In this document: positions 1-64,000 of the stretch, one piece after another
Numbering within the stretch: the stretch's first letter is position 1
Layout of the letters: each line of letters starts with the position of its first letter
Virus record (IMG/VR): IMGVR_UViG_3300049893_003686
Length of the DNA stretch: 64,000 nt
From: a virus
Strand: one strand, 5' to 3'
The notes under the pieces: model-generated
What the model saw: the letters and a program-made list of their open reading frames with translations, nothing else
What the model was told of the DNA's origin: nothing
The model's database searches: none
Made by a program: the position numbers and the translations under genes

Positions 1-160
1 GGGCTTCTAGGGCTTATAGGGCTTCTAGGGTTTCTTGGGCTTCTGAGGCTTCTGTGGCTTCTTGGGTTTCTGGGGCTTATAGGGCTTCTTGGGTTTCTGT
101 GGTTTCTGGGTTTTCGGTGGTTTATAGAGGTTATGTGGTCTCTATAGTAAGAGGCGGTAG

Positions 161-412
161 ATGATTTCTTATGCTGTAGTTTATTTTTATTCTGGGGCTT
201 CTAGGGCTTCTGGGGCTTCTGGGTCTTATAGGGCTTCTGGGTCTTATAGGGCTTCTTGTGTTTCTAGGGCTTCTTGGATTTCTAGGGTTTCTGGGGTTTC
301 TGTGGCTTCTGTGGTTTCTGGGGCTTCTTGGGCTTCTTGGGCTTCTGGCGCTTCTAGGGCTTCTAGGGTTTCTGGGGTTTCTTGGGTTTCTGGAGTAAGG
401 GGTGGTAGATGA
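161..412 (+). CDS. Candidate small repeat protein (unit A1): N-terminal [10 protein letters not shown] followed by (A/V)-S-(G/R/W) triplets, ending RGGR
   Basis: AAGAGG lies 6 nt upstream of the ATG. The TGA stop overlaps the next ATG (ATGA). Low-complexity sequence, so coding status is unproven. Confidence 0.3.
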
Positions 413-678
413 TTTCTTATGCTGTAGTTTATTTGTATGGCGGGGCTTCTTGGGCCTCTAGGGCTTCTGGGGCTTCTAGGGCTTCTGGCGCTTCTGGGGC
501 TTCTGGGGCTTCTGGGGCTTCTGGGGCTTCTAGGGTTTCTAGGGTTTCTGGGACTTCTAGGGCTTCTTGGGCTTCTTGGGTTTCTAGGGCTTCTGGGGCT
601 TATAGGGTTTCTTGGGCTTCTGGGGCTTCTTGGGCTTCTGGAGGTTGTGCAACCTCTATAGTAAGGGGTAGTAGATGA
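409..678 (+). CDS. Candidate small repeat protein (unit A2)
   Basis: AAGGGG-N6-ATG and ATGA junctions at both ends; same (A/V)-S-(G/R/W) frame as unit A1. Confidence 0.3.
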
Positions 679-971
679 TTTCTTATGCTGTAGTTTATTT
701 TTATTCTGGGGCTTCTGGGGCTTCTTTGGTTTCTGGGGCTTCTAGGGCTTCTTGGATTTCTGGGGCTTCTAGGGCTTCTAGGGCTTCTAGGGCTTCTAGG
801 GCTTCTAGGATTTCTGAGGCTTCTGTGGCTTCTTGGGTTTCTGGGGCTTCTGGGGTTTCTGGGGCCTCTGGGGCCTCTGGGACTTCTAGGGTTTCTGGGG
901 CTTCTAGGGCTTCTTGGGTGTCTAGGGTTTCTTGGATTTCTAGGGCTTCTAGAGTAAGAGGCGGTAGATGA
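675..971 (+). CDS. Candidate small repeat protein (unit A3)
   Basis: Same architecture as units A1 and A2. The following copy (ATG 968) runs out of repeats and terminates after ~25 codons. Confidence 0.3.
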
Positions 972-1601
972 TTTCTTATGCTGTAGTTTATTTTTATGGT
1001 GAGGTTTCTGACGCTAACTCATATAGTAGGATATAAGGATCTATCTTTGACGCAGTAGCATCTACATCGGGATTACATCTTGATATAGCTGTTCGTGAGC
1101 ATAATTTTAATTTTCGCAAAGATCAATAGTTGCTAATAATATAGTTTATGATAAATAGCCTAAGTCTAATCCTTAATGTCTATCTATATAGAGATTTGCA
1201 ACAAACCTTATATCAAGGTCCGCAGTCAGTGGGTTATCGGTGTTTATGATTCTTCCCACTACATCATATAGACCTTATTACCAATATAGCTTAATTTAAA
1301 GCCCCGGATTGTAACTGGGAGATGCGAGCTTATATGCTCGCTATTGGTATTTGTAATTTACATATAATCGTATGCCAGTCGCACATACATCTGCTTATAG
1401 CACTTCGATATAATTATAGTTTATTCTGCTTAGAGGGCCATGTGATTACTTCATCACAGGCAGTCTAAAGCGATTTAAACCTTCTTGAAGAAAGCAATTA
1501 TATACACTAGAAAAATACCTAACCTAGATTAAGGAAGGGTAATTCCGTCAGAGGCAATTTTCTACTGCTATCGTATATGATTTTTATATCTCTACACTAG
1601 A

Positions 1602-1715
1602 AGGTTAATATCTTAGCGTCCAAGATATTAAATACTTTTGCGAAAAAACCGATCTATAAGATCACTGAGATCGCGGGGGAAAATATTCTTAGACAAATGC
1701 ATAGGGCGATCCGAG
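1602..1715 (+). repeat. Direct repeat copy 1 (114 bp) inside the gene-free core
   Basis: Matches 2172-2284 with 3 differences seen (two substitutions and one G indel in ..ATCACTGAGATCGCGGGGGA..). Contains the hairpin AATATCTT-agcgtcc-AAGATATT and the palindrome GATCT-ATA-AGATC. Confidence 0.95.
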
Positions 1716-2171
1716 TCTATACTTACTATTATTTCCTCAAGTAAATATATCCTAAGTACCCTATATAATTCTACGAGTTTATTCGACTAATGAGATTCTT
1801 CTTTTCGCGGCCAATAAATGGCACAGCCAGCTACTAGAAGCGCCTCATATTCGGTATAAACGCATTTTATAATAATAATTCTGAGCAACCCGCATAGGCC
1901 ATCTGGGCACCCATTTGGGTCTACTGTAATCATGTATATTTATAAGATTTTATCAAAGCCACTAGTGTGTGAAAAATATATTTGGGTTAATAAATTACTA
2001 ATCTACAATATCCTGCGGCAATTTTATAGTAGGCATCGCAGGTTGCAACATTTTCTATCTTGAAGATGGCGATAAGAATCCATTATATAGCGAGCGTTCT
2101 CACCAAGTGGAAATGTGTCACATCACATTAAGACAATCGTATATAGAGACATCCAGCAATAAATACCGCAT

Positions 2172-2284
2172 AGGTTAATATCTTAGCGTCCAAGATATTA
2201 AATACTTTTGCGAAAAAACCGATCTATAAGATAACCGAGATCGCGGGGAAAATATTCTTAGACAAATGCATAGGGCGATCCGAG
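2172..2284 (+). repeat. Direct repeat copy 2 (113 bp) inside the gene-free core
   Basis: See copy 1; same orientation, about 570 bp downstream. Confidence 0.95.
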
Positions 2285-2630
2285 GATTGGATCTAACACT
2301 ACTAGATCTATTCTAATACAATAGATAGTAACTTTAATTCTCTATATGTTAACCATACTCTAAACTTAAGAGTAATTCTAATCTACCAATATCATGCCTT
2401 TGCTATAAGATCTCCGATATCTATCAAAGCTATAAGTGCGTAATAATTTTTATTAGGTTAATACATTATTAACATTAATATAAATAACTGCCTAAATTCT
2501 ACACCCTAAGTCGCATTTCTTCAGATAATTAACTACACATTAACTGTGTGGGCAGCATACAGATGAGTTTGGTAACAGCTAACCCTAAAAACCTATACGA
2601 CATCATAATATAGCTATGGAGAGCGACGAG

Positions 2631-2846
2631 ATGATTTCTTATACGGCAATTTATTGGTATGGTGAAGATTCTAATACTTATGGGGTTTCTAGGGTTTCTG
2701 GGGATTATAGGGCTTCTTGGGCTTCTGGGACTTCTTGGGATTCTGCGGCTTCTAGTGTTTCTAGGGCTTCTAAGGTTTATAGGGCTTCTTGGGTTTCTGG
2801 GGTTTTTTGGGGTTATGTAATCTCCAGAGCAAGGAGTGGTCAATGA
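2631..2846 (+). CDS. Candidate small repeat protein (unit B1)
   Basis: The homologous ATGATTTCT start is at 2631; the ORF track extends it to an upstream ATG at 2616. ATGA junction at 2843-2846. Confidence 0.25.
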   Translation: MISYTAIYWYGEDSNTYGVSRVSGDYRASWASGTSWDSAASSVSRASKVYRASWVSGVFWGYVISRARSGQ

Positions 2847-3031
2847 TCTCTCATGCGACAGTTTATCTTTATGGTGGAGCTTATTGGACTTCTAAGGCTT
2901 CTAAGGCTTCTGGGATTTCTAAGGCCTCTTGGATTTCTAAGGCTTCTGGGGTTTCTAGGGTTTCTATGGCTTCTAGGGCTTCTGGGGGTTATGGGAGCTA
3001 TATAGTCTCCAGAGCAAGAGGTGGTAGATGA
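2843..3031 (+). CDS. Candidate small repeat protein (unit B2)
   Basis: AAGGAG lies 6 nt upstream of ATG 2843. ATGA junctions at both ends. Confidence 0.3.
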
Positions 3032-3279
3032 TTTCTCATGTGGGAGTTTATTTTTATTCTGTGGCTTCTTTGGTTTCTGGGGCTTCTTTGGTTTCTAGGG
3101 CCTCTAGGGCTTCTAGGGCTTCTAGGGCTTCTGTGGCTTCTGGGGCTTCTGGGGCTTTTAGGATTTCTGGGGTTTCTGGGGCTTCTTTGGTTTCTATGAC
3201 TTCTGGGGTTTCTGGGGCTTCTGGGGTTTCTGGGGCTTCTGGGGTTTCTGGGGTTTCTGGGGCAAGAGGTGGCAGATGA
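3028..3279 (+). CDS. Candidate small repeat protein (unit B3)
   Basis: AAGAGG-N6-ATG and ATGA junctions at both ends. Confidence 0.3.
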
Positions 3280-3551
3280 TTTCTCATGTGGGAGTTTATT
3301 TTTATTCTGGGGCTTCTTGGGTTTCTTGGGTTTCTGGGGTTTCTGTGACTTCTTGGGTTTCTAGGGTTTCTGGGGTTTCTGGGGTTTCTGTGACTTCTGG
3401 GGTTTCTGGGGTTTCTGGGGCTTCTGGGGTTTCTAGGGCTTCTAAGGCCTCTATGGTTTCTGGGGCAAGAGGTGGTAGATTATTTCTCATGTGGGAGTTT
3501 ATTGGTACGGCGAGGTTACTGGAGCGGACCTATTCGTATAGGAATAGATAA
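3276..3551 (+). CDS. Candidate small repeat protein (unit B4), reading through a decayed fifth linker
   Basis: AAGAGG-N6-ATG. The next junction is mutated (AGATTA instead of AGATGA), so the ORF continues to 3551. Confidence 0.25.
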
Positions 3552-3589
3552 TTTAAGTATAAAGCAATATACTTCACATAGAGAGTGAC

Positions 3590-4078
3590 ATGAATATCTT
3601 CCTAGTAGATACTGATCCAATTAAAGCAGCACAAGCGTTATGCGACAAACATTGTATCAAAATGATTCTAGAAACAGCACAATTGCTATCAACATCAGTA
3701 TACCTCACAAAAGGAGATTTAACAGGGCTGTATAAGCCAACCCATTTAGCACATCCATGTACTAAGTGGGCCTCAGAGTCTAAGATTAATTTTAATTGGC
3801 TAAAGAACCATGGATTAGGCCTTCTGTCGGAATATACGTTTCGATATCGAAAAGAGCATAAGTCAACACAGATAATATTAAAATGCACTAATGAATCTCT
3901 ACCAGACTTACCTGCTACAGATTTTGTTCAGGTAATGCCAGAGGTATATAGACGACCAGATCCTACAGAAGCATATAGGGCTTATTATAATAGTGCAAAG
4001 TATATGATGGCCACGTGGACAAGGCGGCAGCCTCCAGAATGGTGGTGCTCACAATTGTACGTAGAAAAGCACGAATAA
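3590..4078 (+). CDS. Conserved hypothetical protein
   Basis: 162-aa ORF and the first gene after the repeat region. The motifs DKHCIKMILETAQLLS and HPCTKWA recall a widespread phage/bacterial family that I cannot name with certainty. Confidence 0.7.
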   Translation: MNIFLVDTDPIKAAQALCDKHCIKMILETAQLLSTSVYLTKGDLTGLYKPTHLAHPCTKWASESKINFNWLKNHGLGLLSEYTFRYRKEHKSTQIILKCTNESLPDLPATDFVQVMPEVYRRPDPTEAYRAYYNSAKYMMATWTRRQPPEWWCSQLYVEKHE

Positions 4079-4114
4079 AGATAATCTATTATAAAATAAT
4101 ATTGAGGAGAATAG

Positions 4115-4477
4115 ATGCAGCCATCAGATATGATAATTAATCAAAAAGACTGCAGAGGGCTATTCGAGCAGCTGATCACATCGCAACCCTATGCTTTGAT
4201 AGATAAAATAAAGCTAGGTGAATTATCCAATGCGCGTATGGGAGAAGCGCTGGAGATAATAGGTCAGCTTAATTACGAATTGATACATGATATCTATGCC
4301 AATTTAGTAAATCATCATAACTCATTGGTACGTGGTGGCATAGTTTGCGGACTAGCCCTACATTCAGAAAATGTACAAGCTAGGCAATTACTTAAACAGA
4401 TGGCTGACTCAGATCCATCAGAGACAATACGATACGCTGCCGGACAAATATATTTCGAACATAGGTCAGTAAAATGA
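4115..4477 (+). CDS. Hypothetical protein, possibly HEAT-like repeats
   Basis: GAGGAG SD upstream. The helical-repeat-like C-terminus (..VQARQLLKQMADSDPSETIRYAAGQ..) is weak evidence. Confidence 0.6.
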   Translation: MQPSDMIINQKDCRGLFEQLITSQPYALIDKIKLGELSNARMGEALEIIGQLNYELIHDIYANLVNHHNSLVRGGIVCGLALHSENVQARQLLKQMADSDPSETIRYAAGQIYFEHRSVK

Positions 4478-4965
4478 TGCAGCATGTAGTTATCCATGAA
4501 GGGTCACTCCTTGATTCTAAGGATCAGTACTTGGCCCACCAGACAAACTGCATTTCAAAAAGAGCAGCACACCTAGCAGATGAGGTATTTGCTAAATATC
4601 CATATGCGAACGTTTATTCCAAACGCACATCTCAGGATGAACCAGGAACAATCATCATTAGCGGTAACGGCAACGATGAAAGATACGTCATCAATATGAT
4701 GGGGCAGGTCTATCCAGGCAAACCTAAGTATAGCGAGAGTGCCACTGATGGGTACAGAGCCCGATATAGATATTTTTTTCTATGCCTAAAAGCTATATCT
4801 AAAATAGATAATTTGCAAAGTATTGCATTTCCATGGCAGATAGGCTGTGGCGCAGCAGGTGGCAACTGGGAAGATTACTATAATTTACTAAATAAATTCG
4901 CGAAACATTTATCAGGTAAAGTAGAAGTAAAGATATATAGACTCCCAGATGATGATCATATATAA
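4474..4965 (+). CDS. Macro-domain protein (ADP-ribose binding/hydrolase, Poa1p/TARG1-like)
   Basis: ATGA overlap with the upstream gene. Motifs YLAHQTNC and IAFPWQIGCGAAGGNW resemble the macro-domain phosphate-binding loops. Confidence 0.65.
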   Translation: MMQHVVIHEGSLLDSKDQYLAHQTNCISKRAAHLADEVFAKYPYANVYSKRTSQDEPGTIIISGNGNDERYVINMMGQVYPGKPKYSESATDGYRARYRYFFLCLKAISKIDNLQSIAFPWQIGCGAAGGNWEDYYNLLNKFAKHLSGKVEVKIYRLPDDDHI

Positions 4966-4988
4966 TTTGTTATAACAAAGGTAAATTC

Positions 4989-5387
4989 ATGAAACAAATG
5001 GCAAGTCCTGGATGGAAGAACAAATCAGGTTACTATATCATAGAAAGAGAGGAATGGCGAGCAGAAATATATCCAAGCTCCAATAATTATGCCTGGCGTC
5101 TAGATCGTGCAGGATATACCCGATTCTCGGGAGAAGATAATAATTTAGAAGAGATTAAAAGAAATTTAGAATTAATACTAGGATATAGATTTCTTGTTAA
5201 AGAAGAGATTGTTATTGATAAATATTGCACATGTGGCGGATGCGCAAGATTTACTGGTCGATGGCAAGTACTTGACTGTATGGGCGAGGAAGAGCCGATC
5301 TTTCAGAGTGAGGATGATGCATTAGCTTGGATAGCCAATCAAGACATGAAGCACGAAATAGCTAATCTGGCACACAAAATGCAATAA
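4989..5387 (+). CDS. Hypothetical protein
   Basis: 132-aa ORF with AAGG upstream of the ATG and no recognised motif. Confidence 0.65.
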   Translation: MKQMASPGWKNKSGYYIIEREEWRAEIYPSSNNYAWRLDRAGYTRFSGEDNNLEEIKRNLELILGYRFLVKEEIVIDKYCTCGGCARFTGRWQVLDCMGEEEPIFQSEDDALAWIANQDMKHEIANLAHKMQ

Positions 5388-5457
5388 TCTGTACATGTGA
5401 TACTCATATTAGCTTAACTTAATATTTGCATATCAGGATATATGTGGAGAACATAAC

Positions 5458-5697
5458 ATGTTATTTACGATAGGAAATAGAGAATTTGAATTTGCTAGAC
5501 AAACTTCTGAAATAGGCAAGCTCTTCTGTGGTATGTATAATACCGAGACTGATGCGTATATAGGGGTACATTTCTTTGTATCAAAACCGACTCATAAGTA
5601 TTGGGGATTTCAGCAAGATGAGTTGGGCGGAACTTTAATGAAGCAATTTGGATTAGGTCCAATAGCATTATTTGTGTGGGTGGCATATGGCGAATAA
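5458..5697 (+). CDS. Hypothetical protein
   Basis: 79-aa ORF with GGAGAA upstream. Confidence 0.55.
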   Translation: MLFTIGNREFEFARQTSEIGKLFCGMYNTETDAYIGVHFFVSKPTHKYWGFQQDELGGTLMKQFGLGPIALFVWVAYGE

Positions 5698-5863
5698 AAA
5701 TAGCTTGAGAGTAGCACATAAAGGGTTGGCCTATCATGAAATGACTTCAGATGTTTATGATGGTCCAAGATCTATAAGTGACCGAAAATGGTGGAAGCGA
5801 TATGCCGCGAAGCGCAAAAGACGCACTGAAGATAATGAAATTGTAGAACAGATTGGCAAGTAA
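5687..5863 (+). CDS. Hypothetical small basic protein
   Basis: ATG at 5687 overlaps the upstream gene by 11 nt; the track's alternative start is 5672. An 8-bp hairpin (GTCTCTTA-atac-TAAGAGAC, 5877-5896) follows. Confidence 0.45.
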   Translation: MANKNSLRVAHKGLAYHEMTSDVYDGPRSISDRKWWKRYAAKRKRRTEDNEIVEQIGK

Positions 5864-6133
5864 GACCTGTACCACAAGTCTCTTAATACTAAGAGACGTA
5901 TGATAGAGAAATTAGGATGGATATAAATAAACGAAATTTAGAGGATGCTGGCGATCACATAGAAGCACACTTTTTGCTCAGAGCGTGGTTATCACGAACT
6001 ATGGTAAGTATTATATATGCTTAGGCTATACTGACAGTTAATTATAGTAATTATTATTGCCTTTACTTACCTCGTATAACGCATCATCAGAGATAATACG
6101 CGGTAACTGAAATCTTATTACTAGAGATTTTAT

Positions 6134-7243
6134 ATGCATGATGAAATCAATGTTGGAGTTGTAATCGGAAGATTCCAACCTCTACACATCTGTCACCTCT
6201 CAGAGGCGATCTTGCCCGCCCTAGATGAATCAGACACATTAATCATTCTTCTCGGATCATCGCACAGACCAAGTACACCTAAAAATCCATGGACGGACTC
6301 TGATAGGGCGGAGATGATTCATCTTGGCCTAAAAGACGCAGGGATGACCGTAGAGGCATATGGAAATTGGTTATTAAAGATAGGTGCGAGTGACACTACT
6401 CAAAAGACGGTATATATTGTTCCAATAAGAGACTTTGCTTATTCAGATATTCAGTGGCAGATGCAAGTGCAGGAGAAAGTAAGAGAGATCGTTTCATCCT
6501 GCTCAAATCTCGATAGCAAATATGAATCTGCAAAAATTAATCTATTTGGAGTAGATCGTGATGATACCACATTCTACCTTAAATTATTTCCTCAATGGAT
6601 AGATAAAACAACTAAGCGGGATAAGAGCTCCGATCAAGTTAAGGGCACAATGTGCAGAGAGCTGATTTTTGCTAGCGGCGCAAAAGGTCATGGGGAGTGG
6701 GGAAAGTACTTGTCACCCCAGGTATCAGAATTCATATTAAATTGGTGTAACTCAATATCATTTTCATCACTTAAAGAAGAGTTTGATTTTCTCAAACGAT
6801 ATAAGGCAGACTTATCTGGATATAAATATCCAATTATATTTCAAACAGTAGATAATATTATTCTATATAAGGGGCACGTCTTCTTGCTAAATAGGAGGAG
6901 TTTCCCTGGAAAAGGATTGCTATCTTTACCGGGCGGGTTTATAGATTCCAGTCTAACTCTACTTCAGAGCGCGCTATCTATAGCCAAAGAGAAAAGTAAA
7001 CTTAATCTTAAATTAGACTGGCTTGTAGCAAGCAAGACTTTCGATTATCCCGGACGCTCACTAAGAGGCAGGACTATCACTACAGCATTTCTCTGGAAAT
7101 TACCCGAGACAATGAATGTAATAGTTGCAGGGGCAAATAAAGAACACTGGTATCAGCTATGCGATATCATGAAAATGAGTGATTTCTTATATGAAGATCA
7201 CTATGATATCATAATTGATATGCTACAGCTTAGCAAGACATAA
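6134..7243 (+). CDS. Bifunctional-type nicotinamide-nucleotide adenylyltransferase (NMNAT) with a C-terminal Nudix-like domain
   Basis: The N-terminal GRFQPLHICH matches the cytidylyltransferase (H/T)xGH motif of NadR/NadM-type NMNAT. The C-terminal LPGGFIDSS..LSIAKEKSKL is a degenerate Nudix box that has lost the REx2EE acidic residues. Confidence 0.8.
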   Translation: MHDEINVGVVIGRFQPLHICHLSEAILPALDESDTLIILLGSSHRPSTPKNPWTDSDRAEMIHLGLKDAGMTVEAYGNWLLKIGASDTTQKTVYIVPIRDFAYSDIQWQMQVQEKVREIVSSCSNLDSKYESAKINLFGVDRDDTTFYLKLFPQWIDKTTKRDKSSDQVKGTMCRELIFASGAKGHGEWGKYLSPQVSEFILNWCNSISFSSLKEEFDFLKRYKADLSGYKYPIIFQTVDNIILYKGHVFLLNRRSFPGKGLLSLPGGFIDSSLTLLQSALSIAKEKSKLNLKLDWLVASKTFDYPGRSLRGRTITTAFLWKLPETMNVIVAGANKEHWYQLCDIMKMSDFLYEDHYDIIIDMLQLSKT

Positions 7244-7286
7244 GTCGATATACGACGCATATAACTTATTTTCGGAGGAATATACC

Positions 7287-8768
7287 ATGGAATTTTCAAA
7301 ATTTCTACATACTGACAGTTATAAATTAGCTCACTTCGAGCAATATCCAGCAGCCAAGAAGATGGTTGCTTATGGTGAATTTCGCAAGCCGTATCCTAAT
7401 ATTAAAGATGAGCGAATTGTTGTATACGGCATACAGTATTTAGTAGATAAATTTTTAAACAAACAGTGGACGGTAGAAGAACTTAATGCCGCATCACAAT
7501 TTGCCAGCAAACATAATGCTGGTTTAAAAGAATACCCATTTCCTCGGAAATTATTTACCGACATGATTGCTGAAAATAACGGATACTTTCCAGTTAAGGT
7601 AGAGGCTGTTCCGGACGGAACAGTGGTATACCCACATGTGCCAGTGTATCAGATTACAGCAGAGGGGAAGTATTCGGGTCTGGTAACATACATCGAAAGT
7701 TTTCTGTCGCACTTATGGTATTCAACTACTGTAGCAACTCTTTCACGACATACTAAAACACTTATCAAAAATGCGTTCGATCTTACTGTAGATGATAATA
7801 TGAGGTGGTTACTTGGGAGTCGATTGCATGATTTTGGTTATCGAGGCTGTGCGTCTGATGAGCAGGCTATGATCGGAGGTGCCGCACACCTACTTAATTT
7901 TGATGGTACAGATACGATGCTAGCTGCTGCATATGCACACTATCAAAATAATGGAGAAGAATTTGCACAAAGTATTCCAGCTACAGAGCATTCGGTAATG
8001 ACATCATGGCCATCAGAAGTTGATGCAGTTCGAAATATGATCCACCACTACGGAGATGGTGTATTTGCCTGTGTAGCTGATAGCTATGACTATAAGCACT
8101 TTCTTCATCATGTATTGCCAGCAGTAGCAGCTGATGTGCAGGCTAAGGGCGGCACAATGGTAATTAGACCAGACTCTGGCGATCCACTTAAATCAGTGAT
8201 AGACGGACTCTATGCTTGTCAAAGATATTTTGGAATATCCTATAATAAAAAGGGATTTAAGGTACTGAACAATAGCGCAATAATTCAAGGTGACGGCATT
8301 AATATAGAGATAGTTGATAACATACTTACTGAGGTTATTAATAATGGATTCAGCGCACAGAACGTAGCCTTCGGCATGGGCGCCGGCCTATTACATAAAC
8401 ATAATAGAGATACTATGAGTTTTGCCACTAAGTTATCATATATTGAATATGCAGATGGGACAAGTAGGAACATTATGAAGGCACCTAAAACGGATCCGGA
8501 GAAGTACTCACTACCTGGTATACTTAAGGTAATTAATGATGACCTATTGAAGGTTGGAACAGAAGAAGATCGTGGTAATAACTTGCTGATAACAGTGTAT
8601 GATGGCAGACCAGTAGATTTTAAAGAGAAATTTTCTAACATCCGCGCTAAGGTAGAACATCAATGGAATCTCTTACCGCCTAAAGTAGAAAACCTATTTA
8701 CAGATAAGTTAAAGATGAAGATAAATGAGACAATCTTTAACTTAAGAAATAGCACGTCCAAATCCTAA
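7287..8768 (+). CDS. nadV: Nicotinamide phosphoribosyltransferase (NAMPT)
   Basis: The N-terminal HTDSYKLAHFEQYP matches the TDSYK signature. CGGAGGAA SD at 7273-7280. The length (~493 aa) and the GYRG and GDG blocks fit NAMPT. The track start at 7215 is probably an upstream extension. Confidence 0.9.
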   Translation: MEFSKFLHTDSYKLAHFEQYPAAKKMVAYGEFRKPYPNIKDERIVVYGIQYLVDKFLNKQWTVEELNAASQFASKHNAGLKEYPFPRKLFTDMIAENNGYFPVKVEAVPDGTVVYPHVPVYQITAEGKYSGLVTYIESFLSHLWYSTTVATLSRHTKTLIKNAFDLTVDDNMRWLLGSRLHDFGYRGCASDEQAMIGGAAHLLNFDGTDTMLAAAYAHYQNNGEEFAQSIPATEHSVMTSWPSEVDAVRNMIHHYGDGVFACVADSYDYKHFLHHVLPAVAADVQAKGGTMVIRPDSGDPLKSVIDGLYACQRYFGISYNKKGFKVLNNSAIIQGDGINIEIVDNILTEVINNGFSAQNVAFGMGAGLLHKHNRDTMSFATKLSYIEYADGTSRNIMKAPKTDPEKYSLPGILKVINDDLLKVGTEEDRGNNLLITVYDGRPVDFKEKFSNIRAKVEHQWNLLPPKVENLFTDKLKMKINETIFNLRNSTSKS

Positions 8769-8812
8769 AATAGTATTTAGGAATAAATTTCACCATCTCA
8801 ATAAAAAATCTT

Positions 8813-9016
8813 ATGATAACAAGATTAAAACAAAGTCTGAATTTGATTTTAAAAAAACTATCACAGGAGCATAAATCTTCTTTAGATTATGATATTCCTG
8901 AGTTAAATACAATATGCTGGAAATCCCCAGCGTATCCAACTCAAATTCATAAAGAAATACAGTTATTTGATAATGATATAATTAAATGGGAGAGGTATTT
9001 CCCAAGAGTGGAGTAG
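8813..9016 (+). CDS. Hypothetical protein
   Basis: 67-aa ORF only. Confidence 0.5.
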   Translation: MITRLKQSLNLILKKLSQEHKSSLDYDIPELNTICWKSPAYPTQIHKEIQLFDNDIIKWERYFPRVE

Positions 9017-9023
9017 AATTAAG

Positions 9024-9149
9024 ATGGCTAATATAATATATAGATTATTGCTGATTATGGCAGTACCAGCATTAATATTTGGATTATTCACTAAATGCTG
9101 GGCACCACTCAATATCTATAGAAAGTGTATACTTGTGAATTTTGAATAA
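9024..9149 (+). CDS. Possible 41-aa membrane peptide
   Basis: ATG 9024, stop 9147-9149. Hydrophobic core LLLIMAVPALIFGLF. Below the ORF-track cutoff. Confidence 0.3.
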   Translation: MANIIYRLLLIMAVPALIFGLFTKCWAPLNIYRKCILVNFE

Positions 9150-9168
9150 AGTTATTAAGGATTAGTAT

Positions 9169-9417
9169 ATGGAAAGAACGCAAATACAAGAAAGGCTCAG
9201 GTTATTAACGGAACGACAGACACTTTTAAGAGAATATTTGATGCGTCCACTGCAAGTGGCTAAAGATAAATCAAAATTATCAATAGTTGATATTAAGAAG
9301 CATCAGGTCTTACCACAACACCTATGGAAAGAAATGCAACTGCAATATTTTAAAACCTCAAAGGAAATTGAAACACTTACTGCTCAAATTGTCGATCACG
9401 GTCAAAATAAAATATGA
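9169..9417 (+). CDS. Hypothetical protein (coiled-coil-like)
   Basis: 82-aa ORF with an ATGA overlap to the next gene. Confidence 0.55.
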   Translation: MERTQIQERLRLLTERQTLLREYLMRPLQVAKDKSKLSIVDIKKHQVLPQHLWKEMQLQYFKTSKEIETLTAQIVDHGQNKI

Positions 9418-9809
9418 TACCGACTACGCTAAATACTTTAGAACAAGCACTTACAACTGGATTTTGGGAAGACCTTTTAGAGGTTTTACTTAAGCTTAAA
9501 GCTGATAAACAAGAATTGCCTAAGCAATTTAGAGGAGTGAAGAATATATATAAGGCTAAGGACCTCAAAGGGCTCTGTTTTGATCGATTAGGTGATGATC
9601 CAGATTGTGAATGGATTTTAGATGATAGACTATGGGGAGTTTTTCAAAAGCATAAAATTACAGGATACTTCGCCCATCTCGATGATAGCACGACTACATA
9701 TATTGGAACTTACTTCATGGAAGGATATGCATATAAAGCAGATGTGCTTCATAAAATGGATATGAATATTGTAGTGCGAGCGGCAGAGGAATTAAAACCT
9801 AAGGTATAA
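9414..9809 (+). CDS. Hypothetical protein
   Basis: 131-aa ORF, translationally coupled to the upstream gene. Confidence 0.6.
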   Translation: MIPTTLNTLEQALTTGFWEDLLEVLLKLKADKQELPKQFRGVKNIYKAKDLKGLCFDRLGDDPDCEWILDDRLWGVFQKHKITGYFAHLDDSTTTYIGTYFMEGYAYKADVLHKMDMNIVVRAAEELKPKV

Positions 9810-9816
9810 TTCATAC

Positions 9817-10827
9817 TTGCGGGAAGCAAAGACACTGATGCTAATTCCATGGAAAACAATACGCTCATTGCTATTTCGTCTAGATGCGGAAGATGCACAT
9901 AGTTTAGCAATTAAATATTTAAAAATATTATCCAAAGCACTCCCAGCTACATCACCAAATATTAGCTCCCCTGTAGAAGTATTCGGCGTACAATTTCCTA
10001 ACCCTTTAGGCTTAGCAGCTGGATTTGATAAAGACGGTGAAGCCATACTTGCCTGGCAAAGACTTGGCTTCGGATTTGTTGAAGCAGGGACAGTAACCGC
10101 ACATCCTCAACAAGGAAATCCTCGTCCGCGTCTAACTAGGATACCAGAGCACTATGCGCTTAAAAATTGTATGGGCTTCAATAATGCCGGAGCCAAGGCC
10201 TTAGGAATTAAGCTGCAAAAGTTACGCGACAAAGAAATAGTAAATATTCCAATAGGAATTAATATTGGAAAATCAAAAATAGTATCAAATGAAGAGGTAA
10301 TACAAGACTATTGCAAGTCGTTCTCATATATAAAAGACGTAGCTGATTATGTCGCAATAAATATCTCAAGCCCAAACACTCCAAGCTTACGAGATCTTCA
10401 GACTGCTAATATGATTAAAAAAATCATGGATGCTTTAATGGAATTAAATCGCAAGCAGGTACCGATACTTATCAAACTTTCTCCAGATTTGGATGATGAT
10501 ACATTAATAAGCTGTGCCATAGGAGCTATTGACTGTGGAGCCCAAGGTCTTATATTAGCAAATACATCTACCTCTACAGGACTGATGCCTAACATGAGCG
10601 GAGGAGTTTCCGGTCAACCTATACGAGAGCGAGCGAATTCCACAATTAAACTCATTAGGACTGCCGTTAGTGATAAGATTCCATTAATTGGAGTTGGAGG
10701 AATAATTGATCATAATGATGCCAACGAGAGGATTAAATCAGGAGCTACGCTTATACAGGCATACACTGGATTTGTTTATGGTGGACCATCGTTTGCAAAA
10801 GACATCATTCGACAATTAGATATATGA
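9817..10827 (+). CDS. pyrD: Dihydroorotate dehydrogenase (quinone), class 2
   Basis: Motifs FPNPLGLAAGFDKDGEA, GFGFVEAGTVT, GNPRPRL and MGFNNAG. The start may be TTG 9817 or ATG 9838. Confidence 0.9.
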   Translation: MREAKTLMLIPWKTIRSLLFRLDAEDAHSLAIKYLKILSKALPATSPNISSPVEVFGVQFPNPLGLAAGFDKDGEAILAWQRLGFGFVEAGTVTAHPQQGNPRPRLTRIPEHYALKNCMGFNNAGAKALGIKLQKLRDKEIVNIPIGINIGKSKIVSNEEVIQDYCKSFSYIKDVADYVAINISSPNTPSLRDLQTANMIKKIMDALMELNRKQVPILIKLSPDLDDDTLISCAIGAIDCGAQGLILANTSTSTGLMPNMSGGVSGQPIRERANSTIKLIRTAVSDKIPLIGVGGIIDHNDANERIKSGATLIQAYTGFVYGGPSFAKDIIRQLDI

Positions 10828-10828
10828 A

Positions 10829-11035
10829 ATGCAGTTCATAGATAAAAATACATACATTGTAATGCTATGGAATATGATACATGGCTGGATACCAGTCACA
10901 AACCCTTTAACTCAAGAGCTAGCAGAAGCCGCATGGCATAGTTTAACGTGTTCAGGCACACTAAATTCCAAATACGAAGACGGCAATTACTTTAAGATCT
11001 TCATACATAGCACTACAGATACCATACAGGATTAA
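10829..11035 (+). CDS. Hypothetical protein
   Basis: 68-aa ORF abutting pyrD. Confidence 0.5.
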   Translation: MQFIDKNTYIVMLWNMIHGWIPVTNPLTQELAEAAWHSLTCSGTLNSKYEDGNYFKIFIHSTTDTIQD

Positions 11036-11039
11036 CAAA

Positions 11040-12137
11040 ATGAAGCTACCGACATTATTTTCTCGTACCTCCAGTGGGGCTATCCAAATATGGGAAGTTG
11101 AAGTAATTGATAATAAACATCGCGTAATATCAGGACAGATTGATGGGCAAAAAGTTCAGTCAGAATGGACTGTGTGCGTATCAAAAAATATCGGAAAAAG
11201 CAATGAGACATCTCCAGCTCAGCAGGCCGAACTAGAAGCAGGAGCTAAGTGGAAGAAGAAATTAGAGTCCGGCTATAAGGAGTCTATAGCCGATATAGAT
11301 CAGGTAGGTTTTATTGAGCCAATGCTAGCCAAATCATTTAGTGATTATGAACACGAGATCAAATATCCTGTGTTTAGTCAGCCTAAGTATGACGGGATTA
11401 GGTGTGTAGCTACAAAAAATGGCCTCAGTAGTAGAGGTGGCAAAAGATTCTCTAGCGTACCTCATATAATGGAGGCACTACGACCAATATTTGATAAATT
11501 CCCGCAGCTAGCTTTTGACGGCGAACTATACTGCGATAAATTTGCTAATGATTTTAATCAAATATGCTCTCTCGTAAAGAAGTCAAAGCCATCTACTCAA
11601 GACCTTAAAAATAGTGCTGAAGCAATAGAGTATTGGGTATATGATATTCCCAATGATGAGATGAACATATTTTCAGACCGATATGAGCTACTAGCCACTT
11701 TATTAAAAGATGCGCCAAAGTGCATTAGGATTGTTCCCACACGAATAGTCTATGATAAGTCCCAATTAGATAACGAATATTCTTCATACCTAGAGTTAGG
11801 ATATGAAGGACAGATGGTTCGACTTAATGGCCCTTATGAGAATAAGAGAAGCAAGTTTCTCTTAAAAAGAAAAGAATTTGTTGATAATGAATATCTGATA
11901 GTTGATATAATTGAGGGCGACGGCAACAAGAGTAATATGGCAGCCTCTATGCTATTGCGAGACTCTACTAGTAAAGAATTTAATTCAAATATTAAAGGTA
12001 ATAGACAATATCTACGCAAACTCTTAATAGACAAGAATAACCTTTTAGGCAAACTGGCAACAGTGAAATATTTTAATTTAACGCCTGATGGTATACCTAG
12101 ATTCCCATATGTGATTGCCATAAGAGATTATGAGTAG
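11040..12137 (+). CDS. ATP-dependent DNA ligase (T7-like size)
   Basis: Motif I KxDG is present as SQPKYDGIRC. The 365-aa length and the EGQMVR and LLKRK blocks resemble adenylation and OB-domain motifs. Confidence 0.9.
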   Translation: MKLPTLFSRTSSGAIQIWEVEVIDNKHRVISGQIDGQKVQSEWTVCVSKNIGKSNETSPAQQAELEAGAKWKKKLESGYKESIADIDQVGFIEPMLAKSFSDYEHEIKYPVFSQPKYDGIRCVATKNGLSSRGGKRFSSVPHIMEALRPIFDKFPQLAFDGELYCDKFANDFNQICSLVKKSKPSTQDLKNSAEAIEYWVYDIPNDEMNIFSDRYELLATLLKDAPKCIRIVPTRIVYDKSQLDNEYSSYLELGYEGQMVRLNGPYENKRSKFLLKRKEFVDNEYLIVDIIEGDGNKSNMAASMLLRDSTSKEFNSNIKGNRQYLRKLLIDKNNLLGKLATVKYFNLTPDGIPRFPYVIAIRDYE

Positions 12138-12161
12138 AGATATTACAATATAGGAGCGGCA

Positions 12162-13163
12162 GTGACTTTAAATAGTGATTGGCAAATGGCCAAAGTGACA
12201 GACCCTAATATAATAAATTTGGCTGTAGGGGAACCATACTTCCTGCAAAATGCATTGCGACAAAGTAATATTCTAGATAAATGTACTGTACGACTATCTG
12301 GTTTAGAGTACCCACCTTTTGGAGGAGAACCTAAATTAATTGAAGCTATCAAACGGTTGCCTAACTTCGGTGACTATAAGCATGTAGTAATTACTAATGG
12401 GGCAAAGCAGGCCATCTCAGCAGCACTGTATGCTGCAACTGAAGTTAGGCATGCCAAGCGACTCGTACATAGTGCCCCATACTGGCCGTCGTACCCAACT
12501 CTAGCATATCAATGTGGACTTCAGTTCTCTGAAATAGGGAGTGGGTTAGATACGGTAGTTGCCATAACATCGCCAAATAATCCAGATGGAATGCAGGTAT
12601 CGGAACAGAAGTGTTATATTTGGGACGCAGCATATGCGTCTCCTCTATATGGATATAAGGGGGATCATCCGACTGCTGAAGTAGCTATAGTAAGCCTAGC
12701 TAAGTCTTTAGGCATATCAGGGTTACGTATAGGAGCAGCACTTACAAATGATGATGTGCTGGCAAAGTACATGGCATATTTCGTTGAAATATCAACTAGC
12801 GGAGTATCTACAACAGCACAAGAGCAGTGTACAATGCTCATCAAGCATATACTTTCAGATGGAAGTGACGAATTCGCTTCAGTTATTGAGCGCGCTAGAA
12901 GCACACTATCGAACAATCGCAGCTTATTTCGTCAAGTATTATTACCGATTTGTGATGAGGCCAAATTTTCTCACGGTATGTTTGCCTGGTTTAAGCCCAA
13001 TAATAAAGTTGAATTCTCAAATATACTTGAGCATGCAGGAGTTAGGGTAGTAGATGGAGGGGCCTGCGGCGTTCAGGGATGGTTTAGAATGAGTTTAGGA
13101 CTGGATATAAATGCATTTACTGCAGCGATAGAAGCGATATCAACACATATATCAGATCAATAA
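12162..13163 (+). CDS. PLP-dependent aminotransferase, class I/II
   Basis: NLAVGEP, ITSPNNPDG, and SLAKSLGISGLRIGA (the PLP-lysine motif S-x-x-K..G-x-R-x-G). GTG start at 12162 or ATG at 12186. Confidence 0.8.
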   Translation: MTLNSDWQMAKVTDPNIINLAVGEPYFLQNALRQSNILDKCTVRLSGLEYPPFGGEPKLIEAIKRLPNFGDYKHVVITNGAKQAISAALYAATEVRHAKRLVHSAPYWPSYPTLAYQCGLQFSEIGSGLDTVVAITSPNNPDGMQVSEQKCYIWDAAYASPLYGYKGDHPTAEVAIVSLAKSLGISGLRIGAALTNDDVLAKYMAYFVEISTSGVSTTAQEQCTMLIKHILSDGSDEFASVIERARSTLSNNRSLFRQVLLPICDEAKFSHGMFAWFKPNNKVEFSNILEHAGVRVVDGGACGVQGWFRMSLGLDINAFTAAIEAISTHISDQ

Positions 13164-13186
13164 AATTCATAATATTAGGAGATAAT

Positions 13187-13396
13187 ATGCCGTTATTTGA
13201 TTACAAATGTAAGTTATGTAATAGTAAAACAGAGTATCTACTCAAAAATAGCGATGAGATTCCCTATATATGCGAGAATTGTGGGGCAGTATTATCATTA
13301 GTTAAAGAGATATCTAGAAGCACATTTGCATTAAAGGGCTCTGGATGGTATAAGGACCTCTATGGAAATAAATCAGAGACGTCATCAAGTAATTAA
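13187..13396 (+). CDS. FmdB-family zinc-ribbon protein
   Basis: MPLFDYKCKLC..CENCG follows the CxxC..CxxC pattern typical of this family. AGGAG SD. Confidence 0.7.
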   Translation: MPLFDYKCKLCNSKTEYLLKNSDEIPYICENCGAVLSLVKEISRSTFALKGSGWYKDLYGNKSETSSSN

Positions 13397-13557
13397 TTAC
13401 ACCAGTGTAGCTAAGCATACATATTAAGATTGATTACTGCATAAGGAAATATGCAGGCTATGCAATCACAAAAGCTGGTTACCAACGAAGCTTTCAGCTC
13501 ACAATATAATAGATGAGTAAAGTATAAAGATTCACTCTCTTCAAGGAAAGATTACAA

Positions 13558-14136
13558 ATGACTATATGGTTCACCAGCGACCTTCATTTCGGACACGCAA
13601 ATATCATCAAATACTGCAAAAGACCCTATTCTAATGTTGATGATATGAATGAAGCTCTAATAGATAATTGGAATAGCATAGTGCAGAAGGATGATATTGT
13701 ATATGTCCTAGGAGATTTTGCATACGGAAGGCACTTTACACCAGATAAAGCAGCGCGTGTGCTACAGAGATTATCAGGGATTAAAGTTCTAATTGCCGGA
13801 AACCATGATGAAGACAACTTAAGATCTTCACAATTTCGCTCTAAGTTCGAAGAGATACATTCATTATTTGAGCTAAAAATTCCACCAAAGCGTGGTGAAC
13901 GACACGGCACTATGATTGTAATGTGCCATTACCCTATGCGCAAATGGAATCAGTCACATAGAGGATCTATTCATCTGTTCGGACATGAGCATGGGTCTTC
14001 GCCTGAAGATAAGGCATCTCGTAGTATGGATGTTGGAGTAGATTGCCATAATTATTACCCAATTTCTTTTGAAGAAGTTTTGGAAAAAATGGAAACTAAG
14101 ACCTGGAAGCCCAAACGAAATAATAATGAGGAATAG
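13558..14136 (+). CDS. Calcineurin-like metallophosphoesterase
   Basis: SDLHFGH, LGDF, GNHD and GHEH motifs in the canonical order. Confidence 0.8.
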   Translation: MTIWFTSDLHFGHANIIKYCKRPYSNVDDMNEALIDNWNSIVQKDDIVYVLGDFAYGRHFTPDKAARVLQRLSGIKVLIAGNHDEDNLRSSQFRSKFEEIHSLFELKIPPKRGERHGTMIVMCHYPMRKWNQSHRGSIHLFGHEHGSSPEDKASRSMDVGVDCHNYYPISFEEVLEKMETKTWKPKRNNNEE

Positions 14137-14139
14137 AAA

Positions 14140-14592
14140 ATGAAGAAGGCATATATCTACGCACCGTTACCACAAGCAGTTCATCATTATTTTCCCAAAG
14201 ATCGAGGAGGAGATGATGACAGCGAACCACACTGTACGATCTTATATGTTGGCGAGATACAAGATTCACTAATACCTAAGTTAAAACAGATTCTTGATGA
14301 AGCTACAAGTGATATGCCACCTATCAAATGTAGTTTTGGACAATTAAAATCATTTCCGGGCGGGGAATACGGAGTGCCGTGGTACGTAGAGATAGATGCG
14401 GATCAAGCACTAGAGCAATTACATAAATCATTATGGAAGAACCTAGAAAACGCAGGTATTGATGTACAGCACAGGTTTAAAAACTATAAGCCACACGCTA
14501 CACTCAAATATCTTCCTGAAGGTAAGAAATATTCCGGAGATATTCCTGTAGGCGACTTCAGTATTTCTGTGGTAGAATTAGATATCCAATAA
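14140..14592 (+). CDS. 2H phosphoesterase superfamily protein (LigT/2'-5' RNA ligase-like or Acb1-like)
   Basis: Two H-x-T-x motifs (HCTI near aa 31 and HATL near aa 118) in a 150-aa protein. Confidence 0.65.
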   Translation: MKKAYIYAPLPQAVHHYFPKDRGGDDDSEPHCTILYVGEIQDSLIPKLKQILDEATSDMPPIKCSFGQLKSFPGGEYGVPWYVEIDADQALEQLHKSLWKNLENAGIDVQHRFKNYKPHATLKYLPEGKKYSGDIPVGDFSISVVELDIQ

Positions 14593-14627
14593 CCATAATT
14601 ATAGTATAATTAGAAGTAATATCAATT

Positions 14628-17222
14628 ATGAATCCAGGCAAATATACACTACAAGCACAGTCTCTATTTATTGACAGCCAGCGAATTGCTAAAGCATATC
14701 AGCACCAGGCAATTGAGCCCGAGCATATGCTGAAGGCACTATTGCAAAATAAGCATGTCTGCAGTGCATTAAGCAAATATACTATCATTAGCGAGCTTGA
14801 GCGTAAAATAGATTTAGAACTACATAAGATACCTCAAGTGCAGGCAGTGAATTATTTGTCACCACGATTTCTTAAAATTGCTTCTGCAGCAGAGGTAATC
14901 GCTACAAAAGCAAACGTTAAGACCGACATAGTGCATTTCTTACTAGCTCTTACCGACGCACGTGTAAATACTTCGATGAGCGGAAGAATATTGCGCGATG
15001 CGGGCTTGACCAGAGAGTATATCGAAGGTGGTATGGCAAGAGCTGGTAAGCCAAAGCAGAAAGCAACAACGGACTCTGCAGTTAGCAAATACGCCATTGA
15101 TCTCACTCAGCGCGCTAGGGACGGGAAAATAGACCCTATAATTGGCAGGGACGAGGAGATACGTAGAATCATTCAGGTTCTCTCCCGACGTTCGAAGAAT
15201 AGTCCAATTCTAATAGGCAAACCAGGTGTAGGGAAAAATACAATTATAAATGGGCTTGCACAGCGAATTGCGGCAGGAGATGTCCCATCCCCACTAATAG
15301 ATTGTAGAATCATGGCGCTAGATATGGGAGCGCTGTTGGCCGGAGCATCATTGCGTGGCCAATTCGAAGAGCGCATGAAGGCAGTAATTGCTGAGGTAAA
15401 TCAAGAAGATGAGAATATCATTTTGTTTATCGATGAAATCCATACATTGGTAGGAGCCGGTGGAGAGGGGGCATCTGATGCTAGTCAGATGCTAAAACCC
15501 CCGCTTGCTCGTGGCGAGATTCAGGTACTTGGAGCTACCACACCAGACGAATATCGCAATTCAATCGAGAAAGATAAGGCTTTGGAGCGTAGATTCCAAC
15601 CCATTCTTGTCGAAGAACCATCATATGATGAGACATTGCGAATTTTACGCGGAATAAAGACCAAATATGAAGTTCATCACGGGGTTCGCATCCAAGATGC
15701 TTCCCTATCTGCTGCCATAAAGTTCTCACAACGGTATATATCTGGACGACATCTACCAGATAAAGCCATTGATTTAATTGATGAGGCAGCCTCTAGGTTG
15801 CGGGTGGCAATAGATTCTGTGCCAGATGAGCTTGATAGTGAAAGTAGAAAGCTAACTCAATTAAAGATGGAATTAGCTGCAATTCATGGTGACTCTGGAC
15901 ACGATACGCACGAGCATAAGAGTAGATTGGAGCATCAAATTTCAGAGGCGGAGAAATCAGTATCAGGATTGAAGTCCAGATGGGAATCCGAGGTTAGCCT
16001 TATACAATCAATTAGGGCTATCAAGGAAGGTATAGAAGAGTCTAGCGCTAAGCTAGAATCCGAAACTAGAAGTGGAAATATAAGCAAGGCCTCAGAATTA
16101 AAGTACGGACAACTACAACGTCTAAAGGCAGATTTAGAAGTAACTACACGCGATTTAAAATCACTACAAAAAGATGCCCCGCTTATCAAAGAAGAGGTAG
16201 ATCCTAGCGATATTGCCGGCGTAGTAGGTGACATTACAGGAATTCCAATTGCATCAATGCTAGAGTCCGAAAAGGAAAAGCTGCGCAACATGGAACAGTA
16301 CTTATCATCACGTGTAATTGGACAAAAGGAGGCATTAAAGGCGATATCTCAAGCCATTCGCCGTAGTCGCTCAGGCCTTAATGATCCAAATCGACCAGTA
16401 GGTAGCTTCTTTTTTCTGGGCCCAACAGGTGTCGGGAAAACTGAGTTAGCTAAAGCGCTTACCCAATTTCTCTTTGATGACGAACGATCTATGATTCGCT
16501 TGGATATGAGTGAATTCCAAGAAAAGCATACTGTAGCGCGACTTATCGGAGCTCCTCCAGGATATAAAGGTGCCGATGATGGAGGGCAATTAACTGAAGC
16601 CGTCAGACTTAAACCATACTCAGTCATCCTATTTGACGAAGTAGAAAAAGCGCACCCTGATATATTCAATATATTATTGCAAGTACTTGATGATGGTCGA
16701 CTAACAGATAGTCAGAGTAGGCTCGTAGATTTCAAGAATACGGTTATTATTATGACATCAAATGTAGGTTCGCAGCATCTACTTACAGCTACAGCCAGTG
16801 ATGGCAGTCTGCCTGATGAGGCAAAAAATGCAGCATTCTCCGATCTACGAAAGTTATTTAGACCAGAATTTCTTGGAAGAATTGATGACGTAATCATGTT
16901 TCACGGTCTCACCAGAAATAATATAGAACATATTGCCAACATTCAACTAAAGAAAGTTTCAGGAATGTTGGCGACACGTAAATTAACGATGAATATATCA
17001 GAAGCAGCACTTAAGGCCATAGTAGATGCTGGGTTTGAGCCACAATTCGGAGCACGACCATTAAGAAGAGCAATCCAGCGTTGGCTGCAAGATCCATTAT
17101 CTTCAGCTATTCTTGAAGGGGGCTACACAGAAGGTGACACCGTATCTGTAGATTTAGCAGAGGATGATGAAAATACAGGCCTTATATTTAGGCGTATAAA
17201 CACTAATGTGAAAAGCAACTAA
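14628..17222 (+). CDS. clpB: ClpB-type AAA+ disaggregase
   Basis: Clp N-domain, two Walker A loops (GKPGVGKN and GPTGVGKT), a long coiled-coil middle domain between them, and 864 aa. Confidence 0.95.
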   Translation: MNPGKYTLQAQSLFIDSQRIAKAYQHQAIEPEHMLKALLQNKHVCSALSKYTIISELERKIDLELHKIPQVQAVNYLSPRFLKIASAAEVIATKANVKTDIVHFLLALTDARVNTSMSGRILRDAGLTREYIEGGMARAGKPKQKATTDSAVSKYAIDLTQRARDGKIDPIIGRDEEIRRIIQVLSRRSKNSPILIGKPGVGKNTIINGLAQRIAAGDVPSPLIDCRIMALDMGALLAGASLRGQFEERMKAVIAEVNQEDENIILFIDEIHTLVGAGGEGASDASQMLKPPLARGEIQVLGATTPDEYRNSIEKDKALERRFQPILVEEPSYDETLRILRGIKTKYEVHHGVRIQDASLSAAIKFSQRYISGRHLPDKAIDLIDEAASRLRVAIDSVPDELDSESRKLTQLKMELAAIHGDSGHDTHEHKSRLEHQISEAEKSVSGLKSRWESEVSLIQSIRAIKEGIEESSAKLESETRSGNISKASELKYGQLQRLKADLEVTTRDLKSLQKDAPLIKEEVDPSDIAGVVGDITGIPIASMLESEKEKLRNMEQYLSSRVIGQKEALKAISQAIRRSRSGLNDPNRPVGSFFFLGPTGVGKTELAKALTQFLFDDERSMIRLDMSEFQEKHTVARLIGAPPGYKGADDGGQLTEAVRLKPYSVILFDEVEKAHPDIFNILLQVLDDGRLTDSQSRLVDFKNTVIIMTSNVGSQHLLTATASDGSLPDEAKNAAFSDLRKLFRPEFLGRIDDVIMFHGLTRNNIEHIANIQLKKVSGMLATRKLTMNISEAALKAIVDAGFEPQFGARPLRRAIQRWLQDPLSSAILEGGYTEGDTVSVDLAEDDENTGLIFRRINTNVKSN

Positions 17223-17278
17223 TATAGTCCTGCAGTAACGGAAATCATAATAATGACTACCTCCTATAAAGAGAATAT

Positions 17279-18409
17279 ATGAAATTCCCTATTATCGAGC
17301 ACACAATTTTACTTACAATAGCAGGCTCTAGGAGTTACGGTATGCACAAAAGTGACTCCGATATAGACCTAAAAGGGATAGCCATCCCTCCTATAGATTC
17401 CTATATTGGAGTTTTACCAAATTTCGAACAAGTAGAGTCATCAGAAGCAATGATGGTATATTATCCTCTACTATCGAATGATGAGAAAGATATTTCAGAT
17501 AAATATAAGCTTGAAGGGGTTATATATGATTTGCGTAAATTCATACGACTGGCATCTGGTTCAAATCCCAATATCTTAGATGTATTATTTTGCGATGATG
17601 AGCACGTCAGGTTCTCATCAAAGGCAGGAGATATCATAAGGGCTAGCAGAGATCTATTCATATCTGCACAGGCTAAGCATACATATTCTGGTTATGCAAC
17701 GGCGCAATTTAAGCGCATTAAGACTCATAGGGGATATCTGCTAAATGCTCCAAAGACAGAGCCAGACAGGAGTGAGTTCGGTCTATCAAAGGACCACTGC
17801 ATTCCACGTGCCCAGGTAGAGGCATCTTTATCAGAGATTAATAAGAAACTTGATGAGTGGGAATTAGATCTTAGCTCTATAGATTCTGAGTCTGACAGAA
17901 TGTCGATATTAAATAATATTGCACAAGTACTATCAGAAATAATGTCAACAACTGACTCTAAATGGAAGAGCTCCGCTAGAAACATCGGCTATGGCGATAA
18001 CCTTATTGAAATTCTAGACAAGGAGCGTAGATTTAGACAGGCTAAGAACGAATGGGATAAATATCAATATTGGAAGAAGGGGCGAAACTCAGCACGAGCG
18101 AAACTAGAAGAAAAATACGGGTATGATACCAAGCACGCTTCTCACTTAGTTAGATTAATGAGGATGTGTTATGAGATTTTAGTAGATGGCAAGGTCAATG
18201 TCAATCGCAAGAAAATAGATGCCGATGAATTAGTTGCGATTCGAGATGGCTCATGGAGCTACGATAAGCTAGAGGAATTCTTTATAACGATGGATAATAA
18301 ATGCAGCGAGCTGTATAATAGTAAGTCATATAGCATTCCACATAGGGTAGATATGAGTGCGATAAATGCATTGTGCGTACAACTCATCTCCGATAAGTAC
18401 AAAATGTGA
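17279..18409 (+). CDS. Pol-beta-superfamily nucleotidyltransferase, RlaP-like (RNA-repair-associated family)
   Basis: The N-terminal GSRSYGMHKSDSDIDLKG matches the G-S-x-x-Y-G..S-D-x-D minimal NTase motif of that family, as I recall it. Confidence 0.6.
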   Translation: MKFPIIEHTILLTIAGSRSYGMHKSDSDIDLKGIAIPPIDSYIGVLPNFEQVESSEAMMVYYPLLSNDEKDISDKYKLEGVIYDLRKFIRLASGSNPNILDVLFCDDEHVRFSSKAGDIIRASRDLFISAQAKHTYSGYATAQFKRIKTHRGYLLNAPKTEPDRSEFGLSKDHCIPRAQVEASLSEINKKLDEWELDLSSIDSESDRMSILNNIAQVLSEIMSTTDSKWKSSARNIGYGDNLIEILDKERRFRQAKNEWDKYQYWKKGRNSARAKLEEKYGYDTKHASHLVRLMRMCYEILVDGKVNVNRKKIDADELVAIRDGSWSYDKLEEFFITMDNKCSELYNSKSYSIPHRVDMSAINALCVQLISDKYKM

Positions 18410-18441
18410 TAGCTTTAACTTTTAAAAGAAAATTGTGATAT

Positions 18442-18644
18442 ATGAATATTAAAGATTTGGATTCAGATAATAAGAAGGTTAAATTTAAGTTTTATCGTAA
18501 GGGTTATATGTATTATGAGACTGATACAGGTTTCCAGTACCAGCAGACGATTGCGGCGATGCGACATTCTTAGCAGAAGACCGAGCCATGTTATTTATGC
18601 GCTATATAAGAAAAGAACTTGAATTGACTCAATCGAACGAGTAA
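18442..18644 (+). pseudogene. Small ORF split by a -1 frame change (43-aa N-part plus 34-aa C-part)
   Basis: ATG 18442 reads ..YYETDTGFQ and stops at 18571-18573. The -1 frame from ~18535 reads FPVPADDCGDATFLAEDRAMLFMRYIRKELELTQSNE up to the stop at 18642-18644. Confidence 0.35.
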
Positions 18645-18649
18645 TAGGC

Positions 18650-18997
18650 CTACAAGCCTAACTTATCAAGCTTATTATAGTACTGCCCATCTTCTTTCAG
18701 ATGAGCCCATGCTATACGTCCGGCATCAAGATAGTTGTGATGAATAACGTCAGTTTCTTGGTCATGCGAGCCATGCTCAAGCTCCACAGCTAATCCTCTG
18801 CGAAAATCATGCAAGCTAAATTTAGCAATACTGAAATCTATGCCTATAGCATCAGCTATTAATCTAGCCTCTTCAAGATCAAATGGAGGAGAGACGTCAT
18901 CTAAAATAGCAATAACGGTAATATCGACGGCATTAGCTAAAGAATAGTGAGCTATACTATCTAGATAATTAGCAATTTTAATTAAGGTATTTAGCAT
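18650..18997 (-). CDS. Hypothetical protein (ELEHG..AHL..YY block, DUF5661-like from memory)
   Basis: 115-aa minus-strand ORF. The N-terminal LIKIANYLDS..ANAVD motif is shared with 18999..19355 and 39464..39910. Confidence 0.65.
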   Translation of the reverse strand: MLNTLIKIANYLDSIAHYSLANAVDITVIAILDDVSPPFDLEEARLIADAIGIDFSIAKFSLHDFRRGLAVELEHGSHDQETDVIHHNYLDAGRIAWAHLKEDGQYYNKLDKLGL

Positions 18998-18998
18998 A

Positions 18999-19355
18999 TT
19001 AATCTCTGCCAGGCCGAGTGGATGCTATACTGACGGTAATTGATGGGTATTTTCGCTTCACTGACTTAACCACAATATTAACGAGTTCCTGTAGCGTACC
19101 ATCCCACCATTCAGGCCTCTTCTTAAATTGATTAACACGAGCTAGTGCATTTCTAGCTTGAGTCAAGCTTCCTAACGGAAAATGATCTCTATTATCAGTT
19201 ACCTTTGGATGAGCGCTTGGTATAGCAGGATTTGCGCGATTGCGTGATTCATTAGCTGAAGCAAGGTGAATAATAAGGTCATCAATAATATCAGCATAGG
19301 AGTACAACCCAGACTTGTCAAGTATATTGGCAATTTTATATAATTGTTCGATCAT
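18999..19355 (-). CDS. Hypothetical protein with the shared KIANxLD..AD.ID motif
   Basis: 118-aa minus-strand ORF. One nucleotide separates it from the downstream minus-strand gene. Confidence 0.65.
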   Translation of the reverse strand: MIEQLYKIANILDKSGLYSYADIIDDLIIHLASANESRNRANPAIPSAHPKVTDNRDHFPLGSLTQARNALARVNQFKKRPEWWDGTLQELVNIVVKSVKRKYPSITVSIASTRPGRD

Positions 19356-19375
19356 TTAAAGCCTCGAGGAGAAAA

Positions 19376-20062
19376 ATGCATTCTATAGTTACATATTATA
19401 ATAATAGAAATGGAGAGACAACTGAAATAATACAATCGATCATTCCGCACTCTCAAGTAGATTTTGATATAGATACATCTCAGTATTATACTCTCGATCC
19501 AGTCACAGAAAAGATGGTCTTACTTCACTCATTTAATGATGAGCCGTGCTTGATTGAAGTCGCGGATAGGCGCCATTGGATGTGGTATGGTGTCCTGCAT
19601 CGGACGTCAGGTCCGGCATTCGAGACATCATCAAATCAAGAATGGTTTGTATTTGGTCAGCCACTTGATCTAGAAGAGTTTGACCAATACAAGGACTATC
19701 TATTTAAAGTTGAGGCGATGGCATTGGCAAATGATATAGCCATGTACGACATTTCCCAGTCTTGCATAGTTGATAATGATGAGAGTATGAGCAAGTACAA
19801 ATACTGCTTATGCTTTCGCGACGAGAGAGAGATAATTCACTATGCGGCACACAATTCAGTTCCACTTAAAAATCTACAAACTGGAGAGGTATCGGTAGTT
19901 AAGCTGGACGAACTTAATGATGAAATTAATAAAGAGTACAATGTAGGCAGTACGATAGCTCTATCTATTATAGGAGCAGCCACAATAGCTATGATCAATA
20001 ATCTTTCTAATCCTAAGAAGGAATTAGTTACGGCAACAGATCGGAGGCAAATTAATGCTTGA
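19376..20062 (+). CDS. Hypothetical protein with a MORN/YwqK-like segment and a C-terminal TM helix
   Basis: GAGGAG SD. The segment WMWYGVLHRTSGPAFE..EWFVFGQP and the hydrophobic stretch IALSIIGAATIAMI. Confidence 0.65.
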   Translation: MHSIVTYYNNRNGETTEIIQSIIPHSQVDFDIDTSQYYTLDPVTEKMVLLHSFNDEPCLIEVADRRHWMWYGVLHRTSGPAFETSSNQEWFVFGQPLDLEEFDQYKDYLFKVEAMALANDIAMYDISQSCIVDNDESMSKYKYCLCFRDEREIIHYAAHNSVPLKNLQTGEVSVVKLDELNDEINKEYNVGSTIALSIIGAATIAMINNLSNPKKELVTATDRRQINA

Positions 20063-20672
20063 CTTAAATAACCATAGCCTCTCAGTGCAATATAAGAATT
20101 ATACATTAAGCCATTGTCAACATCCATCAAAGTTTGTAATAAATACATTCAAACGACATGGTCAAATAACATATTTTTACCTCGCAAAATATAATGTCGA
20201 TAAATGTGGAGAGTATGACTATCACTACAATTCTACAAATCAATACATCACCCTTCCAATAGACAAAATTAGTTCAACACGAGATATAATAGAAGTATGT
20301 GGCGCGAGAGGTATGAGCGAGATTGGGATAACCTCACTTGTGAAAACAATACATGGAAATGCCAACCTTCCTATGATAGATTTTATAGGAAGGCCGCCAA
20401 TAGAAGAAATACAACAATTGTGCATAAAGCTAGCAGATATATTTAATATGGATAGGGTATTTGAAATATATGACAGTGGAAACTCATATCACGCATATTT
20501 CGCTAGCTTATTAGAGCCAGACCACTATAAGGAATACTTGTCATTATTAAAAGATTATAGTATAGTAGATCGTGGTTGGGTTCATTATGCGCTAAGGGGT
20601 CAGACGCCTGTAGCTGTACTCAGATGGTCAGCATTCACAGGTATAAAGGGTGTAATATCAAAAATCGCATGA
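20055..20672 (+). CDS. Hypothetical protein (weak primase-polymerase-like SGNSYHAYF motif)
   Basis: 205-aa ORF. The motif resemblance to the AEP sGxGxH block is weak. Confidence 0.6.
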   Translation: MLDLNNHSLSVQYKNYTLSHCQHPSKFVINTFKRHGQITYFYLAKYNVDKCGEYDYHYNSTNQYITLPIDKISSTRDIIEVCGARGMSEIGITSLVKTIHGNANLPMIDFIGRPPIEEIQQLCIKLADIFNMDRVFEIYDSGNSYHAYFASLLEPDHYKEYLSLLKDYSIVDRGWVHYALRGQTPVAVLRWSAFTGIKGVISKIA

Positions 20673-21322
20673 TTAAAAGTATAACACAAATACCGTTAAC
20701 CTTTCATTGGTCGGTATCGGGAATGATAGCACTTTCTTCTATCATTAGTGGTCCAATAGGAATCTATTATGCTTTTGCAATCTTCCTTTCGGTAATCATA
20801 CATGAATATGCTCATGCTATAGCAGCAAGCAGTCGTGGATTCACTACATCCGGCATTACCATTCATGGTTTTGGAGGAATGGCCAATATAACTGGGTTAG
20901 CGACAGCAAATCAGAGAGATGTAGCTATCATCGCTCTTGCAGGTCCATTAGCCAATGCCGTTGTGGCCGGAATTATGCTCCCAATGACAACTATAGTCCT
21001 AAATACAGGACTAACTACATTATATACTATATGTAATATTCTGCTATTATCAAACATATATATGGCTATAGTGAATATGGCTCCAGTATATCCACTAGAT
21101 GGCGGAAAAGCGCTATCCGCGCTACTAAAGATACACTTTGGCTATTATAAATCTGAACAAATCACTCAAAGAATATGCGCCATATTCCTTATTGCCATGT
21201 GGATAGTAACACTTTCACACCTTCACTCTCTAATAGAGACAACTATACTTCTATCTATTATTGGAATTATATCACTTAGCCTTAACAAAAAGAAAGATAT
21301 TGATTATTCAAAAGTAGATTAA
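20669..21322 (+). CDS. M50-family (site-2 protease-like) membrane metalloprotease
   Basis: HEYAH (HExxH) lies in a TM segment, NMAPVYPLDGG supplies the second motif, and the protein is multi-pass hydrophobic. ATG 20669 forms an ATGA overlap with the upstream stop. Confidence 0.8.
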   Translation: MIKSITQIPLTFHWSVSGMIALSSIISGPIGIYYAFAIFLSVIIHEYAHAIAASSRGFTTSGITIHGFGGMANITGLATANQRDVAIIALAGPLANAVVAGIMLPMTTIVLNTGLTTLYTICNILLLSNIYMAIVNMAPVYPLDGGKALSALLKIHFGYYKSEQITQRICAIFLIAMWIVTLSHLHSLIETTILLSIIGIISLSLNKKKDIDYSKVD

Positions 21323-21406
21323 AAAATTAATTACAGAGTACTGCTCCCGATATCATAGAACTAGTTGCACTAATTGCGGTTTATCCGCAGCATAGGAGAG
21401 AAATAA

Positions 21407-21607
21407 GTGACCACACATGTAGTATATCAAAGCACGGAACATACATTCATTATGTCTATTGATGATGAGGCGGAATTTGTGGCTCGCTTTTTTGGCGAAG
21501 ATGGTATTGACAATGATGAGTGGGAGAGGTTTGAGGTAGATGGTCCTGTAGAAATTGAGACCGCCAAACCATCAATTATTGATGTATATGAGACATATGA
21601 TATGTAA
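21407..21607 (+). CDS. Hypothetical acidic protein
   Basis: 66-aa ORF with a GTG start and AGGAGAG upstream. Confidence 0.45.
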   Translation: MTTHVVYQSTEHTFIMSIDDEAEFVARFFGEDGIDNDEWERFEVDGPVEIETAKPSIIDVYETYDM

Positions 21608-21655
21608 GTTATCTATTTAGATTCATGATATGAAAAGTTAGATCAGCTACCAAAT

Positions 21656-21785
21656 AGCGACATGGTGAAGTGGTATCACGTGAGAACAAACATCTCGGTT
21701 CTTTATAACCTTGCCAGATCTATGGCCGAATAAGAATCGTTATCTTAGTCAATCTTAAATCTCCTGTTCGATTCAGGATGTCGCT
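21656..21785 (+). tRNA. tRNA-like gene with canonical acceptor, D and T arms but about 60 nt of extra sequence in the anticodon/variable region; anticodon unassigned
   Basis: Acceptor AGCGACA/TGTCGCT, then T8-G9. D arm GTGA-AGTGGTA-TCAC with G18-G19. T arm TCCTG-TTCGATT-CAGGA. The 82 nt between 21680 and 21761 replace the expected ~23 nt. Confidence 0.5.
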
Positions 21786-21806
21786 GTCTTTTCAGGATTA
21801 GATATA

Positions 21807-22088
21807 ATGAATAAAATATGGATGTTAACTGCAGTAGTATTACTATCAGCATGTAATGATTCGCAATATGCACGACAAAAGGCATGTAAATCCGTACTAA
21901 CAATCTACTGTCATAAAGTAGCAGAATGCAGCTCTTCTTCAGAAGAAGAGTGCCTAGAGTTCATTGAAAGTAATGCATTGTGCAATAAAGAGATCAAATC
22001 TTATGTTAAGGAAATTTCAGAATGCGGCAAGGCTCTAAGTGCTAATGACTGTACTGGTCTGCCAGCAGAATGTACTACTCTAGAATAA
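21807..22088 (+). CDS. Cys-rich lipoprotein
   Basis: Signal peptide with a lipobox (VVLLSAC) and multiple Cys residues in the mature part. Confidence 0.7.
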   Translation: MNKIWMLTAVVLLSACNDSQYARQKACKSVLTIYCHKVAECSSSSEEECLEFIESNALCNKEIKSYVKEISECGKALSANDCTGLPAECTTLE

Positions 22089-22094
22089 AGATCC

Positions 22095-22781
22095 CTATAC
22101 AAGCCTTCTAGCATGTTCAAGAACAGCCCTAACCTCAGACCAGGACACTATCAAACTAATAGTGTTATGAACATGCATATCCTCTCCTGCATGAAATATA
22201 TGCTCTACGAGGGCGTGTACAACTCCTATAACCTGACCATTATGCAATGATATAACAGGGCCGCCAGATTCGCCGGGATAGCTAATACCTTTACTGACCA
22301 ATAACGACACTCCATTACTGGTAGTATAATCCATTATAATACCTTCTTCAAAGATAAATTGCTGCTGATAATAACCGGGATAGCCCATACTTACAATAGA
22401 GCTTCCTATCTTAGGCATACCATAAAGTCTTTCGCTCCACAGTATCATTGGCTGACCCTTAAAGCCCATAGCCTCAAATACAGCCACGTCCCTATCATTA
22501 TCTACTAGAATTTGTCTCACAGAGTATACTAGCTCCATATCATCTACAATAGTATACTCCTTAGTGTGCTGCAGGCAGTGCCCTGCAGTAATAAAAAGGT
22601 TTCGTCCAACATAAAAGGCGCTGCAACTACTATCATCAGTTTGCAGCCTGACGACAGCATGTCGAGACTCGGATATGCGGGTGGGTAAAAGGTCATACTC
22701 TACACCCTTACTATCTAGGCGACACCCTATTAGTGCAAGTAATAGATAGGATAGGAATAAGAGATATCTGAGCATACTCAT
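22095..22781 (-). CDS. Trypsin-like (S1) serine protease, probably a lipoprotein
   Basis: TAGHC (His), a catalytic-Asp candidate (..NDRDVAV..) and GESGGPV (Ser). The N-terminal LLALIGC is a lipobox. Confidence 0.85.
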   Translation of the reverse strand: MSMLRYLLFLSYLLLALIGCRLDSKGVEYDLLPTRISESRHAVVRLQTDDSSCSAFYVGRNLFITAGHCLQHTKEYTIVDDMELVYSVRQILVDNDRDVAVFEAMGFKGQPMILWSERLYGMPKIGSSIVSMGYPGYYQQQFIFEEGIIMDYTTSNGVSLLVSKGISYPGESGGPVISLHNGQVIGVVHALVEHIFHAGEDMHVHNTISLIVSWSEVRAVLEHARRLV

Positions 22782-22845
22782 ATCAAATATTAACTTATAT
22801 TGGTAGATAATTATATTAGTGACTAATATAAGCTGGGGACTATAA

Positions 22846-23052
22846 ATGGTATCTACAATGATAATATGTATGTTACTTGGGGTAGCATTAGGTACACCAA
22901 TCGGCGGACTTCTAGCTACGTCTTTTCAAGAAAATCGTTGTGGCGATGAATCATGTCATGGCCGCAAAAGTTCGGTGTGTATAGATGGTCTATGCTCACG
23001 TCACTGTCGTGATCTTCACAACAATAAATGCACTAAAGCATTTATAATGTAG
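22846..23052 (+). CDS. Small membrane/Cys-rich protein
   Basis: N-terminal TM helix followed by 7 Cys in 40 aa. Confidence 0.5.
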   Translation: MVSTMIICMLLGVALGTPIGGLLATSFQENRCGDESCHGRKSSVCIDGLCSRHCRDLHNNKCTKAFIM

Positions 23053-23113
23053 TAATTACTAATGTGGTAAAGCAAGCTATTTCGGCAGCACTATATTTAG
23101 GAGAGAGATAAGT

Positions 23114-23926
23114 ATGAAAAATTTTACGAGATTAGTTGGCGCACTTTCTATTGCTCTATTGCATGGCTGCGGCTGTGAAATTGTTGATCCAGGAAATAGA
23201 GGTGTGGTGGTAGAATGGGGTAAAGTACAAGAGCCAGCAAGAGGAGAGGGATTCCAAACTTATTGTCCAATTGGTTGTACCTTAGAGCAAGTAAGTGTGC
23301 GACAGCAAAAAATCGACGTAGCTGCACCATGCTTCAGCAGTGATTTACAACAGGTAAATCTTAATGTCACAGTCATGTATCGCATTCCTGAAAAGTCAGT
23401 TCCAGCTATTTTTCGAGATTTCCACGGAGAACCATTCGATGTACTAGTGTCACCACGAGTGCAGGAATCGATCAAAGAGGCTACAGCCACACGATCTGCT
23501 GAGATGATTGTTAAGGAAAGAGAAACAGTAAAGAATCTGGCACTTGAAGCAGTACGTAAAAAGGTTGGGCCAATCCTTGTAATTGAGGATATGATTATTT
23601 CAGATGTTAAATTAAGCAAGCAACTAACCGACTCAATTGAAAGCAAAATGGTACAAGAACAAGAAGCCGCAAAGGCGAAGTATATGCAACAACAAAAGCA
23701 AATTGAAGCAGATACTCGCGTATTGGAGGCCACTGCAGAGGCAAAGGCCACTCTAGCTCGTGCTCAAGCCGAGGCAGAGTCAATCAAAATTCGCGGCGAG
23801 GCACTGCAGGAGAATCCTGGAGTAGTCCAATTGCAACTGATTGAAAAGTGGAATGGCATTAGTCCCCAGATTATTTCCGGAGCAAGCGGAATAAATGTAC
23901 TACTACCAGCCTCAACCACAAAATAG
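23114..23926 (+). CDS. SPFH/band-7 (prohibitin-like) protein, lipoprotein-type signal
   Basis: The signal ends LLHGC. The SPFH core (..VVVEWGKV..NLNVTVMYRI..) is followed by an Ala/Glu/Gln-rich coiled coil. Confidence 0.85.
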   Translation: MKNFTRLVGALSIALLHGCGCEIVDPGNRGVVVEWGKVQEPARGEGFQTYCPIGCTLEQVSVRQQKIDVAAPCFSSDLQQVNLNVTVMYRIPEKSVPAIFRDFHGEPFDVLVSPRVQESIKEATATRSAEMIVKERETVKNLALEAVRKKVGPILVIEDMIISDVKLSKQLTDSIESKMVQEQEAAKAKYMQQQKQIEADTRVLEATAEAKATLARAQAEAESIKIRGEALQENPGVVQLQLIEKWNGISPQIISGASGINVLLPASTTK

Positions 23927-24148
23927 TAGGCCGACAACTTACAGCATAAGTACGTCGAGGTATTCATGAAAATGATGTATATAAAATAATTTATATAGTA
24001 TGGATACCTATAAGAAGTAAATTAGCTATAGTTACATCAACTAGGTCTAGCGCTAATCATGTAGATTAATGATGATGGGACGGAAGCTATTTATGAAGTA
24101 GCAGACTACAGAGATGGCCCAGACGACATCTTTTTTGCAGAGAAAGAT

Positions 24149-24640
24149 GTGCCATTAGAAAAGATAGAAATATTATCAATGAGTCTCTGCGCAGAAAAGG
24201 AGATAACAATGGATGACAATTATATCGGATATTTTTTATATTCCACAAATAACGACGAGACTCTTATTACCGAAGCACTTAGTCTTTTTACTGATATTGA
24301 ACTACTTTGTAGTTGGATAGAGGAGTTTCTTATAGATAATCCTAATTCGAATATCTTTTTCGAAATGTTGCTCTTAAATCCTTCACCAGGAAGCTATCAT
24401 ATTGATAACTCACATTATAGTGGAGAAGGAGCAATCCTTCACACAATGAAAAACGGGCATATTGAAGAGATCCTCTGTATGTTTACTGATACAGATAAAT
24501 TTATCGAATGGGCAGAAGATTTCGTCAAAAAGAACCCATCGATAGATCTTTACTATACTGTATTAGCAGTAAATCCGCTTCCAGGAGAGCGGCTGCATAC
24601 TACAGAGCGCTATCGTGCAATTAAAATGTTATCAAGATAA
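24149..24640 (+). CDS. Hypothetical protein with an internal two-fold duplication
   Basis: The halves ..FTDIELLCSWIEEFLIDNPNSNIFFEMLLLNPSPG.. and ..FTDTDKFIEWAEDFVKKNPSIDLYYTVLAVNPLPG.. align. The start is uncertain (GTG 24149, ATG 24179 or ATG 24209). Confidence 0.55.
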   Translation: MPLEKIEILSMSLCAEKEITMDDNYIGYFLYSTNNDETLITEALSLFTDIELLCSWIEEFLIDNPNSNIFFEMLLLNPSPGSYHIDNSHYSGEGAILHTMKNGHIEEILCMFTDTDKFIEWAEDFVKKNPSIDLYYTVLAVNPLPGERLHTTERYRAIKMLSR

Positions 24641-24660
24641 GGTCAGTAGGTGATTGAAGA

Positions 24661-25164
24661 GTGAAACTTAATGATCTTAAGAATTTCCCGCCCTCCTATA
24701 AACTGAGCCACTTATTGTCACTACAGCGTATCACTCCAGAGTATGGCACGAATATATGCCATCGGTATAGTTATTGGGATGGAATTCTTTCAGGAATACT
24801 AAGGTGGAATGGAGGACTATTCTATTTTCACTGCATTCTTGATGAAATGGATTTTGCCCTTCCGGTATCATCAAATCCACATGATTCAGGCATCGGGTTT
24901 GAACATACTTCTGACGGCACGAGGAGATACTACGCTGTATGTTTGTACTCAACAGCTAAGATGATAGATATGGTAAGAACTGCCGTGTCGCACAGAAGGT
25001 ATGTGAACCCACGGGGTGATTATCGTTATATGGCTAGGCACAATCTTTCAGAAAGTACATTGCTATCAAAAAAGAATGATCGGCCATCATGGTCAAATAG
25101 AAATCTCCGTAAGGTACGTGAGGAGCCCTACGATGGCGAGGTAATTGCCTGGTTTACTCTATAA
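24661..25164 (+). CDS. Hypothetical protein
   Basis: 167-aa ORF with a GTG start. Confidence 0.5.
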   Translation: MKLNDLKNFPPSYKLSHLLSLQRITPEYGTNICHRYSYWDGILSGILRWNGGLFYFHCILDEMDFALPVSSNPHDSGIGFEHTSDGTRRYYAVCLYSTAKMIDMVRTAVSHRRYVNPRGDYRYMARHNLSESTLLSKKNDRPSWSNRNLRKVREEPYDGEVIAWFTL

Positions 25165-25226
25165 TACTATATTTGTTATATAAACATAATTTCCTTATCT
25201 AGAAAAAGGTAACCTGGTGGTGGTTA

Positions 25227-25496
25227 ATGAAAATACTTGAAGTAGACTTCTATTTGGATGGCGGTTCAGCAAAGATTGTTACAGATAATGGCATCTATTT
25301 TGTAAATAGAAGAGTTGATGCTAAAGATAATTGGTGCGAACTATATGATAGGTATCCTGGAGATCGTGAGGCAAAAAAGATATCTCTAGATAAAGACTTG
25401 CTAATCTCTGCTCTAAAAGAATTTACTGTAAACACAGAGATGTCTAATTCTCTAAATTTACTATTAGAACATCTAATAGGCAATGATGTGGCGTGA
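25227..25496 (+). CDS. Hypothetical protein
   Basis: 89-aa ORF with GGTGGTGG upstream. Confidence 0.6.
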   Translation: MKILEVDFYLDGGSAKIVTDNGIYFVNRRVDAKDNWCELYDRYPGDREAKKISLDKDLLISALKEFTVNTEMSNSLNLLLEHLIGNDVA

Positions 25497-25567
25497 TAAT
25501 TAATTGCTCCGGATATCTGGGAGTACACATATAATATAGCATAGGTAGTTGATAACAACAACAAAAT

Positions 25568-25643
25568 GCGCCTGTAGCTCAGCGGATAGAGTACTTGTCT
25601 TCTAAATAAGGTGTCGTAGGTTCGAATCCTACCAGGCGCGCCA
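25568..25643 (+). tRNA. tRNA-Arg (anticodon TCT), CCA encoded
   Basis: Cloverleaf read by hand. Acceptor GCGCCTG/CAGGCGC. D arm GCTC-AGCGGATA-GAGT. Anticodon arm CTTGT-CTTCTAA-ATAAG. Variable loop GTGTC. T arm GTAGG-TTCGAAT-CCTAC. Discriminator G followed by CCA. Confidence 0.9.
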
Positions 25644-25708
25644 CTTAGTCAGTTAATTAATCACTCCATACTGCTATCTCGTAGATAATATCGTTCACAA
25701 CGTCATAT

Positions 25709-25792
25709 GGGCCAGTAGACGCGCTCCGCTCATAACGGAGTAAGGGTAATTTGGTTCTGAAAATGTGGGTTCAAGTCCCACCTGGCCCACCA
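25709..25792 (+). tRNA. Atypical tRNA-like element, copy 1 (CAU anticodon loop, no canonical D arm, 24-nt variable region, CCA encoded)
   Basis: Acceptor GGGCCAG/CTGGCCC. Hairpin CTCCG-CTCATAA-CGGAG. T arm GTGGG-TTCAAGT-CCCAC. Discriminator A followed by CCA. Only 8 nt (TAGACGCG) lie in the D-arm position. Identical to 42249..42332. Confidence 0.5.
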
Positions 25793-25936
25793 TTTACACG
25801 TACTCAATTCCTAATCTGACGTACGGTAATAGAATGATTAGGATCTCACTCTTCGGGATTTAAGAGCAACCCTTTAGCCTTAGGCGTTGTAGTACGGAGA
25901 GAAAAGGCCATCTTCTTTTAAGGAGAGCGTCAGCTA

Positions 25937-26560
25937 ATGCTTAGAGCTGAAGGTAAGCTGCCTAGAGATGTATACGTAGCTTGTTCTGGCGGCGTAGACA
26001 GTATGGCAGTGCTTGCGTTTTTAATGCGCCGAGAAGTTAAGCCACAAGTAGTCTACTTTAATCATAGGACTGATCATTCAGAAAAAGCAGAAGAACATGT
26101 ACGTACATTCTGCACTAAGCACGCCCTCAATCTTACCATAGGAACTATTCTTCGTGATCGCCTTAGCCGTGAGTCTAAAGAGGAATTTTGGCGAAACGAG
26201 AGATATAAATTCCTGCACGGACTATCTCTACCAGTAATTACAGCGCATAACTTAGACGATTGTATTGAAACATGGATCTTCTCTTCATTGCATGGAGAAG
26301 GAAAAATGATTCCATACAGAAATCGAAATGTAATTAGACCATTTAGACAAACACATAAGGCAGAGTTTATCAGATGGTGCACGAAGAATAACATCCCATG
26401 GATAGAGGACGAGTCAAATAAGAATATATTATTTGCACGCAATAGAATCAGACATGCACTTATGCCAGAAGTTCTAAAAATCAATCCTGGAATTTCTAAA
26501 GTAATTAGAAAGAAAATCTTGGCAGAAAGTGATATGCATAGGCTTTCCCCGCCACTCTAA
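25937..26560 (+). CDS. tilS: tRNA(Ile)-lysidine synthetase-like PP-loop ATPase (N-terminal catalytic domain only)
   Basis: PP-loop ACSGGVDSMAV, then ..VYFNHRTDHSEKAEEHVRTFC..L.. as in TilS. AAGGAGAG SD. At 207 aa it lacks the long TilS C-terminal domains. Confidence 0.7.
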   Translation: MLRAEGKLPRDVYVACSGGVDSMAVLAFLMRREVKPQVVYFNHRTDHSEKAEEHVRTFCTKHALNLTIGTILRDRLSRESKEEFWRNERYKFLHGLSLPVITAHNLDDCIETWIFSSLHGEGKMIPYRNRNVIRPFRQTHKAEFIRWCTKNNIPWIEDESNKNILFARNRIRHALMPEVLKINPGISKVIRKKILAESDMHRLSPPL

Positions 26561-26572
26561 AGAAGGATAATT

Positions 26573-27049
26573 ATGTACTATAACCATATGGCCTTTGCCG
26601 AACGTGTTGCTCGCAAATTTAGCAATGAAGATAGGCATCTTGTTGCCGCACTGCAGATTCGGGGAGGTAATATAGTCAATTATGGGATTAACCGACTTCA
26701 GTATAAAAGAGGCAGTAGCTATTTCGACTGTAGTATTCATGCAGAGGTAGACCTCGCGAGAAAAAGTGGATTCTCGCTAAATGGAGATAAAATCTGCATA
26801 TACCGGTTCAATCGAGCCCAAGAAACAAATGACTATAGAGACAGTAAGCCATGTCCTTTATGCGTAAGGGTCTTATTCCAATCTGGAGCAGGCAAGGTAT
26901 ATTATTCTTTAAACAACAAGGTTCTTAGTAGCAAGGTACACTCTCTTCCCATGCTGGCAGTGGATCCAATCATGTTTACCAAGCAGTATATTCCAAAATA
27001 CAGTACCGAAAGTACAAGGCATATGGATTTTGATGGTTACCTCATTTAG
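26573..27049 (+). CDS. CDA-fold (cytidine/deoxycytidylate-type) zinc deaminase, specificity unknown
   Basis: HAE (..CSIHAEVD..) and PCxxC (..SKPCPLC..) zinc-binding motifs with the expected spacing. Confidence 0.6.
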   Translation: MYYNHMAFAERVARKFSNEDRHLVAALQIRGGNIVNYGINRLQYKRGSSYFDCSIHAEVDLARKSGFSLNGDKICIYRFNRAQETNDYRDSKPCPLCVRVLFQSGAGKVYYSLNNKVLSSKVHSLPMLAVDPIMFTKQYIPKYSTESTRHMDFDGYLI

Positions 27050-27058
27050 GATTCAAAT

Positions 27059-27283
27059 ATGAACGCACGCTTATTGCCGGGAATCTTTTGGCCATATGGT
27101 GATTTCGACACTAAAGTTCGAATGTCCACATTACTATGGAATATTAAATGCGAGTATTTGTTGACAGCTGAACTAGCAGATGATGGGTCGATTTATGATC
27201 AGTCCGAGATAGAGTGTGAATTAGCTCGCGCACGCAGATATATTGTCAAGCAGACAGACGAGCTAATATCGCTACTTGCCTAA
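27059..27283 (+). CDS. Hypothetical protein
   Basis: 74-aa ORF. Confidence 0.5.
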   Translation: MNARLLPGIFWPYGDFDTKVRMSTLLWNIKCEYLLTAELADDGSIYDQSEIECELARARRYIVKQTDELISLLA

Positions 27284-27293
27284 TAAAGCTATT

Positions 27294-27692
27294 ATGACAT
27301 CAAGTTTTACTACACGAGCAGAGCAAGCAGCATTGCTTTTATCTAGATTGAATGATGATGACATTGCAGATGAGAGAGCCAGAAATGCATTGCGCACGAT
27401 TACAAAGTCAGAACTAGAAACATGTATAAAATTATACTTTGCTTGGTGCAGCATTGCGATTACGGCAAAGAAGTTATCAGATATAGGCTACGAGCTAGAT
27501 CCGCAATGGGAAGAGCGGCTTACATCTGCATACATGCATATAATTAATCTCTGCGTATCTAATCTTCAAGTAGCAGATCTAGCAAAGTTCAATCGAAATA
27601 ATATAATTATATTTTCAAATGCATTACACTTGAATCCATATGTTGCAGTAGCTGGTTATACTGAAGAATTAGATCTAAAAGACTTCTTATAG
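27294..27692 (+). CDS. Hypothetical protein
   Basis: ATG at 27294; the track's start is TTG 27276. Confidence 0.55.
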   Translation: MTSSFTTRAEQAALLLSRLNDDDIADERARNALRTITKSELETCIKLYFAWCSIAITAKKLSDIGYELDPQWEERLTSAYMHIINLCVSNLQVADLAKFNRNNIIIFSNALHLNPYVAVAGYTEELDLKDFL

Positions 27693-27709
27693 CATACGGA
27701 TAACATCGG

Positions 27710-28075
27710 ATGAGTAATAGTAAGTTCCATAAATTAAAGAAGAGACTGAAATTTCGAGCTGTAAAAGCCGGAATGGCATGTGATGTATCAACAGAATTTC
27801 TACGGTTTATATGGAATGCTGACACTAAATGTCAGATATGCAGTGTAAGTTTTGTATTAGATATGAACAGCGCGTCATCTAAATCAATAGACAGATTTAA
27901 TTCAGAACTTGGATACACTAAGGATAATGTGCATGTCATGTGTAGAAGATGCAATTCAATTAAATCAGTATTTGATCGTGACGGCCTATCTGGGCTGAGA
28001 ACGTACCAGCTTCGTAATCCAAGAATGCCAGTAGATAATTTAATTAAATGGATTACTAAAAATAAGAAGGATTAA
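27710..28075 (+). CDS. HNH/Endo-VII-like zinc-finger nuclease family protein
   Basis: CQIC..SIDRFNSELGYTKDNVHVMCRRCNSIK follows the CxxC..D-R-x-x..GY..N..CxxCN pattern seen in phage HNH-type proteins. Confidence 0.45.
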   Translation: MSNSKFHKLKKRLKFRAVKAGMACDVSTEFLRFIWNADTKCQICSVSFVLDMNSASSKSIDRFNSELGYTKDNVHVMCRRCNSIKSVFDRDGLSGLRTYQLRNPRMPVDNLIKWITKNKKD

Positions 28076-28076
28076 T

Positions 28077-28430
28077 ATGCTTTTGATGTTTGACCTCTCA
28101 GGTAATCGTGTTGCTGAATGGAGTCTGGGGAAAAAGCTAGTTTTTCCAAAAACCATAGATGCGGTAGACATTACGGCTATATGTACCGAGGGATTGGAGT
28201 TAGAATTTCTAGCATCAATATTAGAAAATTTAGTATATCCTAAAAATTATAGCACTGTTTGGTGGTACGGTGCAGACGCAAAGACAGTTGCTTCTGTAAT
28301 GGAATCCTACCATTCCTTGGAAAAAGATAGCAGGGATTTTTTACAACGTAAGTTGAAAATTGATTCAGCAAAGAAAAAGGTTGGCGTCGCATTAGACAAG
28401 ATAAAGGATCTTACATTCCCTCAATCCTGA
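28077..28430 (+). CDS. Hypothetical protein
   Basis: 117-aa ORF starting 1 nt after the upstream stop. Confidence 0.55.
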   Translation: MLLMFDLSGNRVAEWSLGKKLVFPKTIDAVDITAICTEGLELEFLASILENLVYPKNYSTVWWYGADAKTVASVMESYHSLEKDSRDFLQRKLKIDSAKKKVGVALDKIKDLTFPQS

Positions 28431-28510
28431 GAGAATTAATCTAGATATAAGGTCACATTAACTATAACTATAGCGTCATGCTGGCGTATATAGGAATAAT
28501 CGGAGAAAAG

Positions 28511-30802
28511 ATGAAGAAATATATTTTCGCAACGCTACTGCTCGCAACTACAGCGGCAGCATCAAATAGCGATAAATCTCATCATGAAAAGGTGGAGATT
28601 TGTCATAAGGATCATCATGAAATTAGTGTCGACGAGCATGCTGTCGAGGCGCATATTGATCACGGCGATTGTCTCGGGACATGTCCATGCGCCCCATTGC
28701 CAGAATGCCAATCTGATGCTGATTGTACTAACGATCTATTCTGTGATGGCAACGAATCATGCCTCAATGGAAGCTGTGTGGCAGGAGAGTCTCCGTGTGA
28801 GCACAGCTTATCATGTGACGAAGTGGAAGACCTATGTGTGCAACAGCCAGATTGCATTACCGATAGCGATTGTGACGACGGAGTATTTTGTAATAATCAA
28901 GAATTATGTTTAAATGGCTCCTGTGTTTCTTTTGGAGATAGTCCATGCCCAGACTACATTTGTGTAGAAAAGTATGCCATATGCGTATTGCCACCAGAGT
29001 GTCATGTAGATGACGATTGTACGAATGGACTATTTTGCGACGGGCACGAATTATGTTCAAATGGAGCATGCGTATCCAATGTACTTCCATGCCCTGAAAC
29101 AGAACAGTGTGACGAAGAATCTGATGCTTGTTTTAATGCAGGTGAGGGTGAAGGAGAAGGCGAGGGAGAAGGTGAGGGTGAAGGAGAAGGCGAGGGAGAA
29201 GGTGAGGGTGAAGGAGAAGGCGAGGGAGAAGGTGAGGGTGAAGGAGAAGGCGAGGGAGAAGGTGAAGGCGAGGGTGAAGGTGCCGAGAAAACAAACTTAT
29301 TTGTCTCAGGGTCAGGGATTTTTTCATGCTCTGAGTCATCATCTCCAGACCTGTTTATACTTGCACTATTCTTGCCAGCACTGCTAATATCACAAAAGCG
29401 TAGGGCACTAGTAGCAACCTTAGTAATTGGACTATTTTCATTCTCTGCTTCTGCAGAAGGATTAAATCGTGTAGGTGGCCCAACATCATTTAACGATTCC
29501 CCGCAAGCATCATCAGCGGATCTACTGCCTAACCTTACATTGCAGACTGGTCTAAACTTAGATTACTCGCATGCTCCATTGGTGCTCAGAGACGTAGCTT
29601 TTATTAAGCATAGTGATTTGGTCGAACACCAATTCTCAAGTAGCATCAATGCAGCAATGGGATTTCGCGATGTCGTGCAATTAGATCTAGCATTGCCCAT
29701 TTCAGTCGCAACAGGACAGGGTTTAAATTTGGATGGAACACCATCAGCTGGTCTTCAGGATATGACAGCTGGTGTTAGATTGCGGTTGACTGACAGCAAA
29801 GCACCATTACGCACTGCCCTTAGCCTTAAAGGTACGATGCCAACATCGCTATTGTCATTTAATGGAATGCCAACATTTGGAGAGGTATTCCCGACGCTTA
29901 CCCCAGGAGTCTTACTTACTGCCGGCAATGAGTTGGCATCAGTTACACTAAATACAGGATACACTATTCGTATTCCTAAAAATGTAGCGGATCTTCAAAT
30001 GGGACATACTGTAAATGCAGCTGTAGGTGGACAACTGTGCTTACTTAAAGATAGCTTGTGGTTAGTCGGAGATGTTGGCACAAGTCTATCAGCACAAGGC
30101 TTGTTTACAAATCGATTATTTATGCCAGTAGAGGCGACACTTGGCTTTAAAGGAAAGCACGGTCCTTTCTATGGAATGGTAGCCGCTGGCTCTGGGCTAT
30201 TGCCCGACGTTGGGACCCCTGATGTGCGCGTTTTGGCTTCATTAGGTCTTAATTTTGACTTTGCAACTAAGCAGAAAGCACGTACCACTAGCAAGTTAGT
30301 TACAGAGCATAATCCTCTGCCACCTCCACTTGATTCCGATGGCGATGGGATCCTTGATCAAGATGATAAGTGTCCAAATGATCCAGAGGATTTTGATGGA
30401 TTTGAGGATTCAGATGGGTGCCCAGAGCAAGAGTTAGTAGTAATAGAGTCAGAAAAAATCATATTGTTATCCCCAGTGTACTTTTTCTTTGACTCAGATC
30501 AAATTAAACCAGAAAGCTTTCAAGTATTGAATGATGTGGCAACTGTACTAAAAGAGCATACTGAGATTAAGCTATTGTCTATTGAGGGGCATGCCTCAGC
30601 AGAAGGTGAATTGGATTATAACCAAGCACTTAGTGAACGCCGAGCTTTGGCAATAGTAAAATTCCTCCAAAAGGCAGGAGTTGCTACAGAACGACTTGTT
30701 GCACTCGGGCATGGAGAGAATAATCCGGCTGAATCAAATAAGACAAAAGCTGGACGTGAAAAAAATCGCCGCGTAGAGTTTCGTATTCTAGAAAAGCAGT
30801 GA
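28511..30802 (+). CDS. Composite OmpA-family envelope protein: signal peptide, 4 Cys-rich repeats, (EG)n tract, internal sorting-signal-like/TM pair, putative beta-barrel region, thrombospondin type-3 (DxDxDG) repeats, OmpA C-terminal peptidoglycan-binding domain
   Basis: GGAGAAAAG SD precedes ATG 28511 (MKKYIFATLLLATTAAAS). Four repeats match DxDCxxxxFCxGxExCxNGxC. The TSP3 repeats read DSDGDGILDQDDKCPNDPEDFDGFEDSDGCPE. The OmpA_C domain reads ..IEGHASAEG..YNQALSERRA..NRRVEF. Confidence 0.85.
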   Translation: MKKYIFATLLLATTAAASNSDKSHHEKVEICHKDHHEISVDEHAVEAHIDHGDCLGTCPCAPLPECQSDADCTNDLFCDGNESCLNGSCVAGESPCEHSLSCDEVEDLCVQQPDCITDSDCDDGVFCNNQELCLNGSCVSFGDSPCPDYICVEKYAICVLPPECHVDDDCTNGLFCDGHELCSNGACVSNVLPCPETEQCDEESDACFNAGEGEGEGEGEGEGEGEGEGEGEGEGEGEGEGEGEGEGEGEGEGEGEGAEKTNLFVSGSGIFSCSESSSPDLFILALFLPALLISQKRRALVATLVIGLFSFSASAEGLNRVGGPTSFNDSPQASSADLLPNLTLQTGLNLDYSHAPLVLRDVAFIKHSDLVEHQFSSSINAAMGFRDVVQLDLALPISVATGQGLNLDGTPSAGLQDMTAGVRLRLTDSKAPLRTALSLKGTMPTSLLSFNGMPTFGEVFPTLTPGVLLTAGNELASVTLNTGYTIRIPKNVADLQMGHTVNAAVGGQLCLLKDSLWLVGDVGTSLSAQGLFTNRLFMPVEATLGFKGKHGPFYGMVAAGSGLLPDVGTPDVRVLASLGLNFDFATKQKARTTSKLVTEHNPLPPPLDSDGDGILDQDDKCPNDPEDFDGFEDSDGCPEQELVVIESEKIILLSPVYFFFDSDQIKPESFQVLNDVATVLKEHTEIKLLSIEGHASAEGELDYNQALSERRALAIVKFLQKAGVATERLVALGHGENNPAESNKTKAGREKNRRVEFRILEKQ
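29141..29282 (+). repeat. Perfect 30-bp tandem repeat x4 plus a partial copy, encoding (GE)n inside the OmpA-family gene
   Basis: GGTGAGGGTGAAGGAGAAGGCGAGGGAGAA occurs at 29141, 29171, 29201 and 29231 with no mismatch seen. A divergent partial copy spans 29261-29282. Confidence 0.95.
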
Positions 30803-30805
30803 TAT

Positions 30806-30835
30806 AAGGCGGCTCCATTATGGAGCTCGCGCCTT
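30806..30835 (+). terminator. Terminator-like bulged hairpin after the OmpA-family gene
   Basis: AAGGCG-GCTCCA-tta-TGGAGC-(tcg)-CGCCTT. There is no clear U-tract. Confidence 0.4.
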
Positions 30836-30857
30836 AAGCGCAGCTATAATAATATTT

Positions 30858-31628
30858 ATGAGCAGTAATGAACTTGGTTTGAAGATTAAAAGTTTATATG
30901 AAAATCGTACACGACTCTTGCTAGATCAAGATGAGTATATAATTATCAGAATTGATGGTAAGAATTTTTCAAGATATACTCGTAAGCTCAAAAAGCCATT
31001 CGATCAGGATCTTGCAGATGATTTCGACCAAACTGCTAAGATATTGTGCTCTCAAATCATGGGAGCACATATGGCATATACTCAAAGTGATGAGATAAGT
31101 ATTGTAGTTTCGAATTTTAGTTCTTCAGGTAAGGACATCTGGTTTAACGGAAATATACAAAAAATAGTTTCAGTATCATGTTCAATGGCAACAGCATCAT
31201 TTAATGATTCAAGAATAAAGCGAAGTGTTGATTATAAAGGTGGAATTTTTGATTCTAGGGTATTTACAATACCTGATCGCTCATCAGTATTAGAGTATTT
31301 AACCTGGAGACAAAAGGATGCAAGTAGAAATTCCATTTCCATGATTGCAAGAAGCGTAATGAGTAGTAAAGAAATGCATGGAATTTCTACTGGCAAAATA
31401 ATAGAGATTTTAAAAGATAGAGGAATAGACCTCAAAATATATAATCAAGGTCTATTGTATGGAAGAATTATTTTCAAAGAAAAATTTACAGTAACCGCTA
31501 CTCATAGTGAATACGGGATTGCTCAAAATTCTGATTCACTCAGAACAAGATGGGTAGCTAAGACAGCACCAAATTTCTCTAAAGAAGACATTTCCATAGA
31601 ATTGATTCCAGAAAGAAAGCTTTCTTGA
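30858..31628 (+). CDS. Thg1-like protein (tRNA-His guanylyltransferase / 3'-5' polymerase family, TLP)
   Basis: IIRIDGKNFSRYT..KPFDQDLADDF..MAYTQSDEISIV matches the Thg1 palm-domain blocks. Confidence 0.8.
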   Translation: MSSNELGLKIKSLYENRTRLLLDQDEYIIIRIDGKNFSRYTRKLKKPFDQDLADDFDQTAKILCSQIMGAHMAYTQSDEISIVVSNFSSSGKDIWFNGNIQKIVSVSCSMATASFNDSRIKRSVDYKGGIFDSRVFTIPDRSSVLEYLTWRQKDASRNSISMIARSVMSSKEMHGISTGKIIEILKDRGIDLKIYNQGLLYGRIIFKEKFTVTATHSEYGIAQNSDSLRTRWVAKTAPNFSKEDISIELIPERKLS

Positions 31629-31640
31629 TAGGAGCATAAT

Positions 31641-31973
31641 ATGAACGTATTTATAAGCACAAATTTCTATCTTTCAATGTTCCAAGATTTAGATAAGAAG
31701 GCAAAGATAGTGACATTTGACCAAATTGGTCTTAATATGGTAAAGCGATTTCTCGGACAAAATCCTATTAGTGTAAATATTGATTTACGTACAGCAACAG
31801 CGTTATCGGCAGCCCTATCTATTCCTATTATGGAATCATCAAGATTTGAAGTTGTAAAATCAGGCGATGCAGTCGTGATTGCCAAATATCATGGTCCAGA
31901 TTTGAAGACAACAAAAGACAAAGCTATGCCGCATAACGGCAGGTTTGACTTTTACCGTGCGGTTATCTCATGA
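31641..31973 (+). CDS. Hypothetical protein
   Basis: 110-aa ORF with a GGAG SD. Confidence 0.55.
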   Translation: MNVFISTNFYLSMFQDLDKKAKIVTFDQIGLNMVKRFLGQNPISVNIDLRTATALSAALSIPIMESSRFEVVKSGDAVVIAKYHGPDLKTTKDKAMPHNGRFDFYRAVIS

Positions 31974-32182
31974 AACTTATAGCACGATTAATCCTCTCAC
32001 CAGCCATACTTACGACATATGCTACATATGGAGCTGTATTAGCTGCACAATCTTGTAGAGATGATTGCACTCTCTTATCTAGTTTAAAGCACGGATTATC
32101 AGGTTGTGTAGCGGGATTTGCTCATGGATCCTATTATATTGTAAGCGGTCGTAAACTAAGTAACTCTTTATTTGATGAGTAA
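31970..32182 (+). CDS. Hypothetical membrane protein
   Basis: ATGA overlap with the upstream gene and two hydrophobic segments. Confidence 0.5.
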   Translation: MKLIARLILSPAILTTYATYGAVLAAQSCRDDCTLLSSLKHGLSGCVAGFAHGSYYIVSGRKLSNSLFDE

Positions 32183-32184
32183 AT

Positions 32185-33492
32185 ATGATTAAGATTCCGC
32201 TTTCAATCTCCCCGTCATATGTTAGCTGGTCATGGTGGCATGCAATGCGCGAATTATTCCAAAATGGAATGGACGCACATGAGCAAGGGCTGCTAATGAC
32301 CTATTCATTTGATGAGAAGTTGCGACAATTAGCGATCAAGAATGAGGGAGCTAGTTTACCTAGAGAATCGCTTGTTCTTGGAGTTACATCGAAGAGAAAT
32401 GCCGCTAATCAACGCGGAGAATTTGGAGAGGGCTATAAGCTTGCAATGGCAACACTGTGTCGCTTAGGAGCGCATGTTACTATTTTTAACGGTAAAGAGA
32501 TCTGGATTCCGGAACTAATTCACTCAGATGTATTTAATACAGAAGTTCTATCATTTACCATTAAACCTAGCGCTATAGAGCATTCGCTTACAATTGTAGT
32601 AACAGGGATTCCAGTAGCAGAGTGGGAATTAGCAAATGAAAGATTGCTATTCTTATATGATACCCAACCTAAAGCGCTATCATGCAATGATGGCTCTATT
32701 TTATTAGAGCCGCAATATGCCGGTAAATTATATGTAAAAGGCATTTTTGTAAATGACTTACCAGATAAACATAAATTTGGATATGATTTATCTAAAATTA
32801 AGCTAGATCGAGATAGGCAAATTCCAGACATATATGCGTTAAGATATGCTTTATGCTGCCTGCTAAAAAGAACTACAGAGCTTGGCTTGCTAAAGCCGCT
32901 AGAAGTACTGGAAATTCTAGAGGCAGAATCAGGTGAGATTAGAGCATTTGATGCAGATTTTGCGAAATCTCCAGTCTTTGAGAAAATTGTAGCAGAAGCA
33001 TTCGATACAAAATACGGGAAAGATGCCATCCCAGTTAAATCATTAGATGACAGTATCAGAGCCAAAGATTTTGCTCTAAAAGGAGTAATTGTTAACTCTA
33101 CCCTTCTAAGGATTCTTAATAATACCAAGGTATCATTAAATCAGATTGTGGAATCTATGGTTCTATTGCCAACTAAAATCTGGTCGGCAAATGAACTTTC
33201 TAATGAGGAGATTTCAAATTTAAAATGGGCTGTAGAGTTAACGGCAAGGGTAGAGCCAATATCACTAACTCAAATTTCTGTTGTAGATTTTATAGGCGAT
33301 AAATTATATGGAAAGTTTGAATTTAGTACAGAGCACGTATCTATCGCTAGAAGAATTTTATGCGACAAGGTAGAACTAATTGCCACCATGGTGCATGAAA
33401 TATGTCATCGCTATGGTCCAGATGGCGACCTGAGACACAGATATGCAGTAGAAAATAGGTTGTCAAAACTCATCCTACTAGGGCAGAACTAA
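32185..33492 (+). CDS. GHKL/sacsin-like ATPase-fold protein with a C-terminal HExxH motif
   Basis: The N-box ExxxNxxD appears as MRELFQNGMDAH. RGEFGEGYK resembles the GxFGxGF block. VHEICH lies near the C-terminus. Confidence 0.55.
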   Translation: MIKIPLSISPSYVSWSWWHAMRELFQNGMDAHEQGLLMTYSFDEKLRQLAIKNEGASLPRESLVLGVTSKRNAANQRGEFGEGYKLAMATLCRLGAHVTIFNGKEIWIPELIHSDVFNTEVLSFTIKPSAIEHSLTIVVTGIPVAEWELANERLLFLYDTQPKALSCNDGSILLEPQYAGKLYVKGIFVNDLPDKHKFGYDLSKIKLDRDRQIPDIYALRYALCCLLKRTTELGLLKPLEVLEILEAESGEIRAFDADFAKSPVFEKIVAEAFDTKYGKDAIPVKSLDDSIRAKDFALKGVIVNSTLLRILNNTKVSLNQIVESMVLLPTKIWSANELSNEEISNLKWAVELTARVEPISLTQISVVDFIGDKLYGKFEFSTEHVSIARRILCDKVELIATMVHEICHRYGPDGDLRHRYAVENRLSKLILLGQN

Positions 33493-33572
33493 TCTATTAG
33501 ATTAAATAATCTGCTTATAATTATAACACAATGTTAATTATAATATAACCAAGGATATCGGTATGCAGTTAA

Positions 33573-33938
33573 ATGAAAGACATAACAAGAGAATATATTA
33601 AGTTCTTTGCAATAGAGGAACAGATAAATAATATACTAGATGATTTCTTTGCAATGCTAATGAATTCATTAAATACATATGATGCTAATTATTTTCTCAG
33701 ACTGAGAGCTGGCTTTGATATGATCCTTCTATCTGAGAAAATTGGAGCAATTTTAGAAGATACATTTTCAGATGCAGAGTTACAGGAAATAATTGTTCTA
33801 TATAAGGCAAACCCTGTTCTGCTCAAAGTATTAGATGCCAGAGATGTTATATCATCCGCTCAGGCTAAAGCCGGCCAGGAAATGGTTGAAGAGGCGCTAT
33901 GCAAGGTACCTTTTGTCGTTTCTGATGGGAGCTGTTAA
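33573..33938 (+). CDS. Hypothetical protein
   Basis: 121-aa ORF. Confidence 0.55.
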   Translation: MKDITREYIKFFAIEEQINNILDDFFAMLMNSLNTYDANYFLRLRAGFDMILLSEKIGAILEDTFSDAELQEIIVLYKANPVLLKVLDARDVISSAQAKAGQEMVEEALCKVPFVVSDGSC

Positions 33939-34588
33939 TGAAAGTCGTATGTGTGAGTGATACACATAATTATGCTAATTATGTAGAAATTCCAGAAGGA
34001 GATGTGCTGGTTCATGCTGGAGATTTTACAATGAGCGGCTCACAAAAAGAATTTGAAGCATTCGCTAGATGGCTGGCCACTTTGACACACGAACATGTTA
34101 TTATAGTAGCCGGCAATCATGACTGGTTGGCTGAAAAAGACCCAGTACAAGCCAGGCAAATTATTGAAGGGGCCAGGCATAACATACATTATTTAGTAGA
34201 TCAATCTATAATACTTAGTGGAATTAAATTCTACGGATCGCCATATCAGCCAGAGTTTCGTCAATGGGCATTTAATTTACCAAGAGGAGATAGAAGTAAA
34301 GAGAAATGGGCTGAAATACCTGATGATACGAACGTGTTAATCACACATGGTCCACCAATTATGATTGGAGATCAGGTACATAGGAGTGATACTATTGTAG
34401 TTGAAAATGTTGGATGCAAAGATCTAGCGGAGAGGATAGCTACATTATCACAATTAAAAGCTCATATATATGGGCATATTCATGACGGATATGGACATAG
34501 GGTGATTAATAATATCTCCTATATTAATGCATCTGCGTTGAATGATAAATATCAGATAGCCCATAAACCAATTTTACTTAATCTATAG
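33938..34588 (+). CDS. Calcineurin-like metallophosphoesterase (second copy type, MPPED/239FB-like)
   Basis: SDTH, AGDF, GNHD, THGPP and GHIH motifs in order. Confidence 0.8.
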   Translation: MKVVCVSDTHNYANYVEIPEGDVLVHAGDFTMSGSQKEFEAFARWLATLTHEHVIIVAGNHDWLAEKDPVQARQIIEGARHNIHYLVDQSIILSGIKFYGSPYQPEFRQWAFNLPRGDRSKEKWAEIPDDTNVLITHGPPIMIGDQVHRSDTIVVENVGCKDLAERIATLSQLKAHIYGHIHDGYGHRVINNISYINASALNDKYQIAHKPILLNL

Positions 34589-34693
34589 CATGATAATTAA
34601 AATTAATAATATGAGCGGGAATCGCACTCTAATTTCTTTATATATGTAAAGATCTTATACATATATTGATATTAGCGATAGCAAATATAACAA

Positions 34694-34879
34694 ATGGGAG
34701 TATATAAAATGATTGATCTACATATCCAAGAAGCTCTTGAAGAGGTGCGCGACACTCTTTCGAATTATATGAGCGAAGCAGAGATGTTCGATGACACTGA
34801 TGAGCGATTGGCATCAGCAGAAGAAGTAATGCAGGAAGTGCTTGACAAGATTACGGCTTTAATTGAAGGTTCACTATGA
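34694..34879 (+). CDS. Hypothetical acidic protein
   Basis: 61-aa ORF with an alternative ATG at 34709. A 9-bp-stem hairpin lies upstream at ~34641-34668. Confidence 0.5.
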   Translation: MGVYKMIDLHIQEALEEVRDTLSNYMSEAEMFDDTDERLASAEEVMQEVLDKITALIEGSL

Positions 34880-35238
34880 AGGAATCGATAGAAATTTTCC
34901 AGATTAGAACTAAGTCTGGATTATTTAGCTCAGGTGGTATCAGACCGAGCTTTAAGAAAAAAGGAAAAGCATGGTATAAACTTACTGATGTGCTAAGACA
35001 TCTTGCTGAACTTGACGGTTTACGGCGAGAGGAAATATATAAAGGATGTGTTATTACCTCAAGAGTTTATGAGCTTAGGACACAGATAGATCAGCCAATA
35101 GAAAATGTACTGTCTGAATTAACAGAAAAAGAAAATAAGAAGATGCAGAAAAGAGAAGCTGATCGAAGGGCCTATATTGAGCGCGAAGAGTTAGCAGAAC
35201 TAGAGCGGCTAAAAGCCAAATATAGTAATGTGCGGTAA
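34876..35238 (+). CDS. Hypothetical protein
   Basis: ATGA overlap with the upstream gene; 120 aa. Confidence 0.6.
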   Translation: MKESIEIFQIRTKSGLFSSGGIRPSFKKKGKAWYKLTDVLRHLAELDGLRREEIYKGCVITSRVYELRTQIDQPIENVLSELTEKENKKMQKREADRRAYIEREELAELERLKAKYSNVR

Positions 35239-35288
35239 GTCATTGACCTTATTGGAAATAAAAGCTCCCTATTATAGCAGAATATTAT

Positions 35289-35450
35289 ATGGCAAAGAAA
35301 AATAAAAAGAAAAATAAGATACGTATTCCAAGAAAGCTTGCACGCTTAGCATGGGAGCGTAATGGGGCAGGTCAACATAAGGACAAGAAACATCAAAAAA
35401 ATATAGATGAATGTCGCAAGTGGACTGCAGATCAGGAGTTAGATAATTAA
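35289..35450 (+). CDS. Possible 53-aa highly basic protein
   Basis: Begins MAKKNKKKNKIRIPRKLARLAWERNG.. and is below the ORF-track cutoff. Confidence 0.35.
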   Translation: MAKKNKKKNKIRIPRKLARLAWERNGAGQHKDKKHQKNIDECRKWTADQELDN

Positions 35451-35527
35451 TTCCACCAGTCGACAGACATGCTCATATATTTTATTATCAACAATTCTCT
35501 AACAAATCTATATAATTTGGTGATAAT

Positions 35528-35929
35528 ATGATTGAATTTACATCTGCAGAAAATGGTGACCCTCAATATGATAATCGCAAATGGGTGGATAAAATGTTCA
35601 CCGATGCTAGTCAAAACGGACCTGTCCCACTAGATGTTGTCGTACATGATTGCAGTGATAAATCAAATTTAGGAACAGTAGAGCTAAATCCCAATAGTAT
35701 TAGCGTACTGGCAGATTTTGCTATAAATACTTCAAGTAAGAATATCCTAAAGGGAGAACACATACTTGTACTTGGAGGAAATCGTCAAGCAAGAGGTGGA
35801 CTGGGTAGACTGTGGGTGCCAGCAAGCCAGCTAGGAGATTTGATCAATCATCTACAGACACTAAAAGCATCTCTTGACCAGGACCTAACTAGATTAGTTG
35901 AGCAGATGCGCTCAGAGCGGGATGACTAG
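35528..35929 (+). CDS. Hypothetical protein
   Basis: 133-aa ORF. Confidence 0.6.
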   Translation: MIEFTSAENGDPQYDNRKWVDKMFTDASQNGPVPLDVVVHDCSDKSNLGTVELNPNSISVLADFAINTSSKNILKGEHILVLGGNRQARGGLGRLWVPASQLGDLINHLQTLKASLDQDLTRLVEQMRSERDD

Positions 35930-36039
35930 AACTAGCAAATAATTTGAAAGAAAAAAGTCACGCAGTACTTTACGTAGGGATGCTACCTGATTATATTACC
36001 AATAATCAGGCGCACATGCGCACCTTACGGAGGTATACT

Positions 36040-36435
36040 ATGCTGTTCAAGTACTTAACTTTGGATCCAATGGATAATTTGCTTGGGTCATTTGGGCGTA
36101 CATATAACTCAACCCACAATAAGCTACCAGCGAATATTTCATCTCAACAAGATAAATACGAAATAAGCATCCTTATTCCAGGATTTACCAAAGACGAGAT
36201 TAAGTTAACTGTAAGTGGTAATACTATGCTAATTTTAGCTGAAAAATCAACCATTTCTGATGTGGAATATTTCCATAAAGAATTTGCAATTGAAACAGTA
36301 GAGCGTAAAATATCATTACCTTCTTCAGTTAAGAAGGATGCCATTTCAGCATCATATAATGAAGGAATTCTGACCATTACACTCCCACACTCTAACTTAA
36401 GAAATGAGTCTTCCATTGAAATTCAAGTTTGCTAA
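36040..36435 (+). CDS. Hsp20/alpha-crystallin small heat-shock protein
   Basis: The alpha-crystallin domain reads ..ISILIPGFTKDEIKLTVSGNTMLILAEK..ISLPSSV..ISASYNEGILTITLP. A GGAGG SD precedes ATG 36040. Confidence 0.85.
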   Translation: MLFKYLTLDPMDNLLGSFGRTYNSTHNKLPANISSQQDKYEISILIPGFTKDEIKLTVSGNTMLILAEKSTISDVEYFHKEFAIETVERKISLPSSVKKDAISASYNEGILTITLPHSNLRNESSIEIQVC

Positions 36436-37300
36436 CAATCACCATAATGGTATAGATTACTGTATCATCTATCATGCTAACTGTGCCGACGGCTTTGCGG
36501 CTGCTTGGGCCATATGGAAAGTGCTAGGGGACCAGCTGGCCAGCTATCATCCGGCAGCATACGGCTCAGAGCCACCTGAAGAAATAAAGGATAGGCACGT
36601 AGTTATAGTAGATTTTTCATACTCTCGTAAGGTTCTTGAAGAAATCAAGAGCAAGGCAAAAAGCCTGTTAGTTCTCGATCATCATAAAAGTGCTGAAGAG
36701 AGTTTGCGTGATTTCGAGGGAGCTCATTTTGATATGAATCGCAGCGGGGCCGGTATGGCATGGGATTATTTCCATGAAAAGCCCCGTCCGCCACTCATTA
36801 ATTATGTAGAGGATCGAGACTTATGGAACTGGAAGCTGCCATATGCTAAAGAACTAACCGCTATGTTTGAAATTGATAATCAATCATTTCAAGATCTCTC
36901 TGAATTTAATAGCAAGTTAGAGTCACCTGAAGAATTTCAAGTCTTGGTAACTAAGGGGTCTGCTGTCCTAGAATATAAGAATTCTAGAGTTAAAATGCTG
37001 TCCTCCAAACCTTATATGGTAGACATATCCAGTATATGTATGTTAGATGACCTGACATTGCAGATTCCATGTGTCAATTCTCAACTTTTTCAAAGTGAAA
37101 TTGGTAATGTTTTGGCTCAAAAGCATCCAATGGCAATAGTTTGGTATCGCGCAGAAGACGGATCATATAGACACTCATTGCGTTCGAATGGCAAAATTGA
37201 TTGTAGCAAGATTGCTCAATTTTGGGGAGGCGGGGGTCATGCAAATGCAGCAGGATTTACAACGCAAGAACCCTTAGTTAGAATGGATGATAAAAGCTAA
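36404..37300 (+). CDS. DHH/DHHA1-family phosphoesterase
   Basis: YHANCADGFAAAW, the DHH motif in VLDHHKS, and the C-terminal GGGGHANAAG (DHHA1 GGGH). Confidence 0.8.
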   Translation: MSLPLKFKFANNHHNGIDYCIIYHANCADGFAAAWAIWKVLGDQLASYHPAAYGSEPPEEIKDRHVVIVDFSYSRKVLEEIKSKAKSLLVLDHHKSAEESLRDFEGAHFDMNRSGAGMAWDYFHEKPRPPLINYVEDRDLWNWKLPYAKELTAMFEIDNQSFQDLSEFNSKLESPEEFQVLVTKGSAVLEYKNSRVKMLSSKPYMVDISSICMLDDLTLQIPCVNSQLFQSEIGNVLAQKHPMAIVWYRAEDGSYRHSLRSNGKIDCSKIAQFWGGGGHANAAGFTTQEPLVRMDDKS

Positions 37301-37320
37301 GCTTGCATATAATTTATGGG

Positions 37321-37484
37321 TGATGGACCCACAAGCCATCAGTTGGTCGCTAAAAGACTCGGCAAGGGCTGCCGCTATAATAGCCTATATTTATTAGTTT
37401 AATAGCTTATTAAACCACCCACAAGCAGATATATACATATGCCTTAATTTTAAGGTAGTATTATGTACTGCTTGTGGGTGGGTT
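37321..37484 (+). ncRNA. Candidate structured RNA upstream of the Ro60/TROVE gene (possible Y-RNA-like or regulatory element)
   Basis: First hairpin: TGATGG-ACCCACAAG-CCATCA (37321-37341). Second, long hairpin at 37413-37484: AACCACCCACAAGCAG..CTGCTTGTGGGTGGGTT, with 14 perfect bp, a bulged G and an inner CCTTAA-tt-TTAAGG. CCCACAAGC occurs twice and its complement once. Confidence 0.35.
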
Positions 37485-37506
37485 ATTAATAACTATATAC
37501 TGATAT

Positions 37507-37782
37507 ATGGCAATTACTCCATTAGAGTTGCAAACTCTTAGTACAGAGCAGATATCGAGCATCTCTCGGGCACGCTCTATAATAGACGCAGAGTTACGAT
37601 TAAAAGTCGACGAAGCATTTCCTATAAAGATTAGGCAGGGTATAATTGACTTTATTTTTAAAGAAAATGCAATGGTGCTCGATGCTCTGATATCAGAGTA
37701 CCGCGCAGCAGGATGGGAAGTGGTTACTTATTTGAGCGACAGTCAAGGTACATGGCTCAGCTTCTATCCTAGTTCTACGTGA
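37507..37782 (+). CDS. Hypothetical protein
   Basis: 91-aa ORF. Confidence 0.55.
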   Translation: MAITPLELQTLSTEQISSISRARSIIDAELRLKVDEAFPIKIRQGIIDFIFKENAMVLDALISEYRAAGWEVVTYLSDSQGTWLSFYPSST

Positions 37783-37852
37783 GCGGTAGAATTTATAATT
37801 CACATCATATATACTCTATATTTCTACTTGTCAGGCAAGCAGTAGGTGATTT

Positions 37853-39460
37853 ATGTCAATATTAAATACCGATGCAACTCAAACTCAGATATATGATAAT
37901 CGACAGATAAGAAATTCTGCTGGCGGCTATTCATTTGCAGTGGAAAATATGGATTATGTGCGGCGATTTCTAATTTTAGGAAGCGAGGGCGCGCAATATA
38001 GCCTACAGAATAGGCCAACTCTGTCGTTAGAGAACTGCCCGCATATATTGTTTATGCTAGATGCCGATGGCCAAAAAGTAGTAGAAGAGCTGGTCAAGGT
38101 ATCATTACAAGGCAGGGCGCCGAAGCAAGAGCCGACACTATTCGTATTAGCACTGGCAGCTAGACATAAGGATCTCGCTGTGCGTAAAGCCGCATTTGAT
38201 GCCGTGCAGAAGGTATGTCGCACAGCAACTATGCTATTTACCTTCTTAGATTTCTATAAAAAGTCCGGGGTGACATCTGGCTGGGGTCGCCTTATGCGAG
38301 ATGCGATATCGTCATGGTATAATAATAAGGATTTGCAATCTTTAATATATCAAGTTACGAAATATGGTAGTAGAAATGGGTGGTCGCATCAAGATGTGCT
38401 ACGTTTAGCACACACAAGGCCAGTAGATCAAGATCATTCTCTGTTATATAAGAAGATTACTTCTAAAAATAAGTTTAATATCGACATCAATATCGCTTCT
38501 GATAAGAATGCTTTTAATAAACTGCTAGCCATTGAAGCGGTGAAATTAGCAACAGAGGCAAAAAGTATCATCCCGTTAATTACAGAATTTAATTTAGTAC
38601 ATGAGCAGGTACCATCATCGCTAAAGCTTTGTCCCGATGTATGGGATGCATTGCTAGATAATATGCCATTAACTGCATTAATTCGTAATCTAGGAGCGAT
38701 GACATCCTCCGGGTTGCTTGTTAATGGAAATAGTGCTTCAAGAAGAGTGAGAGAAAAGCTATCTAATTTAGATACAATTAAGAGTGCAAGAATACATCCA
38801 TTTAATGTACTCACAGCATACAATACCTATGCAAAAGGAGTTGGTCAATTAGGTCACAAAAAATGGAACCCTAGTGAAGATATTATTGAAGCGCTAGATA
38901 GCCTATTCTATACCTCATTTACATTTATAGATCCATCGCATAAGCGCACACATCTCGCTATTGATGTATCGCGTTCGATGGATATGGGTACAATTCTTGG
39001 CTCGCCGGGGATGTCTCCTCGATTCGGCGCAGCCGCAATGTCAATGGCAACGCTGCGTTCTGAGGATAATGTTTCGATGAGCGCATTTTCGCATACATTA
39101 GTACCGCTACAATTTTCACCCAAAGATGATTTGCAGACAGTTATCAAGAAGATGAGGTCTATTAAAATGGGCGCCACAGATTGCGCCCTACCAATAACCA
39201 CTGCCATGCAGTCGAAGACCCCTATTGATACATTTGTTATATATACCGATAATGAAACTTGGTTCGGAAACGTTCACCCAATGGCAGCATTGCGCCAATA
39301 TCGAGATAGAATGGGAATTCCTGCCAGACTCATTGTCGTTGCAATGAAAGAAACAAACTTTACCATTGCAGATCCCGAAGATGCGGGTGCATTGGATGTA
39401 GTTGGATTTGATTCTGCCACTCCAGCTGTCATAGCAGAATTTTCACGCGGGGAGTTATAA
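37853..39460 (+). CDS. Ro60-related TROVE-domain protein with a C-terminal vWA domain
   Basis: The N-terminal NSAGGYSFAVENMDYVRRFLILGSEGAQY is characteristic of Ro/Rsr. The MIDAS DxSxS motif appears as IDVSRSM. 535 aa. Confidence 0.9.
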   Translation: MSILNTDATQTQIYDNRQIRNSAGGYSFAVENMDYVRRFLILGSEGAQYSLQNRPTLSLENCPHILFMLDADGQKVVEELVKVSLQGRAPKQEPTLFVLALAARHKDLAVRKAAFDAVQKVCRTATMLFTFLDFYKKSGVTSGWGRLMRDAISSWYNNKDLQSLIYQVTKYGSRNGWSHQDVLRLAHTRPVDQDHSLLYKKITSKNKFNIDINIASDKNAFNKLLAIEAVKLATEAKSIIPLITEFNLVHEQVPSSLKLCPDVWDALLDNMPLTALIRNLGAMTSSGLLVNGNSASRRVREKLSNLDTIKSARIHPFNVLTAYNTYAKGVGQLGHKKWNPSEDIIEALDSLFYTSFTFIDPSHKRTHLAIDVSRSMDMGTILGSPGMSPRFGAAAMSMATLRSEDNVSMSAFSHTLVPLQFSPKDDLQTVIKKMRSIKMGATDCALPITTAMQSKTPIDTFVIYTDNETWFGNVHPMAALRQYRDRMGIPARLIVVAMKETNFTIADPEDAGALDVVGFDSATPAVIAEFSRGEL

Positions 39461-39463
39461 ACC

Positions 39464-39910
39464 CTATTCTATATCAAATAGCAGGTCGTCAATCTTATCG
39501 GCCAAAAGAAAATTTCCAGCCAGGTCAAGATCATTAGCTAGTTTAGCTAGGGTGGCCAGCTTTATTGGGCTTAGAGTACCCTTTTGTACCGCCATCCCTA
39601 CGGCTATAATTGCAGCCCTTTGCACAGTTGGCATGGTAACTGTAGAGGTAAAAGCTGAAGCCTTTTGTTGGGCCATACCTACTTCTTGCGCTGTTAGCAT
39701 GCCAGTTGATTGAAGTTGGCGTAATACTTCACGGCACTCATCTTCGGTAAATGATCGCTTGATAGCAGATACTAATTCGCTTGCTTCAGTAAAAACACGA
39801 GCGCCTATTTTAATAGGCGCAGTACGGCCCTTCATAGATTGGCCACCAGTTAGAAATGACATTTCACGTTCAGAAATACCCAGATCAGCATCACTCATAC
39901 TATCCTCCAA
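39464..39910 (-). CDS. Hypothetical protein ending with the shared LAKLANDLD..ADKIDDL motif
   Basis: 148-aa minus-strand ORF with GGAGGA upstream of the ATG on the minus strand. Confidence 0.65.
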   Translation of the reverse strand: MEDSMSDADLGISEREMSFLTGGQSMKGRTAPIKIGARVFTEASELVSAIKRSFTEDECREVLRQLQSTGMLTAQEVGMAQQKASAFTSTVTMPTVQRAAIIAVGMAVQKGTLSPIKLATLAKLANDLDLAGNFLLADKIDDLLFDIE

Positions 39911-39977
39911 GATTGTAATAGTATGTAACTATGCGTATATTTATGGCCAATAACTAAATAGCAAAAGGACGCAGATA

Positions 39978-40217
39978 TTGATCACCATAGTATCAAACTT
40001 CTTTGAAGATATAAATAAAGCTACCCATAGTAATATAGCCCTGGCATCATTGCTAATGAAGATGCCTGAATATATTCTTCATATAGGGGCACTGTCAGAA
40101 CAAGAATATTTAGATACTATTGAAAAGGCCAAGGATATTACTTCAGATACCCAGCTTCAGGCTTTGTTAATAGAGGTTCTAACTAAAATGAGATCTACAG
40201 GCAAATCTTATTCTTAA
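39978..40217 (+). CDS. Hypothetical protein
   Basis: 79-aa ORF with a TTG start. Confidence 0.45.
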   Translation: MITIVSNFFEDINKATHSNIALASLLMKMPEYILHIGALSEQEYLDTIEKAKDITSDTQLQALLIEVLTKMRSTGKSYS

Positions 40218-40285
40218 TTTTATTGAGAGATAATTTACTATTGAAATTACTGCTATAAAATATTGCGATAATAGCGATAAATATT

Positions 40286-40762
40286 ATGAATACAATGTTA
40301 GTATTATTGCAGTTAATAACATTAACATATCAGGCCGAGGCAGTGCAGCATAAGTATACTGCTGGGTATATCCGTGGCACACCAGTCAAACTAAGAGTTG
40401 TAGAGGTGGGCGGTTATGATAATGATGGAAGGCCGCTAATGCTTGAGCAGAGAGCAGCTGATAGTTTTATCAAAATGAGAGCAGCCATGGTAGCTGATGG
40501 GTTAAATTTGCAAGTAAATTATGCTCACAGATCAATGAAGCAGCAAACATCGCTTTTTCGTAAAAATCATAAATTGGCCAGCCGACCAGGAACAAGCCCT
40601 CATCAAAAAGGTATCGCTATAGATGTAGCTAATTGTACTAAATATATAAGTAATCGTAGGGTTGATACTAGAACATGTCGATGGTTAAGACGACATGCAA
40701 AACAATATGGATTTTCTAGAACAATAAAAAGTGAGCCATGGCACTGGCAGTATATATACTAA
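40286..40762 (+). CDS. Peptidase M15 (VanY / D-Ala-D-Ala carboxypeptidase-like) with an N-terminal signal; endolysin candidate
   Basis: SPHQKGIAIDV matches SxHxxGxAxD. EPWHWQY is also present. The N-terminus is hydrophobic (MNTMLVLLQLITLTYQAEA). Confidence 0.8.
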   Translation: MNTMLVLLQLITLTYQAEAVQHKYTAGYIRGTPVKLRVVEVGGYDNDGRPLMLEQRAADSFIKMRAAMVADGLNLQVNYAHRSMKQQTSLFRKNHKLASRPGTSPHQKGIAIDVANCTKYISNRRVDTRTCRWLRRHAKQYGFSRTIKSEPWHWQYIY

Positions 40763-40764
40763 AT

Positions 40765-40938
40765 ATGCAAACCATACACTTATTCATCTTTATTATGATA
40801 GTTGGCGTGACGCCACACTTGTATATATTATCAGTAATTTTAAAGAGACAAATCAGGAGTATTTATGACCGATCCAAACAATACTACAGACGCAAATACA
40901 GCAGCAATCTGCATGGCAATACAGCACCTCTTGATTAA
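40765..40938 (+). CDS. Possible holin-like small membrane protein
   Basis: ATG lies 3 nt after the peptidase stop. A TM core (IHLFIFIMIVGVTPHLYILSVIL) is followed by a basic tail. It overlaps the next, SD-led gene by 74 nt, which weakens the call. Confidence 0.3.
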   Translation: MQTIHLFIFIMIVGVTPHLYILSVILKRQIRSIYDRSKQYYRRKYSSNLHGNTAPLD

Positions 40939-41161
40939 AAAGGGAGTATGTTCATATAATGAGCTGGTCGAAGCCAATGGTAAGGCGCAGAAAGTTTTAG
41001 AGAAAATTTACGCATCTGTTTCAGATGAAAGTGGCAACATTAATGCCTTACATGAATCTGTTAAAGATATGTTAATGTTTATTGGAGGAGAAGAGGCAAT
41101 GCCCTCATTAGAAGCTGCATTTGCACGTGCAGCTGATTTGACCCCAGAGGAGAATGAATAA
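40865..41161 (+). CDS. Hypothetical protein
   Basis: Strong AGGAG SD; 98 aa. Confidence 0.6.
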   Translation: MTDPNNTTDANTAAICMAIQHLLIKKGVCSYNELVEANGKAQKVLEKIYASVSDESGNINALHESVKDMLMFIGGEEAMPSLEAAFARAADLTPEENE

Positions 41162-41677
41162 GTGGCTCTAATAGGATTCAATCCACGTCATAACTATGAT
41201 GTACGACTTACTATAGAAGATGGCCCGCAACTTGGAGTTTATAAGTTACAGGATGCAATAAGAATTGCCACAGAGCGTGGATTGGATCTGGTAAATATAT
41301 CGCCGCAAGCTAAGCCGCCAGTAGCAAAGATAATGGATCATGGTCGGTTCAAGTATCGCCAAAAGCAGGCTGCTAAAGAGGCTAAGAAGAAGCAGCATGT
41401 GGTTGTGCTCAAAGAAATCAAATTAGGCGTAAACATAGAGAGGCACGATCTTGATGTTAAGCTATCTAAGATTAAAGAATGTATTGTTGATGGATGCAAG
41501 GTAAAGATTGTCATTCGATTCTATGGTAGAGAAAACGCTCATAAGGAACTCGGTTCTACATTGATGGATGCAATTCTTACGGAAATCAAAGATTTTGTCA
41601 TAATAGAAACCCCACCTACCTCAGAACGCAGGGAGATTTTCGCTATAGTGAGACCTAAAAATGATAAAAAAGCTTAA
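41162..41677 (+). CDS. infC: Translation initiation factor IF-3
   Basis: The N-domain reads VRLTIEDGPQLGVYKLQDAIRIATERGLDLV, the linker reads KYRQKQAAKEAKKKQ, and the C-domain reads LKEIKLGVNIERHDLDVK..FYGRENAH. The predicted GTG start abuts the upstream stop. Confidence 0.9.
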   Translation: MALIGFNPRHNYDVRLTIEDGPQLGVYKLQDAIRIATERGLDLVNISPQAKPPVAKIMDHGRFKYRQKQAAKEAKKKQHVVVLKEIKLGVNIERHDLDVKLSKIKECIVDGCKVKIVIRFYGRENAHKELGSTLMDAILTEIKDFVIIETPPTSERREIFAIVRPKNDKKA

Positions 41678-41822
41678 AACAATAGCATATACTCTTGCTG
41701 GAACTACAGTTACGCTAGCATCACTAATTTATATTGAGAGGGCGCTCAGCAATATTATTTTAAAGCATGCAAGTAAGCATGCTCGTAAGATTAATAGTGT
41801 AGATGAGAAAAATGACAGATAA
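41661..41822 (+). CDS. Possible 53-aa membrane peptide overlapping the infC end
   Basis: Begins MIKKLKTIAYTLAGTTVTLASLIYIERAL.. and is below the track cutoff. It overlaps both neighbours by 17-20 nt. Confidence 0.3.
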   Translation: MIKKLKTIAYTLAGTTVTLASLIYIERALSNIILKHASKHARKINSVDEKNDR

Positions 41823-42201
41823 TATACTATATGTTGATTTTAAGAATAAAAAACGAATAGAACACTCCATTGCAGAGGCCCCATCTGCAGTGCCTACATT
41901 GTTTAATGAAAAAAGGCGGAGATTCCTAGAGCTACTAGAACTTGGCATTGTCCGGACGGTATCTTCTGGTAATGATCCAAATCTATTGCTTCCACAGCAC
42001 ATATACGCTCAAGAAGTTCATTTAAATTGGAGCTCTAAATTTCTGATATCAGATTTAGTGATCAATGATAATGGTATAAGTGGAACATTATCATTTAATC
42101 AAACGCCATCGCATGTTACGGTACCGTGGAGTTCTATTATTTCCATGTGGAGCCTCAGTCATCCAAAAGATTATAGATTCGACTGGGATATAAATGAGTG
42201 A
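41803..42201 (+). CDS. SspB-like (ClpXP adaptor family) protein
   Basis: ..HLNWSSKFLISDLVINDNGISGTLSFNQTPSHVTVPWSSIISMWS aligns by eye with E. coli SspB ..LNIAPRAVGNLELANDEVRFNARFGGIPRQVSVPLAAVLAIYA. Confidence 0.5.
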   Translation: MRKMTDNILYVDFKNKKRIEHSIAEAPSAVPTLFNEKRRRFLELLELGIVRTVSSGNDPNLLLPQHIYAQEVHLNWSSKFLISDLVINDNGISGTLSFNQTPSHVTVPWSSIISMWSLSHPKDYRFDWDINE

Positions 42202-42248
42202 AAATAAATTAATTAACGCCATCTTCTGTCAGTAGCATAATTAGGTGC

Positions 42249-42332
42249 GGGCCAGTAGACGCGCTCCGCTCATAACGGAGTAAGGGTAATTTGGTTCTGA
42301 AAATGTGGGTTCAAGTCCCACCTGGCCCACCA
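42249..42332 (+). tRNA. Atypical tRNA-like element, copy 2 (identical to 25709..25792)
   Basis: The 84 nt are identical by eye, including the CCA. Identity continues for 3 nt (TTT) downstream, while the upstream flanks differ. Confidence 0.5.
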
Positions 42333-42346
42333 TTTTAACATCTTAG

Positions 42347-42616
42347 ATGAAATCTATACTAAATACTATAATGTTAAATAATGATAAATCATTTTTAACT
42401 AAAGCAATAATTGCTATTAAAGCAGCTCACTTGGGACCATTTATTTCGAGTGATGATATGAGTATGCTTCATGCTTATTATGCATCGGCAGAGCAAGAGT
42501 TGTATGCGCATTTTTGTGCGCAAGTAAACATACTCTATAAAACCAATGAAGTTAATAAACAAGATATTAATGTCTCTAATAGAGAAAGAGCCGTCTTTAG
42601 AAAAGATCATTCATGA
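42347..42616 (+). CDS. Hypothetical protein
   Basis: 89-aa ORF. Confidence 0.5.
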   Translation: MKSILNTIMLNNDKSFLTKAIIAIKAAHLGPFISSDDMSMLHAYYASAEQELYAHFCAQVNILYKTNEVNKQDINVSNRERAVFRKDHS

Positions 42617-43085
42617 ATTGGAACTATCATTAATTGATGATCCGCTCTTTGCATGTGCAGCAATATCAATTAAGGATGGTAATGTTGTACTTACCATTAA
42701 TCAAAGAAAATTCGATCTTTTAACTCAAGATGAGATGGTCGCTGTTATGGCCCATGAGATAGGACATCTTATATTAGGTCACCTATCTCATCGTACAATT
42801 CATGCTAATGATAGATTTATCATTAGCTTAGCTCAAGATTTGGCATTAAATTCTGGACTCGAACAATCATATACGCTGCCAAAGTGGTTTGTCACAGCAG
42901 AAAAGCTAAAGTTACCGCCTATGCTATCTACAGAGCAATACATAGAGCTACTTAGCCTTGATAATCAGTATGAGCTTAAAAAAATAGTTAAGATACCAGA
43001 TATTATAATGAATAGTGATCACGTCTCTAATAAAAAAATACTGAAGTCATTGATAGATAAAGTGCCCATGTCAATTATATTATAA
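42546..43085 (+). CDS. Putative zinc metallopeptidase (HExxH)
   Basis: VAVMAHEIGHLILGH. The start is uncertain: 42546 overlaps the upstream ORF by 71 nt. Confidence 0.55.
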   Translation: MKLINKILMSLIEKEPSLEKIIHELELSLIDDPLFACAAISIKDGNVVLTINQRKFDLLTQDEMVAVMAHEIGHLILGHLSHRTIHANDRFIISLAQDLALNSGLEQSYTLPKWFVTAEKLKLPPMLSTEQYIELLSLDNQYELKKIVKIPDIIMNSDHVSNKKILKSLIDKVPMSIIL

Positions 43086-43097
43086 TAAACAACTATA

Positions 43098-43340
43098 ATG
43101 TTTATGATGACAGCAAAAATATCTCTCGATGCAGATAGCAATCTCGTCATCAGTATGGATGATTACCCAAATAGATATCTTAGCGACTCATTAATTAAAC
43201 TGTCTATAGATAATAAAACATTCTCCGCTCCATCAGGATCAAGTCCTCAGAATCCTTGGAGTTGGAGATTTGCACAACAATTCAAACCAGCTCTTCTTTC
43301 TTTGTTAGAAAAGCATAAGATTGCAATAGAATATTTGTGA
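43098..43340 (+). CDS. Hypothetical protein
   Basis: 80-aa ORF. Confidence 0.55.
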   Translation: MFMMTAKISLDADSNLVISMDDYPNRYLSDSLIKLSIDNKTFSAPSGSSPQNPWSWRFAQQFKPALLSLLEKHKIAIEYL

Positions 43341-43825
43341 TGTCAAGCAGACCTGATTGGGATCAGTATTTTCTTAACTTAGCTGCAGCTGCAGCCACTC
43401 GTGCTACATGTGATCGGGCTAAAGTGGGCTGTGTTCTGGTAAGAGATAACAGGATTATCTCTACGGGATACAATGCATCTATTAGCGGGCATGCACATTG
43501 CGACGATGCTGGGCATATAATTGTGAATAATTCATGCATACGAGCTGCTCATGCGGAAGAGAATGCAGTTATTACGGCAGCTAAATTCGGCACATCAATT
43601 GCTGATACGACCGCATATACTACACATTTTCCGTGCTGGAGATGCTTTAGGATGCTAGCAAATGCCGGGATTACGCGTATAGTATTCTTAAATATTAAAA
43701 TTAGTGATATGACGGCCGAGATACTAGACGAGTATCTCGCATCTTCAATAATGATCGAGAATGGTGAAGGTGCAACCTTGACCGATTTAAAACAAGTTAT
43801 CATTCAACAGATATCTAATAGATAA
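43337..43825 (+). CDS. dCMP deaminase (ComEB/Dcd-type)
   Basis: WDQYFLNLA..TCDRAKVGCVLV..HAEENA..PCWRC..GITRIVF. Start is GTG 43337 or ATG 43340. Confidence 0.9.
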   Translation: MMSSRPDWDQYFLNLAAAAATRATCDRAKVGCVLVRDNRIISTGYNASISGHAHCDDAGHIIVNNSCIRAAHAEENAVITAAKFGTSIADTTAYTTHFPCWRCFRMLANAGITRIVFLNIKISDMTAEILDEYLASSIMIENGEGATLTDLKQVIIQQISNR

Positions 43826-43836
43826 GGTAGAAATAA

Positions 43837-44925
43837 GTGGCAGACCAAACAAGCACTGTTCCATCTACAGTTGATTTTGAGCGTGTACTAAAATCTTTAG
43901 GAATTAAAGCAACTGTAGTCTGTGTAGAGATAAACTTTCCGCTTGCAAGGTATCAGATCAGATTAGATCCTAAGACTAGATTATCAAAATTAGAGAGCAT
44001 GGCTGACGATATCGCACTTGCCATGAAGCCACTTGCGCCACCAGTAATTAGACCGGCATTTACGAGCGGCATGGTCATTGCTGAAATGATGTTTGCAGAA
44101 CATCCAATAGTAGAATTTGATTCCATCTTTACTAAGCATGCAAGCGGTAACCTTCCGCTAACCTTAGGAGCTACCGATATAACAACTCCGCTTGTTATTG
44201 ATCTAACAAAGATGCCGCACCTGATAATTGCCGGAACTACAGGCAGTGGGAAAAGCATGTTACTACATGCCATTATTACATCAATAATTAGACTATATTC
44301 AGATATAGGAATTAAACTAGCCCTTCTAGATCCTAAGCTAGTAGAATTTGCAAGATATACGGATCACAACTCGTTACTATACTCAGTTATTAATGAGCCA
44401 GAACAGGCGATTGAGATGCTGGATGATTTAAGAGAAGAGATGAATAACAGATATAGGGTTTTTCAAAAGTTTAACTGCAGGGATATATCAGAATATAGAG
44501 TTAAATTTAAAAAAATACCATATATAGTATTAGTAATAGATGAGCTAGCTGACTTGATGCGTATCAAGGGTTTTGAAAAAGGCCTATGTGAAATAGCTCA
44601 AAAGAGTCGTGCCGCCGGCATACATATAGTAGCTGCTACACAGCACCCGTCATCAAAAGTATTGACCGGAGAAATCAGAGCAAACTTTCCAAGTAAAATA
44701 GCGTGCAAAGTAGCCACTCAAGTGCACTCTCGGGTTGTTCTAGATAGAAGCGGCGCAGAGAATTTACTGGGTAAAGGAGATGCTATTTTACTTGACGAAG
44801 CCGGGAATTCATTTAGATTTAGGGGAGCCTATGTTCCAAATGAAAAGCGTAATATAATAAATAAGGGGCCACATAATAAAGAGACTATACTTACCAAATT
44901 AGTCAAGGCCATGTCAAAGAAGTGA
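43837..44925 (+). CDS. FtsK/SpoIIIE-family DNA translocase ATPase
   Basis: Walker A IIAGTTGSGKS, Walker B LVIDELADL, and the ..IHIVAATQHPS.. block. GTG start. Confidence 0.85.
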   Translation: MADQTSTVPSTVDFERVLKSLGIKATVVCVEINFPLARYQIRLDPKTRLSKLESMADDIALAMKPLAPPVIRPAFTSGMVIAEMMFAEHPIVEFDSIFTKHASGNLPLTLGATDITTPLVIDLTKMPHLIIAGTTGSGKSMLLHAIITSIIRLYSDIGIKLALLDPKLVEFARYTDHNSLLYSVINEPEQAIEMLDDLREEMNNRYRVFQKFNCRDISEYRVKFKKIPYIVLVIDELADLMRIKGFEKGLCEIAQKSRAAGIHIVAATQHPSSKVLTGEIRANFPSKIACKVATQVHSRVVLDRSGAENLLGKGDAILLDEAGNSFRFRGAYVPNEKRNIINKGPHNKETILTKLVKAMSKK

Positions 44926-44958
44926 TTGAATTAATTAACTTCATACAAAGCCGCCGTT

Positions 44959-45318
44959 CTACATAGAACGTTTCGGACGCATTGATACTGTGCCGATTGG
45001 TTTTGAAGGAGCGTCTTCGCGGCCCTTCTCTAGAATGCTACGAAGCAGTTCTTCATATTCAGGACTAAGAGATTCAGCCGTAGGATCAGGCTCTCCAGGA
45101 ACCTTGCCAAAAACTAAGTCAACATCGTCTTCTCTAGAAGCTTGTTTGGTTGTAGTGCCGATTAGGCTCAGTAAGCGCGTACGGATATCTTCAATGCGGC
45201 CATCTTCGGTCAACTGACCTGTATTTACGGGGTTATTTATAGCTGAAGGCGGAAGAGGCAGATCAGTGGTGTCAGCGGCAGTGACTAAAAATTTATAAAG
45301 CTCGTTTTTAGAGATCAT
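44959..45318 (-). CDS. Hypothetical protein
   Basis: 119-aa minus-strand ORF with AAGGAG upstream on the minus strand. Confidence 0.55.
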   Translation of the reverse strand: MISKNELYKFLVTAADTTDLPLPPSAINNPVNTGQLTEDGRIEDIRTRLLSLIGTTTKQASREDDVDLVFGKVPGEPDPTAESLSPEYEELLRSILEKGREDAPSKPIGTVSMRPKRSM

Positions 45319-45359
45319 CTATATACTCCTTGTGTTAATATAGATAAATTAGTATTAGA

Positions 45360-45857
45360 ATGGAGTCAAAAATGACCGATGCTCAGTTATCAGATTCAGA
45401 TTCACGTAGAATAACAGTTATGCGTGGCGTAAAAGAAGGTGCACTTAAAAGTGTTGTTGATAAATTAGTGCATACGATGTCAGACCCAGTCTGTCAAGCA
45501 ATTATGCCAAAGTTTAAAGAAACTTTTCCTCAGGGAGGGCACATGCTTGAGCCGGCTGTTAAAGTCGCCCTAGAATTTGCTTTTATTATGGGGATCGCAG
45601 AGCTCATGCTATTCGCTGCTCCAACAGCATCTAGAATAATTCCTACAACCTCTCCAGAAGAGATGACCAAAAAGAGTCAGCTACTGGCGACATGGATGCG
45701 CAAATATGCTGGTGAGCGCGTAGGAGAGCAGCTTGTTGAAGCGGCATTGGCAGTATTTCCCATGGTAATGACTCAGTTTAGTGAAATTAGCTCTACTGAT
45801 GTGGCGGAAATTCTTGGAGAATCAACAGTTGAGCTAGCTGGCTCTGAGCGAAAATAA
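45360..45857 (+). CDS. Hypothetical protein, paralog family member 1
   Basis: Aligns along its whole length with 47280..47786 (RGVKEGALKS/RGVKQGMLKS; EPAVKVALEFAF/DPAVKSLLEFAL; YAGERVGEQLVEAA/YSGEKLGEQAVDAA). Confidence 0.65.
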   Translation: MESKMTDAQLSDSDSRRITVMRGVKEGALKSVVDKLVHTMSDPVCQAIMPKFKETFPQGGHMLEPAVKVALEFAFIMGIAELMLFAAPTASRIIPTTSPEEMTKKSQLLATWMRKYAGERVGEQLVEAALAVFPMVMTQFSEISSTDVAEILGESTVELAGSERK

Positions 45858-45894
45858 GCGGATGTCTAAACGCTGTTAGCAAGTACTAGTACTG

Positions 45895-46209
45895 ATGACG
45901 CATTCGGGCGTCAAACAACATATGCATTTTGCATTCGGAGTAGTGATGAAGTCAAAGGTTAGTACTTTCGATCTCGCCGTATCTCAGGTTCGCGCGGCGA
46001 TTCGCCGTCGACTGCGGCGTGAGCGCACAATTAGTGCGCTAAATATAGCGAACGTAGCGCTCTCAGTCAAGGGCGCCCGGCGCGGTGCTGTCGTACGTAC
46101 AGCATTTCGCCAACTTGAATCAGAGGGGGTGATTGAACCGACTGCCGAACAGGCATATAATGAACGTAATCGACATTACGTTACAGTATATAGTCGGAAA
46201 GGTCGCTAA
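45895..46209 (+). CDS. Hypothetical Arg-rich protein, possibly a winged-helix DNA binder; locally GC-rich
   Basis: ..RGAVVRTAFRQLESEGVIEP.. resembles a wHTH wing. The composition is visibly more GC-rich than its neighbours. Alternative ATG at 45946. Confidence 0.55.
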   Translation: MTHSGVKQHMHFAFGVVMKSKVSTFDLAVSQVRAAIRRRLRRERTISALNIANVALSVKGARRGAVVRTAFRQLESEGVIEPTAEQAYNERNRHYVTVYSRKGR

Positions 46210-46214
46210 GAATT

Positions 46215-46244
46215 ATTCCCGCCGCAAGGCGGGAATTTCATTTG
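46215..46244 (+). terminator. Rho-independent terminator
   Basis: 9-bp GC-rich stem ATTCCCGCC-gcaa-GGCGGGAAT followed by TTCATTTG. Confidence 0.75.
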
Positions 46245-46354
46245 TGTTAGTATGTTGACCCGGTCTACATATGATGTAGGTCAGGTCACCAGATAGGTGA
46301 TGATAGTAGTTGGATAAGAATAACGTCAATACGACACTTACAAAAGGTACGGAA

Positions 46355-46690
46355 ATGCAAAAGTTAAGCCTACATACCAAACTTCGTTCATTGTTAGAAT
46401 TAGGGAGCCTGCATCTTAGGCAAGACCCTGATTTGGGGCATGTGCTCACCGGCGAAGGCAGTTACTATATGGGCGACGATAAGGTGGAGATTTTAGCAAA
46501 TTTTCACGGCACATTGCCAGGTGATGCTGACATTACATTTTCTGCTCCAAGCGATGTAGCGTGGATTCCAAGGACAGGAGTTATTGTAGCATTCGCATTG
46601 GCAGAAGACGAGCCATTTGAGATCATGCCTGCACCTCTACGAGATGTGGTCTCTAAGTTTAAACAGAAGCAAAGTTCATCACTTAACTGA
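46355..46690 (+). CDS. Hypothetical protein
   Basis: ATG at 46355; the track's start is TTG 46310. Confidence 0.5.
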   Translation: MQKLSLHTKLRSLLELGSLHLRQDPDLGHVLTGEGSYYMGDDKVEILANFHGTLPGDADITFSAPSDVAWIPRTGVIVAFALAEDEPFEIMPAPLRDVVSKFKQKQSSSLN

Positions 46691-46702
46691 AAGGGTATAT
46701 TT

Positions 46703-47038
46703 ATGAATTCAACACAAGATTCACAAGTCAAGAAATTCTTAAAGCAAGTTGGAAATATCGTTGCCGTACAGGCCGTTGCAGGAGCAGTTACAGAGTTAGG
46801 CAAAAAGGTTTGGCCGAAGGCAAAGGAAAAGCTTAATTTTGTACTAGACAAGGCTGAGGAATTACAGAAGGCCAAAGAGATGCGTCAAGGTTTAAATGAT
46901 CTTGTTAAGGATACAACATCGCATTATAAGCGAGTGCGTAAAGTTAGTAAAGAGGACCTTGCTGCACAATTAGATGCTCAGCTATCAGAAGATCCGCCAG
47001 TAGATGCAACTTTTGCAGAGGATAGTAGCAGTGAGTAA
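46703..47038 (+). CDS. Hypothetical protein
   Basis: 111-aa ORF. Confidence 0.55.
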
Positions 47039-47255
47039 AGCAGATAAGATTGAATTTGAAGGCGTTGTAATAGACGTTTGTAAGGATAAATTCAGAGTTG
47101 AGGTTGCTCAGCAAAGCGGCACCCTTATTGTGATATGTACACCATCAGGCAAGATGCGTCAAAATTCAATTAAAATTGTGCCAGGAGATATGGTAGATGT
47201 AGAAGTATCTCCATATGATTTAAGTCGCGGTAGAATCATCTATAGGGCTAAGTGA
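47031..47255 (+). CDS. infA: Translation initiation factor IF-1
   Basis: ..[52 protein letters not shown] aligns with E. coli IF1 (..[53 protein letters not shown]). GTG 47031 overlaps the upstream stop, with GAGGA 8 nt upstream. Confidence 0.9.
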
Positions 47256-47279
47256 TATATTTTTAGCATAGGAGAATTT

Positions 47280-47786
47280 ATGGCAGGTGTTCCAAAGGAG
47301 AAGATTGTGAAAGTTGTTAAAGAAAAGCGTACCAGTCAGGTTGCGCGTGGCGTAAAGCAAGGTATGCTAAAAAGTACACTTGATCGCTTCGTAGATCAAC
47401 TCATTACCCCAATTACAGATAGTATCACGCCTAAGCTACATGAGTTTCATCCGGGATTGCGGTTAGCCGATCCTGCAGTAAAATCATTGTTAGAATTTGC
47501 ATTACTTAATGCTATTGCTGAAATTCTAGATGTAGGAGGCCCTTTGATTGCTAAGGCTCCTGGCATTTCTTTATCCAAAGATGAAGCCTCAGCTAAAGCG
47601 CAAGCTCTATCATTATGGATCCGGAATTACTCAGGTGAAAAACTAGGGGAGCAGGCTGTCGATGCAGCAATACAACTCACTCCACTGTTTAAAGATCTAT
47701 TAGTTCAAACCGATCTAGGCGAACTACTTAACGCTGCTGATCTAACATCAGAAGAGCACGTTGAAGAGAAGTCGCTATTATCATAG
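47280..47786 (+). CDS. Hypothetical protein, paralog family member 2
   Basis: See 45360..45857. GGAGAA SD. Confidence 0.65.
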   Translation: MAGVPKEKIVKVVKEKRTSQVARGVKQGMLKSTLDRFVDQLITPITDSITPKLHEFHPGLRLADPAVKSLLEFALLNAIAEILDVGGPLIAKAPGISLSKDEASAKAQALSLWIRNYSGEKLGEQAVDAAIQLTPLFKDLLVQTDLGELLNAADLTSEEHVEEKSLLS

Positions 47787-47796
47787 GTATAAATAT

Positions 47797-47997
47797 ATGG
47801 CAAGAAAAACTTTAACAGAAAAGGTAGTAGATATATTTATTTCTACTATTGCACGTGACATTAGCAAAACAGCACTTAAGAAAATCAAGGGTTCGTTTAC
47901 GTCAAGCGCGGTTTCCCGTAAGCGCTTGCGAAAAAATACAGAATATCTTGAGCCAACGAATCCTACGGGCGATATTGACGGAGAGCAGAATGTTTAA
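47797..47997 (+). CDS. Hypothetical basic protein
   Basis: ATG at 47797; overlaps the protease start by 8 nt. Confidence 0.45.
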   Translation: MARKTLTEKVVDIFISTIARDISKTALKKIKGSFTSSAVSRKRLRKNTEYLEPTNPTGDIDGEQNV

Positions 47998-49327
47998 CTT
48001 TGGTAAAAAGATGCTATATCTAGCACTATTTTTAGGTCAATCAGCTGCACTTGCATCACCAATTAAATTAATTGTCGACTTTCGCGATGAAGCATCAGAT
48101 AGTGATATTTCAGATACAGAAGATGATTTAGGAATAAAGCTAAATTCAAATTCAAAGATGTTCTCATCTACAAAGATAATGACTGCAATTGTAGATTCTG
48201 ACAATGTAGAAGAGCTAATTCAGAGCATCGAAGATGATTCTGATATTCAAAGTGTTGAAATATCACAAACATATAGGATACTATCTGACGGTGTAGACTT
48301 TGATGTGCCAAACGATCCATTTTTGACTAAGCAACTATGGCATTTTGATATGATCGGACTGCAACAAGCCTGGCGTCATACTACAGGAAAGGGTGCAGTA
48401 GTAGCGGTATTGGATACTGGAGTTTCAGGACCACATAGCAAATTCCCGCAGGTACCAGATTTAAAAGATACCTGCTTTGTTCCTGGCTATAACTTTGCAG
48501 ATAATACGTCAGATCCATATGATGCTCAAAGTCACGGTACGCATGTAGCATCGACTATCGCTGAGAGTACAAATAATTCTTTGGGTGGAGTAGGTATTGC
48601 ATTTGGCGCATGCATTATGCCAGTTAAGGTACTAAATGACTACGGCAGTGGCAGTACAGAGGACATTGCTGAAGGAATCAGATTTGCAGCAGACAACGGA
48701 GCACATATCATTAATATGTCTCTTGGTGGCGGAGGATATAGCCAGGTAATGCAAGATGCGATAGACTATGCTGTAGATAAAAATGTTTTAATATTTTGTG
48801 CTGCTGGTAATTCTGGGCGTGATCGGATCGAATATCCTGCAGGTATGGAAGGCTGTTTGGCGATATCATCGGTCGGACCAGATCAAAAACTAGCGCCATA
48901 TTCATCGCATGGACGAGATGCCAATGATCAAGAAGGGCTATTCTTAGCTGCTCCTGGTGGAAATATGATGGACTTTGGGCCAGACGGTGGTGTATGGCAA
49001 TCTACAATTAATCCTGATGATCCATATACATGGGGTATGTTTCCATATCAAGGGACTTCTATGGCTACGCCAATGGCTGCAGGGTCAGCAGCATTATTAG
49101 TATCATTACTAGGTCCAGGTGTAGATAGGGAAGAAGTCATTAAACTGATGTCCTCTACAGCATTAGATGTTGATGATGAGTATAAGTATGGTGCAGGAAT
49201 ATTAAATGTTGGGGCTGCAGTTGAAGAGGCAAAGGGTAAGGGTGTAACACGCAATTCCGTGATGATGGCAATGGTGCTCTTTGTATTGTTTGCTATATTT
49301 GTTGCCGGCAAAAAGGTGTTCGGGTAG
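47990..49327 (+). CDS. Subtilisin-like (S8) serine protease with a signal peptide and a C-terminal TM anchor
   Basis: Catalytic triad blocks VAVLDTGV, SHGTHVAS and GTSMATPMAAG. The N-terminal MFNFGKKMLYLALFLGQSAALA is the signal, and the C-terminal VMMAMVLFVLFAIFVAG is the anchor. Confidence 0.9.
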   Translation: MFNFGKKMLYLALFLGQSAALASPIKLIVDFRDEASDSDISDTEDDLGIKLNSNSKMFSSTKIMTAIVDSDNVEELIQSIEDDSDIQSVEISQTYRILSDGVDFDVPNDPFLTKQLWHFDMIGLQQAWRHTTGKGAVVAVLDTGVSGPHSKFPQVPDLKDTCFVPGYNFADNTSDPYDAQSHGTHVASTIAESTNNSLGGVGIAFGACIMPVKVLNDYGSGSTEDIAEGIRFAADNGAHIINMSLGGGGYSQVMQDAIDYAVDKNVLIFCAAGNSGRDRIEYPAGMEGCLAISSVGPDQKLAPYSSHGRDANDQEGLFLAAPGGNMMDFGPDGGVWQSTINPDDPYTWGMFPYQGTSMATPMAAGSAALLVSLLGPGVDREEVIKLMSSTALDVDDEYKYGAGILNVGAAVEEAKGKGVTRNSVMMAMVLFVLFAIFVAGKKVFG

Positions 49328-49333
49328 GTACTT

Positions 49334-50161
49334 ATGATAAACACTATACCAGCAGAGCTGACTGAAGAATTATTTATAGAGCTTGAGCCAGCTCTTGCTG
49401 GTATAGCAGCGAAATTAGGTACAGCAGATCCGGCGGGAGAGGCTAGATCTTGGTATGCTAGATTTTCGGAAATAATTCAAGCATTTAATTCTGGCAGATT
49501 ACATGGAGAAATTCATAGAGATGATGGTACGATTGAGCAGTTGTCGGACCATCCTACCAAAGAGCAGGTCGCAGCGTTTAAGAAATCGCTCAAAGCATAT
49601 TTGAAAACTTCATTCAAGAACGACTTAAGACAAGCTTATAAGATTAGAAGTAGACATGCCTCACTTTCATCAGATTTAGAACAAAGCAGTATAGAGAAGA
49701 CACTACATCATGATCATAATCTTTCAGAAGAAGAGGTAATTCGATTATCAGATCTCGTCCTATTAATCAAACGAGATGTTGAAAGACAAAGGCGTACGGC
49801 CACGGCAGCAAGAGATCATGCCAATCTACTATTTCTAGTAGCTATGTTAGATTTTCATATGCAACTTATTGCGGATTACGGTGACATGCCAATTGTACGC
49901 GATCTCAGCGCATGTGATCCACGGGAATTTTTCGTATATGATATACGAGAAGGTAGGACTGCAGCAATAAGTAAGAGATTAAAGGAATTATTAGAGAGTG
50001 AGCCTGCAAAGGCAGTGCATTTGTGTAGTAAAAAGCTTTTGTCGCCAGACAAGGGATATTTTACTTTAAATAGAAAGATTTCTAGATATTTTAACGATAA
50101 TTTAGGTGGAATGCCCTTGCGATTAAAAAAGATAAGACTAGAACTTAGTAGCAGTAAGTAA
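49334..50161 (+). CDS. Hypothetical protein
   Basis: 275-aa ORF with no recognised motif. Confidence 0.65.
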   Translation: MINTIPAELTEELFIELEPALAGIAAKLGTADPAGEARSWYARFSEIIQAFNSGRLHGEIHRDDGTIEQLSDHPTKEQVAAFKKSLKAYLKTSFKNDLRQAYKIRSRHASLSSDLEQSSIEKTLHHDHNLSEEEVIRLSDLVLLIKRDVERQRRTATAARDHANLLFLVAMLDFHMQLIADYGDMPIVRDLSACDPREFFVYDIREGRTAAISKRLKELLESEPAKAVHLCSKKLLSPDKGYFTLNRKISRYFNDNLGGMPLRLKKIRLELSSSK

Positions 50162-50166
50162 TATTT

Positions 50167-50349
50167 ATGAATTTCAAATCAGTAGCTACAAAAGCCTTAT
50201 TAGCCTCAATGGTAATTATTATGCCAGGAGGCTTTCTAATTTGGTCAGGAATTGTATCATATAAAGGTATAATGGAGAAAATTAATGCAGTTCGTATTAA
50301 AACTCGCAACGGAAGCGCCGGCCAAAACAAGGACGAAAAATCTACCTGA
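50167..50349 (+). CDS. Small membrane protein
   Basis: 60 aa with a TM core (LLASMVIIMPGGFLIWSGIV). Confidence 0.45.
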   Translation: MNFKSVATKALLASMVIIMPGGFLIWSGIVSYKGIMEKINAVRIKTRNGSAGQNKDEKST

Positions 50350-50611
50350 TATTTCAAATTCTGGACTTGAGCCAGGAGAATATGTTACCGCTGAGGCTCT
50401 AGCAGAAGAATTTAAGATACCCAGAGAATTAGTATTGAGAATATTAGATCATGCCAAGGTCTGGCCTATAGCTAAAGTACTCAATCGTGAACCTTCGGCA
50501 GATGGAATTGGTTTAGGATTACGTAAGGATGGTAGACCGAAAATGGCCTTCGCATCAGCTATAGCAAGAGGGGCGGTAGAATCAGGAATAGAAGCAGTGT
50601 ACGGAAGGTAA
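50285..50611 (+). CDS. Hypothetical protein (possible HTH)
   Basis: 108-aa ORF that overlaps the upstream ORF by 65 nt, so one of the two may be spurious. Confidence 0.5.
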   Translation: MQFVLKLATEAPAKTRTKNLPDISNSGLEPGEYVTAEALAEEFKIPRELVLRILDHAKVWPIAKVLNREPSADGIGLGLRKDGRPKMAFASAIARGAVESGIEAVYGR

Positions 50612-50662
50612 AAATTCCTTACTCACCATTGTATATATTTATATATTCAATACAGGTGAGTT

Positions 50663-52498
50663 ATGTCAATAAAGAGCAAGGACTGGGTTTCAGTTTTAAA
50701 AGAAATAAAGAGATGCCCATCTAAAATTTCTATCAGAAAAGACAGAGTTTCGATCGGCCCAAATACATCATTAATGTTAGATGGAGAAGAGATTCCATAT
50801 GAGCATTTATCACTAGCATTTGATTGCCTCTCATATAGAACAAAAAGGCAATTTGAAGATGATGGTTCTCGCAAAACAACTAACTTTTTAGATGTAGATG
50901 ATGCTCATTTTACCTATATTAAATTCGATAATGGCGACTTTGAGATTAGGGTCAATAATAAGTTGCATTGTTCTTCTGGTGCAGCAAGAAAATGTGGAGC
51001 TACAACAGAGTACTATAAGCATGGATTGTTGCACAATGAGATTGGCCCTGCCGTAGTTGTAGGTTATAAGAATAAATTTTATCTTGATGGAAAAGAGTTA
51101 ACACAAGCAGAATTACTGGAATGTAGTCCTAAATCTACCCATTCATGGGGAATTATAGGGGATAAGTCATTTACCATTGCAAAGTTAGGGGACCACGCTA
51201 TTGTTAGAGGGGTAGACGGCACAGCCGCTCTACTTACCAAAAGTGATAATTCTCCAAATATAGATGACTTAGTATTGGATTTAATTGGTACTAGAATAGC
51301 AGGTTATAAGGTAGAGAAGTATCTTAATGTTGGAAATAAAATCGGGCCACTTTATGATTACCTTGTATCAGAAAATGGCACATGGAAGATGGAGTATGAG
51401 CGGGAGCAGATTAAAGCATCATGCCTGCATACAGACGGAACAGAAATAAAGCTCTCATTAGCTATTAGAACCAGGCATTTGAGTCTAAAAATAAAATTAC
51501 CAGATGAACATATTTATTCGGTAGTGACAAACTTCACATTCAATGATATCAGCGCTCAGACTTCTGCATTTTTGCAATTTCCAACAATTGAAGTTCATAG
51601 AAGCGATGGACTGTTGCACAATACAATGGGGCCAGCAATTATTTTGCCAGCCGCCACAAGGAATTCTACTCAATATGAAGGTTACTTTATTAATGGTAAA
51701 AAAACAGATCTTACATCTCAACGTAAGTACAACAATTCATTGTTAGAATTAATTACTGATACTAATAGTTCAACTCAAAGCAGACATGACATAGACGATA
51801 TAGAGGGCTCTCATTTACAGAATATATTAGATCATGTTAATGAGAATAATAATAGTACTCTTAGCTCTTTCGGTGGTGATAAGTTAATTAACTCAACAGA
51901 GGCGATGATGACGACATATACAGATACGAACGTTAGTAATGAGCAGCGTCAAAGTAAATTTGAAGAGGCGCTAAAGCGCGTAGCACGAAAAAATGCTGAC
52001 GCAAATAAAATCAATCTTATCGGAGATACGATGGAAACCAAGACAATTAAATATGGCGATACGACTGCATCTAGTAAGGATTCTCGCGTCAGACAAGTAA
52101 CGTCTGGTGCTAAACTTGGCGTTCAAAAGGCTGCATTGCGGACGGTATCGCAAAAGGCAGCAGAGAAGATTGTCGACATAGCTTCACCAACAGATAATAT
52201 TGTCGTACAACGAATAGTGCAACTAGCGCTTTTATTGGGGACGGCAGAGTTAAGCGAACGCCTTCCAGATGGAGCAGCATCAAAAATAGGCCTTACTGAA
52301 GATAGGCGTGAAGGCTACGGCGGTCTCGCCAGATATGTTGCAGGTGAGACGCTGGGTCGCGATGCAGTTGATATTATGAATTATATAGCGCCACTATTAC
52401 TTGATAAGCTGCAGGATATTTCGGCCGAAGAAATTGCCGAGCTTACAGTTGATTCAGAAGAGTACGACTCTCTTAAAATACCAACATTTTCTAAATAA
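50663..52498 (+). CDS. Large hypothetical protein: MORN/YwqK-like repeats in the N-terminal two-thirds and a C-terminal domain paralogous to 45360 and 47280
   Basis: The repeats read YYKHGLLHNEIGPAVVVGYKNKFYLDGKEL and HRSDGLLHNTMGPAIIL..YFINGKK. The C-terminus reads SGAKLGVQKAAL..VQLALLLGTAEL..YVAGETLGRDAVD. Confidence 0.7.
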   Translation: MSIKSKDWVSVLKEIKRCPSKISIRKDRVSIGPNTSLMLDGEEIPYEHLSLAFDCLSYRTKRQFEDDGSRKTTNFLDVDDAHFTYIKFDNGDFEIRVNNKLHCSSGAARKCGATTEYYKHGLLHNEIGPAVVVGYKNKFYLDGKELTQAELLECSPKSTHSWGIIGDKSFTIAKLGDHAIVRGVDGTAALLTKSDNSPNIDDLVLDLIGTRIAGYKVEKYLNVGNKIGPLYDYLVSENGTWKMEYEREQIKASCLHTDGTEIKLSLAIRTRHLSLKIKLPDEHIYSVVTNFTFNDISAQTSAFLQFPTIEVHRSDGLLHNTMGPAIILPAATRNSTQYEGYFINGKKTDLTSQRKYNNSLLELITDTNSSTQSRHDIDDIEGSHLQNILDHVNENNNSTLSSFGGDKLINSTEAMMTTYTDTNVSNEQRQSKFEEALKRVARKNADANKINLIGDTMETKTIKYGDTTASSKDSRVRQVTSGAKLGVQKAALRTVSQKAAEKIVDIASPTDNIVVQRIVQLALLLGTAELSERLPDGAASKIGLTEDRREGYGGLARYVAGETLGRDAVDIMNYIAPLLLDKLQDISAEEIAELTVDSEEYDSLKIPTFSK

Positions 52499-52505
52499 AG
52501 AGTTA

Positions 52506-52880
52506 ATGATGCAATCTAAGTTTTCACTAGTCGACAGCAAGTACCTTTTTCATGATGAAAGCATCATGGCAGTAGTTTCTAATGTAAAAAAGGCCAGACA
52601 GCTACTTTCCAAGTTAGAGAATATAGAGTGCGCTGAAGGTACGGACTATGCGATTAAGCTATTACGCGAATTGTTATCTTCAAATGACCTGGCCACTAAA
52701 ATCTCAAGTAGAGAACCATCTGACGCAGATCGCATAGCCATCAGATCTTCATTGTGTGGTCCTCAAACAAAACATGGTCGAAAGCATACGTGCACTAAGT
52801 GTAATCAGAAATTTTTCGATTTGAATGGCAAGATTGATAAATGTCCAGGTTGCAAAACACCAATATCATCAAACAAATAA
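52506..52880 (+). CDS. FYDLN-type zinc-ribbon protein (TIGR02300-like, from memory)
   Basis: The C-terminal CTKCNQKFFDLNGKIDKCPGCKT. ATG at 52506. Confidence 0.6.
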   Translation: MMQSKFSLVDSKYLFHDESIMAVVSNVKKARQLLSKLENIECAEGTDYAIKLLRELLSSNDLATKISSREPSDADRIAIRSSLCGPQTKHGRKHTCTKCNQKFFDLNGKIDKCPGCKTPISSNK

Positions 52881-52892
52881 GGAGAATGGTTA

Positions 52893-53078
52893 ATGTTAAT
52901 TGACGTAGAAGAGCTGAAAACCCTAATCAAGGATCATCTTCCTTCGATTGCAGCTAAAAATGCTGGCGTACAACTACTTATTAAATTTGTAGGTAAAACA
53001 GTTCATGCCGTAAATGCTTTAGATACTCGCTTAAAGGCAGTAGAAGCCTCGCTAAAGACGGAACAACCTAAGGACTAA
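52893..53078 (+). CDS. Hypothetical protein
   Basis: GGAGAA SD; 61 aa. Confidence 0.5.
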   Translation: MLIDVEELKTLIKDHLPSIAAKNAGVQLLIKFVGKTVHAVNALDTRLKAVEASLKTEQPKD

Positions 53079-53080
53079 AT

Positions 53081-53308
53081 ATGAGAAGGGTTACATTAAC
53101 TCTTCAGTCAGGTGATAAAAGTGTAGAGTATATAATAGATCTTAGTACTAATACATTTAATTCTACCGTAACCGATGCTTCGGGCGACAGAACGACTATT
53201 CAAACCGGGATGGTAGGACAATCTGATGTAGAAAAGCAAGATCTAGCACTACGCTTATATCATATAATGCTAGCAGCATTAAGAGCGTCTGATAATGAAG
53301 GAAGCTGA
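53081..53308 (+). CDS. Hypothetical protein
   Basis: 75-aa ORF. Confidence 0.5.
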   Translation: MRRVTLTLQSGDKSVEYIIDLSTNTFNSTVTDASGDRTTIQTGMVGQSDVEKQDLALRLYHIMLAALRASDNEGS

Positions 53309-53654
53309 TATTATAGTTATTGCAGAGGATTTAATAAGGGAATATATAAATATTCTTCATATAGATCCGTACTTCAAGATTCAGCTAGAAATTTCAGATG
53401 CGGCAAAAATATCAGAGTGCATAGAGTCAGACGCTCCGGCCACATGGATCTTGAGATTAAATCCAAATAGGCATGGAGACGAGATAGACATAAGACTATC
53501 AGTAGTCAATGCCACTTTAAACATACTCTTCAGGGATGTGCCTACATCAAATAGATTAAATGAGGCGCTTTCAAAGCTGACGCACTCTATAGTAGAGCTA
53601 ACATCTGCAGATGATGATGGTGACATGGAAGAAGAAGAGTATGTTGAAGATTAA
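53295..53654 (+). CDS. Hypothetical acidic protein
   Basis: 119-aa ORF overlapping the upstream gene by 14 nt. Confidence 0.55.
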   Translation: MKEADIIVIAEDLIREYINILHIDPYFKIQLEISDAAKISECIESDAPATWILRLNPNRHGDEIDIRLSVVNATLNILFRDVPTSNRLNEALSKLTHSIVELTSADDDGDMEEEEYVED

Positions 53655-53743
53655 AAAGAGCCGTCCAAGACGTCCGTGAGAACACTAACTACTCTCACTA
53701 GTAGTAATGGCAGCGTGGTACAAACCTCATACAAGGAGAATAT

Positions 53744-53965
53744 ATGACTGGATTATTAAAGTTACTTGGTGTAGCAGCTGCCGGAGGCGCAGCAGTAGGC
53801 GTTTTAGCGTCGAAAAAAATTAATCAGATGCTTTCTGGTGAAAAAGCCAGAGTTAGTAAGAAGAGAGTTTCAGTAGTAGAAGTACCAGTTGAAGACGGAG
53901 ATCCAGAAGAATTGGATATAGTGGTACTTAAGCGCTCTCGCAAACAATTGAGAGAGCGGGAGTAA
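53744..53965 (+). CDS. Small protein with an N-terminal TM helix and a basic/acidic tail; first gene of the Ubl cassette neighbourhood
   Basis: AAGGAGAA SD. Begins LLKLLGVAAAGGAAVGVLA. Confidence 0.5.
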   Translation: MTGLLKLLGVAAAGGAAVGVLASKKINQMLSGEKARVSKKRVSVVEVPVEDGDPEELDIVVLKRSRKQLRERE

Positions 53966-54097
53966 CAGTTTTAACTTATTACCCATAGCATTGCTATGGC
54001 AAATATTTGTGAAAGAAGATAGTTCACAACAATATCACCTCTGTTGTGGTGCTGAGGTTGGTAGAAGTATAAAAGCACACCACTTTAGGAGAATAGC

Positions 54098-54283
54098 ATG
54101 CAAGATACAGTAATTTTTCAAGGCATTACCTACCACCTTCCAACCGGCCATACTGAAGCTGAAATTCGAGCCGCGCTCGCTGAGCAGGCGCCCTCGATTA
54201 CCACAGCGCAAGTAGTCACCACCCTTAATGGCGATGGTTCAACTACCTGGGAGTTTTCAGAAAAGGCCGGCACCAAGGGCTGA
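54098..54283 (+). CDS. Ubiquitin-like (beta-grasp, Prok_Ub/PRTRC-C-like) protein ending in Gly
   Basis: 61 aa whose C-terminus is ..WEFSEKAGTKG followed by stop. TAGGAGAA SD. A strong terminator follows immediately. Confidence 0.65.
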   Translation: MQDTVIFQGITYHLPTGHTEAEIRAALAEQAPSITTAQVVTTLNGDGSTTWEFSEKAGTKG

Positions 54284-54301
54284 TAGCATTATGCAATAAT
54301 T

Positions 54302-54340
54302 ATGGCAGGAGGTTCTTTAAAAAGCCTCCTGCCATTTTGT
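54302..54340 (+). terminator. Rho-independent terminator directly after the Ubl gene
   Basis: 11-bp perfect stem ATGGCAGGAGG (54302-54312) / CCTCCTGCCAT (54325-54335), a 12-nt loop, then TTTTGTT. Confidence 0.8.
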
Positions 54341-54350
54341 TGGAGAAATA

Positions 54351-54620
54351 ATGAAAGTAAGTAGTTTAAGTGATACTATATATCACATTTTTTTTGGCGA
54401 GGAGTTTCACCATCATGAAAATAATATAACTCGCATCCTCTCATCTAGCTCATTTGATAAACTGCTGCAAGTTTATCAAACCTTGCAACAAGAAGATAAA
54501 AATTATATTTTTGACAGTTGCATTCAGAAAAATGTGGCATCCTCAAGATTTTCGACACGCGATTGTCAAAATATTTTTATGAGAATGAGAGCTGTTGATC
54601 ATAACGCTGATTTCATATAG
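54351..54620 (+). CDS. Hypothetical protein (cassette member)
   Basis: 89-aa ORF with GGAGAAA upstream. Confidence 0.5.
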   Translation: MKVSSLSDTIYHIFFGEEFHHHENNITRILSSSSFDKLLQVYQTLQQEDKNYIFDSCIQKNVASSRFSTRDCQNIFMRMRAVDHNADFI

Positions 54621-54629
54621 GGAATTTCA

Positions 54630-55493
54630 ATGAGACTTAGAGAGCAGCTGGCGGCAGTATTGTTAAATCACGTTTATGTAGTAGAGCACAGTTTAGCTAT
54701 AGGAAGCAGGCATCGAAAACCAACATCCTCTAAATATAATGAGATAAATAGTTTAGATTTCGATGATACTAATGCCGCCGCTAAACTAATAAAATCATTT
54801 GCAACATTTAATGCCAAACATTTTATTGAAAATAATCGCTTCTGCCTAGATAAAGAGATTAGTGAAATTAATGGTCTACATATCGAATGGGCACCCAAAG
54901 TTCTTGTGCGAGGTCTATCCGGCAAGATTATCATATTAGGCATGCCATATATCAAGGCAGCTACTTTTCTAAATGCAATGAGATATGCGCGGCAATCAGA
55001 TGACTGCATTGCGACTATAAGTAATATAGGAGATCTCGCTGGTGCTAGCAGTACCATAGCAGCATCCAACGAGTCTGTCGCCGCAATATCAATCCTAATA
55101 CCTGGGATGAGAACATCTGCATATCTAAATTTAGCTATGGAACAAAGAGATTTAGATATTCTTTTTAGAAAAAAGATTAACTTTGCTAAGATTTTAAATT
55201 TATGTAATTCACTTTCAGCAGATGAGTATCAACAAATTTTAGATGGACAAAGCAATCTCTATGTAGAATTTGTTAACGGTAGTCCATTAGCAGTTCGTTT
55301 AGATGAAACTGATGCTGCACGAGCACAGAGATTAGCACGAGAGGCTTTAGAAGCATTGCGTATAGCAAGGACGATGGTAATAAATGACGTAACCGATACC
55401 TCTAATGCTATTACTTACAATGTAAGTCCAATTAATAACATAGAAAACACACAAGACTTTTCTGTAGATACAGACTTCTTATTCGGATGGTAA
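54630..55493 (+). CDS. Hypothetical protein (cassette member)
   Basis: 287-aa ORF whose stop lies 1 nt before the E2-like gene. Confidence 0.6.
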   Translation: MRLREQLAAVLLNHVYVVEHSLAIGSRHRKPTSSKYNEINSLDFDDTNAAAKLIKSFATFNAKHFIENNRFCLDKEISEINGLHIEWAPKVLVRGLSGKIIILGMPYIKAATFLNAMRYARQSDDCIATISNIGDLAGASSTIAASNESVAAISILIPGMRTSAYLNLAMEQRDLDILFRKKINFAKILNLCNSLSADEYQQILDGQSNLYVEFVNGSPLAVRLDETDAARAQRLAREALEALRIARTMVINDVTDTSNAITYNVSPINNIENTQDFSVDTDFLFGW

Positions 55494-55494
55494 A

Positions 55495-56205
55495 ATGTTA
55501 GACATAAAAATTTCGGATGCAGGAACAACTTTAGGCTACACAGATCATGCTGGAAACAAAAGCGTAAAGGGAATCGATCTATCAGATTTAATAAAGGTAT
55601 TATCGGCAAATGTTGGATTCGATATGGGGTTTCTACCTATTGGTACCAGATACTTAGGTACCAGGGGAGAGCAAACTCATATTGTAATCGAGAGACCAGC
55701 TAGCACATATAAAATAAAGTTTGATGCAAGAAATTCATTGCCAGCTTATGAAATTGAAGATGTTAAGTTACCGCCGGCACTAATATTCTTCTGTTTGTCA
55801 AAAGCAAATGATGCTTATTTTGTTAGCGATTCACGAATATTTGCTATGGCGCAAAATCATATTATGCTTGGAATAGATGGATTATACAAGTATCCAACGC
55901 CCAATATTTATTCCGATGCCCGCATTTGTTGGGGTCAAAATGACGATGGAAATAAGAATTTTAAATCACTGGCAGCATTAAATGGTATCGTACAGAGATT
56001 TTTCACAGCGCCGTTTAATGATGACCTGTTTGGCACTACCATGGTCCAAACCTCATTTCCATGGGCGGGAAGCACAGGAGGAGCAATGGGGTATTTTAAA
56101 CAGCTGGTAAATCAACCGTTTGATAATAAATGGCTCGTGCCAGCGACAAATGAATTTAAGAACTTCGAAACAGCAGTCAAAACTATATTTAAGACTGGAG
56201 TATAA
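55495..56205 (+). CDS. E2/UBC-like protein (prokaryotic E2 family)
   Basis: YPTPNIYSDARICWGQ (aa 133-148) parallels the UBC HPN..C active-site block. The candidate catalytic residue is Cys145 (nt 55927-55929). Confidence 0.6.
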   Translation: MLDIKISDAGTTLGYTDHAGNKSVKGIDLSDLIKVLSANVGFDMGFLPIGTRYLGTRGEQTHIVIERPASTYKIKFDARNSLPAYEIEDVKLPPALIFFCLSKANDAYFVSDSRIFAMAQNHIMLGIDGLYKYPTPNIYSDARICWGQNDDGNKNFKSLAALNGIVQRFFTAPFNDDLFGTTMVQTSFPWAGSTGGAMGYFKQLVNQPFDNKWLVPATNEFKNFETAVKTIFKTGV

Positions 56206-56208
56206 TAT

Positions 56209-57372
56209 ATGAGCAACTCTCAGAATTTAGATTTAAAAACATTAATGGCCAGACAAAATACTGGATATATAACAGATGTGCAGTGGCCTACCGATCTCAA
56301 TCTTATTAAACCTATCAATTATATTGTTAGGCGAGATGGGTTATGGGAAATGCGTAAATCTCGAGCAGGAGTATTTGTGATGCAACGTGAGAAATTTGCC
56401 ACGCCACTACCGGGATTTCCTGAAGAAAATAATGTAGAATATGGACAAAGTCATTTCGGTAAGATCCCAGATGTTCTATTTAAGGAAATCATTGCATTTT
56501 TTAAGTCAATTTGTGATGAAAGCAAGGATGAAGCATATATACAGACATTCTGGGATCCTCTTGAAAAGAAGTGGTTTAATCACGTTCCAGTGCAACGTGT
56601 GAGTGGAGCGTCAGTTAATTTCGAACGCAACGTAGAACTAGAATCAAGATGCAACTTAGTATTAGAGACTCATTCCCATAATACCATGGAAGCATTCTTT
56701 TCTGGAACTGACAATGCGGACGAGAAGAGTGATAGGTTCTTTGGCGTAATAGGTCGATTAAATCAGAGCGTCCCCACTATGCTCTTTTCATTTGTTTGCG
56801 GTGGGAAAAGAGTTATTATAAATAAATCAGATATATTCGAATCAGAACCAGAGGTATCGTTTCCTTCTGATTGGAAGCAACGCATCACCAAATCTCAACC
56901 ACATCAGTCAAATTTATATTCTGGAGCTACTGGCTACACTCCACGTGCATATAATAACTATAAGTATAGCACTAGCCTAGCATATGAAGGCGAGGATGAT
57001 GTAGATGAAGCCATTTCAGAAGCGCGTCGTCGTTTAGGAGGTGCGACTACCAACCAACGTTTTTTTCCTCAAAACGCGAGAAGCGTAAACGAGACAAGCG
57101 CAACAGAAAAGGACGCTAATGCGAGCATTAGCAATATTATAACAAAGTTTAAGACATATGGAGTAACAATGACAAGAGTAGCAAAGCAGCGGATGTTTGA
57201 GAGTCTCATATCTCTTATGTCTGATGATGATGTAATTGATCTGGTCGGCTGTTTATTGGAAGCTGGACACGAGGAGACTATTGTAGCCTTGTTGCCAGAA
57301 GGGACAGTTGGTGCCGTTGAAGTAGATTTGACTGAAGCAAATAATGCGACAGAATTTGATTATAACGACTAA
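56209..57372 (+). CDS. JAB/JAMM metalloisopeptidase-domain protein with a long C-terminal extension
   Basis: Exact JAMM motif H155-S-H157-x7-S165-x2-D168 (ETHSHNTMEAFFSGTD, nt 56671-56712) with an upstream conserved-type Glu (KDEAY). Confidence 0.85.
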   Translation: MSNSQNLDLKTLMARQNTGYITDVQWPTDLNLIKPINYIVRRDGLWEMRKSRAGVFVMQREKFATPLPGFPEENNVEYGQSHFGKIPDVLFKEIIAFFKSICDESKDEAYIQTFWDPLEKKWFNHVPVQRVSGASVNFERNVELESRCNLVLETHSHNTMEAFFSGTDNADEKSDRFFGVIGRLNQSVPTMLFSFVCGGKRVIINKSDIFESEPEVSFPSDWKQRITKSQPHQSNLYSGATGYTPRAYNNYKYSTSLAYEGEDDVDEAISEARRRLGGATTNQRFFPQNARSVNETSATEKDANASISNIITKFKTYGVTMTRVAKQRMFESLISLMSDDDVIDLVGCLLEAGHEETIVALLPEGTVGAVEVDLTEANNATEFDYND

Positions 57373-57381
57373 GGTGTATAC

Positions 57382-58239
57382 ATGACAAAGATCAATTCTT
57401 TAAATATAGAGCGCATTTATCCGCTAAAGCCTCAACCTAATATACATAATATCTTAGTTATAGGCTGCGGCGGAACAGGCAGCTATATAGTTCCTAATCT
57501 AGTAAGACTGGCGGTAAATGGCAAGCATCCAGTATGTATCACACTTGCTGATGCTGATATTGTTGAGCATAAGAATCTTATTAGGCAGAATTTCATCAAA
57601 TCAGATATAGGTAGAAATAAAGCAGAAGTTCTTGCAAGCAGATACTCTGCTGCATTCGGCACACAGCTTCAATTTATTCCAAAATACCTAGAGACAGCAG
57701 AAGCCATCGGCACAGCTTTATCTAAAGCTCAGATTAATAACATCTCCTATGGAAAGGCAACCCCGCTAATTATTTCGTGCGTCGATAATATTAAATCACG
57801 AAAGAAAATGATTGAGGCTCTGACACTGCATTACCCACGTGGAGCATATATAATTGATTGCGGAAATGAAGAGATGACCGGACAGGTGCTGCTGACATGC
57901 CTTACTACTACTAATACTCCAGCTGCCGGGCTCTATAGCACTCCGCATCTTTTTCAGTTATTTCCTGAATTAAATGAGAGGGAGAAGAATGATAAACTAG
58001 CTAGTGAATTAAGTTGCGCAGAGCTAGCAGAGTCATCAGAACAATTTGGGTTCGTAAATCTTAATGCGGCCACAATTGCTCTAAATTTCATTCATATGTT
58101 GTTAAATAGAAGCCATATATCAACATATATGACTGAGTTTTCAATAGAAAATAAATTCTCTCAGCGCTCTCTTAAAGAATCCGCCCTTAAATCTTGGGCA
58201 TCGTTTGGCCTAAATCCAGATATTGCTACAGTTAAATGA
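57382..58239 (+). CDS. ThiF/MoeB/E1-like adenylyltransferase
   Basis: Rossmann loop VIGCGGTGSY, then DADIVEHKNLIRQNF and GRNKAEV. Confidence 0.85.
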   Translation: MTKINSLNIERIYPLKPQPNIHNILVIGCGGTGSYIVPNLVRLAVNGKHPVCITLADADIVEHKNLIRQNFIKSDIGRNKAEVLASRYSAAFGTQLQFIPKYLETAEAIGTALSKAQINNISYGKATPLIISCVDNIKSRKKMIEALTLHYPRGAYIIDCGNEEMTGQVLLTCLTTTNTPAAGLYSTPHLFQLFPELNEREKNDKLASELSCAELAESSEQFGFVNLNAATIALNFIHMLLNRSHISTYMTEFSIENKFSQRSLKESALKSWASFGLNPDIATVK

Positions 58240-58253
58240 CAGGAGTATAACTG

Positions 58254-58994
58254 ATGCGGAGCCTCACCTTTGCAGAAAAATACACGTTCACATCGGACTT
58301 CTCTCCACTTAACATGAGTTTGATAGCGCAAACAGAATCAAAGGAGCTTGCAAGAAAATACTTCTTTACAAAATACTTTGTACCATTAGCCTTAACTGCC
58401 TGGTATCAAGTAGAAGATTTTTCGCCGGCGGATAAATCACATTGTATTTCAATTGAGTTATCTCACAGTGAAAATGGGCTAATGCCTATATTATCTTTTA
58501 TAAAGACAATCACATCAGACAGAACTCATTTCCCTAAAGAGATCTATGAAAAGATATGTAGAATGGTATTTACGAAGCACACGCCTGATACATGGCTTGT
58601 AAATCATGATCAAAACATTAATTTCGACAGAATCCTACATTCAGTCTTTCACGATTGTCTTCCTGAAGAAGGTAAAAATATTTTCAATACAATGCTTGGC
58701 TCTATTAGACGAGCATATATCGGAACTTTGGGTGGATATAAAGTTTCACTCAGTATCATGGTCAAGACGAAGGACAAAGTTCCCTCTCAGCGTGCCCTAT
58801 TTAATCAAGCAGTGCATAAATCGGACCCATTAATCCTAGTTAATTCACAGAAATATAATAAAATGTTTAATGAAATTACTGGTAAATGGGCATCTCCTTG
58901 TAACAAATCATCCGAAAGCATATGCGCAGCATGTAATGCTATATATAACAGTCCAGCTGCTGATAATGCCTATGATGATCCTACAATAACATGA
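58254..58994 (+). CDS. Hypothetical protein (last co-directional gene of the cassette)
   Basis: 246-aa ORF with a GGAG SD. Confidence 0.6.
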   Translation: MRSLTFAEKYTFTSDFSPLNMSLIAQTESKELARKYFFTKYFVPLALTAWYQVEDFSPADKSHCISIELSHSENGLMPILSFIKTITSDRTHFPKEIYEKICRMVFTKHTPDTWLVNHDQNINFDRILHSVFHDCLPEEGKNIFNTMLGSIRRAYIGTLGGYKVSLSIMVKTKDKVPSQRALFNQAVHKSDPLILVNSQKYNKMFNEITGKWASPCNKSSESICAACNAIYNSPAADNAYDDPTIT

Positions 58995-59000
58995 GGATAT

Positions 59001-59459
59001 ATGCTATTACAATTTTTGAAATTAGATAAAGATGTAGTGCTCCCATCGCGTAAGAATATATCAGACGCAGGAGCTGATATACAGTGGTTTTCTCCAGATG
59101 AAAGAACTTTGAATTTAGAACCAGGTAAAAGTGTGAAGCTCAAAACTGGACTAAAGGTTCATGTTCCGCATGGTTATGCCCTAATCGTAATGAATAGGTC
59201 TGGAATTGCTTCCGATAAGGTCCTTAAGGTAGGAGCTCAGGTAATAGATCCGGGTTATAGCGGAGAGATTATGGTAAACCTCCATAATGACGGACTTACA
59301 ACTCAAGTCATCTCCCATGGTGAGCGGATAGCTCAGCTATTATTAATGCCAGTAGTACACTTTAATGCATTCGAATGCTCTTCTGAAGAAGAGCTATACG
59401 CTACTCCGCTGTATATATCTAAGCGTGGAACTGGGGGTTTTGGTTCCAGTGGGGAGTGA
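59001..59459 (+). CDS. dut: dUTP diphosphatase (trimeric dUTPase)
   Basis: Motifs AGADI, NRSGIA, IDPGYSGEI, RIAQLLL and RGTGGFGSSG. Confidence 0.9.
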   Translation: MLLQFLKLDKDVVLPSRKNISDAGADIQWFSPDERTLNLEPGKSVKLKTGLKVHVPHGYALIVMNRSGIASDKVLKVGAQVIDPGYSGEIMVNLHNDGLTTQVISHGERIAQLLLMPVVHFNAFECSSEEELYATPLYISKRGTGGFGSSGE

Positions 59460-61075
59460 TGTCTCTAATATCGAAATACCCATTCCAATCCTTTAGGCCA
59501 TATGCAGAAGATGCATTGCGCGATGCTGAGGGTGCTTTTAATTCAGGTAAAAGATTTGTACTTATAAATGCACCTACTGGTTCAGGGAAATCAGGTATTG
59601 CAGTAGCTTTTGCGCGCCACTTTAAATCAGCAATTTTAACTCCAACTAAAGTGCTTCAGAATCAATATGCTGATACTAAAGAGTTTGGAACTGAGTATGC
59701 TATATTTGGTAAAAATAATTACAGATGCGGCCTTAAAGCCTTTAAACATCTTACTGTAGATCAGGCGATATGTTGTTCTGATGCCGCTACTATAGAATAT
59801 GCTGATTTAACAGACTGGAGCAAAGAGTTAAGTTCAGAGAAATTACCCTCGGTAGCACTTAAGTCAAAATGCAAAAGTGCAGACATATGCCCATATTATA
59901 GTTTAATATCTAATATCCCTACTAGACCAGGACCAATAGTCAACTATGATCTGTTCTTTCATCTAAAAAAGAATCCTATTAATTCTCGTGATGGAATAGA
60001 TTTTGGTGAAAATATAGTTTTTGACGAGGCGCATCATATTTTGTCAAAAGCAAGATCTATATTTGGCTATAAAATTATAGAATCTGTGGCCGAGAAGCTT
60101 TTAGGACAAGCAGCTAAGCGCAATAAAGGGGAGACTCCAGCACAATGGTTAGCTCGACATGTAATGCTATCAGCAGAAGCTTTAAAGAGCGAATGCGATA
60201 TTAAGGCAGCGCCTGAGCTGCAAAAATTTTATTTAAACGCATCTTTTATCTCCCAGCTTGAAATAGATGATGAGAGAAAATTTTTTATAGATGACAGAGG
60301 TACTGAAGTAGATATTAAGCCGGTCAACTTCAAATACCTAAAAAATTTAATCTTCTATCCCTTCAAAAAGATACTTCTTCTCTCAGCCACCTTTCCGAAA
60401 AACTTCTGTGAGATATTCAATATATCAAATGATGAGATGGAAGCTATAGACATCCCATCATCCTTTAGCAAGGAAAGAAGACCTCTCGTTTTTGTCAAAA
60501 ATCTTCCATCACTAAACTATAAATCCGAATTGAGTGACACTCATCCTACGATCGTAGCCCTTAAAACAATTGTAGAAAAACATTCTGAAGATAAAGGAAT
60601 TATTCATTGTTCCAGCTACTCTTTCTTCAAGCAATTGAAGAGAGTGTTGAAAAGTGACAAAAGATTTTTGTGGGTAGAACAAGGTGATAATAAAAGCAGG
60701 TATTTAGCAAGACATGCCTCGACAAAAGATAACTCAGTGTTAGTTTCAGCTGCTATGCTAGAGGGTGTTGACCTAAAGGACAATCTAGCTAGATTCCAGA
60801 TTATGCTAAAGCTGCCATTTCCTAGTTTGGATGATTATATGCGTCGCATGATGTCATTATATGATAACTACTATGATAACGAGGTTGCAATGTCTATACT
60901 TCAAGCTTATGGCAGAGCGGTACGATCTGATACGGACTATGCGACGTTTTATATTCTAGATGGGGCATTTTATAAATTTCTCAGTAGAAAAGAGATTTTA
61001 TCGCATTATGCAGTAGAAGCTCTTCACTCTATAACAACAAACGATCTTGATAAAATCAAGATATTAATAGGATAG
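59456..61075 (+). CDS. Superfamily-2 DNA helicase, XPD/Rad3/DinG-like with a probable Fe-S Cys cluster
   Basis: Walker A NAPTGSGKS and DEAH box VFDEAHH. The Cys residues between them (..YRCG..ICCS..KCKSADICPYY) are arranged like the XPD 4Fe-4S insert. Confidence 0.85.
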   Translation: MMSLISKYPFQSFRPYAEDALRDAEGAFNSGKRFVLINAPTGSGKSGIAVAFARHFKSAILTPTKVLQNQYADTKEFGTEYAIFGKNNYRCGLKAFKHLTVDQAICCSDAATIEYADLTDWSKELSSEKLPSVALKSKCKSADICPYYSLISNIPTRPGPIVNYDLFFHLKKNPINSRDGIDFGENIVFDEAHHILSKARSIFGYKIIESVAEKLLGQAAKRNKGETPAQWLARHVMLSAEALKSECDIKAAPELQKFYLNASFISQLEIDDERKFFIDDRGTEVDIKPVNFKYLKNLIFYPFKKILLLSATFPKNFCEIFNISNDEMEAIDIPSSFSKERRPLVFVKNLPSLNYKSELSDTHPTIVALKTIVEKHSEDKGIIHCSSYSFFKQLKRVLKSDKRFLWVEQGDNKSRYLARHASTKDNSVLVSAAMLEGVDLKDNLARFQIMLKLPFPSLDDYMRRMMSLYDNYYDNEVAMSILQAYGRAVRSDTDYATFYILDGAFYKFLSRKEILSHYAVEALHSITTNDLDKIKILIG

Positions 61076-61081
61076 TCAAGA

Positions 61082-61327
61082 ATGAATAAGGCAATTGTAA
61101 AAAAGATGCTATTTGTTGCAACAGTTGGCGGTCTAGCAGTATTAGGGCTGCATGCACAGAAATATATTAGATTATTTCTAGCTTTTAGAGGAAAGAGTGC
61201 AGCTACAGAAGAGCGCACTGATTCAGACAGCAATGATGATTACTTAGATGATTTGATTAATTCTGGTGAGGCAGTCAAGGTGCGTATTGTGTCCACACCA
61301 GATGATGAGGACGGCGCTGCAGATTGA
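61082..61327 (+). CDS. Small membrane protein with an acidic tail
   Basis: TM core LFVATVGGLAVLGL; 81 aa. Confidence 0.5.
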   Translation: MNKAIVKKMLFVATVGGLAVLGLHAQKYIRLFLAFRGKSAATEERTDSDSNDDYLDDLINSGEAVKVRIVSTPDDEDGAAD

Positions 61328-61353
61328 TTAACTGGAGGATGAGGAGGTGATAG

Positions 61354-62775
61354 ATGGAACGAGATTGGCGAAAAACATTGACTAGAGTGGTAAATCAGCT
61401 CAATAGGCCTATAGTTAGAAATCTGTCTAAATTCTCATTTCTCCTTCTTGAGACACTTGATATGGTCAAGCGACGTGATCCGATAACGATCACAGCCGCA
61501 GGACTAAGCATGGCCAATGCTATAGCAGAATCGTTTAATCTACCACAACTAACTCCACTAGAATCATATCTGGCTACACTAGATATTGAGCGCGGATATG
61601 GATATTTACCACAATTAGTATTCACTTCCAATCTATTCTCTTCTTTAGACAAAGAAGTCATATTCGCCTCAGAACATGAGGAATTAATAGAGCTCAGGCC
61701 TACAAAAGACAGCTCGCTGTATATTATTCAATATAAAAATACAACAGATTCATATAAGCAGCTAAGAAGAGATGATGTTGGAATGGATTTCTTCTATTCC
61801 AGTACATTAGATTTTAACCTTCTATTTGATAAATTATGGAGCTTATACCCATTTGGAATTTTTTTAAAGAGGAATAAACAGACACAAACTCTAGAGCTAA
61901 AATCACTACCAGCAACAACACCAGAGTATGTAGGTAAGTATAATTTAGAAGAGTTTTGTGCAAGATTAAAGAAAGCACATGATGAGGGAATCTCAAGGTC
62001 TTTCCTATTTCACGGACCTCCTGGTGTAGGAAAAACAACATCAGTATTACAGATAGCGTATAGGCATTTCAATAGAATTATTAAAATAGATCCCGCTATT
62101 GCCAGAACATTAGAGACCGGTGAATTAGAATTCTTCATCAATCAGCTTAAGCCACAAATTATTGTTTTTGAAGACTTTGATAGGGCATATAATTCTGTTG
62201 ACGTGGCGCTATTTATGATAGAAAATATAAAGCAGTCACATCCAGATGTTGCCATATTTGCAACAGTGAATAATCTCAATAAGTTAGACTCAGCGCTATT
62301 GAGACCCGGCAGATTTGATAAATTAATGTACTTCGGCTATCCTCAAGATCATGAATACGAGGCGATAGTTGATATGTACTTCAGCAAATACAATGCATCT
62401 GTAACGAAAGAGCAGAGATTACAGATAGCTTCCAGTGTTATAGGTTTAAGTCCAGCATATCTTAAAGAACTAGCTATAGAGAGTAGAAATTTTTCTGAAA
62501 CATCATTTGATCAAGAATTAGCCGATGCTATTGATGAGTATAAGCAGAGAATAGCTAGAGAAAAGTTAGATTTTGAAAATGCGGCCGAGGTAGATTCAAC
62601 TGAAGAAAATGATTCTGCTAGTGAAAACTTACGAACAATAGATATAGATGAAGGCTTGTCTTTGCTTAGTGAGATAAAGGCCGGACTATCTTCAGAAGAT
62701 TGGGAATCTCTTAAAGATCAACTCGTTGAGATGTATGCTAGAGATGCAGATCCGGAACAAATAAAGGAATTATAA
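61354..62775 (+). CDS. Classic AAA-family ATPase
   Basis: Walker A GPPGVGKTT, Walker B IIVFEDFD, and the second region of homology ATVNNLNKLDSALLRPGRFD. Confidence 0.85.
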   Translation: MERDWRKTLTRVVNQLNRPIVRNLSKFSFLLLETLDMVKRRDPITITAAGLSMANAIAESFNLPQLTPLESYLATLDIERGYGYLPQLVFTSNLFSSLDKEVIFASEHEELIELRPTKDSSLYIIQYKNTTDSYKQLRRDDVGMDFFYSSTLDFNLLFDKLWSLYPFGIFLKRNKQTQTLELKSLPATTPEYVGKYNLEEFCARLKKAHDEGISRSFLFHGPPGVGKTTSVLQIAYRHFNRIIKIDPAIARTLETGELEFFINQLKPQIIVFEDFDRAYNSVDVALFMIENIKQSHPDVAIFATVNNLNKLDSALLRPGRFDKLMYFGYPQDHEYEAIVDMYFSKYNASVTKEQRLQIASSVIGLSPAYLKELAIESRNFSETSFDQELADAIDEYKQRIAREKLDFENAAEVDSTEENDSASENLRTIDIDEGLSLLSEIKAGLSSEDWESLKDQLVEMYARDADPEQIKEL

Positions 62776-63593
62776 TGGCCAAGCCTTTTCTAAAGTGGGC
62801 TGGCGGAAAAACTCAGCTGCTCGAAGAGATCCTCTCTCGCCCACCAGAATCATATAGCAGATACATTGAGCCAATGGTCGGCGGAGGTGCGGTCTTCTTC
62901 TCACTTGCATCAAGAAATAATCCGCCAGAATCAGTAATTAATGATTTAAATGCAGAATTGATAAATGCTTATAGACAGATAAAGGCAAATCCAAACCTGG
63001 TAATAGAAGAATTGCAGGCTCTTGCACAAAATTCTGAAACATATTATCATATTAGAGATGCTGAGCGCTCACCAGAATTCTTGACGTGGGAGCTGCATAA
63101 GAAGGCGGCCAGAACTATCTACCTTAATAAATTAGGATTTAATGGTCTATATAGAGTTAATTCATCGGGATTTTTTAACGTGCCCTTCGGCAAGAGATCC
63201 GGTATTGATTTTAATTCTACAAATATACTAGCCGCATCTGAGGCGCTCCAGAGTTGTGAGATCATGAATGTCTCATATGTTGATATATTACAACACATTT
63301 TACCTGGTGACTGGGTGTACTTGGATCCACCGTACCTACCTATTAATGAGACATCTAACTTTACGCAATATACTGCAGGTGGCTTTGATATAACGGATCA
63401 TAGAGCGCTAAGACAATTCTGTGATACTATAACAGAGCGCGGCGCTAAATTTACTTTATCAAATGCCCATTCTAATCAAATAATTGAACTATATAGTAAT
63501 TATAATATTTCTGTTGTTTTTGCTAAAAGAAGCATTAATAAAAACGGTGCGCGCAGAGGCGCCATCCCTGAAGTAATAATTAGAAATTTTTAA
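62775..63593 (+). CDS. dam: DNA adenine methyltransferase (Dam family)
   Basis: The N-terminal FLKWAGGK and the catalytic DPPY (YLDPPYLP). Confidence 0.9.
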   Translation: MAKPFLKWAGGKTQLLEEILSRPPESYSRYIEPMVGGGAVFFSLASRNNPPESVINDLNAELINAYRQIKANPNLVIEELQALAQNSETYYHIRDAERSPEFLTWELHKKAARTIYLNKLGFNGLYRVNSSGFFNVPFGKRSGIDFNSTNILAASEALQSCEIMNVSYVDILQHILPGDWVYLDPPYLPINETSNFTQYTAGGFDITDHRALRQFCDTITERGAKFTLSNAHSNQIIELYSNYNISVVFAKRSINKNGARRGAIPEVIIRNF

Positions 63594-63594
63594 T

Positions 63595-64000
63595 ATGATA
63601 AAAGAGATTTCTTATGGCATAATTCCTGTTAGAGATGGGAAGGTACTACTTCTACGCTCATATCATATATGGGACTTTCCTAAGGGTAAGCCTAATCCGT
63701 CAGAAAGTCATATTAATACCGCAGTGCGCGAATTGCGCGAAGAGACTTCTCTCGAATCACCATTATTTATCTGGGGATTAGATCATGTAGAATCTATGCC
63801 GTATAAGAAAGGTAAGAAGATAGCGGTATATTTTATAGCATCATGTCCATTTGGGGAGGTACAGTTACTACCAAATCCAGAGTCGGGAATAGTAGAACAT
63901 CACGAGTTTGCATGGTTTTCTCTAGAGAACGCCAAAAGGTTAGTCGGAGATAGGTTGCAGCCAGTAATGAGTTGGATAGAGGAGAGGCTATCTTATGTCG
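63595..64000 (+). CDS. Nudix hydrolase (3' end beyond the window)
   Basis: Near-canonical Nudix box GKPNPSESHINTAVRELREETSL. The frame stays open to the window end, so the ORF is absent from the track. Confidence 0.8.
   Translation, partial: MIKEISYGIIPVRDGKVLLLRSYHIWDFPKGKPNPSESHINTAVRELREETSLESPLFIWGLDHVESMPYKKGKKIAVYFIASCPFGEVQLLPNPESGIVEHHEFAWFSLENAKRLVGDRLQPVMSWIEERLSYV

Follow-up and report, generated by a model that had tools for sequence, protein, structure and literature searches.

A conserved structured RNA upstream of Ro60 in a small clade of huge phages, a candidate for the protein's RNA partner

Introduction

Ro60 is thought to act together with a Y RNA that gates its ring and tethers nucleases. 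Among bacterial Y RNAs, those of the YrlA type are tRNA mimics encoded no more than 4 kb from Ro60, and for a fraction of the genomes that bear Ro60, searches based on YrlA come back empty (PMC4201824). In other phages with a Ro60 gene, Y-like RNAs are found directly upstream of it on the same strand (PMC4201824; PMC12135203). The Ro-binding motif, GNCGAAN0-1G in bacterial and phage RNAs or GGUCCGA in animal RNAs, is located near the 5' end (PMC4201824; PMC12135203).

Here we describe the Ro60 locus of a phage from a 64,000-nucleotide stretch of viral DNA, referred to below as the window. A sequence-only reading of the window had placed a Ro60 gene behind a highly structured gap of 206 bp and had suggested that the gap encodes a Y-like RNA, an attenuator or a terminator, or else that a duplicated tRNA-like RNA elsewhere in the window is the Ro partner. 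We find a conserved RNA in the gap that resembles the described Y RNAs in position and departs from them in sequence and architecture.

Results

On sequence grounds, the identity of the gene at 37853-39460 as Ro60 is certain. Its product matches Pfam TROVE (4.3e-39) and vWA_Ro60 (5e-62), and phmmer aligns it over its full length with X. laevis Ro60, whose structure is solved (1yvp, E 1.4e-129), and also with D. radiodurans Rsr (2nvo, E 2e-104). The domain make-up is that typical of Ro60, a TROVE HEAT-repeat ring with a C-terminal Ro60-type vWA domain, and the MIDAS motif DxSxS...T...D is found in the translation as AIDVSRSMD, GATDCA and YTDNET. Pfam, phmmer and the MIDAS residues all agree with the earlier call of a Ro60-type TROVE protein with a vWA MIDAS. 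In the segment TKYGSRNGWSHQDVLRLAH the phage protein retains the K, R and H that align with X. laevis K170 and R174, which we take to bind Y RNA, and H187, which we take to serve cavity binding.

Genes for translation and RNA repair lie in the same region of the window (Thg1, IF3 and a metallophosphatase), and the Ro60 neighbourhoods of relatives add PTH2 and IF1 to these. The gene order HSP20, DHH, gap, orf89, Ro60 is kept in six main-clade and two divergent huge-phage genomes, and the DHH proteins of the relatives are 52-67% identical. A structured gap does precede Ro60, its RNA lying 360-540 nt upstream of the gene on the + strand, but the two are not adjacent as had been read, since a conserved ORF of 91 amino acids (orf91) intervenes. 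It belongs to a family of 22 proteins and ends 70 nt before Ro60, and in the window no conserved RNA was seen in this 70-nt spacer. The AF2 model of orf91 is confident, and its structural comparison gave no significant match. At 79 other phage DHH loci Ro60, orf89 and the gap RNA are all lacking, and the DHH proteins encoded there are at most 45% identical, so that the absence of the RNA may reflect divergence only. On the basis of these loci we rejected the idea that phage DHH genes generally carry such a 3' element. When IMG/VR, JGI metagenomes and GTDB genomes were scanned by pattern, only the same phages came back, together with chance matches, and a protein-based scan using DHH alone found nothing. 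The features discussed below are collected in Table 1.

Table 1. Positions of the features at and around the Ro60 locus, in window coordinates
Feature	Coordinates	Strand	Evidence or remarks
DHH/DHHA1 phosphoesterase gene	36404..37300	+	Pfam DHH and DHHA1; PHROG DHH phosphoesterase 3.9e-78
Conserved structured 5' RNA domain	37315..37391	+	covariance model R1 match, 77.7 bits
Possible 3-bp pseudoknot	37318..37330	+	GGG 37318-37320 with CCC 37328-37330 (H1 loop)
H1 hairpin, TGATGG ACCCACAAG CCATCA	37321..37341	+	near-invariant in six genomes
H2, GGTC (GCTAAAA) GACT, 4-bp stem	37345..37359	+	conserved 7-nt loop NCUAAAW
H3, CGGCA (AGGGC) TGCCG	37360..37374	+	sequence and length vary among genomes
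AU-rich spacer with UUAG/AUUAG repeats	37380..37406	+	
Long hairpin, terminator-like	37407..37489	+	core 37413-37484, tail UUAUUAAU
TATTAAT box	37484..37490	+	exactly 16 nt before the orf91 ATG
orf91, conserved small protein of 91 aa between gap RNA and Ro60	37507..37782	+	
Ro60 (TROVE and vWA with MIDAS)	37853..39460	+	Pfam, phmmer, MIDAS residues
87-nt tRNA-like RNA	42249..42335; identical copy 25709-25795	+	exact 87-nt repeat

The gap behind the DHH gene measures 206 nt (37301-37506), as had been read, and its description as highly structured holds: it folds at -72.3 kcal/mol with a z-score of -5.8, and none of 200 shuffles is as stable. The - strand folds at -66.1 kcal/mol. Comparison with the relatives divides the gap into a 5' domain, an AU-rich spacer and a long hairpin. 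The first 46 nt of the 5' domain show 77% identity between genomes versus 60-65% for the flanking coding DNA, a level of conservation above even that of the DHH coding sequence, while the spacer, hairpin and tail together show only 37%. In the window the domain follows the DHH stop codon by 15 nt; among the main-clade relatives this distance is 2-17 nt.

The covariance model R1, built on the 5' domain, finds one copy in each main-clade genome, each time in the same gap, and it detects the copy in genome L123 at 66.7 bits although this genome was left out of its building. In the alignment 97.4% of cells pair and compensatory changes occur in six pairs. Of 500 shuffles 0 do as well, a shuffle statistic that overstates significance because the covariation comes from six related sequences; slid controls are only 24-55% paired. 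The sequence-only reading had named intergenic covariation in relatives as a check, and these compensatory changes provide it. The alignments thus support the presence in the gap of a conserved, structured + strand RNA.

Within the domain, the TGATGG/CCATCA hairpin picked out earlier (H1) is present where it had been placed. At columns 8-26 it has a G-C pair in four genomes, G.U in L036 and A-U in L123, and because of the G.U pair in L036 we assign the RNA to the + strand, the only strand with which the G.U pairs of the domain are compatible. H2 shows compensatory changes in all four of its pairs. H3 is predicted by RNAalifold as a covarying third hairpin and forms a clear local stem in four of five relatives, the stem being weak in L036. 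Two mutually exclusive pairings appear equally possible for the sequence around H1. The 3-bp pseudoknot with the H1 loop is 100% paired and has one compensatory change (G-C to A-U in L012), and the alternative closing helix P1, with 5 bp between 37315-37319 and 37375-37379, is 92% paired and shows one-sided changes only.

If the pseudoknot forms, the domain would resemble the compact H-type pseudoknots of the phage T4 gene 32 operator and the preQ1-I aptamer. Its consensus GGG-U-GAUGG-N-CCC-NNAAN-CCAUC can form stems of 3 bp and 5-6 bp, with 1-nt loops and an A-containing third loop, and there is an AU-rich tract further downstream, past H2 and H3. It departs from those RNAs in that the 3-bp stem has a single compensatory change and a rival 5-bp helix, and in that there is no sequence or model match. 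A recoding pseudoknot acting after the DHH stop was considered and rejected, as the distance to the stop varies from 5 to about 17 nt and no conserved frame follows.

The long hairpin has the parts noted previously, namely a core of about 72 nt with 14 perfect pairs (37415-37428 with 37468-37481), a bulged G at 37482, AA/TT closing pairs and an inner CCTTAA/TTAAGG stem. Its arms, 37407-37428 and 37468-37489, are the top-ranked inverted repeat of the 64-kb window, its stem is very stable, and its U.G pairs are consistent with the + strand. All eight relatives have a hairpin of at least 13 pairs at the same place in a different sequence. The U-tract on its 3' side is clear in L012, L016, L040 and L035 and weaker in L014, L036, L038, L123 and the window, where the tract is interrupted and has 5 U in 8. 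Because the relatives keep the position of the hairpin, and about half of them a U-rich tail, despite the change in sequence, it looks like an intrinsic terminator, the alternative that the sequence-only reading had offered for it. Like Rho-independent terminators it is a GC-containing stem-loop with a U-rich tail that ends a co-oriented gene pair, and it keeps its fold and its place as the sequence drifts by compensatory change. It differs from them in its unusually long stem, 14 perfect pairs plus extensions in about 83 nt overall, and in the interrupted U-tract of the window. Weak U-tracts, here and in four of the relatives, speak against the terminator reading. Rfam returned only miRNA-precursor noise for this long AU-rich hairpin.

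Upstream of the 5' domain no promoter both convincing and conserved was found, a -10-like hexamer being seen by eye in three of six genomes. A sigma-70-type promoter, TTTACA-N17-TAGAAT at 37256-37284, was rejected, as it lies inside conserved DHH codons and is lost in relatives. Before orf91, a box of the form TAYTAAT in most sequences (TTCTAAT in L016) has identical spacing to the ATG in all 10 sequences examined, including L039, and between box and ATG there is no Shine-Dalgarno sequence. In L039 the orf89 homologue has TAYTAAT-N16-ATG and lacks the upstream RNA, the leader and the hairpin; because the box is kept there, we conclude that orf91 has a start signal of its own. The pattern CTACTAAT is not enriched across the genome (77 matches, 90 expected). 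A generic promoter/terminator cassette repeated genome-wide was rejected, given this lack of enrichment and the uniqueness of the hairpin.

The gap RNA is not a member of a described Y RNA family. The Rfam models YrlA (RF02553), Y_RNA and sbRNA found nothing in 36800-40300 (E <=10), in 31000-45000 (E <=5) or in the relatives, though positive controls were detected: YrlA in phage ET08 (37 bits) and sbRNA-type matches upstream of Ro60 in the metagenomic phages L002 and L006, where tandem GGGCCGAA... RNAs stand in front of the gene. At gathering and permissive E-values, Rfam reported for the window and the relatives only ordinary tRNAs beyond hairpin noise. No intergenic stretch between 32 and 45 kb contains CGAA or GNCGAA, and nowhere in the 64 kb does GNCGAA occur with a 5'/3' stem. 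The gap RNA has neither GNCGAA nor GGUCCGA, and no bulged terminal helix; the gap likewise contains no T loop of the GGTTCRANTCC type and no match to the tRNA model. In the sense of family membership, the Y-like RNA proposed for the gap is not borne out.

What remains is a partial likeness to YrlA, Yrn1, phiLo Yrl1/Yrl2 and the L002 and L006 RNAs. Like these, the gap RNA is small, structured and non-coding, lies on the same strand a few hundred nucleotides upstream of Ro60 (within the ~4 kb in which Y RNAs are found, and syntenic in all relatives), and ends in a stem with a U-rich tail. It differs from them in that it matches none of the Y RNA covariance models, carries neither GNCGAA nor CGAA, mimics neither a T nor a D arm, and has no long bulged helix formed by its 5' and 3' ends, although the 5-bp P1, which competes with the pseudoknot, could close the 5' domain. 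It differs also in the protein gene that separates it from Ro60, and in that binding is so far a matter of candidacy. Across the main-clade genomes no other conserved structured RNA lies near Ro60. The gap RNA is distinct from known Y RNAs and is the best local candidate for the RNA partner of this protein.

In the duplicated 87-nt RNA the acceptor stem has 7 bp, CCA is present, the T arm is canonical and the anticodon loop reads CAU; about 6 nt stand in place of a D arm, and the long variable region spans about 21-24 nt, so the full cloverleaf of acceptor, D, anticodon and T arms is not present. Rfam scores it as tRNA at 42.1 bits, above the gathering score. Default ARAGORN did not call it, and its relaxed model depends on flanking sequence that the two copies do not share.

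Discussion

Most likely, the gap encodes a clade-specific small RNA, or one derived from a 3' UTR, closed by a terminator. The fuller reading that we prefer, tentatively and at a little below even confidence, is that of a clade-specific, structured + strand RNA of ~175 nt between DHH and orf91, terminator-closed and with Ro60 as its most likely client. Transcription would arrive from the HSP20-DHH unit or start just before the 5' domain, and would stop at the long hairpin, leaving a stable small RNA or 3'-UTR-derived RNA. The hairpin would act both as a Rho-independent terminator and as a protective 3' stem, and orf91 and Ro60 would have a conserved start signal to themselves, TAYTAAT-N16-ATG. 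The loops of H1 and H2, near-invariant as they are, may form a protein-binding platform. The most likely client would be the Ro60 encoded 360 nt downstream. A Y RNA is lacking in this phage clade, and the gap RNA might replace it in a non-canonical way. What the comparison shows is the conservation of the RNA, its fold, strand and position, and an architecture like that of a terminator; where the transcript would begin and end, its termination and its binding to Ro60 belong to the proposal.

The tie between the gap RNA and Ro60 is one of synteny only, within a single small clade made up of six close genomes and two divergent ones. Several observations speak for such a tie. The clade has no canonical Y RNA and other Ro60 phages have Y-like RNAs upstream; moreover, the equivalents of K170, R174 and H187 are kept, and the 79 DHH loci without Ro60 are also without the RNA. 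Against it stand the intervening protein gene and the missing Ro-binding motif and bulged terminal helix.

The location of the domain, 2-17 nt past the DHH stop in the six main-clade genomes, would fit a plain 3' UTR as well as it fits a small RNA. The gap could accordingly be no more than the cis-acting 3' end of the HSP20-DHH unit, the domain being a stability or processing element and the hairpin the operon terminator, with no connection to Ro60. We regard this as somewhat unlikely, if the most serious of the rival explanations. The want of a convincing conserved promoter before the domain, the separate start box of orf91 (L039 included) and the terminator-like form of the hairpin all agree with it. 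However, the element is absent at the 79 other phage DHH loci, its first 46 nt outdo the DHH coding sequence in conservation, and the near-invariance of the H1 and H2 loops exceeds what a stabilising 3' structure needs.

A second rival, which we consider distinctly unlikely, makes the gap a cis-regulatory leader that controls read-through of the hairpin into orf91 and Ro60, whether as a riboswitch, an attenuator or a put/nut-like processive antitermination RNA. The architecture, from folded domain through spacer and terminator to genes, fits this, and like riboswitch and attenuator leaders, HK022 put and lambda nut, the gap has a compact multi-hairpin RNA before a strong terminator, here in a phage. 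Moreover, a 10-nt segment of H1 in the window duplicates part of the 5' arm of the terminator. The sequence-only reading had seen this repeat as the 9-mer CCCACAAGC at 37328 and 37418, with its complement at 37470, and had taken the upstream copies to compete for that partner; the positions are right and the full repeat is in fact ACCCACAAGC, at 37327 and 37417, but the competition did not stand. Among dinucleotide shuffles of the gap, 6.7% contain a direct repeat of at least 10 nt and 18% one of at least 9 nt, and because the CCCACAAGC repeat is within chance and not conserved, the attenuator idea fails. The duplex between the upstream region and the 3' arm of the terminator ranks in the top 1% of shuffles in the window, whereas in six relatives 32-82% of shuffles equal the corresponding duplex. 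In contrast to known elements that control terminators, the gap has no conserved antiterminator pairing and no similarity to a curated family (no riboswitch or leader match at E <= 10), orf91 has its own start box, and the L039 homologue carries the box with neither leader nor hairpin.

That the duplicated 87-nt RNA is instead the partner of Ro60, as a tRNA mimic in the style of YrlA, appears highly improbable: it is tRNA-like, on the same strand and in one copy 2.8 kb from Ro60, and YrlA offers a precedent for tRNA mimicry within 4 kb of Ro60 (PMC4201824), but it has no YrlA model match, it has an ordinary acceptor stem with CCA rather than the permuted T-AS-D order of YrlA, it carries no flanking Ro-binding stem and no GNCGAA because the repeat ends exactly at the tRNA borders, and it is absent from the loci of all relatives, most of which have a tRNA-Tyr just after Ro60. 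We give as little credence to the possibility that a micro-ORF, (M/V)GDGP..H..., or a site acting as DNA (origin, recombination or homing) accounts for the conservation instead of RNA structure; a frame ATG GGT GAT GGA CCC... does open at 37316 and two variable columns (13 and 16) fall at third codon positions, but the start codon is lost in L012 (GTA), an in-frame TAG follows after eight codons in L036 and L123 with conservation extending past the stop, the G to A and C to T changes of L123 form a compensatory pair yet would in frame give Asp to Asn and a stop, there is no Shine-Dalgarno sequence, and the G.U pairs and strand asymmetry in fold energy favour RNA. The micro-ORF was rejected for its lost start and early stops.

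In a bolder version of the preferred reading, the gap RNA would found a new class of RNAs associated with Ro60. Though without the GNCGAA motif and the tRNA-like module, it would do the work of a Y RNA in this clade, gating Ro60 through its invariant H1 and H2 loops and its long 3' helix, and it might also tether Ro60 to a phage-encoded partner such as the neighbouring DHH-family phosphoesterase (possibly a nuclease) or orf91. We consider this unlikely; if true, it would describe a phage-made counterpart of the Ro-Y RNA-PNPase machine.

No Y RNA is recognisable in this clade, which instead keeps a conserved structured RNA of another kind at the usual upstream position. Should the RNA turn out not to bind Ro60, the locus would still provide a new covariation-supported RNA motif and a very strong predicted terminator. 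If it does bind, the definition of Ro partners would widen, and these phages would offer a compact system for asking what role a phage Ro60 plays during infection.

Results

The window, with a G+C content of ~39% and almost all genes on the + strand, belongs to a huge-phage genome in which genes for translation and RNA repair abound. The identity of its Ro60 is certain, as a sequence-only reading had held: the protein matches Pfam TROVE and vWA_Ro60 and X. laevis Ro60 1yvp (E 1.4e-129), and its MIDAS motif is intact. It is unique at 100% identity, and its nearest relatives, 55-64% identical, are encoded on contigs from metagenomes, the longest of them 368 kb. Genes flanking Ro60 have a common order in the window and these contigs, running in the window through Thg1, a metallophosphatase, HSP20, DHH, Ro60, a VanY-like protein and IF3; PTH2, IF1 (eIF-1a family), a dCMP deaminase, an FtsK-like protein, YqeY and a His-tRNA-synthetase-like fragment are found in addition near Ro60 in relatives. 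TROVE proteins have previously been recorded in some phages of this huge, translation-gene-rich kind (PMC7824862). Elsewhere in the window, small tandem ORFs of ~60-100 aa are strongly periodic at 9 nt, have a repeated 44-nt junction (AGATGATTTCTTATGCTGTAG...) and overlap through ATGA-type start/stop junctions; they may form a family of collagen-like or other triplet-repeat proteins. A 774-aa ORF contains a 12/18-nt periodic repeat (GGTGAGGGTGAAGGAGAAGGCGAGGGAGAA) in a Gly/Glu-rich tract.

The gap that follows the DHH/DHHA1 gene (end at 37300) was described from sequence as highly structured and adjoining Ro60. Its 206 nt do fold far beyond shuffles (z = -5.8), and every feature listed for it is present where it had been placed; the gap is real but does not adjoin Ro60, from which it is separated by orf91, a member of a conserved family of 22 proteins. 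The gap is syntenic between DHH and the orf91 homolog orf89 on metagenomic contigs L012/L013/L021/L042, L014/L015, L016-L018/L027, L036 and L123, the main clade amounting to six distinct genomes with the window counted in; it is also syntenic in a more divergent pair, L038 and L040, and L035 has its 3′ part only. Alignment divides the gap into three parts: a 5′ domain, an AU-rich spacer and a long hairpin.

Features of the window and of compared contigs (L-numbers)
Feature	Coordinates	Strand	Evidence or remarks
Gap	37301-37506	+	between DHH/DHHA1 and orf91
Conserved 5′ domain	37315-37391	+	alignment, covariation, covariance model
AU-rich spacer	part 2 of gap, 5′ domain to long hairpin		
TAYTAAT box and spacing	window 37484-37506; L039 5999-6021		conserved heptamer, all relatives
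orf91	37507-37782		91 aa
Ro60	37853-39460		
Thg1-like 3′-5′ polymerase; metallophosphatase; VanY-like peptidase; IF3	30858-31628; 33938-34588; 40286-40762; 41162-41677		RNA/translation genes surrounding Ro60
tRNA-like RNA	25709-25795, 42249-42335		100% identical copies, 87 nt, 16.5 kb apart
Ro60/tRNA-Tyr leader	L013 11609-11698; L014 11609-11698; L019 1815-1876; L035 2066-2154		
Y-like RNAs	L006 5420-5900; L002 5770-5915		four tandem copies; two copies
H1-region likeness	L032 527-552; L026 5-30		JGI Ga0105052; Ga0105051
Tandem ORFs	1-4000		
Gly/Glu-rich repeat; its ORF	29110-29300; 28478-30802		

The small hairpin TGATGG/CCATCA corresponds to H1 of the 5′ domain and is nearly invariant between genomes, loop included, with one pair occurring as G-C, G.U and A-U. 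H2 is a 4-bp stem with compensatory changes in all four pairs and a conserved 7-nt loop, NCUAAAW, and H3 is variable in length and sequence. A 3-bp pseudoknot is possible between GGG (37318-37320) and CCC of the H1 loop, supported by a single compensatory change to A-U; the alternative is a 5-bp closing helix, P1, with which the domain would be a small cloverleaf. Across six sequences, pairing is kept in 97.4% of cells and double changes occur at six pairs, a combination equaled by none of 500 shuffles, and sliding the partner brings pairing down to 24-55%. The G.U pairs are consistent with the + strand only. Trained on five sequences, a covariance model (R1) recovers the sixth, L123, with 66.7 bits and finds exactly one copy per genome. 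Over the first 46 nt, identity between genomes is 77%, as against 60-65% in flanking coding DNA. H1 is, on this comparative evidence, the core of a conserved, covariation-supported putative RNA domain outside all curated families.

A micro-ORF in the domain was rejected, L012 having no start codon and L036 and L123 having early stops that make up one side of a compensatory RNA pair. A recoding pseudoknot is improbable given its varying distance to the DHH stop, and a dispersed regulatory cassette was discarded, neither hairpin nor box being repeated in the genome. Two eukaryotic-looking contigs with microsatellites and a tRNA-derived fragment and without ORFs (L032 and L026) match the H1 region (GGGTGATGGACCCACAACCCATCAG) at 25 of 26 nt, a closer agreement than the search pattern demanded.

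In the long hairpin the 14 perfect pairs, bulged G and inner stem ascribed to it are all present, and no inverted repeat in the whole 64 kb ranks higher. Its position and strength are kept while its sequence differs in each lineage, and a U-rich tail comes after it, clear in L012, L016, L035 and L040, weaker in L014, L036, L038 and L123, and interrupted in the window; spacer, hairpin and tail are jointly 37% identical between genomes. Given this drift at constant position and strength and the U-rich tail, the hairpin looks like an intrinsic terminator, the best supported of the readings first proposed, and is most likely the terminator of the conserved RNA domain. The proposed attenuator fails: the alternative pairing of the terminator arm with the 5′ domain stands out in the window only, ranking in the top 1% of shuffles there versus 32-82% in six relatives. 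Nor is the repeated CCCACAAGC, really a 10-mer, beyond chance, repeats of at least 10 nt occurring in 6.7% of dinucleotide shuffles.

In 10 of 10 sequences examined, the orf89/orf91 ATG is preceded at exactly 16 nt by the heptamer TAYTAAT (TTCTAAT in L016), with no Shine-Dalgarno between the two; the rest of the window shows no enrichment of the motif. The heptamer may work as a promoter-like signal or as one for translation start, specific to these genes. It is kept in L039, a contig of only 7.3 kb with no Ro60, whose orf89 homolog is without DHH, upstream RNA or hairpin, which argues that orf91 has its own start signal, one that probably serves Ro60 downstream as well.

The window Ro60 retains the counterparts of X. 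laevis K170, R174 and H187, which function in Y RNA and cavity binding, and therefore probably still binds a structured RNA. As a positive control, Rfam YrlA was detected in mycobacteriophage ET08, ~200 nt upstream of the Ro gene. In L002 and L006, two further metagenomic phages, Rfam also flags Y-like RNAs immediately upstream of Ro60; these are weak nematode sbRNA matches only, and the tandem copies, read from sequence, share the signature GGGCCGAA...GGUUAUC...UGCCC-UUUU. The same searches gave no Y RNA or YrlA match in the window or its relatives. GNCGAA or CGAA was absent from every intergenic stretch of 32-45 kb and, with a terminal stem, from the whole 64 kb, and the gap contains no T-loop. 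The suggestion of a Y-like RNA is thus not borne out, the gap RNA falling outside the Y RNA/YrlA family by the definitions of PMC4201824 and PMC12135203, and the window encodes no canonical Y RNA for Ro60.

The duplicated tRNA-like RNA, also proposed as Ro partner, does exist as two exact copies, but the role is not sustained: the repeat does not reach past the tRNA borders, leaving no Ro-binding extension, and was not found in relatives' loci. It has a 7-bp acceptor stem, encoded CCA, a canonical T arm, a CUCAUAA anticodon loop and a variable region of ~21-24 nt, and lacks a D arm. The first copy sits 65 nt past a normal tRNA-Arg(TCT), and an independent Logan contig, L001, breaks within the repeat. 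In 7 of 9 relatives a tRNA-Tyr follows Ro60, and a conserved ~50-nt leader is found between the Ro60 stop and the tRNA-Tyr(GTA) gene (...CACCTATAC..GTGGTG..GACAGC[N]GGAGAGAC[N']GC), with a hairpin that shows covariation at its third pair (C-G, A-U, U-A, U.G). This leader, absent from the window along with the tRNA-Tyr, might represent a second RNA element linked to Ro.

Discussion

The element as a whole is real and unusual, but its labels need to change: the small hairpin is the core of a predicted RNA domain and the large hairpin most likely its terminator. The following explanations were weighed on a small sample of six close genomes. Since orf91 appears to have its own start signal, the RNA and hairpin would be part of the upstream unit or stand-alone, and not an obligatory leader. 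That they are a DHH 3′-UTR and terminator only, with no tie to Ro60, is somewhat less likely than the reading favored below. Phages commonly encode DHH proteins of this type (>576 IMG/VR loci), and among the best 80 of these loci the RNA occurs at one only, that of the same clade, which is also the sole one with orf89 and Ro60 nearby; this fits a link of the RNA to the orf89-Ro60 module, as a weak comparison because the other DHH phages are distant. An element controlling read-through, for which the window's own alternative pairing would speak and that of the six relatives would not, is quite improbable.

We tentatively favor a clade-specific small RNA or 3′-UTR-derived RNA that may serve as a protein-binding platform. 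Ro60 would be its most plausible client, because the clade has no canonical Y RNA and the RNA occupies the usual upstream position.

Follow-up and report, generated by a model that had tools for sequence, protein, structure and literature searches.

A most likely huge-phage copy of translation initiation factor IF3 with a GTG start in place of the AUU-class start and a replaced Arg131

[quoted passage not shown] The reading we prefer, with a probability of about 0.62, is that it specifies a functional phage-encoded copy of bacterial IF3 that is free of autorepression and aids phage initiation, with proofreading that is probably less stringent. The features that bear on this reading are listed in Table 1.

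Table 1. Positions of the IF3 gene, its parts and the neighboring elements in the window
Feature	Position	Strand	Remarks
Candidate sigma-70-like promoter	40802..40831	+	In the 103-nt gap before orfU; consensus match only, weak
orfU	40865..41161	+	98-aa upstream ORF; TAA stop abutting the IF3 GTG
SD-like AGAGGAG	41146..41152	+	9 nt before the IF3 GTG
IF3 (infC homologue)	41162..41677	+	171 aa; GTG start, TAA stop
IF3 N-terminal domain	41198..41383	+	Residues 13-74; Pfam IF3_N PF05198, E 1e-23
Lys-rich linker helix	41339..41392	+	Residues 60-77, with Y65 (= E. coli Y75); AlphaFold secondary structure
IF3 C-terminal, 30S-binding domain	41405..41659	+	Residues 82-166; Pfam IF3_C PF00707, E 4e-24
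RFYGR	41516..41530	+	Counterpart of bacterial RFRGR; Y121 replaces Arg131
Small ORF	41661..41822	+	53 aa; 17-nt overlap with the IF3 3' end
SD-like AGAGGA	47017-47022	+	8 nt before the IF1 GTG
IF1 (infA homologue)	47031..47255	+	74 aa; GTG start overlapping the upstream ORF stop; TIGR00008, PF01176

The 171-aa protein matched the NCBIfam infC equivalog TIGR00168 with 176.6 bits against a cut-off of 60 (E 3.5e-52), a family match far beyond chance. Both IF3 domains and the Lys-rich linker, recognized in the preliminary description from the letters alone, were recovered by the two Pfam models and, for the linker RFKYRQKQAAKEAKKKQ, as one predicted helix over residues 60-77. An AlphaFold model built from an input of 19 sequences (pLDDT 86.9) has an alpha/beta N-domain, one long helix and a beta-alpha-beta-alpha-beta-beta C-domain. 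The top Foldseek matches of this model are 30S-bound IF3 structures (5lmn_X, TM 0.77), and its domains match 1tig (C-terminal domain, TM 0.91 target-normalized) and 1tif (TM 0.79). In a phmmer comparison with PDB sequences, IF3 from Geobacillus, E. coli and Thermus aligned end to end at about 40% identity, with the Geobacillus alignment reaching within one residue of the N-terminus, and the length of the protein is that of Bacillus-type IF3. The gene has a G+C content of 40%, and the window 39%.

The exact protein recurs on a Logan contig of 13 kb, and a JGI contig of 65 kb encodes one with 99% identity. Another nine distinct relatives, with 54-81% identity, lie on contigs that reach 368 kb; the contigs with relatives include one from JGI of 368 kb with P0002, JACCDR010977450.1 with 229 kb and IMGVR_UViG_3300043177_000268 with 142 kb. 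The gene order in these relatives runs HSP20-DHHA1-Ro60-(PTH2)-VanY-orfU-IF3-small ORF-SspB-like-UDG and then metallopeptidase-dCMP deaminase-FtsK-...-IF1-...-subtilase, and seven loci share the synteny Ro60-VanY-orfU-IF3-...-dCMP deaminase-FtsK-...-IF1-subtilase. An ORF of 48-54 aa is placed after IF3 in four relatives (L002, L183, L187 and L189), similarly to the small ORF of the window. IF3 residues 2-12 (GFNPRHNY) are kept across the clade.

Placed against cellular IF3, as the preliminary description had proposed, the protein falls into a separate clade, which is small, deeply diverged and confined to phage-like contigs that share synteny. In a neighbor-joining tree of 74 IF3 sequences, nine core members group with 100% bootstrap support, and the tenth, L191, joins them in 44% of replicates; the clade has no specific bacterial sister group, and the other phage IF3 sequences from IMG/VR are not its nearest neighbors. 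The best cellular matches are 41-49% identical and come from Bacillota, Gemmatimonadota, Alpha- and Zetaproteobacteria, Rokubacteria and others, so that no donor phylum stands out. Among 1.84 billion representative proteins, the clade forms one of three clusters at 50% identity, the other two (P0074 and P0075) being distant relatives with the N-terminal motif of the clade. A scan of metagenomic contigs with the clade alignment gave, among the matches listed, only bacterial-like IF3 of at most 51% identity and no new clade members. Between clade pairs, pS was 0.72-0.95, meaning that synonymous sites are saturated, and pN was 0.10-0.38. On these estimates IF3 is under strong purifying selection and is no decaying host fragment.

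An in-frame TAA (41159-41161) directly precedes the GTG at 41162, so no upstream extension of IF3 is possible. The only other in-frame ATG, GTG or TTG codons before residue 59 are a TTG at codon 41 and an ATG at codon 58, and a start at either would lose most of the N-terminal domain. The GTG, already singled out in the preliminary description, is thus the sole start that gives full-length IF3. Of the ten distinct clade members, eight begin IF3 with GTG and two with ATG, so that GTG is preferred and not required; an SD-like motif lies 6-10 nt upstream of the IF3 start in all ten. We also considered the ATA at codon 4 as an AUU-like start and ruled it out: it lies 18 nt from the SD-like motif, and the N-terminus is kept from residue 2 on.

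Throughout the clade, the IF3 start abuts or overlaps the upstream stop (TAA followed directly by GTG, GTGA, ATGA, or TAG sharing its G), except in L190, where 4 nt lie between. Homologues of orfU, with 85-113 aa and the motifs MAxQHxLxxKGxC and FIGG, precede IF3 at nine of the ten clade loci; L191 has a different ORF at this place. No Pfam, NCBIfam or PHROG family matched orfU, and a homologue search gave only orfU itself. Its single-sequence structure model (pLDDT 58.7) was set aside. A readthrough fusion of orfU and IF3, which are in frame in the window, was ruled out, the two ORFs being in different frames in most relatives. No terminator-like site was found on the + strand between 39400 and 43400. 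At stop-start junctions with an SD, about half of the translation comes from reinitiation and half from de novo initiation (PMC3592434). In E. coli, infC starts 3 nt from the thrS stop (PMC3592434), which provides a cellular precedent for coupling to the upstream gene.

We compared this start with those of cellular infC by choosing, at each of 78 bacterial loci, whichever in-frame candidate start had the best SD. This heuristic gave ATT, ATC or ATA at 59 loci, CTG at 6 and ATG, GTG or TTG at 3, with no SD-backed candidate at the other 10. The AUU-class start that the preliminary description gave as typical of bacterial infC is therefore the rule by this heuristic, with 65 of the 68 SD-backed starts (96%, CTG counted in), and the result agrees with the published use of AUU or AUC by the autoregulated infC (PMC5499595). 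At 14 other IMG/VR phage IF3 loci and in three cultured huge phages, the start was GTG, TTG or ATG (GTG in Atu_ph07 and Phosso, TTG in Vibrio phage 2.275.O) and never of the AUU class. The AUU-class start is lost in phage IF3, and no equivalent is kept.

The GTG start cannot be read as a counterpart of the autoregulatory AUU, because IF3 accepts AUG, GUG and UUG alike as canonical (PMC5499595). At a 10-fold excess of IF3, an AUU mRNA fell by more than 60%, whereas a GUG mRNA was barely sensitive, being unchanged in rich-medium extract and down 20-25% in minimal-medium extract (PMC5499595). Since its start is an IF3-canonical codon and not AUU, AUC or AUA, the phage IF3 gene probably escapes IF3 autorepression. 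The operon context differs as well: an L20 probe placed rplT next to infC at 51 of 80 bacterial loci, but at 0 of 10 clade loci and 0 of 14 other IMG/VR loci, and the infC-rpmI-rplT arrangement is absent at the window IF3.

A second initiation factor gene, for IF1, lies 5.4 kb downstream of IF3. Its product matched TIGR00008 with 80.7 bits against a cut-off of 61 as well as PF01176, and aligned over its full length to solved IF1 structures. The IF1 gene occupies the syntenic position in five relatives and, with the window included, starts with GTG at five of six loci. Among 173 externally called genes of six clade loci, we counted 152 ATG (88%), 16 GTG and 5 TTG starts, and the earlier impression that many genes in the window use GTG or TTG was not upheld. 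IF3 and IF1 account for 10 of the 16 GTG starts, and elsewhere GTG makes up about 4%; by a crude count, about half of the phage genes carry SD-like motifs. Because GTG is kept on both IF3 and IF1 despite saturated synonymous divergence, the codon pattern points to selective retention on the two initiation-factor genes rather than inertia. GTG might be favored for a modestly lower output, for weaker competitiveness in the cold or in the presence of ppGpp (PMC5499595), or because it leaves a slight responsiveness to IF3.

About 90% of the ORFs in the window are on the + strand, and many are small and without known relatives. The recognizable genes include ClpB-like, NAMPT with cytidylyltransferase, ATP-dependent DNA ligase, Ro60/TROVE, Thg1, HSP20, VanY, dCMP deaminase, FtsK-like, subtilase, helicase, dUTPase, DNA methyltransferase, PyrD-like and glycosyltransferase genes. 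Other translation-related genes in the window, besides IF3, are IF1, Thg1 and one standard tRNA (Arg-TCT); relatives carry PTH2, YqeY and HisRS-like genes and up to 9 tRNAs. About 570 nt downstream lies a duplicated tRNA-like gene that has a CAU anticodon and lacks a D arm. An exact 24-mer of this element was absent from IMG/VR, and a role as a Y-RNA partner of Ro60 was rejected, since the long tRNAs beside Ro60 in relatives are type II Tyr/Ser tRNAs that are not homologous to it.

Several of these features bear on whether the DNA is viral at all. A cellular contig would have to come from an unusual bacterial genome or a large plasmid, and IF3 would then be the divergent infC of that organism itself. 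In the 64-kb window, PHROG and Pfam scans of 40 proteins revealed neither capsid nor portal nor terminase genes, and another stretch of about 30 kb on the related IMG/VR contig (L202, L206) was likewise free of virion genes and yielded only NUDIX, glycosyltransferase and epimerase genes; many window genes, such as the ClpB, PyrD-like, NAMPT and glycosyltransferase genes, have cellular homologues. AAA ATPase and DNA methyltransferase queries had no match on that related contig, and 20 kb around IF3 had no megablast match among GenBank phages. However, a syntenic relative is itself listed in IMG/VR (IMGVR_UViG_3300043177_000268), and the PHROG families in the window include the phage-typical, rIIA-like phrog_6077 (110 phage records, once annotated rIIA), alongside the ATP-dependent ligase. 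At about 25%, the nearest counterparts of the window helicase are encoded by jumbo phages, among them Bacillus phage G and XacN1, and PTH2, carried by relatives, has been described for jumbo phages (PMC7824862). A cellular contig would also have to accommodate an infC without adjoining rpmI-rplT, a start outside the class used by 96% of the bacterial loci, small orphan ORFs packed densely in one direction along with clusters of tRNAs, and IF3 and IF1 proteins no more than about 49% identical to any cellular copy. We therefore regard a cellular contig as very unlikely. Viral origin is well supported and highly probable, although indirect, given that neither the window nor the stretch of the related contig showed a capsid, portal or terminase gene. 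The tRNA arrays of relatives include a type II tRNA-Tyr, the bacterial form, and the host is therefore taken to be a bacterium.

Next, we examined the residues by which IF3 acts. E. coli R25, Q33 and R66, which contact the elbow of the initiator tRNA (PMC9723500), are kept as R15, Q23 and K56. The clade conserves the equivalents of Y75, D106, K110, R133 and R168 (Y65, D96, K100, R123 and R157), and that of H137 is also kept in the window protein; the infC362 allele is Y75N according to the literature. In the C-terminal domain, by contrast, basic residues that nearly all bacteria share have been replaced, as judged from 50 bacterial sequences of the tree alignment and the 10 clade members. At E. 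coli R112, R or K is found in 48 of 50 bacteria and N, A, S or G in the clade (K in one member, S in the window). At R116, where 44 of 50 bacteria have R or K, nine clade members including the window have E, which reverses the charge, and one has Q. At R147 (R/K in 40 of 50), the clade has S, A or D and the window A; at R99 (R in 34 of 50), nine members have G, as does the window, and one has R. For the C-terminal domain, the net charge comes to about +1 in clade members, compared with about +4 in bacteria. Short of four or five basic residues, this domain might bind 30S less tightly, or the protein might have another role, in place of ordinary IF3 activity.

One such role would be that of a decoy or inhibitor, which occupies the IF3 site or binds an IF3 partner and so shuts off host translation. 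The lost basic residues and the reversed charge at the R116 position fit this idea, and purifying selection shows a function without saying which. We nevertheless consider it highly improbable: the tRNA-elbow contacts and the equivalents of Y75, D106, K110, R133 and R168 are retained, a phage IF1 co-occurs, and the phage uses the same ribosomes, so that a general block would harm the phage itself.

A further replacement is at Arg131, where all 50 bacteria have R or K and the clade has H in six members, Y in one (the window), and Q, S and R in one each; a wider motif scan found R or K at this position in 157 of 157 other IF3 sequences. In E. coli, R131 of the RFRGR motif touches the start codon at bases +2 to +4, and an R131P change lets non-AUG codons, leaderless mRNAs and unconventional initiator tRNAs serve in initiation; Mycoplasma IF3 has P, F or Y at the same position (PMC11775629). 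R is retained in the more distantly related P0074 and P0075, so the change arose within the core clade. In an independent case, Vibrio phage 2.275.O carries His here (RLHGR). His, the commonest replacement, may partly stand in for Arg. The replacement of Arg131 suggests altered proofreading; it is the sole sequence evidence that bears on the re-tuned discrimination put forward in the preliminary description, and it stops short of proof.

These residues also separate the reading we prefer from a dosage supplement, in which phage IF3 and IF1 of host specificity would keep or raise the factor-to-ribosome ratio as host expression collapses, with faster initiation and subunits kept apart, as with the rise of IF1 and IF3 in cold shock. 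The conservation of most functional residues, the strong purifying selection on IF3 and the co-occurrence of IF1 are in keeping with such a supplement, as is the R or K at 131 in other phage IF3 lineages and in P0074 and P0075. So is a bias of cold-shock translation by a higher ratio of IF1 and IF3 to ribosomes (PMC6511846, PMC5499595). However, the loss of R112, R116 and R147, the drop in charge of the C-terminal domain, and the variation at 131 (H/Y/Q/S) against R or K in 157 of 157 other IF3 sequences would be unexpected if specificity were unchanged. We hold a pure dosage supplement to be possible but doubtful.

A stronger version of altered proofreading seems less likely still. Here, the start-site proofreading of IF3 would have been re-engineered through the loss of Arg131 and of basic charge in its C-terminal domain. 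Made without autorepression alongside phage IF1, this IF3 would let host 30S subunits take up initiation events that host IF3 turns away, be it at weak or non-canonical starts, on leaderless mRNAs, on phage mRNAs that reinitiate, or with an unconventional initiator. The CAU-anticodon tRNA-like gene could be such an initiator. We judge this full re-engineering unlikely.

In the scheme we prefer, that of a functional IF3 copy free of autorepression, the phage would make a transcript encoding orfU and IF3. IF3 would be translated by coupling to, or reinitiation after, orfU, together with SD-dependent initiation at the weak canonical GTG, and its synthesis would escape repression by IF3 itself. 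Phage IF3 and IF1 would then raise the factor-to-ribosome ratio during infection. Because the tRNA-elbow residues and the Y75, D106, K110, R133, H137 and R168 equivalents are kept, we infer that phage IF3 would bind the host 30S platform like cellular IF3, where it may promote initiation-complex formation and subunit anti-association for phage messages. With a less basic C-terminal domain and without Arg131, it may proofread differently from host IF3, and probably less strictly.

Phage-encoded IF3 as such is already known. Genes for IF1 and IF3 were reported in huge phages by Al-Shayeb et al. 2020 (PMC7162821), in line with the preliminary description, IF3 in jumbo phages such as Atu_ph07 by Iyer et al. 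2021, and IF3 in phage Sharanji in 2025. Our literature search found no biochemical or genetic test of any phage IF3, no mention of the loss of the AUU-class start as common to phage IF3 copies, and none of the retention of GTG on IF3 and IF1 of this clade or of its Arg131 loss. The clade thus offers a testable contrast with cellular infC, in that the autoregulatory start is lost, IF1 is paired with IF3, and the residue that inspects the start codon is substituted. If start-site selection is changed, it would show a virus reprogramming the first checkpoint of bacterial translation, and a natural IF3 of relaxed fidelity would be available for studying that checkpoint; if the protein behaves like host IF3, the gene would simply join the auxiliary genes of a kind already known.

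Compared with bacterial IF3 (E. coli, Geobacillus stearothermophilus and Thermus thermophilus; structures 5me0, 8jsg, 5lmn), the window protein has the same two domains, Lys-rich helix and Bacillus-type length, with 40-41% identity to solved proteins. It differs from them in its GTG start, the missing rpmI-rplT, RFYGR in place of RFRGR, the changes of R99, R112, R116 and R147 to G, S, E and A, and its own conserved N-terminus GFNPRHNY. The IF3 genes of huge and jumbo phages (those of the metagenomic phages of Al-Shayeb 2020, Agrobacterium phage Atu_ph07, Sinorhizobium phage Phosso, Vibrio phage 2.275.O and E. coli phage Sharanji) are likewise infC homologues among translation genes, with a canonical ATG, GTG or TTG start and no adjoining ribosomal-protein operon. 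Their products, however, are only 32-41% identical to the window IF3 and are not nearest to it in the tree, and the clade is therefore a lineage separate from the known phage IF3. Most of these proteins keep K or R at 131, only that of Vibrio phage 2.275.O having His, and their neighbors differ, with a ClpX-like gene in Atu_ph07 and Phosso and S21 in the Vibrio phage.

With Mycoplasma IF3 and the E. coli R131P variant, the clade shares the replacement of Arg131 (P/F/Y in mycoplasmas, Y in the window, H/Q/S in relatives). The other mycoplasma traits, namely frequent non-AUG starts, SD-less mRNAs and an altered uS9, left no sign here, where 88% of starts are ATG and SD-like motifs are many; unlike in mycoplasmas, TGA is a stop. 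The mitochondrial factor IF-3mt is only 24% identical and carries N- and C-terminal extensions that the window protein lacks, but it too is a diverged IF3 with an altered RFRGR motif (KKGK), its structures 6rw4 and 6neq match the window model in Foldseek, and it tolerates leaderless and non-AUG initiation.

An 87-nt tRNA-like gene with a CAU anticodon occurs in the window as two identical copies, the second of which is located about 570 nt downstream of the IF3 gene. Each copy has an acceptor stem together with anticodon and T arms, and CCA is part of the gene; the D arm is cut down to approximately 6 nt, and the variable region measures 24 nt. Its G1:C72 is paired, and its anticodon stem is devoid of the GGG/CCC pairs typical of bacterial initiators. 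ARAGORN made no call for this gene in the window, and searches of the clade relatives (the syntenic phage-like contigs bearing IF3) and of IMG/VR did not detect it. The coordinates of this and the other features are collected in the table.

Features of the window discussed in this section
Feature	Coordinates	Strand	Details
tRNA-like gene, copy 1	25709-25795	+	87 nt; exact copy; Rfam tRNA, 42.1 bits
tRNA-like gene, copy 2	42249-42335	+	87 nt; exact copy; Rfam tRNA, 42.1 bits
orfU	40865-41161	+	98 aa; conserved
IF1 (infA)	47031-47255	+	74 aa; GTG start
Thg1-like tRNA-His guanylyltransferase	30858-31628	+	
Ro60/TROVE + vWA protein	37853-39460	+	RNA quality-control factor
ClpB-like two-ring AAA+ protein	14628-17222	+	864 aa
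SspB-like adaptor ORF	41803-42201	+	weak match; just downstream of IF3
NAD salvage pair	6134-8768	+	cytidylyltransferase-like (NMNAT-like), then nicotinamide phosphoribosyltransferase
OmpA-domain protein	28478-30802	+	774 aa; domain at C-terminal end

The GTG start of IF1 in the window overlaps the stop codon of the preceding ORF, and GTG was the start codon of IF1 in five of the six clade loci. Upstream of IF3 lies orfU, whose stop codon adjoins or overlaps the IF3 start in the relatives; its product may adopt an all-helical fold, a model-based prediction of low confidence. The position of the Ro60/TROVE gene beside the IF3 block is kept in all relatives; behind it, relatives have type II tRNA-Tyr or tRNA-Ser genes. 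No Y-RNA partner was identified for the Ro60/TROVE protein. Besides the Thg1-like gene of the window, we also noted other genes linked to translation among relatives L002, L185, L187, L190 and L191: PTH2 peptidyl-tRNA hydrolase, YqeY and HisRS-like fragments.

Along the related contig IMGVR_UViG_3300043177_000268, a cluster of glycosyltransferase and nucleotide-sugar epimerase genes (14124-20829 in locus L202 and 10678-20637 in locus L206) was observed downstream of the stretch syntenic with the window.

Positions 1-3550 (+) of the window hold a family of small ORFs with internal repeats of 9-nt period and a common 44-nt repeated 5' end in nine copies, and an 81-nt repeat occurs at 1602 and 2172; the repeats of this region were catalogued as families D1, D2, D4 and D6. 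Inside the OmpA-domain protein is a Gly-Glu repeat, whose coding DNA at 29110-29300 shows periods of 12 and 18 nt. NAD salvage pairs such as that of the window also occur in some large phages.

In the Agrobacterium phage Atu_ph07 and the Sinorhizobium phage Phosso, which have IF3 genes of their own, a ClpX-like gene adjoins IF3; in the window, the weak SspB-like ORF is found shortly after IF3.

What the first reader, a model, noticed from the sequence alone, without database searches (positions are those of the whole stretch)
53744..58994. Ubiquitin-like conjugation cassette in a phage-like genome: Ubl ending in Gly, E2-like, JAB/JAMM, E1-like
Seen in the sequence:
- 54098..54283 encodes a 61-aa protein that terminates ..EKAGTKG-stop. 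Its C-terminal Gly is therefore exposed without any need for processing.
- 55495..56205 contains YPTPNIYSDARICWGQ, which mirrors the UBC/E2 HPN-x(n)-Cys active-site block. The candidate catalytic residue is Cys145 (nt 55927-55929).
- 56209..57372 carries an exact JAMM motif, HxHx7Sx2D (ETHSHNTMEAFFSGTD).
- 57382..58239 opens with the ThiF/MoeB/E1 Rossmann loop VIGCGGTGSY followed by DxDxVxxxNLxRQ.
- These genes and three or four small unknown ORFs are co-directional. The enzyme genes are separated by only 1-14 nt.

Established knowledge: this component set matches the computationally defined prokaryotic Ubl/E2/JAB/E1 operons from the Iyer, Burroughs and Aravind analyses. From memory, the gene order also matches the TIGRFAM PRTRC cassette (E, C=Ubl, F, B, A=JAB, ThiF). 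Related Bil and CBASS Cap2/Cap3 systems act as host antiviral defences.

Inference: this cassette sits in a virus-like gene context, and no ParB-like partner is visible in the window. It may be used by the element itself. Possible uses are tagging virion or host proteins, or intercepting or deconjugating a host Ubl-based defence. The JAB protein has a C-terminal extension of about 180 aa with no motif I recognise. A classic AAA ATPase lies 3 kb downstream.
Basis: partly seen in the sequence, partly recalled or inferred. Interest (0 to 1): 0.85.

Follow-up and report, generated by a model that had tools for sequence, protein, structure and literature searches.

The report
Ubiquitin-like tagging cassette in jumbo phage
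An uncultivated giant bacteriophage carries a complete, apparently working set of ubiquitin-like protein-tagging genes (tag, E1, E2 and a removing protease); it belongs to a little-studied family that also occurs in other large phages, where the tag gene is often multiplied like eukaryotic polyubiquitin.

Summary
Window 54098-58239 encodes four parts.
- A 61-aa beta-grasp Ubl that ends at Gly61.
- A UBC-fold E2 with invariant Cys145.
- An intact JAMM peptidase.
- A single-domain ThiF-type E1 with invariant Cys212.

All four best match the PRTRC / Iyer-2006 "6d" family. All score below the curated PRTRC cut-offs, and ParB, PRTRC_E and PRTRC_F are missing.

The cassette sits in an uncultivated jumbo-phage clade (contigs up to 368 kb). 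Its enzymes have diverged in step with the flanking helicase, dUTPase and Dam genes.

The same Ubl / small protein / large protein / E2 / JAB / E1 layout recurs in 49 IMG/VR contigs and in isolated phages of Bacillus, Salmonella and Vibrio. The Ubl there is often amplified, as tandem genes or 2-6 fused units that each end G-x-K-G. A small partner protein ending [DS]-[FY]-[IV] also recurs.

Best reading: an active phage-encoded Ubl conjugation cascade that serves the phage. Its targets are unknown.

It is a new variant of a known but biochemically uncharacterised kind. Acinetobacter phage ME3 already carries a "PRTRC protein A" annotation. Interest is about 0.68.

The parts
54098..54283 (+). 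Ubl (61 aa), a PRTRC_C / Prok_Ub-type beta-grasp modifier made in mature form. It ends ...AGTKG with Gly61 exposed.
54302..54335 (+). Terminator-like hairpin (13-bp stem plus a T-run) directly after the Ubl gene. It is a possible attenuator that gives more Ubl transcript than enzyme transcript.
   Evidence: A hairpin of different sequence sits at the same position in sister locus L007 (6816-6841) but not in L005. Its function is inferred.
54351..54620 (+). o89, a small helical accessory protein ending ...NADFI. It belongs to a recurrent cassette component defined by a C-terminal [DS]-[FY]-[IV]. Its role is unknown.
   Evidence: Orthologues end DFI or DFV. Equivalent small proteins next to the E2 in Bacillus, Salmonella and Vibrio phages and in at least 13 of 25 IMG/VR E2 clusters end SFV, DYV, DYI, DFI, DFV and similar. 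The strict motif [DS][FY][IV] ends 0.7% of all ORFs in those loci; the cluster count used a looser pattern. No HMM hits.
54630..55493 (+). o287, a fast-evolving, predominantly helical-looking accessory protein (from its sequence pattern) in the position that PRTRC_F holds in canonical cassettes. It is a candidate specificity or adaptor factor. Function unknown.
   Evidence: Only 13 representatives among 1.84 billion proteins. Conserved N-terminal KEKLAAxLxNHWYV and a C-terminal EET..ARA.R..RERLE..RRRT...W. No profile link to PRTRC_F (hhalign probability 0.1), to PDB, or to Pfam, NCBIfam, PHROGs or PADLOC.
55495..56205 (+). E2-like conjugating enzyme (236 aa, Pfam Prok-E2_D). Catalytic candidate Cys145 lies in P134-x-x-N137-x7-C145-x-G147.
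56209..57372 (+). JAB/JAMM metallopeptidase (387 aa). It has an N-terminal JAB-N-like region, a JAMM core (E108, H155, H157, S165, D168), and a C-terminal extension of about 160 aa that is specific to phage versions.
   Evidence: Pfam Prok-JAB 27.7 bits, above the cut-off of 25; TIGR03735 E=4e-14. JAMM residues are invariant across nine lineages. Canonical PRTRC_A (213 aa) lacks the extension.
57382..58239 (+). E1-like adenylating enzyme (285 aa, single ThiF/MoeB-type domain). It has the G28-x-G-G-x-G33 loop, D59, R68/Q69, the Mg-binding D135 and invariant Cys212.
   Evidence: Pfam ThiF E=3.6e-17; TIGR03736 E=2.2e-34 (119 bits, cut-off 145). Invariant residues. C212 aligns with E. coli ThiF Cys184. 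The nearest solved relatives are ThiF, UBA3, MccB and UBA5, over the adenylation core only.
58254..58994 (+). o246, a clade-specific protein of unknown function directly after the E1. Membership in the system is doubtful.
   Evidence: Conserved only in the window's clade at 29-38% identity. Other phage lineages carry unrelated genes after the E1, such as NADAR or RVT_3, or nothing. No family hits.

Best explanation
Window 54098-58239 is a complete and probably active ubiquitin-like protein-conjugation cassette. It belongs to the PRTRC / Iyer-2006 "6d" lineage, in a phage-specific form. It is carried and vertically maintained by an uncultivated jumbo-phage clade for the phage's own use.

Proposed mechanism:
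1. The 61-aa beta-grasp Ubl is made ready to use, with Gly61 exposed (shown).
2. The ThiF-type E1 binds ATP-Mg and adenylates Gly61. The Ubl is then probably passed to the invariant Cys212 (inferred from motifs and from alignment with ThiF Cys184).
3. The Ubl is passed as a thioester to Cys145 of the UBC-fold E2. The fold and the invariance are shown; the chemistry is inferred.
4. The Ubl is attached to lysines of targets that are still unknown. The fast-evolving o287 and the small o89, with its conserved D-F-I C-terminus, are candidate specificity or adaptor factors (inferred).
5. The JAMM peptidase removes the tag. In related phages that encode capped, tandem or polyubiquitin-like precursors, it would also release mature Ubl (inferred).

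The Ubl gene is amplified in related phages and a terminator-like hairpin follows it here. Both suggest the Ubl is consumed stoichiometrically as a tag, not used catalytically. The targets could be host proteins (takeover or counter-defence) or phage or virion proteins. This is not resolved.

For: Catalytic residues are invariant across divergent phage lineages and canonical PRTRC proteins:
- E2 C145 and N137.
- JAMM E108, H155, H157, S165 and D168.
- E1 D135 and C212. C212 aligns with ThiF C184.
- The Ubl G-x-K-G C-terminus in 119 of 120 members.

Phage context: NAD salvage, ligase, ClpB-like, Thg1-like, Ro-like, dUTPase, helicase and Dam genes. Sister contigs of 142-368 kb are fully syntenic, and one of them is in IMG/VR.

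Vertical retention: divergence of E2, JAB and E1 (48-70% identity) tracks that of helicase, Dam, AAA and dUTPase, with the same ranking L005 > L008 > L007.

Recurrence: the E2-JAB-E1 trio keeps the same order in Bacillus phages WH1, Edson and KLEB27-3, Salmonella phage Arash and Vibrio phages D69, D181 and D148. It also occurs in 49 of 76 IMG/VR loci, falling into 25 E2 clusters.

Ubl dosage:
- Two tandem genes in L005 and L007.
- Five tandem genes in L011.
- Fused repeats x2, x4, x5 and x6, each ending G-T-K-G, with short C-terminal caps.

Expression in a cultured phage: GenBank labels Arash gp246c (E1) and gp248c (E2) "structural protein". This rests on LC-MS of sucrose-gradient particles.

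Not a known defence system: PADLOC shows only generic E1 Rossmann similarity to Cap2.
Against: - No biochemical data exist for any PRTRC/6d system. Adenylation, thioester transfer and isopeptide formation are all inferred.
- All four proteins fall below the curated PRTRC cut-offs.
- The downstream His that Iyer et al. describe as absolutely conserved in this E2 family is replaced in the phage E2s. Canonical FTHPN becomes PFN-x-DL.
- The E1 lacks the Zn-binding CxxC pairs of ThiF, and it aligns to solved E1s only over residues 13-150.
- No E3 and no target is identifiable.
- The "structural" label in Arash comes from a preparation in which 116 of 272 proteins were detected, including RNR and a dNMP kinase. 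The authors themselves allow for carry-over.
- Related host systems (Bil, CBASS) are defences, so a defence role for the phage-borne system cannot be excluded.
Confidence: 0.65

Rival explanations
1. The cassette is a phage-carried defence or superinfection-exclusion system. Like host Bil systems, it would conjugate the Ubl to structural proteins of competing phages, or other mobile elements, that enter the same cell.
For: The experimentally studied bacterial Ubl/E1/E2/JAB systems (Bil, type II CBASS) are antiphage, and Bub is predicted to be (PMC11601596; PMC10557695). Iyer et al. 2006 already speculated that such systems protect against invasive replicons. Large phages are known to carry defence genes (own knowledge).
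Against: No PADLOC match beyond generic E1 similarity. The cassette is syntenic and co-diverges with core replication and nucleotide genes across the clade, and it recurs in 25 E2 clusters of large phages. That is unlike a variable accessory island. Canonical relatives sit on conjugative plasmids and ICEs next to ParB, SNF2 and DUF932 genes, not in chromosomal defence islands. None of this is decisive.
Confidence: 0.15
2. The Ubl system acts in the phage's own particle. The Ubl would be attached to, or assist assembly of, virion proteins. Alternatively, the enzymes are packaged and ejected into the next host. This is a more specific version of the main explanation.
For: WH1 gp211, the five-unit poly-Ubl, is annotated "virion structural protein". 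Arash E1 and E2 are annotated "structural protein", and Gp246-249 and Gp251 were detected by MS in gradient-purified particles with 95-430 spectra. High Ubl gene dosage fits modification of abundant structural targets. Lambda gpI (Ubl) and gpK (JAB) already link a Ubl and a JAB to tail assembly (PMC12908700).
Against: The basis of the WH1 annotation could not be traced; no paper is in the library. The Arash preparation also contained many metabolic enzymes. In the window, the cassette lies among replication and nucleotide-metabolism genes rather than in a structural module. Numbering in the paper and in GenBank may not correspond exactly.
Confidence: 0.2
3. The cassette does not conjugate proteins. 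It would be a ThiS/MoaD-like sulfur-carrier or other small-molecule adenylation pathway, or it would act only through the JAB peptidase or as a Ubl decoy against host Ubl-based defences.
For: The E1's nearest solved relatives include ThiF, MccB and TcdA, which are not protein-conjugating. MoaD and ThiS are among the top structural neighbours of the Ubl. C212 aligns with ThiF C184, which serves sulfur transfer.
Against: A UBC-fold E2 with an invariant Cys is always present. No rhodanese, cysteine desulfurase, ThiG or MoaE partner is encoded in the cassette. Poly-Ubl precursors and tandem Ubl genes make no sense for a catalytic carrier. Retention of all four components over long divergence argues against a JAB-only role.
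Confidence: 0.05

Closest known systems
PRTRC cassette (TIGR03734-03742), equal to operon type "6d" of Iyer, Burroughs and Aravind 2006 (Pfam Prok_Ub, Prok-E2_D, Prok-JAB, ThiF)
   Same: The four core proteins give their best HMM hits to this family. The order Ubl...E2-JAB-E1 is the same. The Ubl G-x-K-G C-terminus, the E2 P-x-x-N-x7-C-x-G block, the JAMM residues and the E1 Cys are all shared. The cassette is also carried by a mobile element.
   Different: - All scores fall below the curated PRTRC cut-offs.
- There is no ParB, PRTRC_E or PRTRC_F. Unrelated o89-type and o287-type proteins occupy those positions.
- The JAB has a C-terminal extension of about 160 aa.
- The E2 lacks the family's downstream His.
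- The Ubl is made mature here, whereas the canonical protein has a 3-7 aa tail. In related phages it is amplified or fused into poly-Ubl.
- The host element is a lytic-type jumbo phage, not a plasmid or ICE.
- The family itself has no experimentally known function.
Bil (BilABCD, operon type 6C) antiphage system
   Same: Separate Ubl, E2, JAB and E1 genes, with conjugation through Cys thioesters to lysines (PMC11601596).
   Different: The Bil E1 is a multidomain IAD-AAD-CYS protein, its E2 is of the CEHH type, and its Ubl often has 2-3 beta-grasp domains that are not cleaved apart. Here the E1 is a 285-aa single domain, the E2 is Prok-E2_D, and the Ubl is a single 61-aa unit. Bil is host-encoded defence; this cassette is phage-encoded.
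Type II CBASS Cap2/Cap3 (operon type 6B)
   Same: An E1-type adenylation domain with weak similarity (PADLOC E1-E2 models, E about 1e-10 over residues 22-90), plus a JAB partner.
   Different: Cap2 is an E2-E1 fusion that conjugates the CD-NTase itself. Here there is no CD-NTase, no fusion, and a dedicated Ubl is present.
Bub (operon type 6E / DUF6527)
   Different: Bub works through Ser and Tyr oxyesters, lacks catalytic cysteines, and uses a DUF6527 serine protease. Here both cysteines are invariant and the peptidase is JAMM.
Lambda / T1 tail-assembly gpI (Ubl) with gpK (JAB + NlpC/P60)
   Same: A phage-encoded beta-grasp domain with a C-terminal Gly, paired with a JAB peptidase.
   Different: It involves cleavage only, with no E1 or E2. 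It lies inside the tail module, and the Ubl is fused to a structural domain.
Eukaryotic polyubiquitin genes, and ubiquitin genes of giant eukaryotic viruses
   Same: Related phages encode head-to-tail Ubl repeats with a short C-terminal cap, or di-Ubl with a one-residue cap. These must be cut after each terminal Gly.
   Different: The Ubl family is different (Prok_Ub, 57-61 aa, ending G-T-K-G rather than R-G-G). The presumed processing enzyme is a JAMM peptidase. The window itself has a single Ubl gene.

Membership tests
PRTRC system (NCBIfam/TIGRFAM TIGR03734-03742) | The ThiF-family protein reaches the TIGR03736 cut-off (144.75 bits). | tested here: not met
   It is the best hit, but at 118.9 bits (E=2.2e-34).
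PRTRC system (NCBIfam/TIGRFAM TIGR03734-03742) | PRTRC_A (JAB), PRTRC_B (E2) and PRTRC_C (Ubl) reach their cut-offs (101.8, 131.45 and 45.95 bits). | tested here: not met
   Scores are 52.6, 24.4 and 16.3 bits. Each is the top or only NCBIfam hit.
PRTRC system (NCBIfam/TIGRFAM TIGR03734-03742) | PRTRC_E and PRTRC_F proteins are present. | tested here: not met
   No NCBIfam hit for o89 or o287 at E<=0.1. hhalign of the o287 profile against Cupriavidus PRTRC_F gives probability 0.1. tblastn of PRTRC_E and PRTRC_F against the window finds nothing.
PRTRC system (NCBIfam/TIGRFAM TIGR03734-03742) | An associated ParB-family protein (TIGR03734). | tested here: not met
   tblastn of Cupriavidus PRTRC ParB against the whole window gives only E>5 noise. 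None is present in the syntenic sister loci either. The rest of the window was not HMM-scanned for ParB.
PRTRC system (NCBIfam/TIGRFAM TIGR03734-03742) | Gene order C(Ubl) - F - B(E2) - A(JAB) - ThiF on one strand. | tested here: met
   Window order is Ubl, o89, o287, E2, JAB, E1. The Cupriavidus plasmid order is ParB, E, C, F, B, A, ThiF.
Iyer et al. 2006 operon type 6d (Pfam Prok_Ub / Prok-E2_D / Prok-JAB / ThiF) | A small standalone beta-grasp Ubl with a conserved C-terminal Gly. | tested here: met
Iyer et al. 2006 operon type 6d (Pfam Prok_Ub / Prok-E2_D / Prok-JAB / ThiF) | An E2/UBC-fold protein with a conserved Cys. | tested here: met
Iyer et al. 2006 operon type 6d (Pfam Prok_Ub / Prok-E2_D / Prok-JAB / ThiF) | An absolutely conserved His downstream of the E2 Cys. 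| tested here: not met
   Canonical ...AFTHPNH... aligns with phage ...PFNDDLF... The His column is D, N or S in all phage lineages.
Iyer et al. 2006 operon type 6d (Pfam Prok_Ub / Prok-E2_D / Prok-JAB / ThiF) | A JAB peptidase with a complete JAMM motif. | tested here: met
   Prok-JAB at 27.7 bits, above the cut-off of 25. E108, H155, H157, S165 and D168 are invariant.
Iyer et al. 2006 operon type 6d (Pfam Prok_Ub / Prok-E2_D / Prok-JAB / ThiF) | A JAB-N domain with strictly conserved Arg and Trp. | tested here: inconclusive
   An N-terminal region of about 100 aa is present, and TIGR03735 aligns from residue 80. W115 and W222 are invariant, but no Arg is invariant in my nine-sequence alignment.
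Iyer et al. 2006 operon type 6d (Pfam Prok_Ub / Prok-E2_D / Prok-JAB / ThiF) | An E1-like adenylating enzyme without a rhodanese domain, adjacent to the JAB. | tested here: met
   285 aa with a ThiF domain only, 9 nt after the JAB gene.
Iyer et al. 2006 operon type 6d (Pfam Prok_Ub / Prok-E2_D / Prok-JAB / ThiF) | [quoted passage not shown] | tested here: inconclusive
   o287 holds the position and has conserved polar residues. It shows no detectable homology to PRTRC_F.
Bil (6C), type II CBASS (6B) and Bub (6E) | Bil: a multidomain IAD-AAD-CYS E1 and a CEHH E2. CBASS: an E2-E1 fusion plus a CD-NTase. Bub: an E1 and E2 without Cys, plus a DUF6527 protease. | tested here: not met
   The E1 is a single 285-aa domain. 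The E2 is a separate gene of the Prok-E2_D type. Both Cys are invariant. No CD-NTase or DUF6527 hits appear.
ThiS/MoaD sulfur-carrier pathways | A partner sulfur-transfer or synthase enzyme (ThiG, MoaE, rhodanese or a desulfurase), and no E2. | tested here: not met
   None of these is among the cassette ORFs, and an E2 is present.

The most novel reading that the evidence does not exclude
Large bacteriophages of many lineages encode their own complete ubiquitin-like conjugation pathway. It includes polyubiquitin-style precursor genes and a conserved small partner protein with a D-[FY]-[IV] C-terminus. They would use it offensively or structurally, tagging host or virion proteins during infection. 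That would be the first virus-side counterpart to the host Bil and CBASS ubiquitin-like defences. It would also imply that the whole PRTRC family, including the plasmid and ICE versions, is a tool of invading mobile elements rather than a host defence.
Probability: 0.4. Interest if true: 0.85.

Novelty: new variant of a known kind. Interest (0 to 1): 0.68.

Why it matters
Three bacterial ubiquitin-like operon families (type II CBASS, Bil and Bub) have been characterised since 2022, and two of them (CBASS and Bil) have been shown to be host antiphage defences. The PRTRC/6d family has been known on paper since 2006, but I found no experimental study of it in the library searched.

This work shows three things:
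- A distinct form of the family is maintained by purifying selection in jumbo phages.
- It recurs in dozens of large viral contigs.
- Culturable phages of Salmonella, Bacillus, Vibrio and Acinetobacter also carry it.

That makes two questions directly testable: what the family does, and whether viruses of bacteria use ubiquitin-like tagging themselves.

The polyubiquitin-like Ubl arrays are a striking parallel to eukaryotic ubiquitin genes. If the system modifies host or virion proteins, it would add a new layer to phage-host conflict. It would also supply compact, orthogonal protein-tagging parts: a 61-aa tag, a 285-aa E1 and a 236-aa E2.

Tried and rejected
- blastn of the cassette against 50,697 phage records found no match. 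The clade has no close cultured relative; the helicase's best listed phage matches are only about 24-27% identical.
- The search for related loci with the single JAB protein returned only one locus. A narrower E1 alignment worked.
- o287 gave no Pfam, NCBIfam, PHROG or PADLOC hit. An exhaustive phmmer search found only 13 relatives of the same length. There was no link to PRTRC_F by hhalign or to PDB. I therefore rejected calling it PRTRC_F.
- MAFFT alignments of the o89-like and o287-like proteins across lineages are unreliable. Only the C-terminal motif of the small protein is a robust shared feature.
- PDB profile search with the E1 aligns only residues 13-150. hmmalign of ThiF did not reach Cys212. 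The Cys212 to ThiF Cys184 equivalence rests on MAFFT --add alone.
- The AAA ATPase 3 kb downstream (weak PADLOC IetA- and TRIP13-like hits) is syntenic only within this clade. It is absent next to cassettes of other lineages, so I did not count it as part of the system.
- Literature searches found no functional study of PRTRC and no report of a full Ubl/E1/E2/JAB set in jumbo phages. No paper on phage WH1 was found.
- I considered contamination by a plasmid or bacterial fragment and rejected it, given the PHROG hits, the IMG/VR membership of the sister contig, and 142-368 kb syntenic contigs.

Full report
**1. Observation**

- A 61-aa ORF (54098-54283) ends ...EKAGTKG-stop.
- A 236-aa ORF (55495-56205) contains YPTPNIYSDARICWGQ, with Cys145 at nt 55927-55929.
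- A 387-aa ORF (56209-57372) carries H155-x-H157-x7-S165-x2-D168.
- A 285-aa ORF (57382-58239) carries VIGCGGTGSY and DADIVEHKNLIRQ.
- The gaps between the enzyme genes are 1, 3, 9 and 14 nt.

HMM scans place the four proteins in one system.
- Pfam: Prok-E2_D (E=2.9e-8) and Prok-JAB (E=2.6e-6) are above their gathering scores, and ThiF scores E=3.6e-17. Prok_Ub is weak (E=1.5e-3) but aligns to the very C-terminus.
- NCBIfam: the best hits are PRTRC_ThiF (2.2e-34), PRTRC_A (4e-14), PRTRC_B (1.6e-5) and PRTRC_C (8e-3). All fall below the curated cut-offs.

Chance cannot explain four adjacent hits to the four components of one cassette.

**2.

*Conserved residues.*
- E2: Cys145, Pro134, Asn137 and Gly147 are invariant in all 51 sequences, including canonical PRTRC_B.
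- Ubl: the C-terminal G-x-K-G is present in 119 of 120 family members.
- JAB: all JAMM residues are invariant across nine divergent lineages.
- E1: Asp135 and Cys212 are invariant. MAFFT places Cys212 on E. coli ThiF Cys184, the crossover-loop cysteine. The phage E1 lacks ThiF's Zn-binding CxxC pairs.

**3. Genomic context**

The window is phage-like. All genes point the same way. They include NAD-salvage enzymes, DNA ligase, a ClpB-like ATPase, CCA-adding and Thg1-like enzymes, a Ro-like protein, an S8 protease, dUTPase, a helicase, Dam and one tRNA.

The E2 has about a dozen relatives of 50-64% identity, on contigs up to 368 kb. Three such loci are perfectly syntenic with the window from the S8 protease to the NUDIX gene. 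One of those contigs is in IMG/VR.

Divergence of E2, JAB and E1 (48-70% identity) tracks that of the flanking helicase, Dam, AAA and dUTPase genes, with the same ranking of the three relatives. The accessory ORFs o89, o287 and o246 evolve faster, at 28-45% identity. So the cassette has been inherited vertically under purifying selection in this clade. It is not a recent accessory insertion.

No cultured phage is close: blastn finds nothing, and the helicase's best listed phage matches are only about 24-27% identical.

**4. Relation to canonical PRTRC**

An annotated Cupriavidus conjugative plasmid shows the order ParB, E, C (Ubl), F, B (E2), A (JAB), ThiF. The phage keeps C...B-A-ThiF. It differs in five ways.
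- It has no ParB, E or F.
- Two unrelated proteins sit between the Ubl and the E2.
  - o89 is small and ends ...DFI.
  - o287 has only 13 representatives among 1.84 billion proteins, and no link to PRTRC_F or to PDB.
- Its JAB is about 160 aa longer than PRTRC_A.
- Its E2 lacks the downstream His that Iyer et al. 2006 describe as absolutely conserved (FTHPN becomes PFN-x-DL).
- Its Ubl is made mature, whereas canonical PRTRC_C carries a 3-7 aa tail after the Gly.

It is therefore a divergent relative, not a strict member. It is also not Bil (6C), CBASS (6B) or Bub (6E), whose defining architectures it fails.

**5. The same architecture in other large phages**

tblastn with the E1 finds the E2-JAB-E1 trio, in order, in several isolated phages.
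- Bacillus jumbo phages WH1, Edson and KLEB27-3.
- Salmonella phage Arash.
- Vibrio phages D69, D181 and D148.

A 220-kb Bacillus velezensis "plasmid" carries it too.

An E1-profile scan of IMG/VR gives 76 loci, many on contigs of 100-265 kb. 49 of them have E1, JAB and E2 within 7 kb, and these fall into 25 E2 clusters at 50% identity or more.

The layout is always Ubl(s), then a small and a large protein in either order, then E2, JAB and E1.

Acinetobacter jumbo phage ME3 (2016) already carries the GenBank annotations "PRTRC system protein A" and "ThiF". So the presence of such genes in a jumbo phage has been noticed at annotation level. I found no paper that discusses a complete Ubl cascade in phages. 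The 2021 Aravind-lab jumbo-phage survey does not mention it.

**6. Ubl amplification**

A Ubl HMM shows that the modifier is often multiplied.
- Two tandem genes occur in the sister phages.
- Five tandem genes occur in L011.
- Fused head-to-tail repeats occur in several phages and elements.
  - Many metagenomic proteins have two units, with one-residue caps.
  - pAD3 and three IMG/VR contigs have four units.
  - WH1 gp211 has five units, then a 15-aa cap. It is annotated "virion structural protein".
  - Four IMG/VR contigs have six units.

Each unit ends G-T-K-G. This mirrors eukaryotic polyubiquitin genes. It implies processing after each Gly, presumably by the JAB, and stoichiometric consumption of the Ubl.

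In the window, a 13-bp-stem terminator-like hairpin follows the Ubl gene. A different hairpin sits at the same place in L007, but none is found in L005.

**7. Mechanism and role**

*Shown:* the folds, the motifs, the invariant catalytic residues, the operon structure, vertical retention, and recurrence across phage lineages.

*Inferred:*
- ATP-dependent adenylation of Gly61 by the E1.
- Thioester relay from Cys212 to Cys145.
- Isopeptide formation on unknown targets.
- Reversal and precursor maturation by the JAB.
- Adaptor roles for o89 and o287.

The biological role is open. Hints of virion association exist. Arash E1 and E2 are labelled "structural" after LC-MS of sucrose-gradient particles, and WH1's poly-Ubl is labelled "virion structural protein". 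These hints are weak, because the Arash preparation contained 116 proteins, including metabolic enzymes.

A defence or superinfection-exclusion role, as in Bil, cannot be excluded. It fits poorly with core-like vertical inheritance. A sulfur-carrier role is unlikely, given the E2, the JAB and the poly-Ubl genes.

**8. Verdict**

It is a new, phage-specific variant of a known but biochemically uncharacterised kind. It is widespread in large phages and directly testable in culturable phages.

Interest is 0.68. Confidence in an active conjugation cascade used by the phage is 0.65.

Noticed in passing
L001 829-1728 (Bacillus phage vB_BceM_WH1 gp211); L010 2027-2764 (B. velezensis pAD3); L003 2391-3182 (Vibrio phage D69 VPHD69_0307); L022-L025, L027, L071, L074 (IMG/VR): Polyubiquitin-like genes: 3, 4, 5 or 6 head-to-tail Ubl units, each ending G-T-K-G, followed by a short C-terminal cap. 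WH1 has five near-identical 57-aa units plus a 15-aa cap and is annotated "virion structural protein". Di-Ubl proteins with one-residue caps (N, K, A or H) are common in metagenomes.
   Followed up: partly
L005 6347-6529 and 6603-6788; L007 6272-6457 and 6596-6781; L011 1055-1944: Tandem separate Ubl genes: two in the window's sister phages and five in L011. The window itself has a single Ubl gene, and only 132 nt separate o73 from the Ubl.
   Followed up: partly
window 54351-54620 (o89), and equivalents in L001, L002, L003, L010 and many IMG/VR loci: A small protein (76-183 aa) lying between the Ubl and the E2 ends in [DS]-[FY]-[IV]-COOH in most phage lineages (DFI, DFV, DYI, DYV, SFV). One lineage has EYF or GYI. 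At least 13 of 25 E2 clusters have one; that count used the looser pattern [DSEG][FY][IVFY]. The strict motif [DS][FY][IV] ends 0.7% of all ORFs. No explanation yet. It could be a docking tail for one of the enzymes or a second E1 substrate.
   Followed up: partly
L032, L033, L035, L040-L042, L047, L048, L065-L067, L069, L073, L075 (IMG/VR contigs of about 170-190 kb); L055 5008-5223: In a large lineage the candidate modifier (64-66 aa, with a Ubl-like sequence pattern) ends ...TGSKA, so Ala replaces Gly. L055 has a PRTRC_C-like protein ending ...VGTKA. The terminal residue can therefore be Gly or Ala.
   Followed up: partly
L002 50-307 (Salmonella phage Arash, near the end of the record): The real Ubl ORF (MSTSIRATVVHIPGRDARTL...FSRRTGTKG, 66 aa, with about 30 homologues in metagenomes) lies in a different reading frame from the annotated gp251c (102-320). 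The translation of gp251c looks out of frame. The Ubl gene appears to be mis-annotated in GenBank.
   Followed up: partly
L003 5982-6948 (Vibrio phage D69): The E1 match starts at about 5998, but the annotated CDS VPHD69_0301 starts at 6193 and lacks the GxGGxG loop. A 29-aa minus-strand ORF is annotated over the true N-terminus. The start is likely mis-annotated.
   Followed up: no
L012 12437-14995; L041, L047, L048, L065, L067, L075: The JAB gene, and in some loci the E1 gene, is split into two pieces by an insert of about 270 aa (a faint LAGLIDADG hit in L012). This suggests invasion by a homing endonuclease, intron or intein.
   Followed up: no
L091 (Acinetobacter phage vB_AbaM_ME3) 1846-3164 and 5815-6867: This cultured jumbo phage has an E2-like ME3_136 (a BFVD structural match), ME3_135 annotated "PRTRC system protein A", and ME3_130 annotated ThiF. 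The genes are separated by a tRNA and several small ORFs, so the cassette is looser here.
   Followed up: partly
window 54302-54335; L007 6816-6841: Strong terminator-like hairpins of different sequence lie immediately after the last Ubl gene and before the o89 homologue. None is found at that place in L005.
   Followed up: partly
window 58254-58994 (o246): A clade-specific protein directly after the E1. It has conserved cysteines near the C-terminus and a conserved ...SPAAxNAYDDP tail. No family hit. Other lineages carry NADAR or RVT_3 (RNase H-like) genes in this position.
   Followed up: partly
window 14628-17222, 30858-31628, 37853-39460, 17279-18409, 6134-8768, 25568-25643: The window carries a rich set of host-like genes typical of huge phages.
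- A ClpB-like 864-aa ATPase.
- A Thg1-like tRNA-His guanylyltransferase.
- A Ro-like RNA-binding protein.
- A CCA-adding-type nucleotidyltransferase.
- NMN adenylyltransferase and Nampt (NAD salvage).
- A tRNA-Arg(TCT).
   Followed up: no
window 61354-62775: A classic AAA ATPase (PF00004) with weak PADLOC similarity to IetA and TRIP13. It is syntenic with the cassette only inside this clade. A functional link, such as unfolding of tagged proteins, is possible but unsupported.
   Followed up: partly
L009 (Cupriavidus plasmid p352-3) 1-14137: The canonical PRTRC cassette sits on a MOBH/MPF_T conjugative plasmid between an SNF2-related gene and DUF3085 and DUF932 genes. From my own knowledge, this neighbourhood resembles plasmid establishment or anti-restriction regions. 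It fits the idea that the whole family serves mobile elements.
   Followed up: no
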